Positions 1-64,000 of a DNA stretch of 64,000 nt are shown here, one piece after another (position 1 is the first letter of the stretch; every line of letters begins with the position of its first letter). Source of the stretch: Minisyncoccota bacterium (GTDB lineage Bacteria; Patescibacteriota; Minisyncoccia; UBA6257; 2-01-FULL-56-20); NCBI GenBank assembly GCA_022843285.1, contig JALHNY010000001.1:79128-143127 (forward strand), given 5' to 3'. The notes under the pieces were generated by a model. It saw only the letters and a program-made list of their open reading frames with translations, did no database searches and was not told the DNA's origin. The position numbers and the translations under genes are program-made.

Positions 1-1
1 G

Positions 2-1012
2 TTGCCAGATATAGAGGAGAGGATGAAGGTGGCGGGAGAATATCTGAATTCTGATCGGGAACCTGCGGGAGGGTGCGAATGCGTATACAAGGCACGTAAG
101 AAGCACTGTACGAGTTTCCAGCTATCAAACCCGCATATACCCGATTATTCCGTTCACGATTTGTCTGGCGTAAGTAAGAAGAAACTCGACCTTTTCGTCG
201 CGCGAGGCATCTTTGACCTGAACGATATTCCCGATGATTTTGAGCTGACAGAAAATCAAAAGAATCAAGTACTCGCGCACCAGCGGCAGAAGCCAATGAT
301 TGATACAAGGAGGATACAAGAGGAGCTTGGCACGCTTACATTCCCGCTCTATTTCTTCGACTACGAAGCATTCGGCCCAGCGATACCTGCATTCAGTGGA
401 TACGGTCCGTACAAACATATCCCGTTCCAGTTTTCTCTTCATGTACTTCGCACTTCCGATAGTCCCCTTGAGCACATAGAGTTTCTCCATGAGGATTTGT
501 CCGATCCGTCAGAGCGAGTTACCGAACTACTCAAAGAGCACGTGCCGCCCGGGGGAACCGTCATCGCGTGGTATAAGCACTTTGAGAGGATGGTCTGCAA
601 AGAAATTGGAGTGCGTTTGCCGCAACACGCTGCGTTTTTTGAGGAGTTCAACGGCCGCATTTACGATCTCATGGATGTGTTCCATGACCAGTACTACGTA
701 CACCCTGGCTTCAAGGGGAAGAGTTCTATAAAGAAAGTGCTACCGACACTTGCCGCTGATTTACGCTATGACCTTCTGAATATCAAAGAAGGCGGTCAGG
801 CCGCCGATGCGTGGTGGCGCATGGTATCGCCAGCTACTTCTCCCGAGGAGAAAGAACAAATCGCCCATGACCTTAAGGTGTATTGCGGCTTCGATACGTA
901 TGCTATGTATGCCATTTGGCATCATCTACATGAAATGGTTGCTGACGGCACAGTGTCCGCTCGATCCCTGTACGCGCCTATTCACGAGAATGAGAGATCA
1001 AACACCAAGTAA
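2..1012 (+). CDS. Nuclease-family domain protein (DUF2779-like; PD-(D/E)XK superfamily suspected), 5' end outside window
   Basis: ORF open to window edge; motifs FDYEAFGPAIP and VYCGFDTYAMYAIWHHL recalled from DUF2779-type proteins; region is lower GC (~48%) than rest of window. Confidence 0.4.
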   Translation: MPDIEERMKVAGEYLNSDREPAGGCECVYKARKKHCTSFQLSNPHIPDYSVHDLSGVSKKKLDLFVARGIFDLNDIPDDFELTENQKNQVLAHQRQKPMIDTRRIQEELGTLTFPLYFFDYEAFGPAIPAFSGYGPYKHIPFQFSLHVLRTSDSPLEHIEFLHEDLSDPSERVTELLKEHVPPGGTVIAWYKHFERMVCKEIGVRLPQHAAFFEEFNGRIYDLMDVFHDQYYVHPGFKGKSSIKKVLPTLAADLRYDLLNIKEGGQAADAWWRMVSPATSPEEKEQIAHDLKVYCGFDTYAMYAIWHHLHEMVADGTVSARSLYAPIHENERSNTK

Positions 1013-1167
1013 GCCTATTGCTTTTAAAGCAGACACCTTCACAGAGGAGAGACTTTCTTTCCCGATTGTTCTTTATCCGGGGCATTATGGAGCGTGTTTT
1101 GCCTTCAAACAAAACACCGATATGACACGCAGCATTCCTGTGATTTTCACGACATCACTCTGAAGGC

Positions 1168-1179
1168 TATACTCCCCCC
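1168..1179 (+). promoter_or_regulatory. -10-like TATACT box 6 nt upstream of ATG (leaderless-type promoter)
   Basis: ggcTATACTccccccATG; same architecture recurs across window. Confidence 0.4.
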
Positions 1180-1707
1180 ATGAACTCCAAAAAAGGTTTC
1201 TCGACACTTTCTGTGCTTCTCGTAATCGCGGGTATCGCGGTGCTCGCCGCGGCTGGGTACATCTTCGTGCAGTCCCAGGCCACCGATACAACCGCAAACA
1301 ATCCTTCTCCGTCTCCGGCAGCTCAGGAGAACGCTGACGTGCGTGGCCCCCGCCCCACTGAATCCGAAGAGATCTCCGCCACCTGGCAGCTCACCGATGC
1401 CGGCGAGCGTGAGAACATTCCGTACACGAACGTCGCCGTCACGGTGAACGGCAAGGCGTACGACATGGGCAGCTTCGCGGGCAGCTGCAGCGAAATTGGC
1501 GAGAGCGGCGGCGTAGACGGCAAGGGTCTCCTCGCCGGTGAGCTGTTCGCGGTCCAGTGCTGGTTCGCCGGTGGCGGCGACGAGATTGGTGTCTTCGCAC
1601 ACGAGGACGGCGGCTTCGAGATTCTCGTCGGGCAGCTCGGGGAGCCCACCGAGGGCTCAGCTGGCTTCCGCGGCAACTTCACGGTCAAGCACTCCGTTCC
1701 GCTCTAA
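1180..1707 (+). CDS. Small signal-anchored/secreted protein, function unknown
   Basis: N-terminal KKGFSTLSVLLVIAGIAVLAAAGY hydrophobic segment (pilin-like but lacks conserved Glu5), then Gly/Glu-rich soluble domain; followed by hairpin terminator. Confidence 0.5.
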   Translation: MNSKKGFSTLSVLLVIAGIAVLAAAGYIFVQSQATDTTANNPSPSPAAQENADVRGPRPTESEEISATWQLTDAGERENIPYTNVAVTVNGKAYDMGSFAGSCSEIGESGGVDGKGLLAGELFAVQCWFAGGGDEIGVFAHEDGGFEILVGQLGEPTEGSAGFRGNFTVKHSVPL

Positions 1708-1720
1708 GCGCGACGGAAAA

Positions 1721-1750
1721 AAAGCCCGGCACTAGTTGCCGGGCTTTCTG
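1721..1750. terminator. Bidirectional rho-independent terminator (AAAAAAAGCCCGGCActagtTGCCGGGCTTTCT)
   Basis: perfect 9-bp stem, A-run on one side and T-run on other, between convergent genes; stop codon of helicase lies in loop. Confidence 0.6.
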
Positions 1751-3054
1751 CTGTACCCACCGGAGCTGCGCTGGGGTCCGCGCGGCGTGCGTCGGCGCGG
1801 GGGACGGCTGCTCGAGCCGGAGGGTGACGCCCCGGGGCCGCCGGAGGTCCTGCGCGCGCCACGGTTGCCGCGCCCGCCGGGGCCGCGGAACCCGCCACCT
1901 CGTGCCGGGCGGCGCGGCTCGTCGGAGTACGTGCGGGTTGGCGGCTCGATGCTGCCCGCCGCGCGGGGCATGGCCATCTTCATGAGGCGCTCGATCTCCT
2001 CGACGTCGCGCTTCTGGTCCGGCGCGGCGAACGAGATCGCGTGGCCGGATGCCCCCGCCCGCGCGGTGCGCCCGATGCGGTGCACGTAGTCCTCGGCGTC
2101 CATGGGGAGGTCGTAGTTGACGACGAGCTCGATGCCCTGGACGTCGATGCCGCGCGCGGCAATGTCGGTGGCGACCATGACGCGGTACTTGCCGCGCTTG
2201 AAGCCCTCGAGCGCCTCGCGGCGCTGCGCGAGCGAGCGGTTGCCGTGGATCTCGGTCGAGGAGTGGCCCGCCTTGCGGATGGCGAGCGCGAGCTTCTTCG
2301 CGCCGTGCTTGGTGCGCGTGAAGACGAGCGTCGTGCCCTTGTACTCGCCGAGCACCTTCGCGAGGAGTGCTTCCTTGTCCGGGCGGTGCACGAAGTACAC
2401 CTCCTGGGAGACGTTCGTCGCCACGGTCCCGGGCGGCGCGATCTCGACGTGGGTCGGCATGCGCATCTGCGACTGCGCGATGGCGATGATGGGCTTGGGC
2501 ATCGTCGCGGAGAAGAGGAGCGTCTGCTTGCTCGCGGGGATAGCCGCCAGGATGTCCTTGAGCTGCGGCAGGAAGCCCATGTCCAGCATGCGGTCCGCCT
2601 CGTCGAGGACGAGGATGTTGATCCGGTTCAGGTGCAGCCTCTTCTGCTTCATGAGGTCGTTGATGCGGCCCGGCGTGCCGATGATGAAGTGGGGGTTGGC
2701 GCGGAGTCCGGACACCTGGCGGTTCTGGCTCTCGCCGCCGACCACGAGGACGCTCTTGAGCCCGAGCGGCTGGGCGAGCGGGCGGAGCGCCTCCTGCACC
2801 TGCTGGGCCAGCTCGCGCGTGGGCAGCACGACGAGCGCGAGGTTGCCCCGCAGCGCGCCCGCAATCAGCGGGATGCCGAAGGCGAGCGTCTTGCCCGTGC
2901 CCGTCTGGGCGAGGCCGATGACGTCCTGACCCTGCATGGCGAGGGGAATGGACTTCTCCTGGATGGGGGTGGGCGTGGTGAACTTCAGCTTGTCGAGCAC
3001 GCCGAGCACCTTCGGCGGGATGCCGAGGCCGTAGAACGAGGGGGAACCTTCCAT
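1732..3054 (-). CDS. DEAD-box ATP-dependent RNA helicase with C-terminal RG/P-rich tail
   Basis: PTPIQ, AQTGTGKT, VLDEADRMLDMGF, SAT, HRIGRTARAG motifs; start chosen at MEGSPSF (ATG 3052-3054) because TACAGT-N5-ATG leaderless box precedes it; ORF extends to 3108. Confidence 0.9.
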   Translation of the reverse strand: MEGSPSFYGLGIPPKVLGVLDKLKFTTPTPIQEKSIPLAMQGQDVIGLAQTGTGKTLAFGIPLIAGALRGNLALVVLPTRELAQQVQEALRPLAQPLGLKSVLVVGGESQNRQVSGLRANPHFIIGTPGRINDLMKQKRLHLNRINILVLDEADRMLDMGFLPQLKDILAAIPASKQTLLFSATMPKPIIAIAQSQMRMPTHVEIAPPGTVATNVSQEVYFVHRPDKEALLAKVLGEYKGTTLVFTRTKHGAKKLALAIRKAGHSSTEIHGNRSLAQRREALEGFKRGKYRVMVATDIAARGIDVQGIELVVNYDLPMDAEDYVHRIGRTARAGASGHAISFAAPDQKRDVEEIERLMKMAMPRAAGSIEPPTRTYSDEPRRPARGGGFRGPGGRGNRGARRTSGGPGASPSGSSSRPPRRRTPRGPQRSSGGYSRKPGN

Positions 3055-3144
3055 GGGCGCACTGTACCACGGACGGAGCCCGCGTGCGTGGCGGCAGCTC
3101 CTTGTCACTACGCCCCGCTGTCAGTATTCTTTTCCCCGACCTGA

Positions 3145-3217
3145 GCCCCTATAGCTCAGTTGGTAGAGCAGCTCCCTTTTAAGGAGACGGTCCTAGGTTC
3201 GAGCCCTAGTGGGGGCA
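3145..3217 (+). tRNA. tRNA-Lys (anticodon UUU)
   Basis: 73-nt cloverleaf folded by hand: acceptor GCCCCTA/TAGTGGGGGC, D-arm GCTC..GAGC, anticodon loop CTTTTAA, T-arm CTAGGTTCGAGCCCTAG; no encoded CCA. Confidence 0.9.
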
Positions 3218-3239
3218 CACCCTTTGCGTTTCTCAAGTC

Positions 3240-4493
3240 ATGACATCACACCCAAAGACGTTCCTCGGCATCATCATCGCCCTGACGGTGCTCGCCGGCG
3301 TCTTCGTGTACCCCTGGTCTCCGCTCGCGCAGTACCGGCCGTGGCGCCTCGGCCTCGACCTGGTCGGCGGGTCGCACCTGACGTACCAGGTTGACCTCTC
3401 GAGCGTCGCCGAGGCGGACCGCCCGTCCGTCCTCTCGGGCCTGCGCGACGTCATCGAGCGGCGCGTGAACCTCTTCGGCGTCAGCGAGCCGCAGGTGTAC
3501 GTCGCATCGAGCGGTGACACCAGCAACCTCGTCGTCGAGCTCGCGGGCATCCGCGACGTGGGGGAGGCCATCAAGCAGATCGGCGAGACCCCGCTCCTCG
3601 ACTTCCGCGAGGTTGAGGTCACCGGCAGCTCGACGGAGGACGTGCGGTTCATCCCGACCCCCCTCACCGGGCGCTTCGTCACGGGCGCGCAGGTGGTGTT
3701 CGACCCGAACACGCGCGCGCCGCAGGTCGCCCTCTCCTTCAACAGCGAGGGCGCGAAGATTTTCGCCGACCTGACCGAGCGCAACATCGGCAACCCGATC
3801 GCCATCTTCCTGGACAACAACATGATCTCGAGCCCGGTGGTGAACGACAAGATCACCGACGGCAACGCGGTCATCACGGGCGTCTCGCTCGAGGAGGGCA
3901 AGCAGCTCTCGGAGCGCTTCAACGCCGGCGCGCTGCCCGCGCCCATCGAGCTCGCGAGCCAGCGCACCGTGGACCCGTCCCTCGGCACGAACTCGCTGAA
4001 GACCGCCGCCGTCGCCGGCATGGTCGGCACGCTCGCGGTCATGCTCTTCATGGTCGCGTACTACCGCGTCCGCGGCCTGTACGCGGCGCTCGCGCTCGTC
4101 ATCTACGTCATCCTGACGCTCGCGCTCTTCAAGCTCATTCCGATCACCATGACGCTCGCGGGCCTCGCCGGCTTCATCCTGACCATCGGCATGGCCGTGG
4201 ACGCCAACATCCTCATCTTCGAGCGCATCAGGGAGGAGGAGCGGGACGGCAAGTCGCGGCACGCGGCCATCGTGGAGGGCTTCCAGCGCGCGTGGCCGAG
4301 CATCCGTGACTCCAACGTGAGCTCCATCATCACGGCGGTCATCCTGTACTACTTCACGAGCGGCTTCGTGCGCGGCTTCGCCCTGACGCTCCTCTTCGGC
4401 GTCCTCGTGTCCATGTTCTCCGCGATCACCACGACGCGCCTCTTCCTCCTCGCCTTCGCACCCAAGTCGCGCCCCGCGCACCACGCACGCTAA
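3240..4493 (+). CDS. secD: Protein translocase subunit SecD
   Basis: N-terminal TM, LDLVGGSHLTYQVD motif, C-terminal 6-TM SecD/SecF domain; stop overlaps secF start (TAATG). Confidence 0.9.
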   Translation: MTSHPKTFLGIIIALTVLAGVFVYPWSPLAQYRPWRLGLDLVGGSHLTYQVDLSSVAEADRPSVLSGLRDVIERRVNLFGVSEPQVYVASSGDTSNLVVELAGIRDVGEAIKQIGETPLLDFREVEVTGSSTEDVRFIPTPLTGRFVTGAQVVFDPNTRAPQVALSFNSEGAKIFADLTERNIGNPIAIFLDNNMISSPVVNDKITDGNAVITGVSLEEGKQLSERFNAGALPAPIELASQRTVDPSLGTNSLKTAAVAGMVGTLAVMLFMVAYYRVRGLYAALALVIYVILTLALFKLIPITMTLAGLAGFILTIGMAVDANILIFERIREEERDGKSRHAAIVEGFQRAWPSIRDSNVSSIITAVILYYFTSGFVRGFALTLLFGVLVSMFSAITTTRLFLLAFAPKSRPAHHAR

Positions 4494-5383
4494 TGTTCAA
4501 CATCGCAAAGCTCCGCAACCTGTACCTCGGCATCGCGGCCGTGCTCCTCATCGCCGCCATCTCGCTGATCGGCAAGTACGGCTTCGAGCTCGGCATCGAC
4601 TTCACCGGTGGTGCGCTCTGGGAGGTCTCCGTCCCGTCCGCGACCCCCGAGCAGCTCGGGTCGGCGATCAGCGCGTCGACGGACACCACGGCGCACGTCA
4701 GCACGGACGCGACGAGCGGCCACTACCTCGTCCGCCTCGGCGACGCGTCGCCGGAGCTGTACCAGAACGTGCGCACCGTCGTGGGCGAGCAGTTCGGCGA
4801 GTACTCGGAGCACAGCTTCCAGTCCATCGGCCCGTCCGTGTCGGGCAAGCTGCGCACGGGCGCGCTCGCCGCGATCATCACGGTCATCACCCTGATCTCG
4901 CTCTACATCGTCTTCGCGTTCCGCGGCGCGACGGGCACCCTCGGCAGCTGGGCGTACGGCGTGTCGACGCTCGTCACGCTCTTTTACGACGTAGCCCTCC
5001 CGTCCGCGGTCATCGCCGTGCTCGGCCACTACGGGCAGGTCGAGCTCGACACGAACTTCGTCGTGGCGCTCCTGGTCATCATGGGCTTCTCGGTGCACGA
5101 CACCATCGTGGTGTTCGACCGCGTCCGCGAGAACCTGCGCACGACGCGGGGGACACTCGGCGAGATCGTGAACGCGTCCGTGCGCCAGACCCTCGCCCGC
5201 TCGCTCAACACCTCGTTCACCCTGGTCCTGGTGCTCATCGCCCTCCTGGTCCTGGGGCCGCCCACCCTCTGGTACTTCATCCTGATCCTCCTGATCGGCA
5301 CCGTCGGGGGAGCGTACTCGTCCATTTTCGTGGGCGCCCCCATCCTCCTGCTTTTCGGCCGAAAATCCGGGAAAAAGGGGTGA
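4493..5383 (+). CDS. secF: Protein translocase subunit SecF
   Basis: GIDFTGGALWEV motif and C-terminal SecDF TM bundle. Confidence 0.9.
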   Translation: MFNIAKLRNLYLGIAAVLLIAAISLIGKYGFELGIDFTGGALWEVSVPSATPEQLGSAISASTDTTAHVSTDATSGHYLVRLGDASPELYQNVRTVVGEQFGEYSEHSFQSIGPSVSGKLRTGALAAIITVITLISLYIVFAFRGATGTLGSWAYGVSTLVTLFYDVALPSAVIAVLGHYGQVELDTNFVVALLVIMGFSVHDTIVVFDRVRENLRTTRGTLGEIVNASVRQTLARSLNTSFTLVLVLIALLVLGPPTLWYFILILLIGTVGGAYSSIFVGAPILLLFGRKSGKKG

Positions 5384-5391
5384 GCCGAGCC

Positions 5392-5420
5392 TTGACGTAT
5401 CAGCCAAACTAAGTCATTAT
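5392..5420 (+). promoter_or_regulatory. sigma70-like promoter TTGACG-N17-CATTAT, ~15 nt before ATG 5436
   Basis: cTTGACGtatcagccaaactaagtCATTATtatcccacaaaaccgATG. Confidence 0.35.
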
Positions 5421-5435
5421 TATCCCACAAAACCG

Positions 5436-6467
5436 ATGTCCATCAACAAACTCATCGAGAACGCGTGGTCCCACCTCCAGCCCCGCCAGCAGGACATCCT
5501 CGCTGGCCGCTTTGGCGTCGGCGAGTACGACGAGCAGCAGACCCTCGCGGCTCTCGGCGACCGGTACGGCATCACGCGCGAGCGCGTCCGGCAGATTGAG
5601 TCCGCCGCGCTCGCATCGCTGCGCGAGGGCCTCTCCGAGTACCCCGAGGCGAAGGCCCTCGTGGAGAAGGTGCGCAAGGTGGTGAAGGAGCACGGGGGAG
5701 TGGCGTCCGTCGACCAGGTCATCGCGGGCACCCGCGCCGACGCGAAGGACATCACGCCGAACTCCCTGCAGCTCATCATCCGCGCGATGAACAGCATCCA
5801 CTACCACGCGGGTGACGACCGCTTCGTCGCCGCGTACGCGACCGACGCCGCGACCTTCAAGCAGGCCTCCGAGACCGTGTCGGCGTGGATCAAGCTCCTC
5901 GAGCAGAAGAAGGGCTCGGTCATCTCCGGTGACGCGTACCGCAAGCTGCTCTCGTCCTTCAGCAAGGACCGGGGCGTGCCGCTGCGCCACCTCGAGCACT
6001 TCGCGTCCCTCTCGAAGCAGATCGTCACGAACTCGTACGGCGAGACCGGCCTGTCCCACTGGACCGAGGTGAACCCGCGCACGGTCCGCGACCAGATCTA
6101 CCTCATCCTGCGCAAGCACGACGCGCCGCTCCACTTCGAGGAGATCGCGACCGCCATCAACAAGAGCGGCATCTCGGCGCGCCCGGCGCTCTCTGCGACC
6201 GTGCACAACGAGCTCATCAAGGACGAGCGCTTCGTGCTCGTCGGCCGCGGCAAGTACGCGCTCGCCGAAGCTGGGTACGAGCCCGGCACCGCCCGCGACG
6301 TGGTGCACCGCATCCTGTCCCAGAAGGGCCCGCTCACCCCGCCCGAGGTCATCCAGGCGGTGCAGAAGGAGCGCCTCTTCAAGCCGAACACCATTCTCGT
6401 GAACCTGCAGAACCGCCAGCACTTTACGCGCAACCCGGACGGCACGTACCAGGTTCGCGAAGCCTAG
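5436..6467 (+). CDS. HTH protein with sigma-70 region-4-like N-terminus and two C-terminal winged-helix-like repeats; first gene of 5-gene operon
   Basis: QTLAALGDRYGITRERVRQIESAAL resembles sigma70 region 4 HTH; repeated ...GKYALAE / ...GTYQV modules; 9-nt gap to next gene. Confidence 0.5.
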   Translation: MSINKLIENAWSHLQPRQQDILAGRFGVGEYDEQQTLAALGDRYGITRERVRQIESAALASLREGLSEYPEAKALVEKVRKVVKEHGGVASVDQVIAGTRADAKDITPNSLQLIIRAMNSIHYHAGDDRFVAAYATDAATFKQASETVSAWIKLLEQKKGSVISGDAYRKLLSSFSKDRGVPLRHLEHFASLSKQIVTNSYGETGLSHWTEVNPRTVRDQIYLILRKHDAPLHFEEIATAINKSGISARPALSATVHNELIKDERFVLVGRGKYALAEAGYEPGTARDVVHRILSQKGPLTPPEVIQAVQKERLFKPNTILVNLQNRQHFTRNPDGTYQVREA

Positions 6468-6476
6468 GCAGCTCGC

Positions 6477-7682
6477 ATGGACGTCATTCTCAGCCTCGTC
6501 GGTGGAGCGCTGCTTTTCGTGCTGTCCCTCTGGTGGATCGCGCTGCCCATCGCGCTCATCCCGCTGATTCTCTCGGCGCTCACGTTCTGGCGCCAGCAGC
6601 TGTACAAGGCCAAGTCCATGGAGTCCGTCCTCCTCGAGCTCCGCATCCCGCCGGACCTCCTGCGCAGCCCGCGGGCCATGGAGCAGGTCCTCATCGCCAT
6701 GCACGGCCTGAGGAACGCGCCGAAGACCTGGCGCCAGTACCACATCGACGGGCAGGTGACGCGCTGGTTCTCGTTCGAGATCGTGAGCGAGGGCGGCATG
6801 CTCCGCTTCTACGTGCGCACGCCCGCCGCGCTGCGCAACCTCGTCGAGGCCTCGCTCTTCTCCTACTACCCGGAGGTCGAGATCATCACCGTCCCGGACT
6901 ACGCCGCGGACATTCCCGACACCATCTACGAGATGGAGGCCAACGGCCTCGACGTGTGGGGCACCGAGATGACCGCCGCGAAGGACCCGGTCATCCCGTT
7001 CAAGACGTACGCCCACTTCGCCTCCGGCGAGAAGGACGGCATCGACCCGCTGTCTTCGCTGGTGGAGATCCTCGGTAAGATCAGGGCTGGCGAGTTCGCC
7101 GGCGTGCAGATCATCGCCGCGCCCGCGGACAGGAAGTGGAACTCCGGCGGGGGAGACCAGATCGCGAAGCTCAAGGAGTCGGGCATGCTCACCCCCGGGG
7201 AGTCTGCCTCCGTGAAGGAGATCGAGGAGAACGTGAGCAAGCCCGCCTTCAACACGCTCGTGCGCGTGCTCTACGTGGCGCCGAAGGAGGGCTTCAGCAG
7301 CGCGCTCGTCGCGAGCGGCGTCGGCAACGCGTACAACCAGCTCAGCGGCCCCAAGTACAACGCCTTCGCCCCGACGCAGGGGGTCGGGGGCAAGGGGGAG
7401 GCGCTCCGCTTCTCGAAGGCGCGCATGCTGTGGGCGTACCGCCGCCGCGCCATCCCCGAGTCCGAGTACATCGGCAAGGTGCTCACGAGCAACGGCAAGC
7501 TGCGCAACTTCTCCGAGCGCTGGGCGCCGATCAACGTCGAGGCGCTCGCCACGATGTTCCACCCGCTGACCTCGTCGGTGCTCACGGCCCCGCACATCGA
7601 GCGCCTCAGCTCGCGCCGCGTGTCGGCTCCCGCCGGGCTCCCGATCTACGGCGACGACGAAGCCATCAAGCGATTCCTGTAG
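6477..7682 (+). CDS. Membrane protein (N-terminal 2-TM hairpin + ~350 aa soluble domain), unknown function
   Basis: ILSLVGGALLFVLSLWWIALPIALIPLILSALTFW hydrophobic hairpin; tightly coupled (3-nt gaps) to downstream genes. Confidence 0.5.
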   Translation: MDVILSLVGGALLFVLSLWWIALPIALIPLILSALTFWRQQLYKAKSMESVLLELRIPPDLLRSPRAMEQVLIAMHGLRNAPKTWRQYHIDGQVTRWFSFEIVSEGGMLRFYVRTPAALRNLVEASLFSYYPEVEIITVPDYAADIPDTIYEMEANGLDVWGTEMTAAKDPVIPFKTYAHFASGEKDGIDPLSSLVEILGKIRAGEFAGVQIIAAPADRKWNSGGGDQIAKLKESGMLTPGESASVKEIEENVSKPAFNTLVRVLYVAPKEGFSSALVASGVGNAYNQLSGPKYNAFAPTQGVGGKGEALRFSKARMLWAYRRRAIPESEYIGKVLTSNGKLRNFSERWAPINVEALATMFHPLTSSVLTAPHIERLSSRRVSAPAGLPIYGDDEAIKRFL

Positions 7683-7685
7683 CCC

Positions 7686-8174
7686 ATGGAGACCATCTCA
7701 ACCGCCTACACCGTCTTGCAGATCTTCGTCATCGCGATTGACGCGGTGCTCGTCGCGCTCTTCGCGTGGGTGCTCTCCAAGGCGCACGCCGCCAAGCCGG
7801 ACATCATGGGTGCCCCCACCTCCACCACCGCGCAGACCGCGGCGACGAACCGGGCGAAGGCCGTGCAGGAGGCCTGGGCTGGCATCGAGGCCCAGGCTGC
7901 CCGCGGCGCCGAGGGGCAGCGCCTCGCCGTGATTGACGCGGACCGCCTCGCAGACCGCCTGCTCAAGGATGCCGGCTACGCGGGCGAGGGCGCGCTCGAC
8001 CGCATGCGTCAGCTCCCGGCCGACCGTCTCGCGACGGCCTCCGACCTGATGGCCGCGCACCGCTTCCGCAACCGCCTGGTGCACGAGGTCGGCTTCACCC
8101 CGTCAGACCGCGACCTGGAGAGCGCGCTCGCGCAGTACCGCGCGTTCCTCTCCGAGGTCGGGTACCTCCCGTAG
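7686..8174 (+). CDS. Small single-TM protein with alpha-helical soluble domain, unknown function
   Basis: N-terminal YTVLQIFVIAIDAVLVALFAWVL TM; operonic. Confidence 0.45.
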   Translation: METISTAYTVLQIFVIAIDAVLVALFAWVLSKAHAAKPDIMGAPTSTTAQTAATNRAKAVQEAWAGIEAQAARGAEGQRLAVIDADRLADRLLKDAGYAGEGALDRMRQLPADRLATASDLMAAHRFRNRLVHEVGFTPSDRDLESALAQYRAFLSEVGYLP

Positions 8175-8177
8175 CAG

Positions 8178-9284
8178 ATGGCAGAGAAGGGACAGAATCG
8201 CATCCAGCTCCACGCGGTGAAGTACTCGCCGCCGCCGGCCGATTTGCCGGTGTACGGCGCGAACTCCGGCGCGCAGATGACCGTGCTCGGGCGCAGCACG
8301 TACGTCGCCGCGCTCGACGAGCAGCGCTACGTGTACGGCATCCTCGAGGAGGATCGCGCCGCCGGCGTGCACGTGCTCGGCCGCGCCGGCATGGGCAAGA
8401 CGAAGCTGCTAGAGTCCATGGCCCGCCAGGACATCGCGGCCCGGCGCACCTTCGCCGTGATCGACGCGACGGGGAACCTGGCCACGAGCATCCTGCCGCT
8501 CCTCGACGGGGAGGCGAAGTCGCAGACGGCGCTCATCGGCAACGGCTGGGACGCGAGCGTCTCGCTCCTGCCGCGCTCCGGTGACGAGCTCCGCTTCGCG
8601 GACACGCTCGCCACCGCGACCGCCGAGTACGCGGGCACGAGCTTCGACCCGCTGCTCCGCCGCGAGCTCGCGGCCGTCCTGTCCTCGCAGAAGTTCGCTA
8701 CCGTTGCCGACCTCCTCCCCGCGCTTCCCGTGAAGCCCGTGATGGAGCCGGTGCGCGCGCTCCTCGAGGACCTGCTCGACCACCCGACCGCAAAGGCCGC
8801 GCTCTCCGGCACCCGCCCGATTGCCGGCAACGTCATCGCCGTGCTCTCGCCAGCGGACCTCGGCTTCTCGCGCGCCCGCGCCATCGCGCACCTGGTCAGC
8901 GACGCGGTGCTCTGGGCGCGCGAGCACGACGAGCTGCCCACGCCCTTCTACGTGGACGGCCTCGAGCTCCTGGGCGGCAGGGGAGGCGTGGCGCTCCTGC
9001 GCGACATGGCAGCCGCGAAGGTGCTGCCCGTCCTCGCGCACCGCGCCTACGCCGACGTGTCCGATGCGCTCCTGTCCGCCATGTCCGCAACGATTGGCAC
9101 CGAGGTCGCGTTCCGGCTCTCCGGCGAGGACGGCTCGCGCGCGCGCAACGAGTTCGCGCAGACCTTTGACGTGCGCGACTTCCTCGTGCTCGCCACCCGG
9201 CAGTGCTACGTGAGGCTCCAGATCAGGGGAGAGATTCGCGAGCCGTTCTCGGCGGAGACGCTGCCGCTCGTGGCCCCGAGATAG
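8178..9284 (+). CDS. P-loop ATPase, TraG/VirD4/TrwB (type IV coupling protein)-like, no TM segment, degenerate Walker B
   Basis: Walker A GRAGMGKTKLL; ...AVIDATGNL; C-terminal PFYVDGLELLGG...AHRAY resembles TraG-D_C but Walker B Glu replaced by Gly (VDGLE). Confidence 0.55.
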   Translation: MAEKGQNRIQLHAVKYSPPPADLPVYGANSGAQMTVLGRSTYVAALDEQRYVYGILEEDRAAGVHVLGRAGMGKTKLLESMARQDIAARRTFAVIDATGNLATSILPLLDGEAKSQTALIGNGWDASVSLLPRSGDELRFADTLATATAEYAGTSFDPLLRRELAAVLSSQKFATVADLLPALPVKPVMEPVRALLEDLLDHPTAKAALSGTRPIAGNVIAVLSPADLGFSRARAIAHLVSDAVLWAREHDELPTPFYVDGLELLGGRGGVALLRDMAAAKVLPVLAHRAYADVSDALLSAMSATIGTEVAFRLSGEDGSRARNEFAQTFDVRDFLVLATRQCYVRLQIRGEIREPFSAETLPLVAPR

Positions 9285-9285
9285 C

Positions 9286-9996
9286 CTAGGCTCGCCCCAG
9301 GTAGTGCTCGAGGGTGTAGACCCAGTCCTCCTCTGGGCGGTCTGAGTTCCGCTTCTGCTCCAGGAGCCACTCGAGGTAGCCCGGATCGGTGCGCGCCACG
9401 TCCTCGACCTTCGCGCCGAAGTACTTCCCGAACTTGATCGTGCGAATGAGCGAGGGGAGGAGCGAAATCTTCTGCATCTCGGCGATTGCCGCGTCCCGCT
9501 CCATGCCCGCAGCCTCCATCTTGGAGAGCAGCCGCTCGAAGAGCGCCGCGAGCACCCTCACGTCGGTGGCCGCGTCGTGCGCGCCACCGTCCACCTCGAT
9601 GCCCAGGTAGTACCTCAGGTACTGCAGCCCGTACTCGGGAATCACCGCGTCGGCGTCCAGGTGGCGCGCCACCTTGAGCGTGCAGATGCGGCGGGAGACC
9701 TCGATGCCCTCCGCCTCGAGCATGGCGGCATCAAAGGCGCAGTTGTGGCAGACCAGGATGCCGTCCTTCAGGAGGCCGGAAATCTTCTCGTGCGTGCCAC
9801 TGCCCGCGAACGCCGGCAGCCCCTCGAGCATCTTCTCGGTGATGTGCGTGATGCTCATGGCCTTCACGGACATGGGTACCGGCGGCTTGAAGCGGGCCAC
9901 CTCGAGCTCGCCGTCCACCTGGTACGCGACCTCGCAGAGGCGATCCTTCGCGGGGTCGTTGCCGGTGGTCTCGGTGTCCAGGAATACGAGCTTCAT
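9286..9996 (-). CDS. exoX: Exodeoxyribonuclease X-like DnaQ-family 3'-5' exonuclease
   Basis: FLDTETTG exo I motif, HNCAFD, DAATD...; C-terminal FGKYFGAKVEDVARTDPGYLEWLL...LEHYL matches E. coli ExoX C-terminus; leaderless TATACT-N7-ATG upstream. ORF-track extension to 11526 is spurious. Confidence 0.8.
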   Translation of the reverse strand: MKLVFLDTETTGNDPAKDRLCEVAYQVDGELEVARFKPPVPMSVKAMSITHITEKMLEGLPAFAGSGTHEKISGLLKDGILVCHNCAFDAAMLEAEGIEVSRRICTLKVARHLDADAVIPEYGLQYLRYYLGIEVDGGAHDAATDVRVLAALFERLLSKMEAAGMERDAAIAEMQKISLLPSLIRTIKFGKYFGAKVEDVARTDPGYLEWLLEQKRNSDRPEEDWVYTLEHYLGRA

Positions 9997-10056
9997 GGGT
10001 GGCAGTATAGCTGACTCTTTAGCAAGAACTGCACCGCGCCCTGGTATACTTGCTGC
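9997..10056. promoter_or_regulatory. Divergent intergenic region with TATACT boxes on both strands (minus 10004-10009, plus 10045-10050) feeding leaderless starts
   Basis: cagcTATACTgccacccATG (minus) and ggTATACTtgctgcGTG (plus). Confidence 0.45.
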
Positions 10057-11766
10057 GTGGAACAGCCCGAGGACATCACGTACATCGGCAGGACGGACTT
10101 CCGCGGCGCGGAGCGCCTCTTCGGCATCAAGCGCCGGGACCGCCGCCAGCACATGTACATCATCGGAAAGTCCGGCACGGGTAAGTCGACGCTGATCGGC
10201 AACCTCATGGTGCAGGACATCGCCAACGGCGAGGGCATCGCCGTCGTCGACCCGCACGGCGAGCTCGCGGAGCACACCATGGCGCGCATCCCACTCTCCA
10301 GGCGCCAGGACGTCGTGTACTTCAACCCGTCGGACCTGGAGTACTCCATCGGCTTTAACGTCCTGGAGCTCTCCGACCCGACCGACGCGAAGGAGAAGAA
10401 CCTCGTGGCCTCCGGCCTCATGAGCATCTTCGAGAAGCTCTGGGCGGGCACGTGGTCCTCGCGCATGGAGCACATCATGAACAACACCATCCTGGCGCTC
10501 CTCGACACGCCGGGCTCGACGCTCCTCGGCATCCCGCGCATGTTCGCGGACAACGCGTACCGGCAGCAGGTCCTCAACAACGTCACGGACCCGTCCGTGC
10601 TCTCGTTCTGGCTCAACGAGTACGAGACGTGGGACGACCGGTACCGCAAGGAGGCCATCGCGCCGATCCAGAACAAGGTCGGGCGCTTCCTCTCCACGCC
10701 GCTCATCCGCAACATCGTGGGGCAGAGCAAGAGCACGATCGACATCTACAAGATCATGAACGAGGGGAAGATCTTCATCATCAACCTCTCGAAGGGCATG
10801 ATCGGCGAGGACAACTCGGCGCTGCTCGGCGCGATGCTCATCACGAAGATTCAGCTCTCCGCCATGCGCCGCGTGGAGATTCGCGACGAGGACCAGCGCG
10901 TGGACTTCTACCTGTACGTCGACGAGTTCCAGAACTTCGCCACGGACTCCTTCGCCACTATTCTCTCGGAGGCCCGCAAGTACCGCCTGAACCTCGTGGT
11001 CGCGCACCAGTACGTCGGCCAGCTCGTCACGGACACGTCCACGCGCGTGCGCGACGCCATCTTCGGCAACGTGGGCACCATGGTGGCGTTCCGCGTGGGC
11101 GCCGATGACGCCGAGTTCCTCGAGCGCGAGTTCAAGCCGGAGTTCACGACCCACGACCTGATCAACCTCCCGAACCGCCGCATCTTCCTGAAGCTCATGG
11201 TGGACGGCGTCTCCTCGCGGCCGTTCTCCGCGTCCACGCTCCCGCCCTTCAAGGCAACCGAGGCGAGCATTCCCGAGGAGGAGATCGTCTCGGCGAGCCG
11301 CAAGCTGTACGCGCGGCCGCGCTACGTCATCGAGGCCGAAATCAACCAGAGCAGCGGCCTGGGCGGCACCGAGCAGCTCCGCCAGAAGCAGATCAGCGGC
11401 GCCATGCGCCGCGAGGGCCCGCGCGTGCGGACGCCGCAGCGCGGGGGAGACACCGCCGACCTCGCCGCGCTCGGCTTCGACATGACCTCGCACCGCTCTC
11501 CCGCGCCGCGCGCACCGCGCCCGCACGACGGCAACTACCGCCCCTCGAGCTTCGCCCCGCAGCGGAAGCCGGTGGCTCCACCCCCGCAGAGGCCGCCGGC
11601 CAAGCCGGCGGCGCCCGTCCGCGGCACCGGCGGCGTCTCGCTGTCCGCGCTCTCCGGGGAGGGCGGGTCGCGCCCGTCCATCGCGCCGAGCAAGCCCGTC
11701 GACGTCGAGGCAATCAAGAAGTCCATCGAGCAGGCACTGAAGAAGAATGAAGGCGACAAAGACTAG
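10057..11766 (+). CDS. TraG/VirD4/TrwB-family (type IV coupling protein-like) ATPase with intact Walker A/B and disordered Pro/Arg-rich C-terminal tail
   Basis: YIIGKSGTGKSTLIGNLMVQDI, AVVDPHGEL, FYLYVDEFQNFATDSF...RKYRLNLVVAHQYVGQL (TraG-D_C-like); GTG start; no N-terminal TM. Confidence 0.65.
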   Translation: MEQPEDITYIGRTDFRGAERLFGIKRRDRRQHMYIIGKSGTGKSTLIGNLMVQDIANGEGIAVVDPHGELAEHTMARIPLSRRQDVVYFNPSDLEYSIGFNVLELSDPTDAKEKNLVASGLMSIFEKLWAGTWSSRMEHIMNNTILALLDTPGSTLLGIPRMFADNAYRQQVLNNVTDPSVLSFWLNEYETWDDRYRKEAIAPIQNKVGRFLSTPLIRNIVGQSKSTIDIYKIMNEGKIFIINLSKGMIGEDNSALLGAMLITKIQLSAMRRVEIRDEDQRVDFYLYVDEFQNFATDSFATILSEARKYRLNLVVAHQYVGQLVTDTSTRVRDAIFGNVGTMVAFRVGADDAEFLEREFKPEFTTHDLINLPNRRIFLKLMVDGVSSRPFSASTLPPFKATEASIPEEEIVSASRKLYARPRYVIEAEINQSSGLGGTEQLRQKQISGAMRREGPRVRTPQRGGDTADLAALGFDMTSHRSPAPRAPRPHDGNYRPSSFAPQRKPVAPPPQRPPAKPAAPVRGTGGVSLSALSGEGGSRPSIAPSKPVDVEAIKKSIEQALKKNEGDKD

Positions 11767-12424
11767 GCCTAGGGTGCGCTTCTCGCTCCTCTCCGCCGCC
11801 CCCGAGGTGGCGGAGAGCTACGCGCGCTCGTCCATTCTCGGCCGCGCCCAGCGAGCCGGCCTCATCCAGGTGGACCTGGTGGCCCTCAGGGACTTCGCCG
11901 GTGACGCGCACCGCACCATCGACGACAAGCCCTTCGGCGGCGGGCCGGGCATGGTCCTGAAGGTGGAGCCGATCGTGCGAGCCGTGAGGAGCGTGCGCCC
12001 GCGCCCGGGCGCCACGAGCCGCGTCGTTCTGTTTTCGACGCGCGGCAAGCCGTTCACGCAGAAGGAGGCGAAGCGGCTCTCGAAGTACAGGCACCTCGTG
12101 CTCATCGCCGGGCGGTACGAGGGCGTGGACGAGCGCGTGGCTGAGCACGTCGCGGACGAGGAGATCTCCCTGGGTGACTTCGTGCTCACCGGGGGAGAGG
12201 TCCCGGCGCTCGCGGTGATAGACGCGGTGAGCCGCCTCGTACCCGGCGTGCTCGGCAAGTCCGAGTCCCTCGAGGAGGTGAACGGCAGCTTCCCCACGTA
12301 CACGAGGCCCGCCTCGTTCTCCCCGGGCAGGGGCAAGGAGACGTGGGACGTTCCCGAGGTGCTCGCGTCCGGCGACCACGGGGCGGTGGCAGCGTGGCGT
12401 CGCGCCTCGAGGGGGACGCGGTAG
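11747..12424 (+). CDS. trmD: tRNA (guanine37-N1)-methyltransferase TrmD
   Basis: DDKPFGGGPGMVLKVEP, GRYEGVDERV, SLGDFVLTGGE motifs; start may be slightly downstream (overlaps upstream gene by 20 nt). Confidence 0.85.
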   Translation: MKATKTRPRVRFSLLSAAPEVAESYARSSILGRAQRAGLIQVDLVALRDFAGDAHRTIDDKPFGGGPGMVLKVEPIVRAVRSVRPRPGATSRVVLFSTRGKPFTQKEAKRLSKYRHLVLIAGRYEGVDERVAEHVADEEISLGDFVLTGGEVPALAVIDAVSRLVPGVLGKSESLEEVNGSFPTYTRPASFSPGRGKETWDVPEVLASGDHGAVAAWRRASRGTR

Positions 12425-13506
12425 GGCTCGCGGCGGCCGGCGTCGTTTCGGGAACGGCGCTCGCCGCGCTGGGCGCCCCCGCTCTCCTCGCCGCGCTCTC
12501 CGCGTCCGCCCCGCTCGCTCTCCTGAGGCGCCGCGCCTGGGTGCTCAGCGCCGCCCTGCTGCTGGCGTTCGCGTCTTTCGCCACCCGGGTCGGCGGTGGC
12601 CGCTCCGCGCCCGATCCGCTCGCGACTTTGCGGGCGGGCCTGCTGGCCCCGCTGCTGCGGAGCGTGCCCGGCGATTCGGGCGCGCTCGCCGCGGGCCTCA
12701 CGCTCGGCGATGACGGGTACTTCAGCGCGGACGCCCGGCGCAGCTTCCGCGACAGCGCCACGACCCACCTCGTCGCCCTCTCGGGGTTCAACGTGGCGCT
12801 CATGGTCGGCGCGCTCCGGAGGGTTCTCGCGAGGCACCTGAGCCCGCGCCGCTTCGCGGTGCTCGCGTGCGCCGCCCTCCTGGCCTTCCTCTGCGTCACG
12901 GGCTTCCAGCCCTCCCTGCTGCGAGCCTCGCTCGCCGGCGGCGCGCTCCTGCTCGCCGGGGCGTGGGGGAGGCGCGCGGGGCACGCGCGCGTGGTGCTCC
13001 TGGTGGCCGCGGCGATGCTCGTCGCGGCGCCGTCCTTCGCCCTTCACCTCGGCTTCACGCTCTCCTTTGCCGCAGCGTGGGCGCTCGTTGCTACGGTGGG
13101 TGACGTGGAGAGGCTCCTCATCAGCGGCCGGGCGACGGCAAGGGACGTGATCGTCTCCGGCGTGATCCCGACGGCCGTCGCGCAGCTCGCCGTGCTGCCG
13201 GTGCTCCTCGCGGCGGTGGGCACGGTCCCGCTCGTGGGGTTCCTGGTGAACCCCGCCCTCGTTCCCGCGGTTCCCGCCCTCACCGCCGCGTCGTGGCTGC
13301 AGCTGCTCGCCTCGCACGTGTCGCCCGACGTCGCGACACTCGGCGGCGCGGTGACCGGCGCCGCGCTGAGCTTCGTCACGGGCGCCGCGGGCGCCGCCGC
13401 CAGCACCCCGCTCGCCGTTACGCTGCCCGTCCCGCCGCTCCTGGTCGTCGCCGGGTACGCCGCGTGGTTCCTCCTCGCCGTGCGCCGCAAGCCGCGCCTG
13501 TGGTGA
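12343..13506 (+). CDS. comEC: ComEC/Rec2 competence-channel (polytopic membrane) domain protein; start uncertain (ATG 12343 overlaps trmD; GTG 12541 alternative)
   Basis: HLVALSGFNVALMVGALRRVL signature of ComEC competence domain, many TM helices; ends at TGA overlapping GTG of next ORF (GTGGTGA). Confidence 0.6.
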   Translation: MGRSRGARVRRPRGGGSVASRLEGDAVGLAAAGVVSGTALAALGAPALLAALSASAPLALLRRRAWVLSAALLLAFASFATRVGGGRSAPDPLATLRAGLLAPLLRSVPGDSGALAAGLTLGDDGYFSADARRSFRDSATTHLVALSGFNVALMVGALRRVLARHLSPRRFAVLACAALLAFLCVTGFQPSLLRASLAGGALLLAGAWGRRAGHARVVLLVAAAMLVAAPSFALHLGFTLSFAAAWALVATVGDVERLLISGRATARDVIVSGVIPTAVAQLAVLPVLLAAVGTVPLVGFLVNPALVPAVPALTAASWLQLLASHVSPDVATLGGAVTGAALSFVTGAAGAAASTPLAVTLPVPPLLVVAGYAAWFLLAVRRKPRLW

Positions 13507-14315
13507 GGCACGGCTTCCTGCTCCTCCTCGCACTCACCGGGTGCGCGTGCCTGCTCACGCTGCCGCGGCGCGACTCAGCCCGCGCGCTCTCGCTCATCGA
13601 CGTGGGCCAGGGTGACGCCGCCTACATCCAGTCCGGCGGCGCCGGGCTGCTGGTCGACACGGGCGTCCCCGGGAGCTCCGCAGACCTCTCGGCACCCGGC
13701 CCGGTGAGCGCGCTCCTGGTTACGCACCTGGAGCGCGACCACGCGGGCGACGCGGCGAAGGTCATCGCGCGTGGCAACCTCGCCGCCGTTTTCTGGAACG
13801 GGCGCACCGATGCGCCGCTCCACGGCGATGTTGCGAGGGCAGCCGGTGCGGCTGGCGTGCCGCTCGTCGCGCTCGTGCCCGGTGACGTCCTCAGGGTGGG
13901 GGACGTGCGGCTCGAGGTCCTATCTCCCGGCCCCGGGTACCGGACGAGCGCGGACCACAACGACAGCTCTCTCGTCCTGCGCGCCGACTTTCCCGAGTTC
14001 TCGGCTCTCCTGACGGGGGACGCCCCCGCCGAGGTCGAGCGCCTCCTGCCGCCGGGTCCGGCGGACGTCGACGTCCTGAAGCTCGGCCACCACGGCTCCA
14101 AGACGGCCACCGGTGACCACCTCCTGGATCTCGCGACGCCCGCACTGGCCCTCGTGTCCGTCGGGGCGGGCAACCGCTACGGGCACCCCGCGCCCGAGGT
14201 GCTCGCGCGGCTCGAGGGGCGCGGCATCCCGCTCCTGCGCACGGACGAGCAGGGGACCATCACGGTGTTCTGGCGCGACGGCGAGCTGCGCGCCTCGACG
14301 TCGAGCGCGCGCTAG
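13503..14315 (+). CDS. comEC: ComEC C-terminal metallo-beta-lactamase (MBL) nuclease domain encoded as separate ORF (or frameshifted)
   Basis: TM helix then LIDVGQGDAAYI and LLVTHLERDHAGDA, KLGHHGSK MBL motifs; different frame from upstream ComEC ORF. Confidence 0.6.
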   Translation: MRHGFLLLLALTGCACLLTLPRRDSARALSLIDVGQGDAAYIQSGGAGLLVDTGVPGSSADLSAPGPVSALLVTHLERDHAGDAAKVIARGNLAAVFWNGRTDAPLHGDVARAAGAAGVPLVALVPGDVLRVGDVRLEVLSPGPGYRTSADHNDSSLVLRADFPEFSALLTGDAPAEVERLLPPGPADVDVLKLGHHGSKTATGDHLLDLATPALALVSVGAGNRYGHPAPEVLARLEGRGIPLLRTDEQGTITVFWRDGELRASTSSAR

Positions 14316-14325
14316 GGGTGCACGG

Positions 14326-14337
14326 TATACTGGGCTC
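14326..14337 (+). promoter_or_regulatory. TATACT box 6 nt upstream of GTG start of ftsW (leaderless)
   Basis: cggTATACTgggctcGTG. Confidence 0.45.
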
Positions 14338-15450
14338 GTGCCCAACCTCAAGACCATCTTCCGGCGCGCGCACTCCGCGGACCAGATGCTCGCGGCCATC
14401 ATGGCGCTCCTCGTCGCCGGGGGACTGGTCATCCTCGCCTCCGCGTCCAGCAACCTCGGCGAGGTGAACTACGGTGACTCGTACTACTACCTCAAGCACC
14501 AGATCCTGTACGGCCTCACGCTGGGCATCGCCGGCTTCCTGATCGCGAGCCGCGTGCACTACACGTGGCTCAAGAAGGTAGCCTTCCCGCTGCTCATCGT
14601 CTCCGCGCTCTGCCTGCTGCTCGTCCCGTTCGTGGGCGTCACCGTGCAGGGGGCGACCCGCTGGCTGGCCATCGGCCCCATCACGTTCCAGCCGTCCGAG
14701 CTGCTCAAGATCACCTACATCCTGTACCTGGCCGCGTGGCTCTCCGGCGCGTCCCGCCGCCGCACGCAGGACGTGCGGACGGGGTTCCTGCCGTTCCTCA
14801 TCGTCTCGGGGGGCATCGCGCTCCTGCTCATGCTGCAGCCGGCGACCTCGACGCTGATCATCCTGCTCGGGTCCGGCCTCATCCTGTACACGTTCGGCGG
14901 CGCGCCGTTCAAGTACTTCCTCATCTCGGTGCTGCTCGGCGTCGTCGCAATCGGGGCGCTCATCTCCATTACCGGGTACCAGCTGGACCGCATCAAGGGC
15001 TTCCTGAACCCCTCCGAGACGTCCCAGGCAGAGGGCTTCCACACCACGCAGGCGCTGATCGCGATCGGCTCGGGGGGCATCACGGGCGTCGGGTACGGCG
15101 AGTCCACGACGAAGGTCTCGTTCCTCCCCGAGCCCACCGATGACTCCATCTTCGCCGTCGCCGCCGAGGAGTTCGGGTTCATAGGCTCGAGCATCATCGT
15201 CGCGCTCTTCGGCTCGCTCGTGGTCCGCCTCTACATGCTCGCGTGGCGCACCAAGGACCAGTTCGGGCAGCTCCTGCTCGTCGGGTTCGGCACGGTCATC
15301 GGCGCGCAGGCGTTCGTCAACATGGCGGTCATCTCGGGCATGGGGCCGCTCACGGGCGTCCCGCTGCCGTTCATCAGCTACGGCGGCACGGCTCTCGCCG
15401 TCTTCATGACGATGATCGGCATCTCGAGCAACGTCTCGGCCAACAACTGA
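14338..15450 (+). CDS. ftsW: SEDS-family peptidoglycan glycosyltransferase FtsW/RodA
   Basis: multi-TM, conserved ...GATRWLAIGPITFQPSELLKI... and C-terminal PLPFISYGGT; placed before murG. Confidence 0.8.
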   Translation: MPNLKTIFRRAHSADQMLAAIMALLVAGGLVILASASSNLGEVNYGDSYYYLKHQILYGLTLGIAGFLIASRVHYTWLKKVAFPLLIVSALCLLLVPFVGVTVQGATRWLAIGPITFQPSELLKITYILYLAAWLSGASRRRTQDVRTGFLPFLIVSGGIALLLMLQPATSTLIILLGSGLILYTFGGAPFKYFLISVLLGVVAIGALISITGYQLDRIKGFLNPSETSQAEGFHTTQALIAIGSGGITGVGYGESTTKVSFLPEPTDDSIFAVAAEEFGFIGSSIIVALFGSLVVRLYMLAWRTKDQFGQLLLVGFGTVIGAQAFVNMAVISGMGPLTGVPLPFISYGGTALAVFMTMIGISSNVSANN

Positions 15451-15480
15451 TCCCGCGCCTGGTATACTCACGGCACTGCC

Positions 15481-16605
15481 ATGGGCACCAGGCGCATTCT
15501 CATGACCGGCGGCGGGAGCGGGGGGCACGTGTACCCGCTGCTTGCCGTTGCCGAGGTGATTCGCTCCCAGGATTTGGGGAGGACCATTGAGTTGCACTAC
15601 CTGGGGCCCCAGGACGCGTACCGGCCGCTCTTCGAGGCGCTGGACGTGCAGGTGCACGCGCTCTCGGGCGCGAAGCTGCGCCGCTACTTCTCGGTCCAGA
15701 ACCTGCTCGACGTGCCGCGCTTCTTCCTCTCCCTGCTGCAAGCGTTCTGGCGCGTCTTCCTCCTGATGCCCGACGCCACGTACTCGAAGGGCGGCCCCGG
15801 AGCCCTCCCGGTGGTGTTCGCGTCCTGGTTCTTCCGCGTGCCCGTGCTCATCCACGAGTCCGACGTCGTGCCGGGCCTCACCAACCGCATCTCGGCGCGC
15901 TTCGCCCGCCGCATCGCGGTGAGCTTCGAGTCCGCCGTGCACCACTTCCCGCCGTCCAAGGTCGCCTGGAGCGGCCACCCGGAGCGCCGCAGCATCCGCG
16001 AGGCGGGTCTCACGCGCGAGGGCGCGAAGTCCAAGCTCGGGTTCCTCCCCGATGAGCCCCTCACCGTGGTCATCGGCGGGTCGCAGGGCTCCGTGCGCCT
16101 CAACGAGGCGGTCCTGGGCGCCATGGCTGCGCTCGTGCCGGTCACGCAGGTGCTGCACCAGGTCGGGCCCGGGAACGAGGCCGAGGCGGGCGCCATTGCG
16201 GAGGCCGGCATGCTCGCGGCTGCCGGGATGGTCGCGGCGCGCCACCCGTGGAAGGTCGTCCCGTACCTCGTCGACATCGGCACGGCGATCACCGCCGCGG
16301 ACCTGGTGGTGTCACGGGCGGGGAGCGGCAGCATCTTCGAGATCGCGTCATTCGGGCGCCCCGCCATTCTCGTGCCCCTGCCCGAGTCCGCGAACGACCA
16401 CCAGCGCCTCAACGCGCTCGCCTTCGCCGAGGCGGGCGGGGCGCTCGTCATCGAGGAGACGAACCTCGTGCCGGGCATCCTCGCGCGCCAGGTTTCCGAC
16501 ATTCTCGGCAACCTCTCCCGGCGGCAGGCCATGGAGACGGCGAGCCGCTCGTTCTCGAAGGACGGCGCGGCAGACCTCATCGCCGCGGAGCTCCTGCGCA
16601 TCTAG
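15481..16605 (+). CDS. murG: UDP-N-acetylglucosamine--N-acetylmuramyl-(pentapeptide) pyrophosphoryl-undecaprenol GlcNAc transferase MurG
   Basis: MTGGGSGGHVYPLLAV N-terminus, GT28 C-terminal domain; TATACT 12 nt upstream. Confidence 0.85.
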   Translation: MGTRRILMTGGGSGGHVYPLLAVAEVIRSQDLGRTIELHYLGPQDAYRPLFEALDVQVHALSGAKLRRYFSVQNLLDVPRFFLSLLQAFWRVFLLMPDATYSKGGPGALPVVFASWFFRVPVLIHESDVVPGLTNRISARFARRIAVSFESAVHHFPPSKVAWSGHPERRSIREAGLTREGAKSKLGFLPDEPLTVVIGGSQGSVRLNEAVLGAMAALVPVTQVLHQVGPGNEAEAGAIAEAGMLAAAGMVAARHPWKVVPYLVDIGTAITAADLVVSRAGSGSIFEIASFGRPAILVPLPESANDHQRLNALAFAEAGGALVIEETNLVPGILARQVSDILGNLSRRQAMETASRSFSKDGAADLIAAELLRI

Positions 16606-16684
16606 TTGCTGTTCCTGGGAAAAGTGATATAACTTTTACCGGTGCCACGGACGTGGCAAATTTTATAACTGAGAGGTAGTAGAG

Positions 16685-17026
16685 ATGAGAAACGAAATTC
16701 CCGACGCCCTGTCTCAGGACGAGAGCACGGGCTGCCTGCAGTACATCGTGGCGACGGTCATCGGAGTGGTGATCAGCCTCGTGGGCTTTTTCACCAACGA
16801 GCGCACGCTGGCGAACTTCGCCCTGGCGAGCCTCGCCGGCGCCACGACAGCCGTCGCGTGCCTGCTCATGTGGGCTTTCGCCAACAACGACGAGAAGCTC
16901 GGTCGGGAGCGCACGCGCGATGTGCTGCACTCCTGGCTCATCGTCTGGGTAATCATGCTCGTGCTCGTCGCGTGCTACTCCGCCCTGGCGTTTGCCATAT
17001 GGCTGGCTTACCGGTGGATTTTTTAG
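16685..17026 (+). CDS. Small 4-TM membrane protein, unknown function
   Basis: hydrophobic segments; SD-like gagagg upstream. Confidence 0.45.
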   Translation: MRNEIPDALSQDESTGCLQYIVATVIGVVISLVGFFTNERTLANFALASLAGATTAVACLLMWAFANNDEKLGRERTRDVLHSWLIVWVIMLVLVACYSALAFAIWLAYRWIF

Positions 17027-17107
17027 GCAGTTTCCCAGGTGAGCGGTGCAACGAAGTCCGGGGCGAGAGCCTCGGATTTCTCCTTTTCTGGTGGTACAGT
17101 GACGTCC

Positions 17108-18514
17108 ATGAGCGAGCAGATTCGCGTCCGCATGGCACCGTCCCCGACGGGGCACCTGCACGTCGGCACCGCACGGGCCGCGCTCTTCAACTACCTCTAC
17201 GCCCGCCACTACGGCGCCACGTTCATCCTGCGCCTCGAGGACACGGACCAAGAGCGCAGCCGGGACGAGTTCGCCCGGGAGATCGTGGAGGGCCTCGAGT
17301 GGATGGGCATGCGCTGGGACGAGGGCCCGTACGTCGAGGGCGGCGAGTGGCGCTCGCGCGGCGACTTCGGCCCGTACCTCCAGAGCCAGCGCACCGAGAC
17401 GTACCGCACGTACCTCGAGCGCCTGCTCGCGTCTGGGCACGCGTACTGGTGCTACTGCACCAAGGAGGAGCTCGAGGCGGAGCGCGCCCGGCAGCAGGAG
17501 GCGAAGCAGGCACCGCGGTACGCGGGCACCTGCCGCGAGCTCTCCGGCCCGCCCGAAGGCAAAATTGCACAGGTCGTCCGCTTCAAGACGCCAGGTGGGG
17601 ACGTGACGTTCGCGGACGTCATCCGCGGCGAGATCAAGACCGACGCCGCGCTCCTCGATGACTTCGCGATTGCGAAGGGCCTCGATGTGCCCCTGTACAA
17701 CTTCGCGGTGGTGGCGGACGACATAGAGATGCAGATCACGCACGTCATCCGCGGCGAGGATCACATCTCGAACACGCCGAAGCAGCTGCTCATTTTTGCG
17801 GCGCTCGGCGCCACCCCGCCGCGCTACGCGCACCTGCCACTCGTCCTCGCCGCGGACCGCACGAAGCTCTCCAAGCGCACGAGCGAGACGTCGCTGCTCG
17901 CGTACCGCGACCAGGGCTTCCTGCCCTCCGCGCTCGTGAACTTCTTCGCGCTCCTCGGCTGGCACCCCGCGGGGGACCGGGAGGTGCTCTCCCCGGACGA
18001 GCTCATTGCCGAGTTCACCATCGAGCGCGTGCAGAAGTCCGGCGCCGTCTTCGATGAGGCGAAGCTCAGGCACATCAACCGGGAGCACATCAAGCTGATG
18101 GACCCGCGCGACCTGGCACTGGCGCTCCGCCCCTTCTTTGCGGGTGCAAACCTCAGCGACGAGGTGCTGGAGCGGTTCGCCGCTGCGGAGCAGGGGAGGG
18201 CGGACACGCTCGCCGAGATGGCTGCGGGTGCCGCCTGGCTCACGTCGTACGAGCTGCCCGGTGCGGACGTCCTGGACCGCCAGGGAGGCGCCCGCGCGCA
18301 CCTGGAAGCCGCCGCAGCTGCAGCCGCCAGCGGCCGCCTGGAGTCCTGGATTGCCCCGTACGCCGAGGAGCACGGGAAGAAGGAGGTGTACTGGCCGGTG
18401 CGCGTGGCCCTCTCCGGATCGGAGAAGTCTCCCGATCCCGTTTCCCTCGCGGCGGTGCTCGGCCCGGAGGAGTCTGCCGCGCGCCTGGCTGCCGCAGCCC
18501 AGAAGCTCCAGTAA
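17108..18514 (+). CDS. gltX: Glutamate--tRNA ligase
   Basis: RMAPSPTGHLHVGTARAALFNY (HIGH), LRLEDTDQERS, KLSKR (KMSKS-like); TACAGT-N7-ATG upstream; ORF-track start 17039 is an upstream extension. Confidence 0.85.
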   Translation: MSEQIRVRMAPSPTGHLHVGTARAALFNYLYARHYGATFILRLEDTDQERSRDEFAREIVEGLEWMGMRWDEGPYVEGGEWRSRGDFGPYLQSQRTETYRTYLERLLASGHAYWCYCTKEELEAERARQQEAKQAPRYAGTCRELSGPPEGKIAQVVRFKTPGGDVTFADVIRGEIKTDAALLDDFAIAKGLDVPLYNFAVVADDIEMQITHVIRGEDHISNTPKQLLIFAALGATPPRYAHLPLVLAADRTKLSKRTSETSLLAYRDQGFLPSALVNFFALLGWHPAGDREVLSPDELIAEFTIERVQKSGAVFDEAKLRHINREHIKLMDPRDLALALRPFFAGANLSDEVLERFAAAEQGRADTLAEMAAGAAWLTSYELPGADVLDRQGGARAHLEAAAAAAASGRLESWIAPYAEEHGKKEVYWPVRVALSGSEKSPDPVSLAAVLGPEESAARLAAAAQKLQ

Positions 18515-18563
18515 GTGCGGGGCTCCTGACCCGTTGTAGCGGGTAGTGTATACTTACCCCCGT

Positions 18564-19874
18564 ATGCAGTGGAGTTACGCCAAGCGCGCCGCTACCGTTT
18601 TTGGTCTCAGCGCCCTAGCGATTGGAATAGCTGCGTCCCCGCAGTACGTCCCAGCCCTCTTCGGGGCTCTTTCCGGTGCCACGGCCGCCCAGAGCGCGCT
18701 GGCGCAGAGCCTCACCAAGGAGCAGCTCGAGGCCCAGATCAACGATCGCAACAGCAAGCTCCGCGAGGTGCAGCTCAAGCTCGACGCCGCCCGCGGGCGG
18801 CTCAACACGACGAGCGGCCAGCGCAAGACGCTCCAGGGCGAGGTGAACCGCCTGGAGGCGCAGATCGACGAGCTGGAGCTGGGCATCCGAGAGGACGAGC
18901 TCATGGTCGAGCGCCTCGGCTTCGAGATTTCCGCGCTCAACAACGACGTCACGTCGCTGCGCTCCCGCATGAAGGACAAGCAGGGGACCATCGCCGCGCT
19001 CCTCGTGCAGGTGCAGAAGACGGAGGCGCAGTCCCCGCTCATCAAGCTGCTGAGCACCGACACCCTGAGCGACAGCGTGCTCACGGCGCACTCCATTGCC
19101 GCCCTCCAGGACCGCGTGCGGGTCGACCTCGCCGAGCTGCGCGACTTCCAGAACCAGGTGCTCGGCAAAATTGACTCATCGAGCGAGAAGCGCGCCGAGG
19201 CGGAGCAGCGCGCGCTCTCCCTGTCCACGAAGAAGGAGCTCGTCGCGGACCAGCAGGCGAGCCGCGCGCAGGTGCTCGCCCGCACGAAGAGCGAGGAGGC
19301 GGTCTACCAGGCCCAGGTCGCAGCCCTCGCGGCCGAGCAGAAGAAGATTGCCGCCGAGATGGAGGCGCTGGACGCGGCGCTCCGCGCGCAGATCAACAAG
19401 GCGAACCTCCCGACGAGCGGCAAGGGGACGCTCGTGATGCCGGTTGCCGGGCGCATCTCGCAGGGGTACGGCGCGACGAGCTTCGCGCAGACCGGGTACG
19501 CGGGAAAGTGGCACAACGGCATCGACATCGCCGCGCCGCTGGGCACGCCGATTTACGCTGCCGCGGACGGCACCGTGTCGGCAGCGGGCAACCAGGACGC
19601 GTACTGCCCGCGCGGCGCGTACGGGCGGTTCACCGTGATCAGCCACACCAACGGCCTGACGAGCCTGTACGCGCACCAGTCCAAGCAGCTGGTCGCGGCG
19701 GGCAGCACCGTCACCCGCGGGCAGCTGATCGGCTACGTGGGTGCCACCGGCTACGCGACCGGCCCCCACCTGCACTTCACCGTGTACTCCAGCCCGACCT
19801 TCAAGATGGGCGGGAGCCGCGTGTGCGGCCCCATGCCCCAGGGAGGCGACGTGAACCCGTTCAACTACCTCTAG
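18564..19874 (+). CDS. M23 family peptidoglycan endopeptidase with N-terminal coiled-coil (EnvC-like)
   Basis: signal peptide, long coiled coil (LEAQINDRNSKLREVQLKLD...), C-terminal WHNGIDIAAPLGTPIYAAADGTV...HLHF M23 motifs; TATACT 9 nt upstream of ATG 18564. Confidence 0.75.
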   Translation: MQWSYAKRAATVFGLSALAIGIAASPQYVPALFGALSGATAAQSALAQSLTKEQLEAQINDRNSKLREVQLKLDAARGRLNTTSGQRKTLQGEVNRLEAQIDELELGIREDELMVERLGFEISALNNDVTSLRSRMKDKQGTIAALLVQVQKTEAQSPLIKLLSTDTLSDSVLTAHSIAALQDRVRVDLAELRDFQNQVLGKIDSSSEKRAEAEQRALSLSTKKELVADQQASRAQVLARTKSEEAVYQAQVAALAAEQKKIAAEMEALDAALRAQINKANLPTSGKGTLVMPVAGRISQGYGATSFAQTGYAGKWHNGIDIAAPLGTPIYAAADGTVSAAGNQDAYCPRGAYGRFTVISHTNGLTSLYAHQSKQLVAAGSTVTRGQLIGYVGATGYATGPHLHFTVYSSPTFKMGGSRVCGPMPQGGDVNPFNYL

Positions 19875-19875
19875 C

Positions 19876-20043
19876 ATGGAACCCGAAATCGTGGGTACCT
19901 TTCTCTCGGATCTGCGCGAGCAGCTGTCCGGCCTCCTGGGCCTGGCTGAGGATTTCATCGCCCTGATTGACCGTCTGGTGGTGCTCGCAGCTGACGCGAT
20001 CCGGTCGCTCCTGTCTGCACTGGCTGGCATCATCGGAGCGTAA
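19876..20043 (+). CDS. Possible small protein (55 aa), unknown
   Basis: ATG 2 nt after upstream stop; not in ORF track (<60 aa); weak support. Confidence 0.25.
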   Translation: MEPEIVGTFLSDLREQLSGLLGLAEDFIALIDRLVVLAADAIRSLLSALAGIIGA

Positions 20044-20085
20044 GGTTTGGGAAAAGGTGGATAGTGTGTATACTTGGATACGATT

Positions 20086-21276
<1,191 letters not shown>

Positions 21277-21328
21277 GCAAAGAGCTACCCGTTCAGGGTA
21301 GCTCTCGTTTCACGACACAAGTCGGTCC

Positions 21329-21568
21329 TCAACTGACCAGAATAATCCGCTCTGTAAAGGTGCCGCGGGATTCAGCTTTGAGCTTCTTGATCTCCCAGAT
21401 GGCGTCCCAGTTCATGCCGCGGTACTCCAGTATGGCTTCCAGAACCTCCAGGATGTCGGCGATCTCTCCGGTGTTTTCCGAAGACGTAAACTCGTCCGCC
21501 TCCTCGTGGAGCTTCTTCTTGAGCTCTGCCCAGTACTCGTCATCGGTTGCGATGTGAGTGACCGCCAC
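21329..21568 (-). CDS. Small MazG/HisE-like all-alpha NTP pyrophosphohydrolase
   Basis: KKLHEEADEF...GEIADILEVLEAILEYRGMNWDAI matches HisE/MazG EExxE...ELGDLL pattern; located in low-GC island. Confidence 0.5.
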   Translation of the reverse strand: MAVTHIATDDEYWAELKKKLHEEADEFTSSENTGEIADILEVLEAILEYRGMNWDAIWEIKKLKAESRGTFTERIILVS

Positions 21569-21599
21569 AGCGCCGTCTTTGCGAATGATGTCGGGAATC

Positions 21600-22007
21600 T
21601 TATCCCGTACCAGTTTCTACGTTTTCATTTTGAACCTCCAGCGTTTTTTTGAAATCGTGCAATGCCATAAGTCCGCCGAGGATGAAGCAGGGCATTTTTA
21701 GCTTCTTCACCCACAGCCAGGTTCGAAACTGTGCCACCGTAGCCTTACCTCGCGCGTGGCGACGCTCTAGGGTTCTCCACGTCTTACGATACGCGATCAA
21801 GCTCGATCGTAGGTTCTCGAGCGCGACTAGAGACATAAGTAGGTTCAGTGGCCAGATTTCTGGCACGTATCCCGGTAGATCAGACTGTACAAAGTTTAGG
21901 ATGTTCGCCGTGATGACCAGAGACAGGCACAGGCCTGTCACCGGATTCACTATTACTAGCTGCAATCGTTTGAGCACACCAACGTGCACCCGAGTAGTTT
22001 TAAACAT
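21600..22007 (-). CDS. Hypothetical protein (low-GC island)
   Basis: ORF in ~47% GC region ending 32 nt before MazG-like gene; no recognisable motif; competing + strand ORF. Confidence 0.25.
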   Translation of the reverse strand: MFKTTRVHVGVLKRLQLVIVNPVTGLCLSLVITANILNFVQSDLPGYVPEIWPLNLLMSLVALENLRSSLIAYRKTWRTLERRHARGKATVAQFRTWLWVKKLKMPCFILGGLMALHDFKKTLEVQNENVETGTG

Positions 22008-22162
22008 TCAGGTTCTCCCAGATTGAAATTTGATAAGCACTTTGGCTTCACTGATTAGGACTATGCCAATTGGGGCCTTTTAAATCCATAGTCGTGACGC
22101 AAATTGTATATTGTGCGACATGCAAGGAGAAACAAGGTGTGGGGCTTGAAAACCCCACCGCT

Positions 22163-22633
22163 TCAGCCGATTACGTCCGGCCAGTCGTCCTCCCCTCGCT
22201 CGTCAGTCTCCTCGATCAGCTCTGCGGGCATTGCGCCGAGGAAAGCTTCGCCCTCGCCGATGCGGTTCCAGGTGTGCTCGATGAGCACGTTGACTGCTCC
22301 GATAATTGTGTCCGGGAAGTCACCGCTGCCGGCGCTGTCATACTCAAGCACCAGGTGCCTCTCGCCCACGCAGACCGCGATCACGCCGTCGGTGAGCAGC
22401 AGGTTCGCCACGAAAGACTGCAGCTCGAGCGGCAAGCTCAGGATGGATCCCCCGAACTCATCGACGCGCAGGCTCACCGTTGAACCCTCGCTTCCCTCTT
22501 CGGGCTCGAAGCCCTCGCTGAGTTTGAACATTGCCGGCTCATCCGTGATGAGGCAGGCAAACTGCAGCACGGGCGCAATCGCTCCCGAGGGTTCTAGCTC
22601 CCAGGTCGGCGCTACCGCCATTCCTAACTCCAT
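22163..22633 (-). CDS. Acidic hypothetical protein (pI very low; immunity-protein-like composition)
   Basis: good RBS aggagaagaaaaaaATG; Asp/Glu-rich; no known motif. Confidence 0.45.
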   Translation of the reverse strand: MELGMAVAPTWELEPSGAIAPVLQFACLITDEPAMFKLSEGFEPEEGSEGSTVSLRVDEFGGSILSLPLELQSFVANLLLTDGVIAVCVGERHLVLEYDSAGSGDFPDTIIGAVNVLIEHTWNRIGEGEAFLGAMPAELIEETDERGEDDWPDVIG

Positions 22634-22790
22634 TTTTTTCTTCTCCTATTCTGGCATTAAGTTTCCGCCACCAGGCTACCCTCCCCTCCCGGGCGTGACA
22701 AGCTAGCCCACTGGTGGTCTGACTGGACTCCCAAAGTGCGCAAAAGCGCGGACGCACCCTCAGGTGAATCCGCGCTTCGAGTTGTACCGC

Positions 22791-23342
22791 CTACTGGGCG
22801 ATGGCCACCTGCTCGATGACCTTCTCCTCGAGAGGAGGCAGGCCGACACCCTTCCTGAGCACCGTGTAGCCCCAGTGACGCCAGTTGCTGTTCTTCTCCA
22901 GAATCATGTGCTTAGCAACTTTCTTCTGAAGCGAGCAGCTGTACAGGAGCTCCTCCCATGAGGTTACCGTCGTGGCGTCTACCAGACCGTAGCGGGTCGA
23001 GTACGCCTTGAAGGTAGCCATCTGGAACTGGAGGCAGCCGTAGCTGTAGCGCCCATTCACGTCGAGGACCTTGATCCTCTCGCGGTTGTTGGACTCCTTT
23101 TCGGCGAGGTGGTCGAGCCACGCATCCAGGTTCGTGTAAACCAGGGTCGTGCTCGCAGTCGTCGAAGCGGTGTTCGGGATGGTTCCCATTACCGTGCTCG
23201 AAGTGGTCGAGCTGGTAGCGGGCTTAGCAGTTGAGCCGTATGTAGCCGTCGCGGTTATTGCATTCAGGTTGGTGGTGAGTAAACCGCTCACCACCGCCCC
23301 TACTGCCGCACTCACGACAACGTTTTTGAGGTTGATACCCAT
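22791..23342 (-). CDS. Secreted lysozyme-like / transglycosylase-like protein with Ser/Thr-rich linker
   Basis: signal peptide; S/T-rich low-complexity linker; C-terminal ESNNRERIKVLDVNGRYSYGCLQFQMATF resembles CESGGN...GLFQF of Rpf/SLT-like domains. Confidence 0.45.
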   Translation of the reverse strand: MGINLKNVVVSAAVGAVVSGLLTTNLNAITATATYGSTAKPATSSTTSSTVMGTIPNTASTTASTTLVYTNLDAWLDHLAEKESNNRERIKVLDVNGRYSYGCLQFQMATFKAYSTRYGLVDATTVTSWEELLYSCSLQKKVAKHMILEKNSNWRHWGYTVLRKGVGLPPLEEKVIEQVAIAQ

Positions 23343-23601
23343 TCAGCGGCAAAGTTGGCAATATCGAGATCTGTCGTTCGCTCCAACTTGCCTGAAACTG
23401 TGCCCCTCTTTCATTAGGCGCAGACTCAGACAAACCACGTGCTCTTGGGAACAAAAAACCTGCGCGCGGCAGATTTAACTGCCCGCAGTATACACCCGGC
23501 GGGGGCCCCCGGTCAAGCCCCTTTGTGGCAACAACTCGTGAAAAAGCTTGGAAATGCTAGCCCTTTTCGGCTATTTCGTGGTACTATCCACAGGCACTTT
23601 C

Positions 23602-24369
23602 ATGGGCAAATCCTTCTCCCCCACCCCCGATCAGTTCCGCCAGGAAAACGGGTACGAAATTGACGGCGTCTGGTACCCCCGGGTGACGTCCATTGTCGGC
23701 ATCAAGGCGAAGCCGGCGCTCTACCGCTTCTACGGAGAGCAGCCGAGCTTCTACGCCGGCCAGCAGGTCACCGAACGTTCGGCAGAAGAGGGCACGCGCA
23801 TTCACGAGGCGGCGCAGGCAATCCTGCTCGGAGAAGAGCCGGAGGTGCCCAACGACATCGCCCCCGCGATTCAGGCGTTCCGCAAGTTCATCGAGCGGCA
23901 GCCCATCACCACGGAGGCAGCCCACATCGAGCGGCGCATCCACCACCCCGAGATGCGCTACGCCGGGACCATCGACATTCTCGGCACCATGAAGGGCCGC
24001 GTGGGCGTCATCGACATCAAGACGTCCCAGGCCATCTACCGGGACTACAACCTCCAGACCTCCGCGTACATGGAGGCGCTGCTCCCCGACTTCCCCGATC
24101 TCTCGACGCGCTGGATCCTCCGCCTGGACCAGCTCCAGTTCTGCCAGGACTGCAACTCGAGCCGCCGCGTGAAGGGCGGGCGCGAGAAGATTAAGAAGGA
24201 CTACACATCGAAGGTGAAATCCTGCGGCATCCACATCTGGGGTCCGGTCACGGGCATCGCCCAGATCAAGGAGTTCCCAGACTGGAAGGACGACTACGCC
24301 GGCTTCCTGGCTGCCAAGCGCCTCTGGGAGTGGGAGAACGCGGAGCTGCTCGAGAGCATCGGCTACTGA
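23602..24369 (+). CDS. PD-(D/E)XK superfamily nuclease (YqaJ/Cas4-like fold)
   Basis: RIHE...GTIDIL...GVIDIKT...QTSAYM (D, (D/E)xK, QxxxY motifs); ORF-track start 23548 probably upstream extension. Confidence 0.6.
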   Translation: MGKSFSPTPDQFRQENGYEIDGVWYPRVTSIVGIKAKPALYRFYGEQPSFYAGQQVTERSAEEGTRIHEAAQAILLGEEPEVPNDIAPAIQAFRKFIERQPITTEAAHIERRIHHPEMRYAGTIDILGTMKGRVGVIDIKTSQAIYRDYNLQTSAYMEALLPDFPDLSTRWILRLDQLQFCQDCNSSRRVKGGREKIKKDYTSKVKSCGIHIWGPVTGIAQIKEFPDWKDDYAGFLAAKRLWEWENAELLESIGY

Positions 24370-24505
24370 CGCTCCCCGCAGGCCTCAAAAACGAGCTTCG
24401 GCACTCCCCTCACCCCGGCGGCGTACCCAACGGCAGAGGCGCAGAAGGTTGCCAGGGCAAAGAGGGCTGCCAGGTAGTAGATGCTCAAGCGAAACCGGGG
24501 CCTAA

Positions 24506-24533
24506 TTGACACTCCGCCAGCCTACAGTACAAT
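24506..24533 (+). promoter_or_regulatory. Canonical sigma70 promoter TTGACA-N16-TACAAT upstream of rpmA with hairpin-containing ~55-nt leader
   Basis: aaTTGACActccgccagcctacagTACAATtgcc; leader hairpin GGGGCgttaaGCCCC. Confidence 0.45.
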
Positions 24534-24588
24534 TGCCAGGCACTACTGAGCGGGGCGTTAAGCCCCCTCGCACCACTTTTCTACTGCT

Positions 24589-24867
24589 ATGGCACATACA
24601 ATGTCAGGTGGATCAACCCGCAACGGGCGTGATTCACGTGCCAAGAGCCTCGGCGTGAAGATGCACGACGGCGCCATTGCTGCACCCGGCATGATCATCA
24701 TCCGCCAGCGCGGCCTGAAGTACCTCCCGGGTGAGGGCGTCCGCCGCGGCGACGATGACACGCTGTACGCGATCACCGAGGGCGTCGTGCGCTACGGCAC
24801 CGCACGCAAGAAGAAGTTCGATGGCAACACCCGCGTCGCCACTATTGTGGCTGTACGCGCGCAGTAA
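24589..24867 (+). CDS. rpmA: 50S ribosomal protein L27
   Basis: [24 protein letters not shown]...IIIRQRG matches L27 N-terminus. Confidence 0.85.
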
Positions 24868-25285
24868 GCTTCGCCCTCACCCCCTCTTTCCAGGAGACCA
24901 CCACCGCGTGGTCTCCTGTCGTTTTCAGCGGCTGCTTCGGTTCGAGCACGGCGTCCGGGCTCATGCCGTACTCGTCCGCAACCTGGCGGAGAATCTCGTC
25001 TGCCTTCACCGATCCGAAGGTGGTCCCGCTCGCGTCCGTGCGCAAAAAGAACGTGAGGGTCGCCCCGCTCACCTTCTCAGCAATCGCCCTGACCTTCTCG
25101 ATGCGCGCCGCGGCATTGGCGGCTACCTGGTTCGCGTGAGACTGGTGCCCCGAGAGCGTGCCGCCCGTTGCCGGCACGGCTAGCTTGCGCGCGATGAGAA
25201 AGTTGCGCGCGTAGCCCTCCGCCACCTCCTTGATTTCGCCACGCCTGCCGACGCCGCGAACGTCAGCTACGAGCAGCACCTTCAT
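24842..25285 (-). CDS. rplI: 50S ribosomal protein L9
   Basis: [31 protein letters not shown] matches L9 N-domain; 3' end overlaps rpmA 3' end by 26 nt (convergent). Confidence 0.8.
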
Positions 25286-25287
25286 GG

Positions 25288-26496
25288 CTAGCGGGAGAAC
25301 TGCTGCCGCGCGACCTCGAGCGCCCTCTGGAGCTGGACGTCCGTCTTCGGGTCATCGTCTTCCTCCACGGCTTCATCCGGCGCGAGGCCGACGTTGTTGA
25401 TCTGCTTGCCGTTGGGCGTGAGCCACTCGGCGACGGTCACCTTGATGGAGGCGCCGTTGCCACCCGGGAGGTCGCGCACCTCCTGCACGGTCCCCTTCCC
25501 GAACGTGGTTTGCCCCACGAGCGGCGCGCGGCGAATGTCGCGCAGGGCCCCCGCTAGGATCTCCGACGCCGATGCGGACCCCGCGTTCACGAGCACCACG
25601 ACGGGCACGTTCTCGAGTGTGCTCGGGCCGCGGGCCGTGAAGTTCAGCACCTCGCCGGAGCGCTCTGCTTCTTTGACCACGACCGCATCACGCGGCACGA
25701 ACCAGCCGGCGATGTCGACGGCCACCTCGAGGAAACCTCCCGGGTTGTTGCGCAGGTCCAGCACGATTGCCTGCGTGTCACTGGGGAGCTCGCGCACCGC
25801 TTCCGCGAACTTTGCGCCGGCGTCCGCGGTGAACTCGTAGAGCTGGATGTGGGCGACCTTCCCCTCCATGGAAACCTCGATGGCGGGGATCTCGATGCGC
25901 TGGCGCACCAGCTCAACCTTGCGCGGCTGCTCGTCCTTCTCGCCCATGACGGTGAGGGTCACCTTTGTCCCCTCCTTGCCCCTGATCTTACTGACCGCCT
26001 CGGTTATGGTGATCATGTCCGTTGAGGCTCCGTCAATTTCCAAGATGAACTCTCCCGCTTTGATGCCCGCGCGCTCTGCGGGCGTGTTCTTGAGCGGCGC
26101 GATGACGACGAGGCTCGCCTCGCGGAAGCCGAGCTCTATGCCCACGCCGCCGAATGCGCCCTGCACGGACTCAGAGAACCTCTGGTTCTCCTCGGGCGTG
26201 AAGAATTCGGAGTGCGGGTCACCCAGTGACTGCACGAGGCCGCGGATGGCGCCGTACACGCGGTTCTGCGTGGAGTCCTCCTCGGCCCTGTAGTGGGCAG
26301 CGTCGATGAGCCGCCACGCTTTCCAGAAGAGGCTGAAGTCTCCGGCATCAATGTCCGATGGGACCGTCGCGTTCGCGACGTTGCTCGCGGGCGCCCCGTC
26401 CGCGCTCCTCGCGCCGAAGGCGTAGCCGCCAAAGAAGCCCGCGCTAGCCACTATGACTGCGACGAGCAGTCCCCCGATGAGCTTCTTTCTATCCAT
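25288..26496 (-). CDS. ctp: Carboxyl-terminal processing protease (S41, Ctp/Prc-like) with PDZ domain
   Basis: N-terminal TM, PDZ ([13 protein letters not shown]), S41 catalytic region ([11 protein letters not shown]..., TFGKG). Confidence 0.85.
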
Positions 26497-26548
26497 GGTA
26501 CGTGGCGCAAGCCTAGCAGAATTGGGGCCCGTTCGCTAGGATACGGGC

Positions 26549-26851
26549 GTGCTAGACCGCGAGCGCTACCTGTCCGAGCTCGCCGCCAGGCGACGGAAAA
26601 GCCGCGCCTACACCCGGCACCAGCTCATGGGACTCCTGATCGCGGAAGTGCTCGGAGACCGCGCGCACAAGTCGCTGTACATCAAGATGGCCAAAGAGGG
26701 AAACCCGGATTTTCTCATGAGCCTCGCCAAGGACGTCGCGGACCGTCCGGGCATAGACAACCGCGGCGCGTACTTCATGGCTGCCGCCCACGAGCGAGGC
26801 CTCATCCCCTTCACCGACCCAGACCATGCAACCGATCTACCAGCTAGCTGA
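26549..26851 (+). CDS. Hypothetical protein (100 aa)
   Basis: GTG start 6 nt after TAGGAT box; 3' end overlaps def start. Confidence 0.4.
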   Translation: MLDRERYLSELAARRRKSRAYTRHQLMGLLIAEVLGDRAHKSLYIKMAKEGNPDFLMSLAKDVADRPGIDNRGAYFMAAAHERGLIPFTDPDHATDLPAS

Positions 26852-27317
26852 TCCCGCGCAGGGCAAGGTGCTCCGCACGCCCCCGCAGCCCTACGCGTTC
26901 GGGGACCACACCCCCGCCGAGACCCGCGCGCTCGTGGACCGCATGAAGCGCGCCATGCACGCGGCGCAGGGCATCGGCCTCTCCGCCAACCAGATTGGCC
27001 TGCCGTGGCAGGTGTTCGTCGGGCAGATTGCCTCCGCGCAGGGCAAGCCGAAGTTCTACGCCGTCTTCAACCCCAAGGTCACCTGGAAGAGCGACGACGT
27101 GAGCCCGTTCGAGGAGGGGTGCCTCAGCATCCCCGGCGTGTACGGCATGGTGGAGCGCAGCGAGAAGATCGTCCTCGAGGGCCAGGACAAGAACGGGAAG
27201 CCGCTGAAGATTAAAGCATGGGGGCTCCTCGCCCGCATGTTCCAGCACGAGGTGGACCACCTCTCCGGCGTCGTGTTCACCGACAAGGCAAAAAACGTGC
27301 GACCCATCATCGAGTGA
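26826..27317 (+). CDS. def: Peptide deformylase
   Basis: GIGLSANQIG, EGCLSIPG, QHEVDHLSG motifs. Confidence 0.85.
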   Translation: MQPIYQLADPAQGKVLRTPPQPYAFGDHTPAETRALVDRMKRAMHAAQGIGLSANQIGLPWQVFVGQIASAQGKPKFYAVFNPKVTWKSDDVSPFEEGCLSIPGVYGMVERSEKIVLEGQDKNGKPLKIKAWGLLARMFQHEVDHLSGVVFTDKAKNVRPIIE

Positions 27318-28159
27318 AGTACGTCCTCTTTGCCACGCCGCGCTTCGGGGAGCTCGTGCTCCGCGGGCTGGCTGCGCGCGGCCTGCCTCCCGCTCTGGTC
27401 GTGACCAACCCGGACCGCCCGGCTGGGCGCAACCAGGTCATGACCTCGCCGCCGGCTAAAATCGCGGCTGATGAGCTGGGCATCCCGACCCTGCAGCCGG
27501 AGCTGCTCTCCGGCGCCCTCGACGCGCTGCGGGCTGCCGAGGCGGACGTGTTTCTCGTCGCCGCGTACGGGAAGATCCTGAAGCCGGACCTCCTCGCGAT
27601 TCCACCCCGGGGCGTGATCGGCGTGCACCCGTCCCTCCTCCCCCGCCACCGCGGCCCCTCGCCGATGCAGCAGGCCATCCTGGATGGCGACACTGAGACC
27701 GGCGTCACGCTGTTCCTCGTCGACGAGGAGGTAGACCACGGACCGGTCATTGCGCTGGAGCGCGCTCCGCTGGGTTCCGCGGAGACGTACCTCGACCTCG
27801 AGGCTCGCCTGGCAGACCTAGGCGCTGGCCTGGCCTCCCGCACGCTCCCCTCCTGGGTTGCCGGAGAGATCGTTGCCGCCGAGCAGGAGCACCCGGCTGC
27901 GACGTTCACGCGCAAGTTCTCGAGCGAGGACGCGCACGTGAGCTGGGACGAGCTCGTCGAGGCACAGTCTGATCCCGGCGTGGCGGAGCGCGTCGCGCGC
28001 GTGGTGCGCGGCCTCAACCCCGAGCCCGGCGCGTGGACCGAGCGTGCCGGCGTGCGCGTGAAGCTCCTCTCCGCTGAGGTCGCGGGTGGCAGGCTCGCCG
28101 TCACGGAGCACCAGGTGGCGGGCAAGAAGCCGAGCCGGGAACCTTTTCCGATTCTCTGA
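27314..28159 (+). CDS. fmt: Methionyl-tRNA formyltransferase
   Basis: GTG start overlapping def stop (GTGA); formyltransferase N-domain (FLVAAYGKILK, HPSLLPRHRG) and C-terminal domain. Confidence 0.8.
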   Translation: MKYVLFATPRFGELVLRGLAARGLPPALVVTNPDRPAGRNQVMTSPPAKIAADELGIPTLQPELLSGALDALRAAEADVFLVAAYGKILKPDLLAIPPRGVIGVHPSLLPRHRGPSPMQQAILDGDTETGVTLFLVDEEVDHGPVIALERAPLGSAETYLDLEARLADLGAGLASRTLPSWVAGEIVAAEQEHPAATFTRKFSSEDAHVSWDELVEAQSDPGVAERVARVVRGLNPEPGAWTERAGVRVKLLSAEVAGGRLAVTEHQVAGKKPSREPFPIL

Positions 28160-28213
28160 ACGCAAAAAGGGCCCCCGCGAGGAGGCCCCAGTTTTGAACA
28201 ATGCGACGGCGCG

Positions 28214-28729
28214 TCAGCCGAGGAACGTGATTCCCGACCGCGGCAGGTAGCCCTTTGAGACGATGACTATCGCCCCGTTGCGAACGAGTCCCGAAGAAAC
28301 CGTGCGGCTCTCCATCGTGCGCTCCCGGAAGTCGAAGGTGACCTCCTGGTAGCTCGAGTTGCTGCCCTGGTCGGGCACGGTGACGACGAATTTGGTCTGG
28401 CGTTTCTTGCCAGTCCGCTCTCGCAGCCAAGCCTTCAAGCTCTTGGAACACGCTTCGGACTTCATGCACCCCGTGAACATTTCTCCGAACCTCGCCGCGG
28501 ATAACGCGCGCGACTGGTCCGTGAGCCTGCCAACGGGGAGCTCTCCATCCGGGCTCGAAACTTGGACGACCTCGAAATCTCCGAGGTTCGCCTTCATTCT
28601 CGCGGGTTGAGCTGGCACGTCTCGCCAGCTCCTGGTGCTCGTGCTCTCGTGCAACTGCCCGAGACGCTCTTCGCGTTGCTCATTCATGGAAACCAGCGAC
28701 GTGCCGGCTCCAGAGTCGTAACTAGACAT
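28214..28729 (-). CDS. Hypothetical protein in AT-richer segment downstream of helicase-nuclease
   Basis: RBS ggagagaaaataaATG; ~52% GC; no motif recognised. Confidence 0.45.
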   Translation of the reverse strand: MSSYDSGAGTSLVSMNEQREERLGQLHESTSTRSWRDVPAQPARMKANLGDFEVVQVSSPDGELPVGRLTDQSRALSAARFGEMFTGCMKSEACSKSLKAWLRERTGKKRQTKFVVTVPDQGSNSSYQEVTFDFRERTMESRTVSSGLVRNGAIVIVSKGYLPRSGITFLG

Positions 28730-28797
28730 TTATTTTCTCTCCAAATTTTTAAGATGCGTTCCAGCAGGAAGTGCTGAGACCAACGTATTAAACGCTT

Positions 28798-31700
28798 TTA
28801 GAGCTTTTTCGTCAACAGATCCTCCTCAAACGCCAGCACGCCGTCCAGGTCTTTCGAGTAGCCGCTCACGTCTGGCAGCTCGACGCGGCGCACGAGCGCC
28901 GACACCACCTGGATGAGCTTTGCGGTGCGCTCCCGCTCCGCCGCCGTGGGCTCAATGGGCAGGTCCAGAACTTTGCCCTCTGCGTTCGGCTCCACGAACG
29001 AGAGCATCGCCTTTCCAACCGTCTTCCCCCTGAACCTCTCGGAGTTCTCGGCGAGCACCGTGTAAAAGAGCAGCTGCTGCCTGTTGCCGTGCCGCTTGAG
29101 CTCCCTGCCCTTCTCATCCCAGTCCTCGCTCGCCCTCCCGGTCTTGTAGTCGATGATCGTCAGGGTGCCGTCCTCTTCCTCGCAGATGACGTCCGCCTTT
29201 CCCGTGATGCGCGCCTCGCCGATCGCGACCCCGTCCCGCGAGAAGTTCACCTCGACGTGCGTCGCCCTCTTGAGTTCCTCGCCGCGCTGCGAGACGTACG
29301 CCCGGATGGCGCTCTCGCCGAGCTGCTGGTGCTGCTCGAGCTCCCTGCCCCTGAAGTCGTTCTCCCCGAGGGCCTCAGCGACGAGGAGCGACACGCGCTC
29401 GGGCTCCGGCAGGCTCTTCCCCGCGTGCACGTCCAGGACGATGCGCTCGAGCACCTGGTGCACCGCGCGCCCGAACCGCACGTACGGGTCTGCGTACTGC
29501 GGGAAGCGCAGCACGTGCCGCTCGAAGAAAGCCTGCGGCCCCGCTTCTGCCACGTTGAGGAAGTCGTTGAGCTGCGTCGCGGTCAGCTGGAAGTCTGCGA
29601 CGAGGGGCTGGAACACCTCGCGCTCCTCCGCGCTCACGGGCGGCACGTCGCGCTCCCACCCCAGCTGCTCGGGAATCGGCGCAGGCTCCCCCGCGTCCGG
29701 GGGCTCCGGCAGGTGCTCCGTGGCGGGCAGCGGCTCTCCCCTCCCCGCGTCCGTCGGCGACACGCCGAACACGAGCTCGCGCTTGGCGCGGGTCACGGCG
29801 ACGTACAGGGCGCGCGCGTGGTCATCGTCGTCGTCGCCAGCGGGCGAGATGGAGAGGTTCTCCGGGAAGCGGATCTTTCGCCCGCGCCCGGACTTGAGCC
29901 ACGGGTCGGTGCTCGCGTGCAAAATGACCACCGTGTCGAACTCCATGCCCTTCGCCCGGTGCGTGGTCAGCAGGTGCACGGCGTTGCCGTCCGGCGTGAC
30001 GTGCGTCTTGATGGGCTCCCCGTGCGCCCGGCGCACGTCCGCGAACTGGACGAAGTCGGCGACGCGCGCATCCCCGCCGCGCTGCGATGCGCGGAAAGCC
30101 AGCAGCACGCTCCTGAGGCTCGCCACGAGGCTGAGGAGCCCAGCCGGGTCGCGCTCCCTCGCCCCTGTGCCGAAGTAGTAGGAGTGGAAGGGGCTCACCC
30201 TCCCCTCGTCCGTGGGGCGGGTGCCGATGAGCTGGTCCAGCACGAGCTCCGCCGGGTCGTCCGCCGCGCGGGTCGCGACCTCCGCGAGGAGCTCGGCTGC
30301 CGCTCGGACCTGCGGCACGCCGCTCTCGAGGGCCAGGTGCAGCCACGGCTGCTTGGTCGCGTGCGCGCCCCGAGACAGCTGCCAGAGCTCGAGCCGCGGG
30401 ATGCCCCAGAACGGGAAGCTCAGGGTGTGGTGCACGAGCACGTCGCTCCCCGCCGCCCTCCCGCTGCCGAGCGCCGCGACGAGCCGCGCGAGGTCAATCA
30501 CCTCCCGCACGTGCGGGTCAGCCAGCGCGTCACGCTGGCGGTCGTAGCTCACGCGAATGCCGCGCGCGCCGAGGTGGGGCACCAGGCGCTCCAGGTTGTC
30601 GTGCCGGCGCCCGATGATCGCAATGTCTCCTGGCTCCGTGCCGCTCTGGATCCTCTTCTCAACGAGCGCGGCGAGCCGCGCACGCTCCTCATCGCGGGAG
30701 CCCGCCCGAACGGCGTAGATCTCAGCTCCGCCCGCCTCGCCTCCGGATTTGAGCTCCTTGCTCAGCCCCTCGATGCGCCCCTCGAGCCTGTTGCCGATGC
30801 CGCGCACCTGCGCGACAGCAAGGTCGAGGATGCCCTGCCTGGAGCGGTAGTTGGTGGCCATGGTCACCACCGTGGCCCGCGGGTACCGCTCGCGGAAGCC
30901 GAGGATGTGCTCGATGCCCGCCCCGTGGAAGCGGTAGATGGACTGGTCGTCATCCCCGACCACCATGAGGTTCGGGTTGCCCTCGTTCGCCGGGTGGTCC
31001 GCCAGGAGAGCCAGTAGCTCAGCCTGCGCGCCGTTGGTGTCCTGGTACTCGTCCACGAGGACGTACTGGAAGCGCTCTTGCAGGTCCGCGCGGAAGTCAG
31101 GGTTCTCCCTCAGCGTGCCGATGAGGTCGACGATGAGGTCGTCAAAGTCGCGGAGCCCGCGCTCCGCGGTGAGCGCCTGGTACGCGCGGTACGCTGCCGA
31201 GAGCGACTTCAGCTTCTCGTGCTGGCCCGTTGCCTTCAGGACCTGCGCGTCACCCGACTTCTCCATGTGCCTCTTCTTCCACGCGGTGATGGGCTCGGTG
31301 CTGCCGCCGGCCTCGGCGTCCATGACGGCCGCCTCGAGGCTGTTGGCGATTGCCACGTTGAGGCTGGGGTGCGACGCGAGCGGGAAGGGCTTCACGGGCA
31401 GGGCGCGCACGGCTGCGGCTGCCGCGGCGTAGCGCGGCAGGAGCTTCTTGCCGGTGCGCTCACTGAAGACGGCGAGCGCACCGTTAATCTGCGGGATGAC
31501 CTCCCCGTTGCGCTCCAAAATTGCATCGAGCGTGTCCGGCCCGATGCCGGCCCGCTTGAGGTCCTGGAGGCACGAGCCGACGTCCCCGAGGTACGTGAAC
31601 TCCTCCGACGGGTGGCCGGTTCGCAGCACGTCGCGGAGCGGGAGGGACCGCAGCACCTCGGCAATGATCTCGGCGCGCTCCACGTCCTCGGTGGTCTCGA

Positions 31701-32034
31701 GGTTCGCACCCGATGCGAAGAGCTCGGGGTACTCCCCCGCGATCTTCGCCGCGAACGAGTGGAACGTGCCAATCGTCACGCGGTACGCGTCGCGGCCGAC
31801 GAGCTCGGCGAGGCGCCGGCGCATGGTGGACGCTGCGGAGTCGGTGAAGGTGAGGCACAGGATGCTCGTGGGTCCGGCATCGGTCTTCCTGAGAATCTGG
31901 GCCACGCGCAGGGCCAGGATCTCGGTCTTTCCCGATCCCGGTCCCGCCACGACGAGCACCGCGCCCTCGACGGTGCCCACCGCGAGGCGCTGCTGGTCGT
32001 TGAGCTTGGCGTAGCGCTCCTCGAAGCTTGGCAC
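28798..32034 (-). CDS. UvrD/PcrA-family helicase fused to C-terminal PD-(D/E)XK nuclease (AddA-like helicase-nuclease)
   Basis: N-terminal AGPGSGKT Walker A, UvrD motifs (LVDEYQDTN, helicase C-terminal region), C-terminal ...ITGKADVICEEEDGTLTIIDYKTGR nuclease motif. Confidence 0.8.
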   Translation of the reverse strand: MPSFEERYAKLNDQQRLAVGTVEGAVLVVAGPGSGKTEILALRVAQILRKTDAGPTSILCLTFTDSAASTMRRRLAELVGRDAYRVTIGTFHSFAAKIAGEYPELFASGANLETTEDVERAEIIAEVLRSLPLRDVLRTGHPSEEFTYLGDVGSCLQDLKRAGIGPDTLDAILERNGEVIPQINGALAVFSERTGKKLLPRYAAAAAAVRALPVKPFPLASHPSLNVAIANSLEAAVMDAEAGGSTEPITAWKKRHMEKSGDAQVLKATGQHEKLKSLSAAYRAYQALTAERGLRDFDDLIVDLIGTLRENPDFRADLQERFQYVLVDEYQDTNGAQAELLALLADHPANEGNPNLMVVGDDDQSIYRFHGAGIEHILGFRERYPRATVVTMATNYRSRQGILDLAVAQVRGIGNRLEGRIEGLSKELKSGGEAGGAEIYAVRAGSRDEERARLAALVEKRIQSGTEPGDIAIIGRRHDNLERLVPHLGARGIRVSYDRQRDALADPHVREVIDLARLVAALGSGRAAGSDVLVHHTLSFPFWGIPRLELWQLSRGAHATKQPWLHLALESGVPQVRAAAELLAEVATRAADDPAELVLDQLIGTRPTDEGRVSPFHSYYFGTGARERDPAGLLSLVASLRSVLLAFRASQRGGDARVADFVQFADVRRAHGEPIKTHVTPDGNAVHLLTTHRAKGMEFDTVVILHASTDPWLKSGRGRKIRFPENLSISPAGDDDDDHARALYVAVTRAKRELVFGVSPTDAGRGEPLPATEHLPEPPDAGEPAPIPEQLGWERDVPPVSAEEREVFQPLVADFQLTATQLNDFLNVAEAGPQAFFERHVLRFPQYADPYVRFGRAVHQVLERIVLDVHAGKSLPEPERVSLLVAEALGENDFRGRELEQHQQLGESAIRAYVSQRGEELKRATHVEVNFSRDGVAIGEARITGKADVICEEEDGTLTIIDYKTGRASEDWDEKGRELKRHGNRQQLLFYTVLAENSERFRGKTVGKAMLSFVEPNAEGKVLDLPIEPTAAERERTAKLIQVVSALVRRVELPDVSGYSKDLDGVLAFEEDLLTKKL

Positions 32035-32132
32035 GGGCTAACTGTACCGCACGCGCCCCTCCGCTACGTGGACATTCTTGCAATGTATGGCATGATGCTG
32101 AAACCGCATTTTGAAAGAGGAGAGGAAAGCAA

Positions 32133-32480
32133 ATGGAGACCATGTCGTCTATGAAAAAGTCACTCCGCAGCGCCTTCGGCTTGCGGACGCGGCTCCGGCG
32201 CGAGCTGGATGCCATTTTGGATGCCTGCGGCATCCCGCAGGAGCGGGCGCACCTTTCGCACGATGGCAAGGAGCGCCGTGCCGTCACGGTGTGGGCGCCG
32301 GGTGGGGTCAACCCCCTCGGCACGATCACGCTCAACCTGCAGCGAGCGCCCGGGGCGACGAGCCACGAGACGTTCGTGACGCTCTCGATGAACCACGCCC
32401 AGGACCAGGAGCACTACAACCTGGAACTGGACCGGCACACCGTGCACGTCCGCGTGCGGGCAATGGCGTTCCCGCCCTGA
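32133..32480 (+). CDS. Hypothetical protein (115 aa)
   Basis: SD agaggagagg 8 nt upstream of ATG. Confidence 0.4.
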   Translation: METMSSMKKSLRSAFGLRTRLRRELDAILDACGIPQERAHLSHDGKERRAVTVWAPGGVNPLGTITLNLQRAPGATSHETFVTLSMNHAQDQEHYNLELDRHTVHVRVRAMAFPP

Positions 32481-32519
32481 GGAAAAGAAAAACTGAGGGC
32501 CGCGAGAGCGGCCCTCTCG

Positions 32520-33152
32520 CTACCCTCGGTGGCGCCAGTACAGGTACGCGAGCCCCGCGATGAGCCCGAGGAGCACGCCCACCTGCACAAGAGACTCGAT
32601 GCTCGAGGACTGCTCAATGAACGCCTTCGCGGCACCCGTCCCCACGTACCCCACGTACAGGTACACGAAGTCGCGCATGACCGTGCCGACGTACGTGGCG
32701 AACGCGTAGAGGCGCAGGTTCACCTTGAGCACGCCGCAGCCCACCGAGATGAGCGAGCTCGGCACGATTGGGAGTGCCCTGAAGACGGTGAGGAGCACGT
32801 AGTCCCTCCAGCCGTTGCCGAGTCGCTTGCCGAACGACTCAATCTGGGCGTGCGTGACGCCGAAGAACTTGGCGAAGCGCCCCGAGAGCAGGTCCTCCGC
32901 GCGGTCCGCGACCTTGTACACGAGGAGCGCGCCGAGAAGCTTCCCGAGCGAGCCGAGGAGGGCGAGCGTGATGAGACCGCCGATCGCGTACCCCTGCACG
33001 TCCGCGAGCGAGCCGGAGACCACCATGACCGCCGGTGACGGCACCGGCGCGACCACCTCTTCGACGAACGATGCCACGATGGCAAAAACCTCCAGGGGTA
33101 CCCTGTCCGCGTACGAGATGAGCAGAGCCTCGAGCTCGCTGAAGATGGACAT
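32520..33152 (-). CDS. DedA/SNARE-associated (TVP38) family membrane protein
   Basis: characteristic DedA pattern ...VEEVVAPVPS...LVYKVADRAEDLL...GRF.KFFG...VLLTVFRALPIVPSSLISVGCGVLK; start ATG 33150-33152 preceded by TACAGT-N10. Confidence 0.75.
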   Translation of the reverse strand: MSIFSELEALLISYADRVPLEVFAIVASFVEEVVAPVPSPAVMVVSGSLADVQGYAIGGLITLALLGSLGKLLGALLVYKVADRAEDLLSGRFAKFFGVTHAQIESFGKRLGNGWRDYVLLTVFRALPIVPSSLISVGCGVLKVNLRLYAFATYVGTVMRDFVYLYVGYVGTGAAKAFIEQSSSIESLVQVGVLLGLIAGLAYLYWRHRG

Positions 33153-33255
33153 CAGTACACACACTGTACAGGAACGCCCGCCGCGGTGCGTTGACTAAAC
33201 TCTAAATTGTGTTTACGTTACGTACAGAGACTGAACAACACGAGGAAAACTGAAT

Positions 33256-33738
33256 ATGACCATGCAACTGCCCATGGACGTCAGCCAAATGGCTGCGTTC
33301 TCGAGGCTCCACCACAACCTGAGGACAGGCGCGAGCCTGAGCGAGAGCCCCTTCGAGGAGTACCAGCGCGGCGACAACTTCACCGTCTGGCTCTACAAAA
33401 CGGACCCGCGTATCGAGTACGTCGAGCTGACCGGCGCGAGCAAGCCGCACTGCCACGAACGCCAGAACAGCGCGTTCTGGTTTCTGACACCGGCGACGCT
33501 GGTGCTCGGCGGGTCCGGCGTCAAGGGTCCGCGCGCCACCGTGGTCGCGTACCTGACGCGGTACGCCGCGGAGATCGGCACCCCCTACCTGGTGCCGCCC
33601 TACGTCTTTCACGCCGTGGAGCCGCTCCCCGACCAGATTCGCGCGCGCTTCTTCATCTTCAACTCGGCGCACCGCCCGAGGACGAGCTCCGAGTACACGG
33701 ACGACTCGATCTTCCCGGACCACTGCGTGTACCGCTGA
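33256..33738 (+). CDS. Cupin-fold protein (putative)
   Basis: KPHCHERQNSAFWFL...G fits cupin HxH...E...G metal motif; SD gaggaaaa. Confidence 0.4.
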   Translation: MTMQLPMDVSQMAAFSRLHHNLRTGASLSESPFEEYQRGDNFTVWLYKTDPRIEYVELTGASKPHCHERQNSAFWFLTPATLVLGGSGVKGPRATVVAYLTRYAAEIGTPYLVPPYVFHAVEPLPDQIRARFFIFNSAHRPRTSSEYTDDSIFPDHCVYR

Positions 33739-33775
33739 CTTAAACCGAAAGCCTGGCTCCCCGCCAGGCTTTTCG

Positions 33776-35410
33776 CTACTTCACGTGCTGCTGCGCGTAC
33801 GCCCAGTCTCCGTGCACCTTCTTGCCGGGGTTGAAGATGCCCCGCGGGTCGAAGATGTCCTTCGTCCTCTCGAAGAGGCGCGTGACCTCGGGGCCGAACT
33901 GCTGCTCCACGAAGCGCGTGCGGATGAGGCCGTCGTTGTGCTCGCCGCTGGTGGACCCGCCGAACGCGAGGGTGAGGTCTATGGCCTCGTCCTGCAGCTG
34001 GTACATGGCTCTGCGCGCCTCGGGATCGTGGAGGTTGATGAGCGGAATGATGTGGAAGTTGCCGTCCCCGACGTGCCCGGCGATGGTGTACGTCATCAGG
34101 TGCGCGTACTTCTCCATGAGCTTCTCGAGCTGCGGCATGAACTCGGAGAGCTTCTCCGGCGCGACGATGAGGTCGTCGATGAAGGGCGCGGTCTGCCGGT
34201 CCTTCACGCGCTCGCGCAGGAGCGAGAAGCTCTCGCGCCGAATCGCCCAGTACTTGTTAGCCTCCCCGCTCCTGCCGGCAGCCTTGTGCGCGATGCCGCG
34301 CTCCGTGAGCATGGCGCGCAGCCCCGCCGTCCGGCTGGCGAGCTCTGCCGGGTCATCGGACGTGAGCTCCGCGAGGATGGTTAGGCGGGGCATGCCGTGG
34401 CGCACCGCGTAGAGCAGCTCCGGGATGAAGCGCAGGCCGAGCGTGAGCATGCCCACGCCCAGGTGGCGCGCGAGCACCGGCACGAAGCGGATCGCGAGCC
34501 GGAGCGTGTGGTGGTCGAAGGACTCGAGGCTCTCGGGCCTGAAGGCGAGTATGTCCTTCACGAGCGGCGCGATGTGCGACTCGCTCTCGAGGAACGCGAC
34601 GGTGAGCTCGGAGTGCGCCTTGGGCTTCTCGAGGCGCAGGGTGACGTCCGTGATGAGGCAGAGCGTCCCCTGCGATCCGGTCACCAGCTGCGTGACGTCG
34701 AAGGTCTTCGCCTCAGGGTTCCACACATCCCATAGTGCGTACCCGGAAGAGTTCTTGGTGACCTTCGGCCGCGCCCCCCGGATGGTGGCCTGGTGCTTCA
34801 TGACGAGCTCGTGGAGCCCGCGGTACACCTCGCCCTCGCGGTTCTGGAGCGCGAGCTTCTCCCCGAGCTCAGCCTCGCCGAGCTTGCGGAAGGTCACCTG
34901 GGAGCCGTCATCCAGCACTGCGTCGATGCTCTCCACGTAGCGGTTCGTCTTGCCGTACCCGAGGTTCTTCTCTCCGCCGGCGTTGTTCGCCACCATGCCG
35001 CCGATGGCGCAGATGTTCTTCGAGGCGGGGTAGCTTGGGAAGAAGTACCCCGCCTTCGCGGCGCGCGCTTCGAGCTCGCGGTAGTAGGTGCCGGGCCCGG
35101 CAGACGCGGTGCTCCCCCCGGAGTACCCGATGTGGTTCAGCTTGGCGCAGTCCACCTGGATGGACTCCGTGAGCGACCCCCCGCTCATGCAGGTGCCGCC
35201 GGCTCGCGCGGTGAGGGAGACCTCCTCGCCCGCCTCAGCCCGCAGGTGCACCGCCCTCACGGCGTTCGCCAGGTCGGTCGCGTCCTCGGGGATGAACACG
35301 GCTGCGGGGACCACCCTGAAGATGGACGCGTCCGTGCTCCGCGCCGCGCGCGAGCTCTCATCCTCGAGCACCTTGCCGCGGACCGCTGACCTCAGGAAAC
35401 CCAAATCCAT
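33776..35410 (-). CDS. FAD-linked oxidase (GlcD/D-lactate dehydrogenase-like, PCMH FAD-binding + C-terminal oxidase domain)
   Basis: FAD_binding_4-type N-domain (ARAGGTCMSGGS...), C-terminal FAD-oxidase_C (HVGDGNFH, GGSTSGEHNDG). Confidence 0.8.
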   Translation of the reverse strand: MDLGFLRSAVRGKVLEDESSRAARSTDASIFRVVPAAVFIPEDATDLANAVRAVHLRAEAGEEVSLTARAGGTCMSGGSLTESIQVDCAKLNHIGYSGGSTASAGPGTYYRELEARAAKAGYFFPSYPASKNICAIGGMVANNAGGEKNLGYGKTNRYVESIDAVLDDGSQVTFRKLGEAELGEKLALQNREGEVYRGLHELVMKHQATIRGARPKVTKNSSGYALWDVWNPEAKTFDVTQLVTGSQGTLCLITDVTLRLEKPKAHSELTVAFLESESHIAPLVKDILAFRPESLESFDHHTLRLAIRFVPVLARHLGVGMLTLGLRFIPELLYAVRHGMPRLTILAELTSDDPAELASRTAGLRAMLTERGIAHKAAGRSGEANKYWAIRRESFSLLRERVKDRQTAPFIDDLIVAPEKLSEFMPQLEKLMEKYAHLMTYTIAGHVGDGNFHIIPLINLHDPEARRAMYQLQDEAIDLTLAFGGSTSGEHNDGLIRTRFVEQQFGPEVTRLFERTKDIFDPRGIFNPGKKVHGDWAYAQQHVK

Positions 35411-35422
35411 GCGGCTATCGTA

Positions 35423-36277
35423 TCACGCGAAGCACGCGCGCAGCCTCTTCAGGTTCTCCTCGTCTGGCCCGAGGTCATCGATGCCGGGCACCTCGAGCAC
35501 CCACGCCGCGTGGCTGAACGCGCCGCTGCCCGCGAGCGCGCGGAAGCCGTCCGTGCCGATGTGCCCGTCCCCGATGTTCTCGTGCTTGTCGTTGTGGCTC
35601 CCCGCCAGCGTCTTCGAGTCGTTGGCGTGCACCGCGTACGTCCGCGCGAAGCCGACCGTGCTGTTCCAGCGTTCCAGGAACGCCCCGAGCGTGCCGGGGT
35701 CCGCGTAGTCGTCGATGATGCCGGACTCGAAGGCGTGGGCCGTGTCCAGGCAGCAGCCCGTGCGCTCCGGGTCCCCCACCTCGGCGAGCATGGCTGCAAT
35801 CTCCTCGGGGTTGCCCCCGAGCTTCGTGCCGCCGGCCGCGGTGTTCTCGATCAGCAGGCGCGCCTTGCCCGGGACCGACTCGAGCACCCTGCGCATGCCC
35901 GCCGCCGTGAGCCTGATGCCATCTTCCGGCAGCTGCGCGCCGTACGAGCCCGGGTGGAAGACGAGCCCGTCCGCGCCGAGAGCCTCGGCAATCGCCATGT
36001 GCGCGGCGAGGTTCTTCTCGGATCGCGCGCGCAGCGCCGGCGTGTCCGAGCTCAGGTTCACCAGGTACGCCGCGTGGAGGTACACGGCGCCGATGCCGGT
36101 CTTCTCCCGCGCCTCCCGGAAGGCTGCCACGTCCTCGTCCCCCGGCAGGTTGGCCACGTACGAGCGCGGGGAGGCGCCAAAGATCTGAATCGCCTCCGCC
36201 CCCATGTCCTTGCCACGGTACAGGGCGCGGTACGCGCCACCCGCCGCCGACACGTGCATTCCCAGGAGCGGCCGCAT
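35423..36277 (-). CDS. nfo: Deoxyribonuclease IV (endonuclease IV, AP endonuclease family 2)
   Basis: LGMHVSAAGG, HAAYLVNL, FHPGS, CLDTAHAF, AVHANDSK motifs. Confidence 0.85.
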   Translation of the reverse strand: MRPLLGMHVSAAGGAYRALYRGKDMGAEAIQIFGASPRSYVANLPGDEDVAAFREAREKTGIGAVYLHAAYLVNLSSDTPALRARSEKNLAAHMAIAEALGADGLVFHPGSYGAQLPEDGIRLTAAGMRRVLESVPGKARLLIENTAAGGTKLGGNPEEIAAMLAEVGDPERTGCCLDTAHAFESGIIDDYADPGTLGAFLERWNSTVGFARTYAVHANDSKTLAGSHNDKHENIGDGHIGTDGFRALAGSGAFSHAAWVLEVPGIDDLGPDEENLKRLRACFA

Positions 36278-36278
36278 G

Positions 36279-37040
36279 CTACTTCTCGGCGTGGTGCTTC
36301 TTGCCAGCCACGAAGCCCTCGACCGCCTTCAGGATTTCGAGCGGCACCGTGAAGATAATCGTGTTGGACTGGTCCGACGACACGTCGTTGATGGACTGGA
36401 GCGTGCGCAGGTGGAGCGCGCCGTCCACGCCCGAGAGGATGCGCGCTGCCTCCGCCATGTTCTGGGCGGCCGCGAGCTCACCCTCGGAGTTGATGATGAC
36501 CGCGCGCTTCTCGCGCTCCGCCTCGGCCTGCTTGGCGATGGTGCGCTCCATGTCCCCCGGCAGGCTGATGTCCTTAAGTTCCACGTTGCTCACCTTGAGG
36601 CCCCACGCGTCCGTCTCGCGGTCCACGATGTCCCTGATGCGCTCCGCAATCTTCTCGCGGTTGGCGAGCAGCTCGTCGAGCGTCGCCTCTCCCACCACGT
36701 TGCGCATGGTGGTCTGCGCGTACTGCGAGATGGCGTAGAAGAAGTTCTCCACCTCCAAAATGGCACGCTCCGCCGAGCTCACGCGGTAGTAGATGACCGC
36801 GTTCACGGTCACCGAGACGTTGTCGCGCGTGATCGCGCGCTGGTCCGGCACGTCGACCGCCTTCACGCGCATGTCCACCTTCCGGTAGCTCTGGAACACC
36901 GGGACCACGAGGCGCCACCCCGGCGCCATGGTCCCCGTGAAGCGGCCCATGGTGAACTTCAGGCCCACCTCGTACTGGTTGATCTGCTTGAGGCTCGCGA
37001 AGAGCACCAGGAGCAGGAAAATAACAGTGAAGAACGTCAT
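36279..37040 (-). CDS. SPFH/band-7 (stomatin/prohibitin-like) membrane protein
   Basis: N-terminal TM, QYEVGLKFTMGRF, ...RDNVSVTVNAVIYYRV...; true start ATG 37038-37040 (ORF-track extends to 37934 spuriously). Confidence 0.8.
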   Translation of the reverse strand: MTFFTVIFLLLVLFASLKQINQYEVGLKFTMGRFTGTMAPGWRLVVPVFQSYRKVDMRVKAVDVPDQRAITRDNVSVTVNAVIYYRVSSAERAILEVENFFYAISQYAQTTMRNVVGEATLDELLANREKIAERIRDIVDRETDAWGLKVSNVELKDISLPGDMERTIAKQAEAEREKRAVIINSEGELAAAQNMAEAARILSGVDGALHLRTLQSINDVSSDQSNTIIFTVPLEILKAVEGFVAGKKHHAEK

Positions 37041-37076
37041 GCGCCGAGTATAGCACCGGTCAGGTATACTGTGCGC
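37041..37076. promoter_or_regulatory. Divergent leaderless promoter pair: TATACT-N6-ATG on both strands
   Basis: minus: gtgcTATACTcggcgcATG (SPFH); plus: aggTATACTgtgcgcATG (META-domain gene). Confidence 0.5.
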
Positions 37077-37568
37077 ATGACCAAAAAAGTGATTTTCGTT
37101 GCCATCCTTGCCCTCATCGTGGCAGCCGCGTTCTTCATTGCCGACATGGAGCAGACGAAGGCTCCCGAAGTGGCCACCACCGAGCAGCCCAGCGGCACGC
37201 CACAGCAGGCGAACTCCCCCGCCGCGCCCGGCGTCGACGGCACGCGCTGGGAGTGGCGGCAGACGGTGAACGCCGACGGCACGGTGACCAAGCCCGCCGA
37301 TCCCTCGAAGTTCGTCATCACATTCAGCGGCGACACGTTCTCCAGCACCACGGACTGCAACTCCATGCGCGGCCTGCTCGCGGTGGACGGCGAGGTCATG
37401 AGCATGGGGCAGATCGCGAGCACGAAGATGTTCTGCGAGGGAAGCCTGGAGGTTGAGTACGCCCAGGACCTCCAGCTCGTGGGCTCCCACCAGATCTCCG
37501 GCGACACCCTGACCCTCATCCAGCTGAAGGACGCGGGCACGATGACCTTCGCACGGGTGAACGGCTAG
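37077..37568 (+). CDS. META/HslJ-like domain protein with N-terminal membrane anchor
   Basis: TM then ...FSGDTFSSTTDCNSMRGLLAVDGEVMSMGQIASTKMFCEG... resembles META (DUF306) motif; ORF-track start 36204 spurious. Confidence 0.45.
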   Translation: MTKKVIFVAILALIVAAAFFIADMEQTKAPEVATTEQPSGTPQQANSPAAPGVDGTRWEWRQTVNADGTVTKPADPSKFVITFSGDTFSSTTDCNSMRGLLAVDGEVMSMGQIASTKMFCEGSLEVEYAQDLQLVGSHQISGDTLTLIQLKDAGTMTFARVNG

Positions 37569-37569
37569 C

Positions 37570-38052
37570 ATGATCTCCAAAGATTTCCTCAGGCAGCTCC
37601 TCGCCAAGGAGTACGCGACCACGCTCCGCGTCCTGCGCGCCTTCCCCGCGGACCAGGCGAGCTTCACCCCGCACGAGCGATCCAACACGGCTCTGCGCCT
37701 CGCGCAGACGTTCGTGTTCGAGATGCTCCTCCTGAACCGCGACGCGTTCGGCAAGCCGCTCGCCGCTGACGCGTTCTCCGCGTACAACCCCCCGGACCTC
37801 GAAGCCGCAATAGCGGACTTCGAGCGCGAGTCTGCCGGCACGCTCGCCAACCTCGACGCCCTCCCGGAGCAGGACCTCCGGCGAGAGGTGCAGTTCGCGG
37901 GCAGGACGTTCTGGGTTGGCGAGTACATTCTCATGATGCTGTTCGACCAGATTCACCACCGCGGCCAGCTCACCGTCTACGTGCGCATGGCTGGGGGCAA
38001 GGTTCCCTCTATCTACGGCCCCTCCGCCGACGACCCCTCGACGAACCTCTAG
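37570..38052 (+). CDS. DinB/YfiT-like (DinB_2) family metal-dependent protein
   Basis: four-helix DinB signature incl. ...ILMMLFDQIHHRGQLTVYVR... Confidence 0.65.
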   Translation: MISKDFLRQLLAKEYATTLRVLRAFPADQASFTPHERSNTALRLAQTFVFEMLLLNRDAFGKPLAADAFSAYNPPDLEAAIADFERESAGTLANLDALPEQDLRREVQFAGRTFWVGEYILMMLFDQIHHRGQLTVYVRMAGGKVPSIYGPSADDPSTNL

Positions 38053-38069
38053 CCGTTGCAAGAGCCCCT

Positions 38070-38098
38070 CTGCCGTGCCAGCATCACGGCAGCTTTTA
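38070..38098 (+). terminator. Rho-independent terminator after DinB-like gene
   Basis: CTGCCGTGccagcatCACGGCAGCTTTTACT. Confidence 0.5.
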
Positions 38099-38120
38099 CT
38101 ATTTCTATTCGAGGTGATGT

Positions 38121-38705
38121 ATGAAAAAGAAAACTATCGGGGGCGGCACCGTCGTTGCCGCCATGATCTGCCCTGGTCCGTACCAGACGACGTCCGTTCC
38201 CTTCGACAAGGTAACCGCCATTCGCGGGTTCGGGTTCAGGGGCGACCGGCACGCGGGCACCAGAATTTCGGATGTCCGCGAGCTGGGGCAGTGCGGCATT
38301 CCGAAGGGGCACGAGGTATCCAACATGAGGGAGTTTTCGGCTGTCTCCGTTGAGGAACTCCGCGAAATTCAGGAGAGGCTGGGGCTGCCCGAAGCAGTGC
38401 CGCTCGGCTGCCTGGGCGAGAACTTGGTCATTTCCGGGATTCCGAACCTGACCCAGCTTCCCTGCGGCAGCCTGCTCACCTTCGCAGACGAGCGCGGCGT
38501 GCGGCGCACGACGGTGCTCGCGGTGTGGGGTGCCAACAACCCCTGCCGCATACCGGGAGAGAACGTGCAGGTTCACTTCCCCGACGTTCCGAAAGTTGCC
38601 GCACGCTTCCCGAAAGCGGCAATGGGGCGGCGCGGCATCGTCGGGTTCGTGTTCTGCTCGGGGTTCATCAAGCGCGGCGACCAGGTGACGGTCCTGCTGC
38701 CGTGA
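38121..38705 (+). CDS. MOSC domain protein
   Basis: ...GFGFRGDRHAG...LGENLVISG...RCRIPGEN pattern of MOSC beta-barrel; SD aggtga. Confidence 0.65.
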   Translation: MKKKTIGGGTVVAAMICPGPYQTTSVPFDKVTAIRGFGFRGDRHAGTRISDVRELGQCGIPKGHEVSNMREFSAVSVEELREIQERLGLPEAVPLGCLGENLVISGIPNLTQLPCGSLLTFADERGVRRTTVLAVWGANNPCRIPGENVQVHFPDVPKVAARFPKAAMGRRGIVGFVFCSGFIKRGDQVTVLLP

Positions 38706-38709
38706 ACGA

Positions 38710-38744
38710 GGGGGAAGGCTCAGCACCTTCCCCCTAAATTTTTG
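38710..38744. terminator. Bidirectional hairpin terminator GGGGGAAGG-loop-CCTTCCCCC + T-run
   Basis: between convergent MOSC and nth genes. Confidence 0.5.
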
Positions 38745-39378
38745 TGAGCGGACAGCTCTCGTGGTCGTGCCTCCGCGCGGGGCAGTGGTCGCGCCCGTAG
38801 CTCACGAGCCGGTAGCCGAGCTTGAGCCAGGAGGACTTCGGGAAAAACTCCATGAGGTCGCGCTCCACCTTCACCGGATCTGTCTCGTCGCTGAACCCGT
38901 ACCGCTTCGCGAACCGGAGCACGTGCGTGTCCACGGGAATGCCCACGACGATTCCGAACGCGTTCTGCAGGACGATGTTCGCCGTCTTTCTCGCCACGCC
39001 GGGCAGCCTGGTCAGCTCCTCCATGGTGCGCGGCACCTCTCCCCCGAACTCGTCCATGACGACGTTCGCCGCCCGCTTGAGGTTCTTCGCCTTCGCACGG
39101 TAGAAGCCGCTCGAGAAGATGAGCCGCTCGATTTCTCCCACGTCGGCATCGGCGTACTGCTTGACCGTCCTGAACCTCTTGAAGAGCTTCTTCGTGACCT
39201 CGTTGATCTGCCGGTCCGTGGACTGCGCGGACAGCATGACGGCCACGGTGAGCTCCCACGGGTTGCCGTGATCCAGGAAGACCTTGCCCTCGGGGTACAG
39301 GCGGCTCAAGACCCGGACCGCCTTGCGCGCCCGAGCTCTCAGTTCGTCCCTAGCTTTTGGCGTGAGCCTCCGCTTCAC
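38734..39378 (-). CDS. nth: Endonuclease III (DNA glycosylase/AP lyase)
   Basis: HhH-GPD (LPGVARKTANIVL), catalytic K/D, C-terminal 4Fe-4S Cys ligands (CPARRHDHESCP). Confidence 0.85.
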   Translation of the reverse strand: MKRRLTPKARDELRARARKAVRVLSRLYPEGKVFLDHGNPWELTVAVMLSAQSTDRQINEVTKKLFKRFRTVKQYADADVGEIERLIFSSGFYRAKAKNLKRAANVVMDEFGGEVPRTMEELTRLPGVARKTANIVLQNAFGIVVGIPVDTHVLRFAKRYGFSDETDPVKVERDLMEFFPKSSWLKLGYRLVSYGRDHCPARRHDHESCPLTKI

Positions 39379-39635
39379 TTCGCAGCCTTCTTCGCGGTCC
39401 GCTTCTTCGGCCTGAGAATACCCAGGACGCCCTCCGCGCCACCGGTGAGCTTCTCTCCCACGGACTTCACGGCTCCGGCTACCGCCTTCACCTCAGAGCG
39501 GACGGTGCGGGCCAGCGCGAACAGCTCGAACACCGTCTTGATCAGCAGCGCGAGGGCGATGACCATGCCCAGCCCCACGAGCGCCGCGAGGACCAGGACG
39601 ATGGTGACGAGCACGCTGATTACCTCGGAGTCCAT
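39375..39635 (-). CDS. Small membrane protein (86 aa), unknown
   Basis: N-terminal TM VISVLVTIVLVLAALVGLGMVIALALLI; overlaps nth start. Confidence 0.4.
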   Translation of the reverse strand: MDSEVISVLVTIVLVLAALVGLGMVIALALLIKTVFELFALARTVRSEVKAVAGAVKSVGEKLTGGAEGVLGILRPKKRTAKKAAK

Positions 39636-39839
39636 TTACTTGGATTCACGGATCATGCGCTCGACCTCCTCGCGCGAGACGAGGTTGCGCGCCCTGATGG
39701 CCTTCTCCACCTCCTCGCGAATGACCTCTTCCATCATGCCCTTGCTCTCCTTGGCCTTCTCGAGGAGGTCCTTGATCTGGTCCGGGCTCATGCCCTTGAG
39801 CATCTCCTGGGCGCCCTTCAGCTGTCCGAAGATGCTCAT
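39636..39839 (-). CDS. UbiK/BMFP (YqiC)-like small coiled-coil protein
   Basis: ...[16 protein letters not shown]... resembles UbiK DLVSREEFDVQ segment. Confidence 0.35.
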
Positions 39840-40072
39840 GCGACCGGCGCCGCGTCCGGTGCGACCTCGTCCTCGGGGTTGCTCTCGCGGTCGGCGATGA
39901 GCTGCTCGAGGAGGGCTACCTGCTCACCCTTCTGGGTGGCGAGCTGGTCCCAGAACGCGAGGAGCTCCTCGTCCCCCTCCGCGTCCTCCCGGTAGTCGTT
40001 GAGGATGCGCCAGAGGCTCTTGTGCTCCTGCACGGCTTGCATCATGAGGTTATACACGTTGTTGTCGTACAT
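39836..40072 (-). CDS. Hypothetical small acidic protein (78 aa)
   Basis: leaderless TACTAT-N6-ATG upstream; first gene of 4-gene minus-strand operon ending in nth. Confidence 0.35.
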
Positions 40073-40114
40073 GCGTGCATAGTACCATACCGTGGCTCAC
40101 CAAAATCAACTTCC

Positions 40115-40435
40115 ATGCTCAAAGAATTCAAGGAGTTCGCCATGCAGGGCAACGTGCTCGACCTGGCCATCGGCGTCATCATCGGTGCCGCGTTCGGCAA
40201 GATCGTGACCTCGCTCGTGAATGACATCATCATGCCGCTCATCGGCATCATCCTGGGCGGCTACGACTTCAAGACCATGTCGCTCTCGATCGGCGAGTCC
40301 ACGCTCATGTACGGCGCGTTCATTCAGAACATTGTCGACTTCGTCATCGTAGCCTTCGTCATCTTCATCTCAATCCGCACGATCAACCGCGTCTCCAAGC
40401 GGCAGGTCGCGACGGTCGAGAAGAAAGCTGAGTAA
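40115..40435 (+). CDS. mscL: Large-conductance mechanosensitive channel
   Basis: [31 protein letters not shown]...IMPLIG signature; ORF-track start 40022 is extension. Confidence 0.85.
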
Positions 40436-40443
40436 CTGCGGTC

Positions 40444-40483
40444 ACAAAAAAAAGAGCCAGCACGTCGCTGGCTCTTTTTTTTA
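40444..40483 (+). terminator. Strong rho-independent terminator (AAAAAAAAGAGCCAGCacgtcGCTGGCTCTTTTTTTT)
   Basis: 9-bp GC-rich stem flanked by A-run and T-run; bidirectional. Confidence 0.7.
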
Positions 40484-40491
40484 CGTTCCCT

Positions 40492-41061
40492 TTACTCGAA
40501 CGACACCGAGCTGAGGATCGCGTCGAAGTCCCCCAGCAGGCGATCAGCCGCCTCCATCCAGGTGACCGCGAACACGTAGGCGCGCGTCCCCTTCGTGACG
40601 ACGACAGTCTTGCCCTCGTAGAGGCCGGACCAGCTGAACGTCACGCCCCGCTGCCCGCTGACCGTGGTTGCCGTTGAAGAGGTGTTGGCAACGGTCCAGT
40701 TGGTGTCCCGCTGCACCCAGTCCTCAGCGGGCAGCTCGTCCGGGTTCTCGTACACGTCCACCGTGATGCTGGTCGGTCCCTCGCGACCCTCCGCGCCCTC
40801 GCCATCGAGGAGGGCGACGTTCTCCGGCGTGTTCTCGACGAGCACGATGGACAGCGGGTTCACCGTGCCCTCGCGCTCAATCTCTTTCATGTAGAGGCCC
40901 TCCTCGGGGGTGGCGAACGCGATGCCCCCGAGCTCGCTGCGGTACCCGGTGGGCACCCCAGCATCGGGCTCCGGCCGCGTGCGGCTGAGCCCGAGGTGCA
41001 GGAGCCCGAGGCCGATGACCGTGACGATGAGTCCGAGGAGAATCTTGGAGGTGGTCTTCAT
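40492..41061 (-). CDS. Secreted/membrane-anchored hypothetical protein
   Basis: MKTTSKILLGLIVTVIGLGLLHLG signal-anchor; start ATG 41059-41061. Confidence 0.45.
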   Translation of the reverse strand: MKTTSKILLGLIVTVIGLGLLHLGLSRTRPEPDAGVPTGYRSELGGIAFATPEEGLYMKEIEREGTVNPLSIVLVENTPENVALLDGEGAEGREGPTSITVDVYENPDELPAEDWVQRDTNWTVANTSSTATTVSGQRGVTFSWSGLYEGKTVVVTKGTRAYVFAVTWMEAADRLLGDFDAILSSVSFE

Positions 41062-41129
41062 GGGATTTGCTTTGGCACATCTTACCACGACCTTGCCCAG
41101 AGGCCTCAATTTCCGTACCTTGAACGCTC

Positions 41130-42596
41130 ATGCCCAAAGCAGCAGCACCCACGGGAGAAGTCGTCCTCCGCTTCGACGGGGTCTCCTTCGAGTACAGCAA
41201 CCAGAAGCCCATCCTCGATGACGTCTCCTTTTCGGTGCGCCGCGGAGCGAAGATCACGCTCATGGGACAAAACGGTGCCGGCAAGAGCACCATCTTCCAG
41301 CTCATCACGCGTGACCTGAAGCCGGAGGGCAAGGTGGTCACGGACAAGGATGCGAGCATCGCCATTGCGCGGCAGGTCATCCCCCGCGCCGAGCTCGCCC
41401 TGTCCGTGCGTGACTTCTTCGGCGCCGTCTTCTCTGACGTCCCCCGCGATTTGGACAAGCGCATCGCCCGCGTGCTCGACGCGGTCAACCTCGAGGCGAA
41501 CCTGGACCGCGCGGTCTCCGAGTTCTCCGGTGGCCAGCAGGCGCGCCTCCTCCTCGCGCAAGCGCTCATCCAAGATCCGGACATTCTGCTGCTCGACGAG
41601 CCGACGAACAACCTCGACAAGGCGGGCATCGAGCACCTCGTCGCGTTCCTACTCGAGACTGATGCCACCGTGCTCGTCATTAGCCACGACGCGGACTTCC
41701 TCAACAGTTTCTCGACGGGCGTCCTGTACCTGGACCTGCACACCCGCAAGGTGGAGCAGTACACCGGCAACTACTTCTCCGTGGTGAAGGAAATCGCCGC
41801 GCGCCTCGAGCGCGAGCGGCAGAAGAACGTGCGCATTGCCAAGGAGATTGCCCACCGCAAGGAGCAGGCCAACTTCTTCGCGCAGAAGGGCGGCCACATG
41901 CGCGACGTGGCCAAGAAGATGCGCGACAAGATCGACGAGCTCGAGGACGACGTCGTCGAGGTGCGCAGGGAGGACAAGACCATCCGCCCGTTCACCATTC
42001 CGGAGCAACCCGACCTGGGCCGCATCCTGGTCGAGATCACGAGCCTCGACGTCATGCGCAAGACGGGCCCCGCCGCGCGCCCCGTGAAGCTCGAGATGCG
42101 CAAGAATGAGCACCTGCACCTGACCGGCCCCAACGGCACCGGCAAGTCCACGCTCCTGCGCGCAATCGTCGCCGGCAAAGCCGCGGGCGTGAAGGTGCAG
42201 GACGGCCTCAAGGTCGGCTACTACAGCCAGGACTTCAGCAACCTGGACCACGACAAGGTGGTGTACGAGGTGCTCCGCGACGAGATTCAGGGCGGCACGG
42301 ACCAGGAGCTGCGCAGCCACGCGGCGGGCTTCCTCATAGACGCGGAGATCATCCGCACCAGGGTCGGCGCCCTCTCCGAAGGACAGAAGGGCCTCGTGGC
42401 CTTCGCGCGCCTCGCCCTGACCAAGCCGGGCCTCCTCATCCTCGATGAGCCGACCAACCACATCAACTTCCGGCACATTCCCGTGATCGCGAAGGCGCTC
42501 GACAGGTACGCCGGCGCGATGATCCTGGTGTCCCACGTTCCCGAGTTCGTGAAGCAGATTCGCATCGACCACACGATTGATCTGGGAAAAATCTGA
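41130..42596 (+). CDS. ABC-F family ATPase (tandem ABC domains, no TM; translation-associated)
   Basis: two Walker A (GQNGAGKST, GPNGTGKST), two signatures (FSGGQQARL, LSEGQKGLV), inter-domain linker. Confidence 0.85.
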   Translation: MPKAAAPTGEVVLRFDGVSFEYSNQKPILDDVSFSVRRGAKITLMGQNGAGKSTIFQLITRDLKPEGKVVTDKDASIAIARQVIPRAELALSVRDFFGAVFSDVPRDLDKRIARVLDAVNLEANLDRAVSEFSGGQQARLLLAQALIQDPDILLLDEPTNNLDKAGIEHLVAFLLETDATVLVISHDADFLNSFSTGVLYLDLHTRKVEQYTGNYFSVVKEIAARLERERQKNVRIAKEIAHRKEQANFFAQKGGHMRDVAKKMRDKIDELEDDVVEVRREDKTIRPFTIPEQPDLGRILVEITSLDVMRKTGPAARPVKLEMRKNEHLHLTGPNGTGKSTLLRAIVAGKAAGVKVQDGLKVGYYSQDFSNLDHDKVVYEVLRDEIQGGTDQELRSHAAGFLIDAEIIRTRVGALSEGQKGLVAFARLALTKPGLLILDEPTNHINFRHIPVIAKALDRYAGAMILVSHVPEFVKQIRIDHTIDLGKI

Positions 42597-42675
42597 TTTG
42601 ACGTTTCCGCTACTTGCCTGTTTGGTTACAGCAGCAACGGCATGGTGTAGGTGACCCTGAGAGGGTGCTCACCGC

Positions 42676-42700
42676 CAGGGTTCGATTCCCTGCCCGGACC
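42676..42700 (+). other. tRNA T-arm/acceptor-like element (CAGGGTTCGATTCCCTG + CCCGGAC) without a foldable 5' half
   Basis: GGTTCGATTCC T-loop consensus with 5-bp stem; no complementary 5' acceptor strand found nearby. Confidence 0.2.
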
Positions 42701-42727
42701 GAGTCTCTCGGGATGGTGGTGCTAGAA

Positions 42728-42752
42728 GAGGCGGCCCAGAGCCGCCCTTTTT
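42728..42752 (+). terminator. Rho-independent terminator GAGGCGGCccagaGCCGCCCTTTTT
   Basis: 6-bp GC stem + T5, 130 nt after ABC-F stop. Confidence 0.55.
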
Positions 42753-42758
42753 GTGCCG

Positions 42759-42770
42759 TATACTTGCAGC
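42759..42770 (+). promoter_or_regulatory. TATACT-N6-ATG leaderless promoter box for bcp
   Basis: cgTATACTtgcagcATG. Confidence 0.45.
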
Positions 42771-43241
42771 ATGACCCTCAAAGCTGGCGACACTGCACCG
42801 ACGTTCACCCTCCCGGACCAGGACGGCAACCCGCGCTCCCTCTCCGATTACCGCGGCAAGTGGGTGCTGCTCTACTTCTACCCGAAGGATGACACGCCCG
42901 GCTGCACCACCGAGGCGTGCACACTCCGGGATGCGCAGGCGGACTACGAGAAGCTCGGCATCCAGGTCCTGGGCGTCAGCGCGGACTCCGTGGCGCGCCA
43001 CGCCAAGTTCCGGGACAAGTACGACCTCCCCTTCCCCCTGCTCTCGGACACCGAGCGCACCGTCCTGGAGGCGTACGGGGCTTGGCGCGAGAAGAAATTC
43101 ATGGGCCGGACCTACATGGGCATCGCCCGGATATCCTTCCTGATCGACCCAGCGGGCAAGATTTTCAAGGCGTACGAGGCCGTGAAGCCGCCCGCCCACG
43201 CGGGGGAGGTTTTGGCGGACACCCGGGCAGCGGCGGGCTAG
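42771..43241 (+). CDS. bcp: Peroxiredoxin Bcp (thiol peroxidase, AhpC/TSA family)
   Basis: GKWVLLYFYPKDDTPGCTTEAC peroxidatic Cys motif. Confidence 0.85.
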   Translation: MTLKAGDTAPTFTLPDQDGNPRSLSDYRGKWVLLYFYPKDDTPGCTTEACTLRDAQADYEKLGIQVLGVSADSVARHAKFRDKYDLPFPLLSDTERTVLEAYGAWREKKFMGRTYMGIARISFLIDPAGKIFKAYEAVKPPAHAGEVLADTRAAAG

Positions 43242-43262
43242 TTCCCGGCCAGCGGTTGCTGG

Positions 43263-43274
43263 TATACTTCCCGC
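43263..43274 (+). promoter_or_regulatory. TATACT-N6-ATG leaderless promoter box
   Basis: tggTATACTtcccgcATG. Confidence 0.45.
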
Positions 43275-43439
43275 ATGTCCAACATCTCTCAGGAATTCGT
43301 TTCCGGCGAGCGCCGCCCGTACAAGCTCGCTCTCGGCAAGATCAACGCTAGCTCCCTCTCCGGATTCATCGCCGGCGCGATCGTCGCGTCGATCATTTTC
43401 CTCACCGGAATTCTCCTCTCCATCTACTTCTTCCAGTAG
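43275..43439 (+). CDS. Small membrane protein (54 aa)
   Basis: C-terminal TM GFIAGAIVASIIFLTGILLSIYFF; not in ORF track (<60 aa). Confidence 0.35.
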   Translation: MSNISQEFVSGERRPYKLALGKINASSLSGFIAGAIVASIIFLTGILLSIYFFQ

Positions 43440-43699
43440 TGGCTGAGCGGAAGCTCTGGTTCAAGGCCAAGCGGTACGGCTGGGGTTGGCACCCAGCCTC
43501 GTGGCAGGGCTGGCTGTGTGTGGCTGCGTACGTCGCAGCCATTTGCACGTCCTCGTGGCTCATGGCTGTGCACGGCGCGTCTGATGACATCGTGCTGGGG
43601 CTCTCGTTCCTGGCTGCAATTTGCGCCACGGCGGCGCTGATTGCCATTTGCTGGGCGCGCGGAGAGGCTCCCCGCTGGCGCTGGGGCAAGAGAGCCTAG
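43439..43699 (+). CDS. Small 2-TM membrane protein (86 aa), Trp-rich
   Basis: GTG start overlapping upstream stop (TAGTG). Confidence 0.4.
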   Translation: MAERKLWFKAKRYGWGWHPASWQGWLCVAAYVAAICTSSWLMAVHGASDDIVLGLSFLAAICATAALIAICWARGEAPRWRWGKRA

Positions 43700-44319
43700 T
43701 ACAGCTCGATTCCCAGGGCCGCCATGATCTGTGCCCTGAAGAGCAGCGTCACGAGCATCGCGATCAGGAACGGGATGCCGAGCGTGGTGAGCTGCTCTTT
43801 GAAGACTGCCGTGCGCACCACCGAGACCACCACGAGCGCCACGCCCGCGAGCGGCAGGAGCACCACTACCCCCGGCCACCCAATGACGAACATTGCCAGC
43901 GTGGCGAGCACGATTTCTCCCTCGTCGAAGAAGCGATCCGTCCTTGCCCTGAGCACCCGCAGGAACACGTACCAGGCGACTGCCAGAATGGTAGCCAGGA
44001 TGAGCCCCATCCAGAACTGCTGGGTCACGTAGCCCACGAAGTACGAGATGGGCTGGTGCGGCGGGAGGAACAGCTGCGTGAAGCTCTCCTGCGTCCATAG
44101 CCAGTACTGGGCTGCCGTCTGGTACGCGGCGATGGAGGCCCTGGCCAGGAAGCCGAAGGCGAGGAGCACGACACCCGCGAAGTGCATCTCCTTGCCAGGC
44201 CTCAGGTACGCGTACGCCGCGACCATGCCCAGCGCCATGACCCACAGGACGTACGTGGGCCCATCCGCGAGGAGCCAGTTGGTGACGGGGTTGGTGAAGA
44301 AGGTCGCGTACATGTGCAC
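43696..44319 (-). CDS. Polytopic membrane protein, possibly A24 prepilin-peptidase-like
   Basis: ~6 TM; DEGEIVLATLAMFVIGW vaguely resembles A24 GGGDVKLLAALGAWLGW and GIPFLIA resembles PFGPFLAI; weak. Confidence 0.3.
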   Translation of the reverse strand: MHMYATFFTNPVTNWLLADGPTYVLWVMALGMVAAYAYLRPGKEMHFAGVVLLAFGFLARASIAAYQTAAQYWLWTQESFTQLFLPPHQPISYFVGYVTQQFWMGLILATILAVAWYVFLRVLRARTDRFFDEGEIVLATLAMFVIGWPGVVVLLPLAGVALVVVSVVRTAVFKEQLTTLGIPFLIAMLVTLLFRAQIMAALGIELY

Positions 44320-44330
44320 CCATTTTACAA

Positions 44331-44358
44331 CAAAAACGGACCCAGCAAGCTGGGTCCG
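44331..44358 (-). terminator. Rho-independent terminator downstream of 3D-domain gene
   Basis: minus strand CGGACCCAGcttgCTGGGTCCGTTTTTG. Confidence 0.5.
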
Positions 44359-44379
44359 AGTCTAGGGTTATGCGGCGGG

Positions 44380-44970
44380 CTACCTGGTCACGGAGACCAG
44401 TTCCGGCGCGACGTTTTCCATGTTCTTCTTTGCGTCTGCTTGGGCGACCACCTGCTCGAAGACAGAGGAGATGCTCTCGTCGTAGTCGAACGTCCACCAG
44501 CTCAGGGCGTTCTGGTCAAAGAACGCGCACTGATCTGGGGAGGGCTCGTCTAGGATGACGTACACGTCCTGGAACCTTTTGCCAAAGCGCAGAGCCTCGG
44601 CGTGCGTCCGAGCACGAATGTCGAACTGCACGATTCCCTGACGCGCCATCTTCCTCATCCCGCCGCCCGTGTCGTCCACGTTGCGGATGGGATTCGTTTT
44701 CAGACCCGGGATGAATACGCGAGAGCCGAATGGTACCAGCTGCGGTGCAGCTGCCACTCCATTAGGTTTTCGTGCATCGGTGCCTGTCGCGGTCTTCTTT
44801 CCGCCCGACCACTTCTCACAACAGATAGAGCATGTGCAGTAGCTGGTGAGCTTGGCGCGGACTTTGTAGACCTTCGGTGCAGGGAGCTGTGCTTCCTGCG
44901 CGGTTGCCTGAGAGACAAAAAGAAAATTAATGAAAATTATTACGAATAAGAAAGTTTTGTATTGGAACAA
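44380..44970 (-). CDS. Secreted 3D-domain protein (MltA C-terminal-like, YuiC-type cell-wall protein)
   Basis: AT-rich signal peptide MFQYKTFLFVIIFINFLFVSQATA; KLTSYCTCSICCEKW...GVAAAP...FGSRVFIPG...VDDTGGGM...VQFDIR 3D-domain pattern; TTG start with AGGAGG SD. Confidence 0.6.
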   Translation of the reverse strand: MFQYKTFLFVIIFINFLFVSQATAQEAQLPAPKVYKVRAKLTSYCTCSICCEKWSGGKKTATGTDARKPNGVAAAPQLVPFGSRVFIPGLKTNPIRNVDDTGGGMRKMARQGIVQFDIRARTHAEALRFGKRFQDVYVILDEPSPDQCAFFDQNALSWWTFDYDESISSVFEQVVAQADAKKNMENVAPELVSVTR

Positions 44971-45018
44971 AAATGCTTTCCTCCTTTGTTAAAGTTCTAA
45001 CTGCTAAATAGCTCACGC

Positions 45019-45047
45019 ATTGTAATACACAGTTGTGAATAAGTCAA
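45019..45047 (-). promoter_or_regulatory. Canonical sigma70 promoter TTGACT-N17-TACAAT for 3D-domain gene
   Basis: minus strand cTTGACTtattcacaactgtgtatTACAATgcg, ~35-nt leader with AGGAGG SD. Confidence 0.45.
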
Positions 45048-45063
45048 GCTTGACGTAGAAACG

Positions 45064-46260
45064 CTAGTAAAACATGGCTTTTCCACGCATTCGCCGGTGA
45101 TTTTTGATGGCAAACCGGTGGGCCTCGTCCCTCACCCGGATCAGAGTTTCCACGCTCACGGTGTGGGGCACGACCCCGATGACGTCGTTCCTCTTGCGCT
45201 CAGTCCCCTTGGCTATGCCCACCACCGGAACCTTGACCCCCGCCTCGCGCAGGACGGCCTTCACCGCGTGCACCTGCCCCGCTCCCCCGTCGATGAGGAA
45301 GGCGTCGGGCAGAGGCCACTCGGGGTGCTTGAGCCTGCGGGTGATGACCTCGGCGAGCGACGCGTAGTCGTCCGGCTGGCTCACGCTCTTGATCTTGAAG
45401 AGGCGGTACGAGGCTTTCTCGGGCTCGCCGTTCACGAAGACCACCATGGACCCCACGGACTGGTTGCCCATGGTGTTGCTGATGTCGTACCCCTCCACCC
45501 GCACCGTGCGCTCGCGGTCCCGCTGCACCTCCTCGCGCGTGATGATGGAGGTGTCGTTCACGTGCTCCAGGGCAAATAGCGTGCGCTTAATCTTCTCAGC
45601 CTTCTCGAACTCGAGGCTTTTAGCCGCCGAGCTCATGCTGCGCCGGAGCTGCGCGATCACCTGCTTCTGCTTTCCGGCGAGAATGAGCTCGAGCTTCCGC
45701 ACCGCCGCGCGGTACATGCGCTTGTCCACGAGCCCCGCGCAGGTGCCGGGGCAGAGGCCGATCTGGTAATCGAAGCAGGGCCGGTCTCCTGGCTTGCCCG
45801 GCGCGTGGGTCGCGTACGGGATGATGCGGCGCAGGATGCGCATGCCCTCCCTTATCGGCCGGTCCGCCAGAAACGGCCCGTACCGCTTTCCCTGGATGGG
45901 CGTCCTGGCTCGCACCAGCTGGATGCGGGGAAAGTCCTCATCCGTGAACTCCACGTACGTGAAGCTCTTGTCGTCCTTCTGCTCGATGTTGTAGAACGGC
46001 AGGAACTCCTTGATGCGAGCTGCCTCGACGATGAGAGCCTCGAGCGCGGACCCCGCGTCCTCGTGGTCAACCCGGACCACCTCCCGCACGAGCGCGCTGA
46101 TTCGCGCGTCCTGGGGGCGCGTGAAGTAGCTCGAGACGCGCCGCTTGAGGTTGACCGCCTTCCCGACGTAGATAATGGTCCCCTTCGCGTTGCGCATGAG
46201 GTACACGCCCGGCGTCGAGGGTAGGTCCTCGTACAGGTGCGCCTTCGGGTTCCTCTCCAT
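45064..46260 (-). CDS. uvrC: Excinuclease ABC subunit C, short form lacking C-terminal (HhH)2
   Basis: GIY-YIG (PGVYLM...IYVGKAVNLKRRV), UvrC family region, RNase-H-like endonuclease domain; 398 aa; ORF-track N-terminal extension spurious. Confidence 0.8.
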   Translation of the reverse strand: MERNPKAHLYEDLPSTPGVYLMRNAKGTIIYVGKAVNLKRRVSSYFTRPQDARISALVREVVRVDHEDAGSALEALIVEAARIKEFLPFYNIEQKDDKSFTYVEFTDEDFPRIQLVRARTPIQGKRYGPFLADRPIREGMRILRRIIPYATHAPGKPGDRPCFDYQIGLCPGTCAGLVDKRMYRAAVRKLELILAGKQKQVIAQLRRSMSSAAKSLEFEKAEKIKRTLFALEHVNDTSIITREEVQRDRERTVRVEGYDISNTMGNQSVGSMVVFVNGEPEKASYRLFKIKSVSQPDDYASLAEVITRRLKHPEWPLPDAFLIDGGAGQVHAVKAVLREAGVKVPVVGIAKGTERKRNDVIGVVPHTVSVETLIRVRDEAHRFAIKNHRRMRGKAMFY

Positions 46261-46261
46261 G

Positions 46262-48820
46262 CTACGAGTGTGAGTCCAGGACCTTGCGCAGGTACGGTGC
46301 CGTGGCAGATCCCTTGACCTTGCTGATGTGTTCGGGCGTTCCGGCACCCATGAGCTTGCCGCCGCGCACGCCCCCGTCCGGGCCCAGGTCCACGACCCAG
46401 TCCGCAGACTTGATGACGTCCAGGTTGTGCTCGATGACCACCACCGTGTTGCCCCGCTCCACGAGGCGCTGCAGGACGTCGATGAGCTGCCGGACGTCAT
46501 CAAAGTGGAGACCCGTGGTCGGCTCGTCGAAGAGGTACAGCGTCCGACGCGTGTCGCGCTTGCCGAGCTCCGCGGCGAGCTTGATACGCTGCGCCTCACC
46601 CCCCGAGAGCGTCGTGGCGGACTGACCCAGCTCGAGGTAGCCGAGGCCGACGTCGTTGAGAATGGAGAGCCGATCGTGCAGCCACGGAATGTCCTTGAAG
46701 AACACGACCGCCTCCTCGATGGTGGTCCTCAGCACGTCGTAGATGTTCTTGCCGCGGTACTTCACCTCGAGCGTCTCGCGCTCGAAGCGCTTGCCCTTGC
46801 AGACCTCGCACGTGACGTAGACGGTGGGCAGGAAGTGCATCTCGATGGCGATGGTGCCGTGCCCCTCGCAGTTCTCGCAGCGGCCACCCTTCACGTTGAA
46901 ACTGAAGCGTCCCGGCTTGTACCCGCGCACGCGGGCATCATCGGTTGAGGCGAAGAGGTCGCGGATGTACGTCCACGCGCCCACGTAGGTGGCCGGGTTC
47001 GAGCGCGGCGTGCGCCCGATGGCAGCCTGGTCCACGGACACGACGCGGTTCACGTTCTCCGCGCCGAAGATCGCCCCGGCGGCGCCCTCGCGGTAGCTGG
47101 CACCGTTGAACTTGTTCGCCAGGTGCTTGTAGAGCACGTCGTACACGAGCGTGCTCTTGCCCGATCCCGAGACGCCGGTCACGACCGTGAACCTGGAAAC
47201 CGGGACCTCGACGGTGATGCCGTCCAGGTTGTTCTCTGTGGCGTTCTTGATCGTGATGAACTTTCCGCTCGGCTTCACCGGGCGGCGCGCGTTCGGGAGT
47301 TCGACCCGCCTGGTGCCGCGCAGGTACTGGAGCGTCAGCGAGTCCTGCTTCTTGTCTTTCAGCAGGTCGGGCATGGGGCCGATTGCCGTGATCTCACCCC
47401 CGTGCACGCCCGCGCCGGGTCCTATGTCCACGAGGAAATCGGCGGCGTGGATCGTGTCCTCGTCGTGCTCCACGACCAGCACCGTGTTGCCGAGGTCGCG
47501 CAGCTCCAGGAGCGTCGCGATCAGCTTCTCGTTGTCGCGCTGGTGCAGGCCAATGGTCGGCTCATCGAGGATGTAGAGCGTGCCGACGAGGCGCGACCCG
47601 ATCTGGCTCGCGAGGCGGATGCGCTGGGCCTCGCCGCCGGAGAGCGTTCCCGCCTTGCGATCCAGCGTCAGGTACCCGAGCCCGACGTCGTCCATGAACT
47701 GGAGGCGCGACGTAATCTCGCGGAGCGGCACCTCCGCAATCTGGAAACGCCCGCTGCCCGCTTCCTTCTGCTTCGCGGACTCTTTCTGGAGCTTGTCGCG
47801 GAGCTCGCGGAAGAACTTCAGTGATGACTCGACGGAGTCCTCGGTGACGCCCACGACGTTGCGCCCATCGATGAGCACGGAGAGCGCCTCGCGCTTCAGG
47901 CGCTTGCCCGCGCACATCGGGCACGGCTTCTCCGAGTAGGCAGACTCGGTGCCCAGGCCATGGCACTCCTCGCATGCCCCGTACGGGCTGTTGAAGGAGA
48001 AGAGGCGGGGCTCGATCTCGGGGAAGGAGAAGCCGTCATTGGGACAGGTGAACTGCGCGGAGAGCGAGGTCTCCTCGTCCGTGATGATGGTGACGACGTC
48101 GTTGCCGTACTTGAGCGCGGATTCGATGGCTTCGGCGAGGCGCAGGCGGTTGTCCTTGTCCTCGAAGTTCAGGAGGCCGGGAATGCGGTCCACCACGAGG
48201 TCGATGTCGTGCGTGCCGTACCGGGAGAGCTGGATGCGGTTCCTGAGGCTCTGGAGCTTGCCGTCCACGCGCACCTCGGAGAACCCGGCGTTCAGGAAGT
48301 CGTAGAGCATCTGGTAGTGCTCCCCCTTCCTCCCGCGCACCACGGGCGCGAGCACCAGAATGTTCGTACCCTTCTCGTTGCGCCTCGCGATGTCCACGGC
48401 GATGTCCACGATCTGCTCCCGCGTGAGCTTCTTGATCTGCGTCCCGCACTCGGGGCAGTGCGGGACCCCGAGGCGCGCGAAGAGGACGCGCAGGTAGTCG
48501 TAAATCTCGGTGATGGTGGCCACCGTGGACCGCGGGTTGCCGGAGTGGCTCTTCTGGTCGATTGAGATGGCCGGCGAGAGGCCGTCAATCTCATCGACGT
48601 CCGGCTTGTCCAGCCTCCCGAGGAACTGGCGCGCGTACGCGGAGAGCGACTCGATGTACCTGCGCTGCCCCTCGGCGAAGATGGTGTCGAACGCGAGGGA
48701 TGACTTCCCAGAGCCGGAAAGCCCCGTGAACACGACGAGCTTGTCGCGCGGGATCTCGAAGGACACGTTCTTGAGGTTGTGCTCTCGGGCGCCAGAAACG
48801 GCGATGCGGTTCTTCTGCAT
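46262..48820 (-). CDS. uvrA: Excinuclease ABC subunit A (compact, 852 aa)
   Basis: [38 protein letters not shown]-terminus, two ABC modules ([10 protein letters not shown]), Zn-finger Cys clusters. Confidence 0.9.
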
Positions 48821-48901
48821 CGGGGGTAGTGGGCCGAGTATAGCTCATTTGCGAGCGGCTGGGTACCCAAAAGAGCTTGAAAACAGGGGGCTTCTAGCCC
48901 G

Positions 48902-48930
48902 TTGACAGACTGCACCCGGGAGAGTAGTAT
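48902..48930 (+). promoter_or_regulatory. Canonical sigma70 promoter TTGACA-N17-TAGTAT
   Basis: gTTGACAgactgcacccgggagagTAGTATctcggtAcg. Confidence 0.5.
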
Positions 48931-48936
48931 CTCGGT

Positions 48937-48996
48937 ACGCTTTTAATTTATTAGGAGCGTCAGAGACACCGCCGCAAGGCGGTGTCTTCTGTTTTT
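48937..48996 (+). ncRNA. Candidate ~60-nt small RNA / attenuator leader (promoter-to-terminator unit) upstream of 49029 gene
   Basis: bounded by promoter above and hairpin terminator AGAGACACCGCCgcaaGGCGGTGTCTTCTGTTTTT (48962-48996); no ORF; not matched to a known riboswitch. Confidence 0.3.
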
Positions 48997-49028
48997 AGTT
49001 TTCTGATTTCTGGAATAGGAGCTGACTG

Positions 49029-49364
49029 ATGCAAAGAAAAGTCCGACTTGCCGGTGGGATCACGGCTGTGAACCCCAGAACCCTGCTGCTCGCCGACGCC
49101 CGTGAAGAGCTCGGCGCCAAGTGCCAGTTCATAGATGAGCGTGAGCTCGCCGTCATGGAGAGCGACCTCTCCGAGAACCACCTCGCCCGCGCAGACCTCA
49201 TTGCCCGGCTCAAGGTGAGCGAGGGTGCAGCCCTGCTCGTAACCCTCCCAGCTGAGGGTGCCATCGAGTTCGTTCGCGCGCTGCACGTGCGGCCGAGCGG
49301 TTCCACCCGCGTCCCGCTGTACCGCGTCACCAAAAACACGTTCGTCCTGGTGCGCCGCACCTGA
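49029..49364 (+). CDS. Hypothetical protein (111 aa)
   Basis: SD aggagctga; unknown. Confidence 0.4.
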   Translation: MQRKVRLAGGITAVNPRTLLLADAREELGAKCQFIDERELAVMESDLSENHLARADLIARLKVSEGAALLVTLPAEGAIEFVRALHVRPSGSTRVPLYRVTKNTFVLVRRT

Positions 49365-49401
49365 GTTCATTCCGACGCCCGCACCCCGTGCGGGCGTTGC
49401 C

Positions 49402-49848
49402 CTACCTCGTCAGGGAAATGGTAGCTCCCAGCTCTGCTCCGGGCGCGAAGATGGTGACCTGCCCCGTGCTGCTCGCCCTGCTGATCACGTACCCGGTGTC
49501 GTACTGCCCCATGGAGAGGAAGTGCGCGCCGGCGAGCTGCGGGTCAAACGGCATCGCGGTCAGGAAGGTCGGAATCAGGCACGGCGCGATGTCGTACCCC
49601 CCGCTGGACCTCATCTGCGTCGGCGTCTCCGGAATGGGGCCCGAGGTGCACGTGAACGTGTTGCTCCCCGACTCGGCGATGCTCTGGCGCACGGAGTTCA
49701 TGATGGCCTGCAGGTGCAGATTGCGCTGCGTGTTGCGCGCGCCGGCCACCTGGCCGAACGGGTTGATGGCAATGAGCACGACCCCTCCCAGGATGGCCAG
49801 GAGCGCCATGCCGACGACAATCTCCGCAACGGTTACTCCCCTCCTCAT
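49402..49848 (-). CDS. Type IV pilin (prepilin-type N-terminal cleavage/methylation domain)
   Basis: MRRG|VTVAEIVVGMALLAILGGVVL with Glu+5; last gene of pilus operon. Confidence 0.7.
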   Translation of the reverse strand: MRRGVTVAEIVVGMALLAILGGVVLIAINPFGQVAGARNTQRNLHLQAIMNSVRQSIAESGSNTFTCTSGPIPETPTQMRSSGGYDIAPCLIPTFLTAMPFDPQLAGAHFLSMGQYDTGYVISRASSTGQVTIFAPGAELGATISLTR

Positions 49849-49862
49849 GCCCTGAGTGTACA

Positions 49863-51296
49863 TCAGCGGACCTCTTCCCAGGAGAGGAGCTCGTACTGGT
49901 CTGACGCCAGCGGGAAGCCGGGCGGCGGCCCGTACAGCAAATTCGCGTCGTAGGTCAGGTTGCGGGTCTGGTACCCGGTGCCGTCCGTGTACGCGAACCC
50001 GTACCGGCCGTTGGTCACGAGCGTGCCGTAGCTCGTGAGCGTGGTGCGCACGTGGTTGGGCGAGCAGCGGTTGCTCCCGCCGCCGGGCCCCTGGTAGTAG
50101 TAGCGCCCCACGCGGCCGTTCTGGGCTACGAGCGCGGCATCAATGCGCAGGTCGTTCTCGCTGAAGAGCCCCACGTTGACGTTGTTCTGCGCGATGAGGG
50201 CCACCGCCGCAGACCCATCGTAGGCGCCGTACGTCAGGTCCGCGTTCACCGTGATGCTGGTGTACGTCGAGCTGTTCACGGGGAACCGCCCGGAGCCCAC
50301 GGTGATGTGCCGGTTGCTCACCGTCCCGCTGACCCAGATGTGGTCCTCCACGAAGAAGATGCCGTTCGCGGGCAGCGCGCCATCGTCGGTCACCTGCGTC
50401 CGGTTGTTGACGCTCCACGTCCCCCAGCCCGCCTGGGAGGCCGAGTTGCTGCACCCGCTCGGCGCGCTGCGAAGGGACGTCACCCGGTACAGGTCGTACG
50501 TGCCGTTCGCATTGAACACGAGCTCGTACCCGGAAGAGCCAGAGTTGGCGACGTAAACGCCGCTCGCCTGGGCGTCCGTGCGGAGCTGCGAGAGGTCCTG
50601 GGTGATTCCCGCGAAGTCTATGGCGGGGAGGGGGAACTGCCTGCCCCCGCCGAACACGTCCGCCCGGTCTGGCAGCGCCCCGGGCGGGAGCGGATCCGTG
50701 GACCCGAGGTGCGTGTGCACGCCGTACTCCACGCCGCCGGAGTGGTCTGGATCATCGTACGTCGCCTGCGCGCTCTGCACGGTGTTGTGCGCGTAGCCGT
50801 CGAAACGAATGCCACCGTTGCTGAACACCTCGCCGAAGATCTCCGTCCCCTCTCCGAAGCGCATGGCAGAGTTTGCCGCCACGGCGTACCGCGCGAGGGA
50901 CGGCTTGCCGAGGAGCACCTCAATCGTCTTCTCGGTCGTGCTGTCCCCGAGCACGGAACCGGTGCTGCGGATGCGCACCATGGACGTGCCGGCCACCGGC
51001 TCAATCTCGAGCTCGAAAGATCCGAGGTGCCGCCCGTCCCTCGCGTAGTACTGGTGGACGTACGGACCGGGTGCGCCCGTGCCGTCCTGGAAGTCTTCCG
51101 GGGCGTGCGCCAGGTGCCAGCGGTAGTACTCGATGCCAGCCTCGGCAATGGAGAACGACAGGTTCCGGTTGAGGCTCCTCGTGGAGAGCTGCAGGAACGA
51201 GACGGCGAGGAACGTGAAACCAGTGATGAGCACCACGACCACCGCGGAGAGCACGATGACCTGGAGCGAGACCTGACCCTGCTTGCGGCTAATCAT
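49863..51296 (-). CDS. PilX-N-like pilus-associated protein (minor pilin/tip factor candidate)
   Basis: N-terminal QVIVLSAVVVVLITGFTFLAVSFLQLS hydrophobic segment typical of PilX_N; large beta-rich domain. Confidence 0.5.
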   Translation of the reverse strand: MISRKQGQVSLQVIVLSAVVVVLITGFTFLAVSFLQLSTRSLNRNLSFSIAEAGIEYYRWHLAHAPEDFQDGTGAPGPYVHQYYARDGRHLGSFELEIEPVAGTSMVRIRSTGSVLGDSTTEKTIEVLLGKPSLARYAVAANSAMRFGEGTEIFGEVFSNGGIRFDGYAHNTVQSAQATYDDPDHSGGVEYGVHTHLGSTDPLPPGALPDRADVFGGGRQFPLPAIDFAGITQDLSQLRTDAQASGVYVANSGSSGYELVFNANGTYDLYRVTSLRSAPSGCSNSASQAGWGTWSVNNRTQVTDDGALPANGIFFVEDHIWVSGTVSNRHITVGSGRFPVNSSTYTSITVNADLTYGAYDGSAAVALIAQNNVNVGLFSENDLRIDAALVAQNGRVGRYYYQGPGGGSNRCSPNHVRTTLTSYGTLVTNGRYGFAYTDGTGYQTRNLTYDANLLYGPPPGFPLASDQYELLSWEEVR

Positions 51297-51894
51297 CTCT
51301 GAGGTTTCTGATGCTGATGAGCTGGCTGACGTACGCCGGCCGGGGCGCCTCGCGCGGGCGCACGTCCACGTAGAGCGTCACGCGGACCAGTCGCACGGCG
51401 CTGGCCAGGGTACTCGTCGGGGCCAGCGGATCTTCCACACCGGTGTAGTCATCGCCGTAGTACGTGAACACGTTGGAGGAGGTCGTCCGGGTGAGGTTGC
51501 TCACGAGCGTGGAGACCGTCTCCGATGACGAGGAGTACGCGAGCGGCGTGCCGGATGGCTTCGTGACACCCCGGTCCAGCGTCGTGGTGCCCACGGTGTA
51601 GCGGATGCGCTCGAAGAGGCCGTCGCTGTCCACGTCGCTGTAGAAGATGAGAGTGCTCGTCGTCGCGGCCTCCACGGGGTACGCACCCTGGTTGCTGGGC
51701 GCCGCCGAGCGAATCTCGGTGACCATCTGCTCCATGGCGCGGTCGATGTCCTGGCGAGACTGGAGCTTCTGGCTGACGAGGTTACTGAGCGTGTCCACGT
51801 TGGTGCGCAGCGTCGCCACCACGAAGATCAGCACCGTGAACACCGCCGCTGAGATCAGCACCTCGATGACGGAGAATCCGGACCTCTGGCTCAT
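51289..51894 (-). CDS. Pseudopilin / minor pilin (prepilin-type N-terminus)
   Basis: MSQRSG|FSVIEVLISAAVFTVLIFVV with Glu+5. Confidence 0.65.
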   Translation of the reverse strand: MSQRSGFSVIEVLISAAVFTVLIFVVATLRTNVDTLSNLVSQKLQSRQDIDRAMEQMVTEIRSAAPSNQGAYPVEAATTSTLIFYSDVDSDGLFERIRYTVGTTTLDRGVTKPSGTPLAYSSSSETVSTLVSNLTRTTSSNVFTYYGDDYTGVEDPLAPTSTLASAVRLVRVTLYVDVRPREAPRPAYVSQLISIRNLRDD

Positions 51895-53615
51895 GATGGG
51901 CTCATGGTAACGGTCACGGACTGCCACCCGCTACCGACCGTCGTCGTCGCGGACGCGGCGGAGTACCCCCCGGCGGCCGCGTCCACGGTGTACGACCCAG
52001 CCGCCAGGTTCTGGAACAGGCGCTGGCCCGGCGGCACGCAGGGACCAGCAAACGTCAGGCGCACCTCGCTGACCGCTGGCGTCGTGAGCTCGTCCGCAGT
52101 TTCCAGGTACGCGCGGTACCGCACGTACCGCTTCCCCGCCGCAGATCCCGCGACCGCTGCGGGAGAGGTGAAGTACGATGATCCGCTCCCGTCCGGACCC
52201 ACGAAGCTCCAGCTGCCGCCATCGTCGCTGCCCGCGACCTGGAAGCGCACGGAGCCGGAGGCATCCCAGTCGAAGAACGTGGCACCCGCCGGCGTCCCCC
52301 CGAGGTCGAGGGTCGCGGACTCGAGCGTCGCGACCGAAGAGGTCGCGTAGGGACCCCCAGCGGGGCTCATGCGGATCTCGCCGCTCGATGTTTCGGTGCC
52401 CGAGAGCGATGAGTACGAAGCCGGGTTGGACCAGTCAGACTCGGCGTGGACGGCGGCGCCAGCTGCCCCGGCAGGGTCTGACGCGCCCGGCCCGTTCAGC
52501 GTGAAGCTCGCGGCAACCGGGCTACCCGTCACGGCATCGACGGCGGTAACCAGCAGGGACGGCGCCCCTGACGGCGCGAGCACGAAGCGGAACGGCTGGT
52601 CCTCATCGGGGGCCAGCGCGAAGGGCGAGAGCGGGACCGTCCCGGCTAGGTCCATGGATCCGGTGTACGTGGCGGTGTACGCGTCCCACTCGACGCCGGA
52701 GACGGTCGTCTCCCCTCCCGCGGCTGTCGAGCCGCTGAAGGTGTACTTGAGAACGTCCGGGGCGGTGCCCACGAGCTTGGTGCCCGCCAGCGTGAACGGC
52801 TGGCTCGCCACCGCCTCGCAGCGGTACCCCGAGCTCGCCACCTCAACGCTGCCCACCCGGTCAATCGCGAAGCTCAGCACCGTCACGGCTTGGGAGCCCA
52901 CCGTCGCGTGCGGCTTCACGGGGTTCGGGTTGCCGGGCGCGCCAACCGGGTAGGTGCCCTCGCTCGAGTACCCAGCCTTGGTCACCGTGACGTGGTACGC
53001 CTGGGTGCTGGTCGGGACGTCCACCAGCTGCAGCAGGCCGTTGGTGCCGGTGATGTCACTGAAGTTAATTGCCGGCGAAACGGCCGAGTTGGTAATCGTG
53101 ACCTCCGCAGACGGCACCGGCTGCCCGTTGGCATCGAACACCGAGATGAAGAGCGAGCCGTTCTGCGAGGCGCTCTCCAGTCCCTGCGGGGCCACGGTGG
53201 TGGTAATCGATACCGGCGTGAAGCGGGGGCACGTGGGGCAGGTCACGCTGAACTCGACGAGCTTGTAGTCAGCCGGCGCGGTGTCCCCGGGGCTGCCACC
53301 CGCGGTTCCGTCGAACGGGTCATCCACGTTGCGCACCGCCGTCTGCACGATGAACTCGGCGCCGTCCCAGGAGACCTGCTCCGACTGTTCCAGGATGCCC
53401 GAGGGGATGCCGCCGATGACACCCACCTGCTCGTAGCTCAGGTTCCTCACGAGCTCCACCTTCTGGTTCAGGACGTTGGAGGCCGCGCGGCGCAGCTCGT
53501 AGTTCACGGCCGTATCGACGATGGAGAAGTAGACGAGGAAGATGCCGCCGAACAGGACGGCAATGATGCCGATTGCCAGAATGAGATCGATGAGGCTGAA
53601 GCCACGTCTGCTCAT
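51891..53615 (-). CDS. Giant pilin-like protein (574 aa) with prepilin N-terminus and Thr/Ser/Gly-rich beta domain (adhesin-like)
   Basis: MSRRG|FSLIDLILAIGIIAVLFGGIFL (Asp+5), long low-complexity T/S/G/A-rich body. Confidence 0.6.
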   Translation of the reverse strand: MSRRGFSLIDLILAIGIIAVLFGGIFLVYFSIVDTAVNYELRRAASNVLNQKVELVRNLSYEQVGVIGGIPSGILEQSEQVSWDGAEFIVQTAVRNVDDPFDGTAGGSPGDTAPADYKLVEFSVTCPTCPRFTPVSITTTVAPQGLESASQNGSLFISVFDANGQPVPSAEVTITNSAVSPAINFSDITGTNGLLQLVDVPTSTQAYHVTVTKAGYSSEGTYPVGAPGNPNPVKPHATVGSQAVTVLSFAIDRVGSVEVASSGYRCEAVASQPFTLAGTKLVGTAPDVLKYTFSGSTAAGGETTVSGVEWDAYTATYTGSMDLAGTVPLSPFALAPDEDQPFRFVLAPSGAPSLLVTAVDAVTGSPVAASFTLNGPGASDPAGAAGAAVHAESDWSNPASYSSLSGTETSSGEIRMSPAGGPYATSSVATLESATLDLGGTPAGATFFDWDASGSVRFQVAGSDDGGSWSFVGPDGSGSSYFTSPAAVAGSAAGKRYVRYRAYLETADELTTPAVSEVRLTFAGPCVPPGQRLFQNLAAGSYTVDAAAGGYSAASATTTVGSGWQSVTVTMSPS

Positions 53616-53619
53616 GCCG

Positions 53620-54690
53620 CTACCCTATTCCCTGCGACAGCGAGTAGATCGGCAGGATGATGGAGAGCGCCACGAATCCCACGAGGAGCCCCATGCCCAC
53701 CAGCAGGATGGGCTCCAGGAGCGAGGTCAGCGTCTTGAGCGCCTCCTCGGTCTCCTCGGTGTAGTGCCCCGAGAGGTAGATCAGGTTGTCCTCGAGGTTG
53801 CCCGTCCCCTCGCCGATCGTGACGATGCCGCTCATGAGGGGCGGGAACTGCTTCGGGTGCTTCTCGAGGTACGTGCCGAGGGTCTCACCGCGCCTGATGG
53901 CGTCCGCGGCGCCCACGATGATGTCCCGGTACACCAGGTTGGTGAACGTACTGCTGGTGATGGTGATGCCCTCCACGATGTGCACGCCGCTCTTGAGCAG
54001 CAGCCCGAGGACGCGGCTGAAGTTCGCCACGTTGACGTTCACCATGAGGTGGCCGAGGACCGGCACCGCGAGCAGGGAGCGGTGCAGCGCCTTGCGCAGG
54101 AAGCGCACGCGCGTGAAGAGTACCCTGCCCCCGATAGCCGCCGCCGCAGTGCCGAGCACGGCGTACAGGCCGTACGCGCGGGTGAAGTCGAGGAACCCGA
54201 TGAGGATGCGGGTGGTGAGCGGCAGCTCCACGTTGAAGCCGGAGAGCACCGGCAAAATCTTCGGGAACACGAAGAACGTGAGGAAGCTCACGACGGCAAT
54301 GGTGGCGAGCAGGAGCACGATCGGGTAGATAAGCGCCGAGCGGACCTTCGCCTGAAGCTCCTTGCTCTTCTTAATTTCCTCCGCGAGGTACGAGAGGTTG
54401 TCCGCGAGCGTGCCGCTGGTCTCCCCAACGCGCACGATGTTCGTGAAGAAGTCCCCGAAGAGCTGGGGGAACCGCCCGAGGCTGTCCGCGAGGAACTTAC
54501 CCGCGTTGATGTCCTCGATCACGATGTCTATGACCTTCGAGAGCGTCTTCGAGAACTTCTGCTTGCGCAGCATGCGCAGGCCCTCGAGGAGCGGGAGGCC
54601 CGCACGCACGACCATGGCGAGGTGGCGCGCGAAGTTGATCTTCTCCTGCGCCTTCAGCCTGGCAAAGAGCATGCGCGGCGAGCTGGCCAT
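53620..54690 (-). CDS. pilC: Type IV pilus assembly platform protein PilC (GspF family)
   Basis: two T2SSF repeats, 3 TM, ...GETSGTLADNL / ...GEGTGNLEDNL pairs. Confidence 0.85.
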   Translation of the reverse strand: MASSPRMLFARLKAQEKINFARHLAMVVRAGLPLLEGLRMLRKQKFSKTLSKVIDIVIEDINAGKFLADSLGRFPQLFGDFFTNIVRVGETSGTLADNLSYLAEEIKKSKELQAKVRSALIYPIVLLLATIAVVSFLTFFVFPKILPVLSGFNVELPLTTRILIGFLDFTRAYGLYAVLGTAAAAIGGRVLFTRVRFLRKALHRSLLAVPVLGHLMVNVNVANFSRVLGLLLKSGVHIVEGITITSSTFTNLVYRDIIVGAADAIRRGETLGTYLEKHPKQFPPLMSGIVTIGEGTGNLEDNLIYLSGHYTEETEEALKTLTSLLEPILLVGMGLLVGFVALSIILPIYSLSQGIG

Positions 54691-54691
54691 C

Positions 54692-55954
54692 CTACTCGTA
54701 GATGAGGCGAATGACCTCCTCGATGGACGTGACGCCCGCGGCCGCCTTCTCGACGCCGTCTCGCATCATGGTCTTCATGCCCTCCTTCACGGCCTGCTGC
54801 TTGATGTCCGCAGCCGATGCCCGCTCGAGGACGAGCTTCTGGATGCCCGGTGTCATGGGCAGCACCTCGCGGATGCCGATGCGGCCGCGGAACCCCGAGT
54901 GGTGGCACTGGTCGCAGCCGGGCGAGGTCCACAGCTGCTCGAGGTGCTCGTCGTCCGCGTCGTCGCCGAGAATCTCCATGACGCCCTTGCGCTCCTTCGC
55001 GTCCACGGGGCGCACCACCTTGCAGTCCGGGCAGAGCGTGCGCACGAGGCGCTGGCCCATGGCGACGTTGACCGTGCTCGCGACCAGGAACGGGGGCACG
55101 CCCATGTCCATGAGGCGCGGGAAGGTGGTTGCCGCGTCGTTGGTGTGCAGCGTGGAGAGCACGAGGTGGCCGGTCAGCGCGGCGTTCACCGCGATGCCCG
55201 CGGTCTCCTGGTCGCGGATTTCACCGACCATCAGGATGTTCGGATCCTGGCGCAGAATGGAGCGGAGTCCAGACGCGAACGTGAAGCCGACCTGCGCGTT
55301 GGTCTGCATTTGCGTCACGCCGGGCAGCGCGTACTCGATGGGGTCCTCAATGGTGATGATGGAGCGGTCCGCCTGGTTGAGCTCCTTGAGAATGGTGTAC
55401 AGCGTCGTGGTCTTCCCGGAGCCGGTGGGGCCGTTTGCGAGAATCATGCCGTACGGGCGCTTGATCGCTTTCCGCACGCGCTCCAGCTGGTCCGGTGGGA
55501 AGCCGAGCGAGTCGAGGGTGAACGCCTGGTTCTCGGCGAGGACGCGGAGCACCGCGTTCTCGCCGTGGTACGTCGGCGCGATGGAGACGCGCACCGCGAC
55601 CGTCTCGTCCCCTATCTTCACCTTGAGGCGGCCGTCCTGCGGCACCAGGTGCTCGTCCGTGCGGAGACCGCACATGACCTTGATGCGGCTGATGAGCTCG
55701 TCGTGGAGAGACATCGGAATGGGCATCTCCTCGAGCGCGTCCTGGAGCATGCCGTCTATGCGGAAGCGCAGGCGCACCGATTCCTCGGTGGGCTCGATGT
55801 GCACGTCCGAAGTTTTCGCCGTGTACGCGTACTCGAGGATCTGGTCCACGAGGCTGACCACGCTCACGTCCGTGGCATCTTTGCCTATCGTCTCCTTAAT
55901 CGCGGCGCGCACCGCATCGAGGTCTCTCATGTGCCGTAAGTATAGCAGGCTCAT
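54692..55954 (-). CDS. pilB: Type IV pilus extension ATPase PilB/GspE family (short form without N-terminal N1 domain)
   Basis: Walker A GPTGSGKTTT, Asp/His boxes, tetracysteine CPDC...CDQC zinc motif characteristic of PilB/GspE. Confidence 0.85.
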   Translation of the reverse strand: MSLLYLRHMRDLDAVRAAIKETIGKDATDVSVVSLVDQILEYAYTAKTSDVHIEPTEESVRLRFRIDGMLQDALEEMPIPMSLHDELISRIKVMCGLRTDEHLVPQDGRLKVKIGDETVAVRVSIAPTYHGENAVLRVLAENQAFTLDSLGFPPDQLERVRKAIKRPYGMILANGPTGSGKTTTLYTILKELNQADRSIITIEDPIEYALPGVTQMQTNAQVGFTFASGLRSILRQDPNILMVGEIRDQETAGIAVNAALTGHLVLSTLHTNDAATTFPRLMDMGVPPFLVASTVNVAMGQRLVRTLCPDCKVVRPVDAKERKGVMEILGDDADDEHLEQLWTSPGCDQCHHSGFRGRIGIREVLPMTPGIQKLVLERASAADIKQQAVKEGMKTMMRDGVEKAAAGVTSIEEVIRLIYE

Positions 55955-56042
55955 GGCTCAAAACGTGCCCTGGACTTACGCGTGAAACGGCGGTATAGCT
56001 TGGCGGAGCTTTTTGAGAAATTTACAAGCAAGGAGACAAGAA

Positions 56043-56588
56043 ATGGACTACAAGTACCTCGTCCTGTTCCCCATCAGGGGAGCTCAGGGCGAACACCTCG
56101 TTCAGGTCATGGACCGCATGGCTGAGCTAACGGGGCTTCCCGCCCCGCACACCCAGCTCCCGCCGCACGTGACCTTTCACAAGCCGATTGCCGGCATCAA
56201 TGAGGAGACCGTGCTGAACCTGGTCCAGAGCGTCGCGCTCCAGACCAAACAGACCCGCCTCACCTACGAGGCGCACCCGTTCTTCTTCGGGAAGCAGTAC
56301 GTCGTCGTCCGCATCAACCCGACCATCGAGCTCGCGAGCTTCTGGAGCGAGGTCAGCAACCTCATCACCAAGGTTCCCGAGTACGAGCACGGTCCGTTTG
56401 ACCGGGACAACACGCTGCACATCACGCTAGCCCGCAAGACCAGCTCGGTGTTCGATAAGGTCTGGGGAGAACTCAGCGCCATGGTGCTCACACCCGAAGA
56501 GGTGACCTTCGATTCCGTGGACCTGTACCGCAAGCCGCTCACGGGCGGAGCGTGGGAGCAGGTGCAATCTCTGCCGATTCCTACCTAG
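56043..56588 (+). CDS. 2H phosphoesterase superfamily protein (LigT/2'-5' RNA ligase-like)
   Basis: two H-x-T motifs (PHVTFH and LHITLA); SD aaggaga upstream of ATG 56043. Confidence 0.55.
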   Translation: MDYKYLVLFPIRGAQGEHLVQVMDRMAELTGLPAPHTQLPPHVTFHKPIAGINEETVLNLVQSVALQTKQTRLTYEAHPFFFGKQYVVVRINPTIELASFWSEVSNLITKVPEYEHGPFDRDNTLHITLARKTSSVFDKVWGELSAMVLTPEEVTFDSVDLYRKPLTGGAWEQVQSLPIPT

Positions 56589-56635
56589 CGGATTTCACCG
56601 TCCGACTGCGCCCCCGCTCCCGCGGGGGTTTCGCT

Positions 56636-58705
<2,070 letters not shown>

Positions 58706-58744
58706 CTGGTCAGTGTAGCACCCGCCGGCTACGGGGCTAGCGCG

Positions 58745-59746
58745 CTAGAGGAGCGCCAGCTGGGCCATCTTCGCCCTGGTGATCGGCCCGAAGTAGCCGG
58801 ATGCCGGCGAGATGCCGACGGCTGCCTGGTACTCGGCGAGCGCTTTCTGCGTCACGGGTCCGAAGTACCCCGTGGCACCGGCTGCTTTGAGCGCAGCGGC
58901 CGCGGGTCCCTTCGCCTGCGCGATGAGCGCCGCCTGCAGCTTGGCCACGTCCGCGCCCTGTGAGCCGAGCGTGAGGTCACGCGAGGTACTCGCGCCGCCG
59001 GGCGGTGCCACCGGCGCCACGCCCGTCGCGAGGGCTAGAGCTTTCGTGATCTCAGCTGGTAGGTCTTCGCCGCGTGCGGCTGCCTGGCGGAAGAACGCGA
59101 GCTGGTCCCCCACCAGGACGCGCGCCTCTGCGTCCGCATCGTCCGCGTCCTCGATGATGCGCTCCACGGCGCTCAGGCGCTCGGCGGCCGTGAACTCCTC
59201 GGTCATCCTCGGGTACGGGTTCTCCGCGCCCCTCTCGTAGATGCCGAGGTGGAGGTGCGGCGACGTGCCCTGCGCGTTGCCGCTGTCGCCCACGTACCCG
59301 ATGAGGTCACCCTTCTTGAGAATGTCGCCAACCTTCAGGCCGTCCCTGTAACCCTCGAGGTGCGCGAAGTAGAACCGCTCGCCGCCGGGGTTCGTGGTGT
59401 ACACGAAGTTGCCGCCGTTCGCGCCGTACCCGATTGAGGTCACGACCGAGTCAGACGGCGCCACGATGTGGGCGCCACGGCGCGCGAAGATGTCCGTGCC
59501 CTCGTGGGTGCGGCCGTTGCTGCGCGCGTCTCCCCAGGTGTCATTGACCTGGCTCGGGGCTACGCCAAAGAGAATCGGAACGGGGAACGATTCGAGCTCG
59601 TCCAGGTTGCTGAGCCTGCGCACCTCACGCTGCGCTGCCGTGGGCAACCTGCTGCTCCTGCTGCCGCTCGTGTGAGAGGCGTCCGCCACGGGTACGCCGC
59701 TCGCCGCGACGAGCAGCGCCGCGGCCAGAGAAAGAATTTTGTGCAT
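58745..59746 (-). CDS. Secreted M23 peptidase with C-terminal peptidoglycan-binding (PG_binding_1) repeats
   Basis: signal peptide; HEGTDIFA...GDSGNAQGTSPHLHL M23; two LxxGxxGxxVxxLQxxL-type PG-binding repeats. Confidence 0.75.
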   Translation of the reverse strand: MHKILSLAAALLVAASGVPVADASHTSGSRSSRLPTAAQREVRRLSNLDELESFPVPILFGVAPSQVNDTWGDARSNGRTHEGTDIFARRGAHIVAPSDSVVTSIGYGANGGNFVYTTNPGGERFYFAHLEGYRDGLKVGDILKKGDLIGYVGDSGNAQGTSPHLHLGIYERGAENPYPRMTEEFTAAERLSAVERIIEDADDADAEARVLVGDQLAFFRQAAARGEDLPAEITKALALATGVAPVAPPGGASTSRDLTLGSQGADVAKLQAALIAQAKGPAAAALKAAGATGYFGPVTQKALAEYQAAVGISPASGYFGPITRAKMAQLALL

Positions 59747-59809
59747 ACGCTCTGTTTAACGATTTCTGCGCGCCGCGCTTACGCGTGGCTGGTGCGGCCA
59801 GTATACCAG

Positions 59810-60823
59810 CTAGAACAGGCGCAAGACGTCGCGGGCCGTCAAGAGCAGCATGAGCGTGATCAGAATCAGGAACGTCACCGCGTTGATGCGCACCTCGAGC
59901 CAGTGGGGCATCTTCTTGCCGCTCACCCACTCCACGAGCGTCAGGTACAGCCTGCCGCCGTCCAGCGCAGGAATGGGCAGCAGGTTCAGGATGGCGAGGT
60001 TCACCGAGATCACCGCGAGCATCTGCACGAGGTAAATGGCGCCGATGCCGCTCACCTGCCCCGCCGTCGAAACGATGCCGACCGGGCCCACGACGTCCGC
60101 GGGGACGCTGCCGGTGAAGAGCCTCGCGATGAGACCAGCAAAGCCCTGGACCGTGGCGACGCTGATGTCCCACGTGGTCTTCAGGGCCTCCCACGGCGCC
60201 TTCCAAAAAGGCGTCGCGTCGATGCCACCCTCGGTGAGCCCGACCCCCAGCGCGCCGGGCTGCTCGGGTGAGACCTCGCGGGGCGTGACCGTCACGGTGA
60301 CCTTCTCCGCGCCGCGCTGGACATCGAAGGTGAACGTGCCGCCGATCGCGCCCCGCGCGGTGGTGGCGAACTCTTCCGCGCTCTCGTAGTCGAGAATGAC
60401 GTCGCTCGGCTGGATGCCGGCTGCTGCAGCTGGCGAGCCGTCCTCGACCTCCGTGATGACCACGACGTGCGGGGTTCCCACCATGAAGATGCCCGTGAGC
60501 AGCACCCACGCGAGCGCGGCGTTCACGGCGACGCCCGCCACGATGACGAGTGCCCGCTTCCACGGCGGCTGCGCCGAGAGCAGCTTCTCCGGCGGCACGC
60601 CGGCGCTGTCCTCGTCCTCACCCGCGATGCGGACGAAGCCGCCGATGGGCAGCGCGTTCAGCGAGTACTCGGTATCCCCGCGCTTCTTGGCGAAGAGCCT
60701 CGGCGGGAAGCCGACGCCGAACTCGTGCACGTGCAGCTTGAACGCCTTCGCCGCGAGGAAGTGCCCCAGCTCGTGCGCGACGATGAGGAGGACGAGCCCT
60801 ACCGCAATGAGCAGGCCCGCCAT
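59810..60823 (-). CDS. rseP: RIP site-2 zinc metalloprotease RseP (M50) with PDZ domain
   Basis: HELGHFLAAK HExxH in TM1, PDZ, LAILNLLPIPALDGG. Confidence 0.8.
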   Translation of the reverse strand: MAGLLIAVGLVLLIVAHELGHFLAAKAFKLHVHEFGVGFPPRLFAKKRGDTEYSLNALPIGGFVRIAGEDEDSAGVPPEKLLSAQPPWKRALVIVAGVAVNAALAWVLLTGIFMVGTPHVVVITEVEDGSPAAAAGIQPSDVILDYESAEEFATTARGAIGGTFTFDVQRGAEKVTVTVTPREVSPEQPGALGVGLTEGGIDATPFWKAPWEALKTTWDISVATVQGFAGLIARLFTGSVPADVVGPVGIVSTAGQVSGIGAIYLVQMLAVISVNLAILNLLPIPALDGGRLYLTLVEWVSGKKMPHWLEVRINAVTFLILITLMLLLTARDVLRLF

Positions 60824-61377
60824 TACTCGGAAATTGCCTCGAGCTTGGCGTCGACGAGCTCGTCCACCCGCTTGTTCGCGCGGTCCACGATTGCCTGCAG
60901 TGCGTCACGGATGGAGCGCTCATCGTCCTCGGTGATTTCCTTCGCGTCCTTCGCGGAGCGCACCTTTTTCATGGAGTCGTCACGGTGGTTGCGAATCGCG
61001 ATGCGCGCCGCCTCCGCGGTCTTCTTGACCGTCTTGGTCAGCTCCTCGCGGCGCTCGCTGGTGAGCGCCGCCATGGAGGCGCGCACGGTCATGCCGTCGT
61101 TTGTCACGGAGAGACCCACCTGCGCGTCCTGAATCGCCTTCACGACCGGTGCCACCGCTGTCTGGTCCCAGAGCGTGATGAGCACGGTGCGCGGGGCCTC
61201 AATGGAGAGCGACCCCAGCTGCTGGATGGTCATGGGCTGGCCGTAGTGGATGAGGGAGATCTTCTCCACCAGCTCGACAGACGCGCGCGACGAGCGCAGC
61301 GCGGCGAGGTCTTCCTGGAGGCGGCCGAGGGTGCCGTCTAGGTCGGCCTGGAGGTGCTTGTCGTAGTCGTTAGTCAT
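60823..61377 (-). CDS. frr: Ribosome recycling factor
   Basis: full-length RRF pattern (…LRSSRASVELVEKISLIHYGQP…LSVTNDGMTVR…). Confidence 0.85.
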   Translation of the reverse strand: MTNDYDKHLQADLDGTLGRLQEDLAALRSSRASVELVEKISLIHYGQPMTIQQLGSLSIEAPRTVLITLWDQTAVAPVVKAIQDAQVGLSVTNDGMTVRASMAALTSERREELTKTVKKTAEAARIAIRNHRDDSMKKVRSAKDAKEITEDDERSIRDALQAIVDRANKRVDELVDAKLEAISE

Positions 61378-62203
61378 TGGGTAGGTTGGCGAACAGCGCG
61401 GCGAGCTGCAACCTGAGGTTGAGCGGGCTCACCTGGGCCTGGCGGATGAGAGACTGCGTCCGGTGCCAGAGCTCCACGTTGCGCGCGGTACGGGCATTAT
61501 ACGCGAGCAGCACCGAGAGCGCACGGAGAATTTCGAGCAGCGGGATCTCCGCGGCGGCAGCCTCTTTGGCGATGCCGGGCACGGCGCTCGCCGGGCTCGC
61601 GAGGAGCTCCTCGGCGCAGGCGCGCGCCGGAGCGTCCGCCACCTGTTCGGCTGCGAGAGCCAGCGACCCGCCCGAGTGGCTGGCCACGCGCGCCGCGTGG
61701 TCCGCCTCGACGCCGTGCACCTCGCGCAGCCACGCTGCCACCTCGATGTCCTGGAGGGGCGGGACGGCGACGCGCTGCAACCTGGAGCGGAGCGTGGGCA
61801 GGATGCGCTCCTCGTCGGTCGTGGCGAGCAGCAGCACGGAGTGCTCGGGCGGCTCCTCCGCCACCTTCAGGAGCGCGTTCTGCGCCTCGGTGGTGAGGAG
61901 CTCCGCTCCGAGCACGAGCGCGACACGGTACGCCGCCACGCCCGGGAAGGAGGCGAGGTGCGGGCGCACGTGGTCGTTCACCACCTTGATGCCGATGGAG
62001 CTGTCCTCCTCTCCGCGCTCCACGATGACGCCGTCTGCCAGCTGCAGGCGGTGCTCGCCGTCCACGGCGCGCAGCGCCGCGCGGGATACCTCGGCTAGCC
62101 AGACGGAGTCCCTGCCCACGAGCAGGTACCCGTGGGCGAGCTCACGCTCGCGGGCCAGGCCGGCAAACCACTCCACGAGCTCGGTGCGCGCCGAGAGGGG
62201 CAT
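61370..62203 (-). CDS. holB: DNA polymerase III delta' subunit-like (HolB), AAA+ lacking canonical P-loop
   Basis: AHGYLLVG...VLLLATTDEERILPTLRSRLQRV (SRC motif context); start ATG 62201-62203 overlapping mreB stop; ORF-track extension to 62704 spurious. Confidence 0.55.
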   Translation of the reverse strand: MPLSARTELVEWFAGLARERELAHGYLLVGRDSVWLAEVSRAALRAVDGEHRLQLADGVIVERGEEDSSIGIKVVNDHVRPHLASFPGVAAYRVALVLGAELLTTEAQNALLKVAEEPPEHSVLLLATTDEERILPTLRSRLQRVAVPPLQDIEVAAWLREVHGVEADHAARVASHSGGSLALAAEQVADAPARACAEELLASPASAVPGIAKEAAAAEIPLLEILRALSVLLAYNARTARNVELWHRTQSLIRQAQVSPLNLRLQLAALFANLPND

Positions 62204-63222
62204 CAGGATGACCTCTTGTTGAGGAGCGTGCGCTTGTACACGTCGATGTGGCTCAGGATGAGGCCCGTGCCCTTGGCGACGCAGTAGAGCGGATCCTCCG
62301 CGAGGTACACCGGCACGCCCAGGAACCGCTCGAAGAACTGCGGCAGGTAGTTGAGCTGCCCCGTGCCTCCCGAGATAATGATTCCCTTCTCCATGATGTC
62401 CGCGACGAGCTCGGGCGGGGTGTCGTTGAACACGTTCTGCACGGCCTGGTACACCTCCATGAGGAGCGGGTTGAGCGCGTCGGCAATCTCGTTGCTCGTA
62501 AGCGTGACGTCCTTGGGTAGGCCCGAGGCGAGGTCGCGGCCGCGCACCTGCATCTCGCGGCGGTCCTTCGTGATGAGCGCAGAGCCGACCTTCATCTTTA
62601 TGTTCTCGGCGGTCTGGTCTCCGATTGAGAGGCCGTACTTCTTCTTGATGTAGTCGCTGATGGCGCCATCGAACTTGTTGCCCGCTACGCGCAGCGACGC
62701 CCACGACACGATGTTGCCGAGCGCTATGACCGCGACCTCGGAGGTGCCGCCGCCCATGTTGATGATCATGTGGCCCGAGCGCGCGTTGATCGGGATGCCC
62801 GCGCCGAGCGCCGCGAGGATCGGCTCACGGACGATGAACGCCTGGCGCGCGCCGGCCTCCTTGGCGGCGTTGATCACCGCGCGGCGCTCCGTCTGCGTGA
62901 TGCCGGCGGGCACGGAGATGACGACCTCGGGGCCCATGATGTCCCACCAGTTCGTCGCCTTGGCGATGAAGTACGTCAGCATCGCCTTCGTGATGTAGTA
63001 GTCCGCCACCACGCCGTCCTTGAGGGGGCGGTACGCGACGATGTCGTCCGGCGTGCGGCCGACCATCTCCTTGGCCTCGGCGCCCACGGCGAGCACCGTG
63101 TTGTCGGGCTTGGAGAGCGCCACGATGGTGGGCTCGTTGATGATGAAGCCCCGCCCCGGGACGAAAACGACAGTGTTAGCCGTCCCCAGGTCGATGCCGA
63201 TTTTCCTCGTGAAAACGCCCAT
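62203..63222 (-). CDS. mreB: Rod shape-determining protein MreB
   Basis: IGIDLGTANTVV, actin-fold phosphate/adenosine motifs. Confidence 0.9.
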   Translation of the reverse strand: MGVFTRKIGIDLGTANTVVFVPGRGFIINEPTIVALSKPDNTVLAVGAEAKEMVGRTPDDIVAYRPLKDGVVADYYITKAMLTYFIAKATNWWDIMGPEVVISVPAGITQTERRAVINAAKEAGARQAFIVREPILAALGAGIPINARSGHMIINMGGGTSEVAVIALGNIVSWASLRVAGNKFDGAISDYIKKKYGLSIGDQTAENIKMKVGSALITKDRREMQVRGRDLASGLPKDVTLTSNEIADALNPLLMEVYQAVQNVFNDTPPELVADIMEKGIIISGGTGQLNYLPQFFERFLGVPVYLAEDPLYCVAKGTGLILSHIDVYKRTLLNKRSS

Positions 63223-63300
63223 GTACGAGGCGGATTCTATGCGCTACTCCCCCGCCGGGCAACCTCCGCCGGGACACCTATCCCCAGGAGACAAAAGCTT

Positions 63301-63336
63301 AAAAAGGTAGAATAAAAACAACCCCTTTATAGGGGA
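63301..63336 (-). terminator. Weak rho-independent terminator after small gene (CCCCTataaAGGGG + U-rich)
   Basis: short stem, long T-rich tail on minus strand. Confidence 0.3.
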
Positions 63337-63377
63337 TGGTGTGGGACGAGACGCGCGTACTCTACACTACGACCCTC

Positions 63378-63611
63378 TTACTGTCCGGTAATCAGATCGT
63401 TGAGCGACTTTACTCCGCGCTGCTTAAGCAGGGTGCCGAGCTTCATGTCGCTCCGGACTCCCAGGTCCACGCTGTACTTGTCCTCAATCGTTTTGACGAG
63501 GGTGTCGCTGCGCTTCTGGCGGAGCCGACCGTTTCCCTCGTTGCGAGGACGGTAGCCTGCCATTCCCGGTGCATCCGGCCGCCTATTGGTGTTTGCCATT
63601 AGGTTAAGCAT
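63378..63611 (-). CDS. Small basic protein (77 aa), possibly DNA-binding (HhH/SAP-like C-terminus)
   Basis: Arg-rich N-terminus, ...MKLGTLLKQRGVKSLNDLI...; preceded by ~170-nt structured leader. Confidence 0.35.
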   Translation of the reverse strand: MLNLMANTNRRPDAPGMAGYRPRNEGNGRLRQKRSDTLVKTIEDKYSVDLGVRSDMKLGTLLKQRGVKSLNDLITGQ

Positions 63612-63781
63612 TCACTAGTGAAAGAACCTTCGACTTGGTTCCTGACCGATACACGGCCCTGGTCGGCGGAAGGTCGGTCAATCAGGAGTCTCCGGCAGTA
63701 CGCGCGTCTGCGTACCCGCGGGGATGTTAGCAATCTTTGAGCGAGACTGCTAGTTCACTTGGCACTTCTACCCCATTAACT

Positions 63782-63823
63782 AAAGACTTGAGCCCCTCCA
63801 ACTGGAGGGGCTCAAGTCTTTTC
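63782..63823. terminator. Perfect 17-bp hairpin terminator AAGACTTGAGCCCCTCCaactGGAGGGGCTCAAGTCTT
   Basis: immediately after stop of minus-strand partial gene; T-run on plus side. Confidence 0.65.
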
Positions 63824-64000
63824 TACAGCGCGCAGCGCCCGCTCGCGCTCTTCCCAATCAATGAGATTGCCTGCTTGCAGAGGTCCGCGATGCTCTGCGG
63901 CTTCATGAACACGTGGTCCTCACCTCGGTAGATGGTGGTCTTCACGTTCTTGCCCTCAATCTTCAGGAGCTGGTCCAGCAGCGTCGTCTGCGAGTGCGGC
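63822..64000 (-). CDS. C-terminal fragment of alpha/beta-hydrolase-like protein (continues beyond window)
   Basis: ...KNVKTTIYRGEDHVFMKPQS... resembles catalytic His region of S9/esterase family. Confidence 0.3.

Follow-up and report, generated by a model that had tools for sequence, protein, structure and literature searches.

Positions 49402-55954 of the window (the whole 64-kb stretch of DNA that was analysed) very probably hold the core gene set of a monoderm Parcubacteria type IV pilus in which a PilX/ComZ-like trio (the 574-aa, 201-aa and 477-aa proteins) primes assembly and forms the cap. On the best reading the operon supplies the motor, the platform and the filament subunit alongside this three-protein tip set, which most likely initiates the pilus and sits as a cap at its tip. 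A type IV pilus operon with PilB, PilC and four prepilin-type genes had been proposed from the sequence, and is borne out by T2SSE and T2SSF matches and by the prepilin cleavage sites. Six closely packed ORFs were confirmed on the minus strand, followed by a hairpin (a slash marks the cleavage site in each leader):

54692..55954, minus strand, pilB: 420-aa PilB/GspE-family assembly ATPase, short form without MshEN
53620..54690, minus strand, pilC: 356-aa PilC/GspF platform protein
51891..53615, minus strand: 574-aa modular pilin, leader MSRRG/FSLID
51289..51894, minus strand: 201-aa minor pilin, canonical leader MSQRSG/FSVIE
49863..51296, minus strand: 477-aa predicted tip pilin of PilX/ComZ type, leader MISRKQG/QVSLQ
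49402..49848, minus strand: 148-aa major-pilin-like protein, leader MRRG/VTVAE
49375..49397, no strand: GC-rich hairpin separating the last pilin gene from a convergent 111-aa ORF

Operon structure

The gap is 1 nt between pilB and pilC and 4 nt between pilC and the 574-aa gene, the start of the 201-aa gene overlaps the stop of the 574-aa gene in an ATGA, and the 201-aa and 477-aa genes overlap by 8 nt. The maximal ORF of the last pilin gene extends to 49863 (153 aa) and overlaps the 477-aa gene by 1 nt; with the second ATG as start, at 49848, there is a gap of 14 nt and the protein has 148 aa, as in the orthologue at related locus L001, which is the most likely length. GC3 of the six called frames is 0.87-0.95 in a window of 65% GC, so these minus-strand frames were taken as the true ones; the plus-strand ORFs lying over the whole operon were rejected as shadow frames, as high GC yields many long spurious ORFs. 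The hairpin, with a folding energy of -20.7 kcal/mol (z=-2.6 versus shuffles), could act as a terminator, but it has no U-tract and does not fit the T-run terminator consensus.

Motor ATPase and platform

The 54692-55954 ORF matches Pfam T2SSE (E=6e-126), and the Walker A motif GPTGSGKTT, the His box and the tetracysteine CPDC...CDQC are all readable. Orthologues of 577-593 aa carry MshEN (PF05157), for which the window's 420-aa ORF is too short, in agreement with the short, tetracysteine-bearing PilB described earlier. The 53620-54690 ORF matches Pfam T2SSF twice (E=4e-55). NCBIfam scores were 497 bits (GspE) and 481 bits (PilB) for the ATPase, both under the equivalog cut-offs, and 285 bits (GspF) and 244 bits (PilC) for the platform protein, again under the cut-offs. 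The ComG equivalog models were not reached either (ComGA 249 bits, cut-off 300; ComGB 135, cut-off 240).

Prepilin-type proteins

Loss of the processing site among homologues had been named beforehand as a refuting observation; G(-1) is kept in all four families, in 75/78, 66/66, 69/69 and 38/38 members of the 574, 201, 477 and 148 families, respectively. Position +5 is acidic in 77/77 members of the 574 family (D in 60, E in 17) and is E in 66/66 and 38/38 members of the 201 and 148 families. The 477 family is the sole one of the four without an acidic +5, mostly having Q, as expected of a PilX/GspK-type tip pilin.

The AlphaFold2 model of the 574-aa protein (pLDDT 91.2) is folded throughout, with an alpha1 helix (8-58), a pilin sheet (about 78-141) and then tandem beta-sandwich domains, one of which, at 158-220, is CarboxypepD_reg-like (Pfam PF13620, E=3e-7). 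Structure prediction had been suggested as a check for an adhesin fold, and Foldseek found the model to resemble tandem CnaB/Ig-like arrays, e.g. TIE (6fwv, 3e-10), PitA and SpaA. The sequence-only reading had an enormous Thr/Ser/Gly-rich body; it is indeed rich in these residues, though in Ala and Val as well, and with that pLDDT over folded modules it was rejected as low-complexity. More than 530 homologues are about 570-620 aa long. No lectin, vWA or other recognisable binding domain was found in the large pilins by Pfam search.

The 201-aa protein, whose gene directly precedes the PilX-like 477-aa gene, has weak N-terminal matches to GspJ (E=0.004) and GspI (NCBIfam), and N_methyl is found in 57/66 members of its family. 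This protein, described earlier as a pseudopilin, has 201 aa (ATG at 51894) and not the 212 aa of the maximal ORF. From gene order, size and weak N-terminal matches, the 574-aa and 201-aa proteins would occupy the GspI/GspH and GspJ/PilW positions, respectively.

The 477-aa protein looks like ComZ, the DNA-binding tip pilin of Thermus, judging by its AlphaFold2 model (pLDDT 90.6). The model has a 60-residue alpha1 (5-64), four pilin strands (79-130), a long beta-rich solenoid-like insert and a final strand (469-475), the insertion point being deduced from the order of secondary-structure elements. Its best Foldseek match in the PDB is ComZ (6qvi, E=1.9e-10, prob 1.00), and ice-binding/DUF3494 solenoids rank next, a pairing of resemblances also reported for ComZ (PMC6561018) and cyanobacterial PilX (bioRxiv 10.64898/2026.02.12.705559). 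TM-scores to ComZ are low (0.32) because the comparison treats two domains and a long helix as a single body, and the 477-family profile found no ComZ sequences at E<=1; the likeness is structural only. The earlier label of PilX_N-like stands for the PilX likeness, given the ComZ match and a PilX_N hit above the gathering score in another family member (P0355), but Pfam PilX_N does not match the window's own protein. The profile search returned 1377 clusters at 50% identity, and some family members have beta-propeller, PKD, Big_2 or PA14 modules fused to them.

The 148-aa protein looks like the major pilin: a profile of its family hits solved major pilins at their N-termini (Geobacter PilA, 3e-8; also PilA and PilE1), and its orthologues share KGFTLIELLVVIGIIAILAGV and two conserved Cys. 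It had been called major-pilin-like at 149 aa, of which the identity is upheld while the length is most likely 148 aa. Several relatives have 1-2 tandem copies of the gene.

Distribution and conservation

The 477-aa protein is encoded in at least 585 species genomes, and those that are informatively named all belong to the Parcubacteria group of CPR. In a genome scan, the 574-201-477 block was present in order at 79/80 related loci; at the 80th (L026) the contig begins within the block and the 477 gene alone is present. The three genes are mutually within 200 nt at 71/79 loci, and of the 63 loci with enough sequence upstream, 54 have PilB and PilC there in the same orientation. The block is thus a fixed unit across the Parcubacteria group. 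Locus L001 has the identical six-gene order and shares the uvrB/uvrA/uvrC flanks, locus L029 has PilM (PF11104, 1e-49) immediately after the trio, and at 11 loci a PilM homologue is found no more than 10 kb from the trio. Median identity is 54% for the 477-aa protein, 51% for the ATPase and 39% for the 574-aa protein; the 477-aa protein is the most conserved of the operon, exceeding even the motor ATPase, and it and the 574-aa protein are conserved along their full length across lineages.

Rest of the window

As noted earlier, pilT, pilM/N/O and a prepilin peptidase (pilD) are missing from the operon; none of these was found within the 64-kb window, and neither was a second T2SSE ATPase, a second PilC or a further prepilin-motif ORF. 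Processing, retraction and the alignment complex would therefore rest on genes outside the window. The operon has no secretin or GspC/L/M. The ORF at 43696-44319, put forward as a weak A24-like peptidase candidate, is not supported, having no Pfam/NCBIfam match, no GxGD motif and only 4 homologues in 5.8 billion proteins. A ComEC gene is located at 12343-14315 (Competence PF03772, 2e-38; Lactamase_B).

Comparison with known systems

The order here, (H/I)-J-K and then the major pilin, parallels Thermus thermophilus pilA1-pilA2-pilA3-comZ-pilA4, likewise minor pilins, a large tip pilin and then the major pilin (PMC6561018). ComZ (PDB 6QVI), like the predicted 477-aa protein, has a triangular ice-binding-protein-like beta-solenoid within a GspK-like pilin fold (PMC6561018), and both have a non-canonical leader without the acidic +5. 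However, the 477-aa protein has no detectable sequence similarity to ComZ and is acidic, its DNA binding being putative; the cell here most likely has one membrane only, as CPR bacteria are reported to have, and no secretin, and there are two further minor pilins rather than three, one being the multi-domain 574-aa protein. Cyanobacterial PilX-PilV-PilW-FimT are likewise conserved, co-encoded minor pilins and proposed assembly primers, and their PilX, like the 477-aa protein, has a solenoid before the last strand and is a proposed tip plug replacing PilY1 (bioRxiv 10.64898/2026.02.12.705559). The set here differs in having three proteins instead of four and in lying immediately behind pilB-pilC, and its FimT/PilV-position member is longer by about 430 residues of beta-sandwich domains.

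Streptococcus sanguinis PilB and PilC share with the 574-aa protein a class III signal peptide, a small pilin module and extra folded modules, and such modular pilins are expected at the filament tip (PMC8179133). In contrast, what follows the pilin module here is about four generic beta-sandwiches, none of them recognised as a binding domain, and the protein is a universal conserved operon component rather than an accessory. Saccharibacteria TM7x T4P-1 and T4P-2 (PilX1, PilX2) are also type IV pili of CPR bacteria; they likewise have small major pilins and large tip minor pilins, the latter with no predicted PilD signal. Their accessory domains, however, are a beta-jelly roll and a seven-bladed propeller (PMC11623550), versus a predicted solenoid body here, and TM7x belongs to another CPR class. 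GspH-GspI-GspJ-GspK and FimU-PilV-PilW-PilX likewise have an E5 pilin of about 200 aa directly before a large pilin without E5, the GspK/PilX cap subunit lacks the acidic +5 as the 477-aa protein does, and both sets have a presumed priming/tip complex role, as has the trio. The proteins here reached none of the specific family models of these sets, and the set has one member fewer (three, not four) and comes with no PilY1 and no secretin.

Proposed mechanism and alternatives

CPR cells probably lack an outer membrane, according to published microscopy. The leaders would be cut after the conserved Gly by a prepilin peptidase encoded elsewhere, and the 477-aa protein, with no acidic +5 and, like ComZ and cyanobacterial PilX, a bulky beta-solenoid set in its pilin fold, would enter the filament first and form its cap. 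The 201-aa (GspJ/PilW position) and 574-aa (GspI/GspH position) proteins would pack below the cap via their N-terminal helices, giving a priming complex on PilC beneath which PilB would power polymerisation of the 148-aa major pilin. The resulting tip would display a rigid solenoid and a beta-sandwich stalk of about 430 residues.

What this tip might bind divides two alternatives. The 574-aa protein could be an adhesin of a host- or surface-attachment pilus, its beta-sandwich stalk reaching from the tip to the host surface, which has an appreciable chance of being right though the odds are against it. Its CnaB/Ig-like and CarboxypepD_reg-like domains resemble Gram-positive pilus adhesin stalks, the grafting of binding modules onto pilins is an established adhesion strategy (PMC8179133), the large tip minor pilin PilX2 is required for efficient host binding in Saccharibacteria (PMC11623550), and some 477-family members carry the added modules listed above. 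However, Pfam recognised no binding domain, and both large pilins are conserved end to end over lineages with presumably different hosts (39% and 54%, versus 51% for the ATPase), which argues against host-specific binding. Such conservation would be better suited by a conserved tip ligand (DNA or a common surface polymer) and so also favours a dedicated DNA-capture (competence) pilus, in which a ComZ-like 477-aa tip binds DNA and retraction or disassembly hands it to ComEC; if so, the DNA would supply a cell unable to make nucleotides. This is rather unlikely, even though the best structural match is a DNA-binding competence pilin (PMC6561018), ComEC is in the same window and type IV pili and ComEC are widely paired in CPR genomes (PMC6744442). 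The soluble parts are strongly acidic (net charge -15 for the 477-aa and -28 for the 574-aa protein; family medians -10 and -18), PilT is absent from the window, and ComGA and ComGB fall below their cut-offs. Furthermore, cyanobacteria have the solenoid in both competence-type and motility-type PilX, where it is a proposed general tip plug (bioRxiv 10.64898/2026.02.12.705559), so the fold by itself does not specify DNA binding.

Top NCBIfam scores to GspE and GspF, the short PilB without MshEN and the lack of a nearby PilT would fit a short pseudopilus, either type II secretion-like or Com-like, that stays inside the cell wall and pushes proteins or DNA through it. This is very improbable, since the GspE, GspF, ComGA and ComGB scores are all under equivalog cut-offs, the operon has no secretin or GspC/L/M, orthologous operons have full-length PilB with MshEN, and PilM as the next gene after the trio or no more than 10 kb away, the neighbouring 148-aa protein belongs to the classical T4a type of major pilin, and pili have been seen on ultrasmall CPR cells (PMC6744442, PMC9763046). 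Long spurious ORFs do abound here through high GC, the plus-strand ORFs over the operon among them, but that the large ORFs are themselves frame artefacts, a doubt raised by the sequence-only reading, is refuted to near certainty by the GC3 of the called frames, full-length homologues of matching length that number in the hundreds to thousands, two confident structure models and a gene order conserved among relatives.

Operon structure and surroundings

ORF calling placed six consecutive genes on the minus strand, pilB and pilC followed by genes for pilins of 574, 201, 477 and 148 aa. The features of the region are:

49402-55954, minus strand: six-gene type IV pilus operon
51891-53615, minus strand: 574-aa pilin gene of the operon
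45064-58705: the operon embedded between uvrB and uvrA-uvrC
49029-49364, plus strand: convergent 111-aa ORF between uvrA and the last pilin gene
43696-44970, minus strand: two lineage-restricted genes downstream of uvrC
43696-44319: the one of these two genes that encodes a 207-aa membrane protein

The window has a GC content of about 65% and contains long spurious ORFs in all frames. The six called frames have GC3 values of 0.87-0.95, which is the coding-frame signature in the window, and they are therefore taken as real despite the spurious ORFs. The pilB and pilC genes are separated by 1 nt, and pilC and the 574-aa gene by 4 nt; the 574- and 201-aa genes have an ATGA in common, the 201- and 477-aa genes overlap by 8 nt, and the 477-aa gene overlaps the last gene by 1 nt, or is followed by a 14-nt gap if the second ATG is the start. 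The six-gene operon proposed in the sequence-only reading is thus borne out by its ORFs, its GC3 values and its tight junctions, and it contains only the six genes described. It is bounded downstream by uvrA and upstream by a divergent 2'-5' RNA ligase-like gene 58 nt away, followed by uvrB. A GC-rich hairpin lies 3' of the last pilin gene (-20.7 kcal/mol, z=-2.6), and a scan of this high-GC region for promoter and terminator consensus sequences returned nothing meaningful.

There is no obvious functional reason for the position of the pilus operon between uvrB and uvrA-uvrC. The same arrangement recurs in locus L001, a relative 62-77% identical, and uvrB also adjoins the operon in two further loci (L037 and L057). 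The near-identical contigs L084 and L085 share the called 111-aa ORF (GC3 of 0.78), which is absent from L001. GC3 reaches 0.97 within the window, and the GC content of about 65% for the window as a whole seems high for a CPR/Parcubacteria genome compared with typical CPR values.

Motor and platform proteins

The 420-aa pilB product matches T2SSE (PF00437, E=6e-126) in Pfam, and its translation contains the Walker A motif GPTGSGKTT, TGHLVLSTLHTND, a visible His box and the tetracysteine CPDC...CDQC, so that the features of a PilB/GspE-family ATPase (Walker A, Asp and His boxes, zinc tetracysteine) are all present. Two NCBIfam models score it nearly equally, GspE with 497 bits (cut-off 630) and PilB with 481 bits, both below the equivalog cut-offs. 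The alignments begin at position 98 of GspE and position 170 of PilB; the window PilB therefore has no N-terminal domain. The 356-aa PilC has the two T2SSF stretches (PF00482, E=4e-55) of a platform protein, and scored below the NCBIfam equivalog cut-off for GspF (285 vs 424 bits). The competence equivalogs ComGA (249 vs 300 bits) and ComGB (135 vs 240 bits) were likewise not reached, and the six-gene operon holds no secretin or GspC, GspL or GspM of a type II secretion set.

PilB orthologues in related loci fall into two length classes, a short one of 405-460 aa without MshEN and a long one of 576-593 aa with MshEN. The short form was considered as a marker of a separate Com-like system and rejected, as it is orthologous to the long form (46-64% identity) and occupies the same slot ahead of the same trio of pilin genes (574-201-477). 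Since both forms take the same position before the same genes, the short PilB is an orthologue shortened by the loss of a domain, not part of a different system. Among loci L008 to L083, those with a short PilB usually have a major pilin gene directly after the trio; those with a long PilB usually have none, with exceptions such as L009, L010 and L048.

Components not found in the window

Neither the operon nor the remainder of the 64-kb window contains PilT, PilD, PilM/N/O, a second PilB or PilC, or a further prepilin gene, which extends to the whole window the earlier remark that the operon lacks pilT, pilM/N/O and a prepilin peptidase. In the window, and in 80 related loci as far as 10 kb from the operon, no A24 prepilin peptidase turned up; a scan there for GxGD membrane proteins returned only phosphoglycerate kinases and other unrelated ORFs. 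No second T2SSE ATPase was found near the operon in related loci. PilD is reported to be widespread in CPR bacteria (PMC6744442).

A weak A24-like candidate had been proposed at 43696-44319, a suggestion that is not supported: at E<=0.1 neither Pfam nor NCBIfam assigns the product to a family, and its sequence lacks a GxGD motif. It has only four true homologues, all in close relatives and all without Pfam domains, and is a lineage-restricted, multi-pass membrane protein of 207 aa. The pair of genes to which it belongs is syntenic in L001; the other product, a secreted protein of 196 aa, has a weak match to the 3D domain (E=0.04) and could be a cell-wall lytic enzyme.

Prepilin leaders and smaller pilins

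Class III signal peptides (Gly at -1, hydrophobic alpha1N, acidic +5) are found in the 574-, 201- and 148-aa families.

Table. Conservation of prepilin processing sites in the four pilin families (the +5 tally of the 477-aa family covers the 69 sequences with a residue at +5, of 71 aligned).
Family; Gly at -1; residue at +5
574 aa; 75/78; acidic in 77/77 (Asp 60, Glu 17)
201 aa; 66/66; Glu in 66/66
477 aa; 69/69; not conserved (Gln 39, Glu 7, others)
148 aa; 38/38; Glu in 38/38

The sequence-only reading had named loss of the processing site in homologues as the observation that would count against these pilins, and Gly at -1 is instead kept in all four families. In type II secretion systems and T4a pili, the topmost subunit of the filament, which is of the GspK/PilX type, characteristically has a non-acidic +5 residue, and the 477-aa family, with its mostly Gln or other residues, is classed as lacking the acidic +5. 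The residue after the Gly is Gln in 59 of its members. In the 574-aa family, mature position 5 is most often Asp; Glu is near-universal at this position of mature pilins.

Pfam N_methyl matches the window pilins weakly; within the 201-aa family, 57 of 66 members have it. The 201-aa protein itself aligns with TIGR01711 (gspJ) over its N-terminal 63 residues only (E=0.004, 17 bits, cut-off 64.85), and the profile of its family finds only N-terminal pilin matches in the PDB. In orthologues of the 148-aa protein the N-terminus, KGFTLIELLVVIGIIAILAGV, is that of a classical major pilin, and two cysteines are conserved; the family profile aligns with the N-termini of solved major pilins. The 148-aa genes are sometimes duplicated in tandem among orthologues.

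The modular pilin

The AlphaFold2 model of the 574-aa protein (pLDDT 91.2) opens with a pilin helix alpha1 (8-58), continues with a four-stranded sheet and then runs through several beta-sandwich domains, one of which is CarboxypepD_reg-like (PF13620, E=3e-7). A disordered, low-complexity body was considered and rejected, since the model is confident and conservation is even over the whole length. Foldseek aligned the whole protein with the TIE protein of Bacillus anthracis and with Gram-positive pilus proteins built of tandem CnaB/Ig-like arrays; we take these matches between predicted and known structures to reflect a common type of fold, not homology. Modular pilins have been described, with CPR examples among them, and the 574-aa protein, with its conserved leader, pilin module and extra folded modules, fits that definition (PMC8179133). 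Conservation peaks at an Asp-rich loop of the pilin module (VRNxDDPFDG...DTAPADYK) and at the first sandwich domain, where a putative calcium site may lie.

The proposed tip pilin

The 477-aa protein is modeled with similar confidence (pLDDT 90.6) as a 60-residue N-terminal helix alpha1 (5-64), four strands (79-130), and a long body that is mostly beta structure and includes one short helix, ending in a last strand at 469-475. The best solved match of this model in Foldseek is Thermus thermophilus ComZ (E=1.9e-10, probability 1.00), followed by ice-binding proteins; a viral structure library yielded weak DUF3494 matches only and no tailspike-like enzymes. The predicted architecture is that of a ComZ/PilX-type pilin, in which an ice-binding-like beta-solenoid would be inserted into the pilin alpha1 and sheet before the last strand, the insertion point being taken from the order of secondary structure and not from coordinates. 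ComZ is a competence-associated tip pilin with a GspK-like pilin fold and a triangular ice-binding-like beta-solenoid between its last two strands, and it binds DNA and the neighboring minor pilin PilA2 (PMC6561018). A 2026 preprint reports the ComZ-type architecture in all cyanobacterial PilX proteins, where the solenoid is proposed as a tip plug in place of PilY1 (bioRxiv 10.64898/2026.02.12.705559).

The 477-aa protein resembles ComZ in predicted fold but has no detectable sequence similarity to it: the 477-family profile found no ComZ chain at E<=1 among all PDB sequences, and PDB sequence searches with the 574- and 477-family profiles returned nothing useful. The first description had called this protein PilX_N-like. 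The window protein has no match to PilX_N (PF14341) at E<=0.1, whereas a divergent family member, P0355, scores 27.6 bits (cut-off 25.5) and is named a PilX N-terminal domain protein at NCBI, which supports the assignment transitively.

Some members of the 477-aa family, among them P0261, P0387 and P0257, are much longer (865-1445 aa) and are fused to a DUF5122 beta-propeller or to Big_2, PKD, PA14 or DUF4215 modules, and the 574-aa family includes enlarged members of 911 aa (L025) and 684 aa (L056); the tip proteins thus accept extra modules in some lineages.

Distribution and gene order

Full-length homologues number more than 530 (570-620 aa) for the 574-aa protein and more than 3600 for the 477-aa protein, with 1377 clusters at 50% identity found by the 477-family profile among 1.84 billion representatives. 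A scan of one genome per species found the 477-aa protein in at least 585 species, and all those informatively named belong to the Parcubacteria group, including Lipton-, Kaiser-, Taylor-, Yanofsky-, Harrison-, Wolfe-, Campbell-, Colwell-, Giovannoni-, Nomura- and Veblenbacteria. The order 574-201-477 is present in 79 of 80 fetched loci, and the contig of the 80th (L026) starts inside the block and carries the 477 gene only. The three genes lie within 200 nt of one another in 71 of the 79 loci, and PilB and PilC are upstream on the same strand in 54 of the 63 loci with enough upstream sequence.

What follows the trio is variable: one or two major-pilin genes (as in the window), housekeeping genes, or PilM and two small proteins. 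In L029 the gene immediately behind the trio encodes PilM (PF11104, 1e-49), and 11 related loci have PilM homologues no more than 10 kb from the trio. In L001 (GCA_964484655.1), the closest of the long relatives, the six genes recur in matching surroundings (uvrB/uvrA/uvrC/196-aa/207-aa/Bcp).

The operon encodes a motor, a platform protein and four pilins with conserved cleavage sites, and its trio is fixed. Type IV pili are widespread in CPR bacteria (PMC6744442; PMC9763046), and solenoid-bearing PilX/ComZ tip pilins are already known in Thermus and cyanobacteria (PMC6561018; bioRxiv 10.64898/2026.02.12.705559). The literature searched held no Patescibacteria paper linking to or mentioning ComZ-like pilins; in it, a three-member set fixed across the Parcubacteria group, its ComZ-like cap, its second large member (a universal, multi-domain modular pilin) and the cap's standing as the best conserved gene of the operon all appear to be undescribed. 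With its structural link to ComZ and cyanobacterial PilX, the 477-aa family widens the range of solenoid-capped pilus tips to include the CPR. The trio beside its pilus motor offers a concrete group-wide marker and experimental target. Among uncultivated bacteria, Parcubacteria belong to the most abundant, and little is known of how they attach to and feed on other cells.

Proposed assembly and possible functions

Leaders would be removed by a prepilin peptidase encoded elsewhere. The 477-aa protein would be incorporated first and cap the filament, with the 201- and 574-aa pilins packed under it as a priming complex, the former probably in the GspJ/PilW position and the latter in the GspI/GspH position of the canonical H-I-J-K order. 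PilB would then polymerize the 148-aa pilin beneath this complex, and the tip would display the solenoid and a long beta-sandwich stalk.

Table. Median identity of operon proteins to the window proteins across the 58 loci carrying all genes.
Protein; median identity
477-aa tip pilin; 54%
PilB; 51%
148-aa pilin; 43%
574-aa pilin; 39%
PilC; 39%
201-aa pilin; 36%

Minor pilins normally rank with the fastest-evolving proteins of a pilus; it is therefore unusual for a tip pilin to exceed the ATPase in conservation. Its invariant residues include the run EYYRWHLAH at the end of the helix, H61, H64, D68, D71, H81, D182, D184, H194 and two cysteines. The His/Asp set falls around the predicted junction of pilin and solenoid, where it may form a cluster; on an unlikely reading, it would fit a metal-dependent ligand-binding or catalytic site.

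The resemblance to ComZ and the presence of a ComEC gene within the window point to a pilus for DNA capture. However, both large pilins are acidic (net -15 for the 477-aa and -28 for the 574-aa protein), which is mildly against simple DNA binding, and the solenoid occurs in competence-type and motility-type cyanobacterial PilX alike, which tells against reading it as a DNA receptor. The beta-sandwich stalk of the 574-aa protein and a precedent in Saccharibacteria (PMC11623550) point to attachment, although the strong conservation of the large pilins speaks against adhesion specific to a host. Higher conservation in a surface-exposed tip protein than in the ATPase suggests that the ligand is a common one; once identified, it would tell what the cells take from their surroundings. 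We regard it as a long shot that the tip of the Parcubacteria pilus is a conserved functional site, and not a mere plug, that may capture or cut a universal substrate; if so, nucleic acid or a common cell-wall polymer would be the candidate substrate, and the tip would be a lineage-wide nutrient-scavenging device.

Other genes of the window

12343-14315, plus strand: ComEC gene, apparently split over two ORFs
10057-11766, plus strand: VirD4/TraG-like type IV secretion coupling protein (PF10412/PF02534, about 1e-9)
6477-7682, 7686-8174 and 8178-9284, plus strand: three ORFs without a Pfam family

The two ComEC ORFs are in different frames and overlap by 213 nt in a region of 74.6% GC. The Competence domain (PF03772, 2e-38) is in ORF 12343-13506 and the Lactamase_B domain (PF00753) in ORF 13293-14315, and the split could reflect a frameshift, a misassembly or a pair of overlapping genes. 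The three ORFs without a Pfam family lie ahead of the VirD4/TraG-like gene, and together (6477-11766) they are possible components of the conjugation-like system of monoderm type that has been described in Patescibacteria (PMC12102498).
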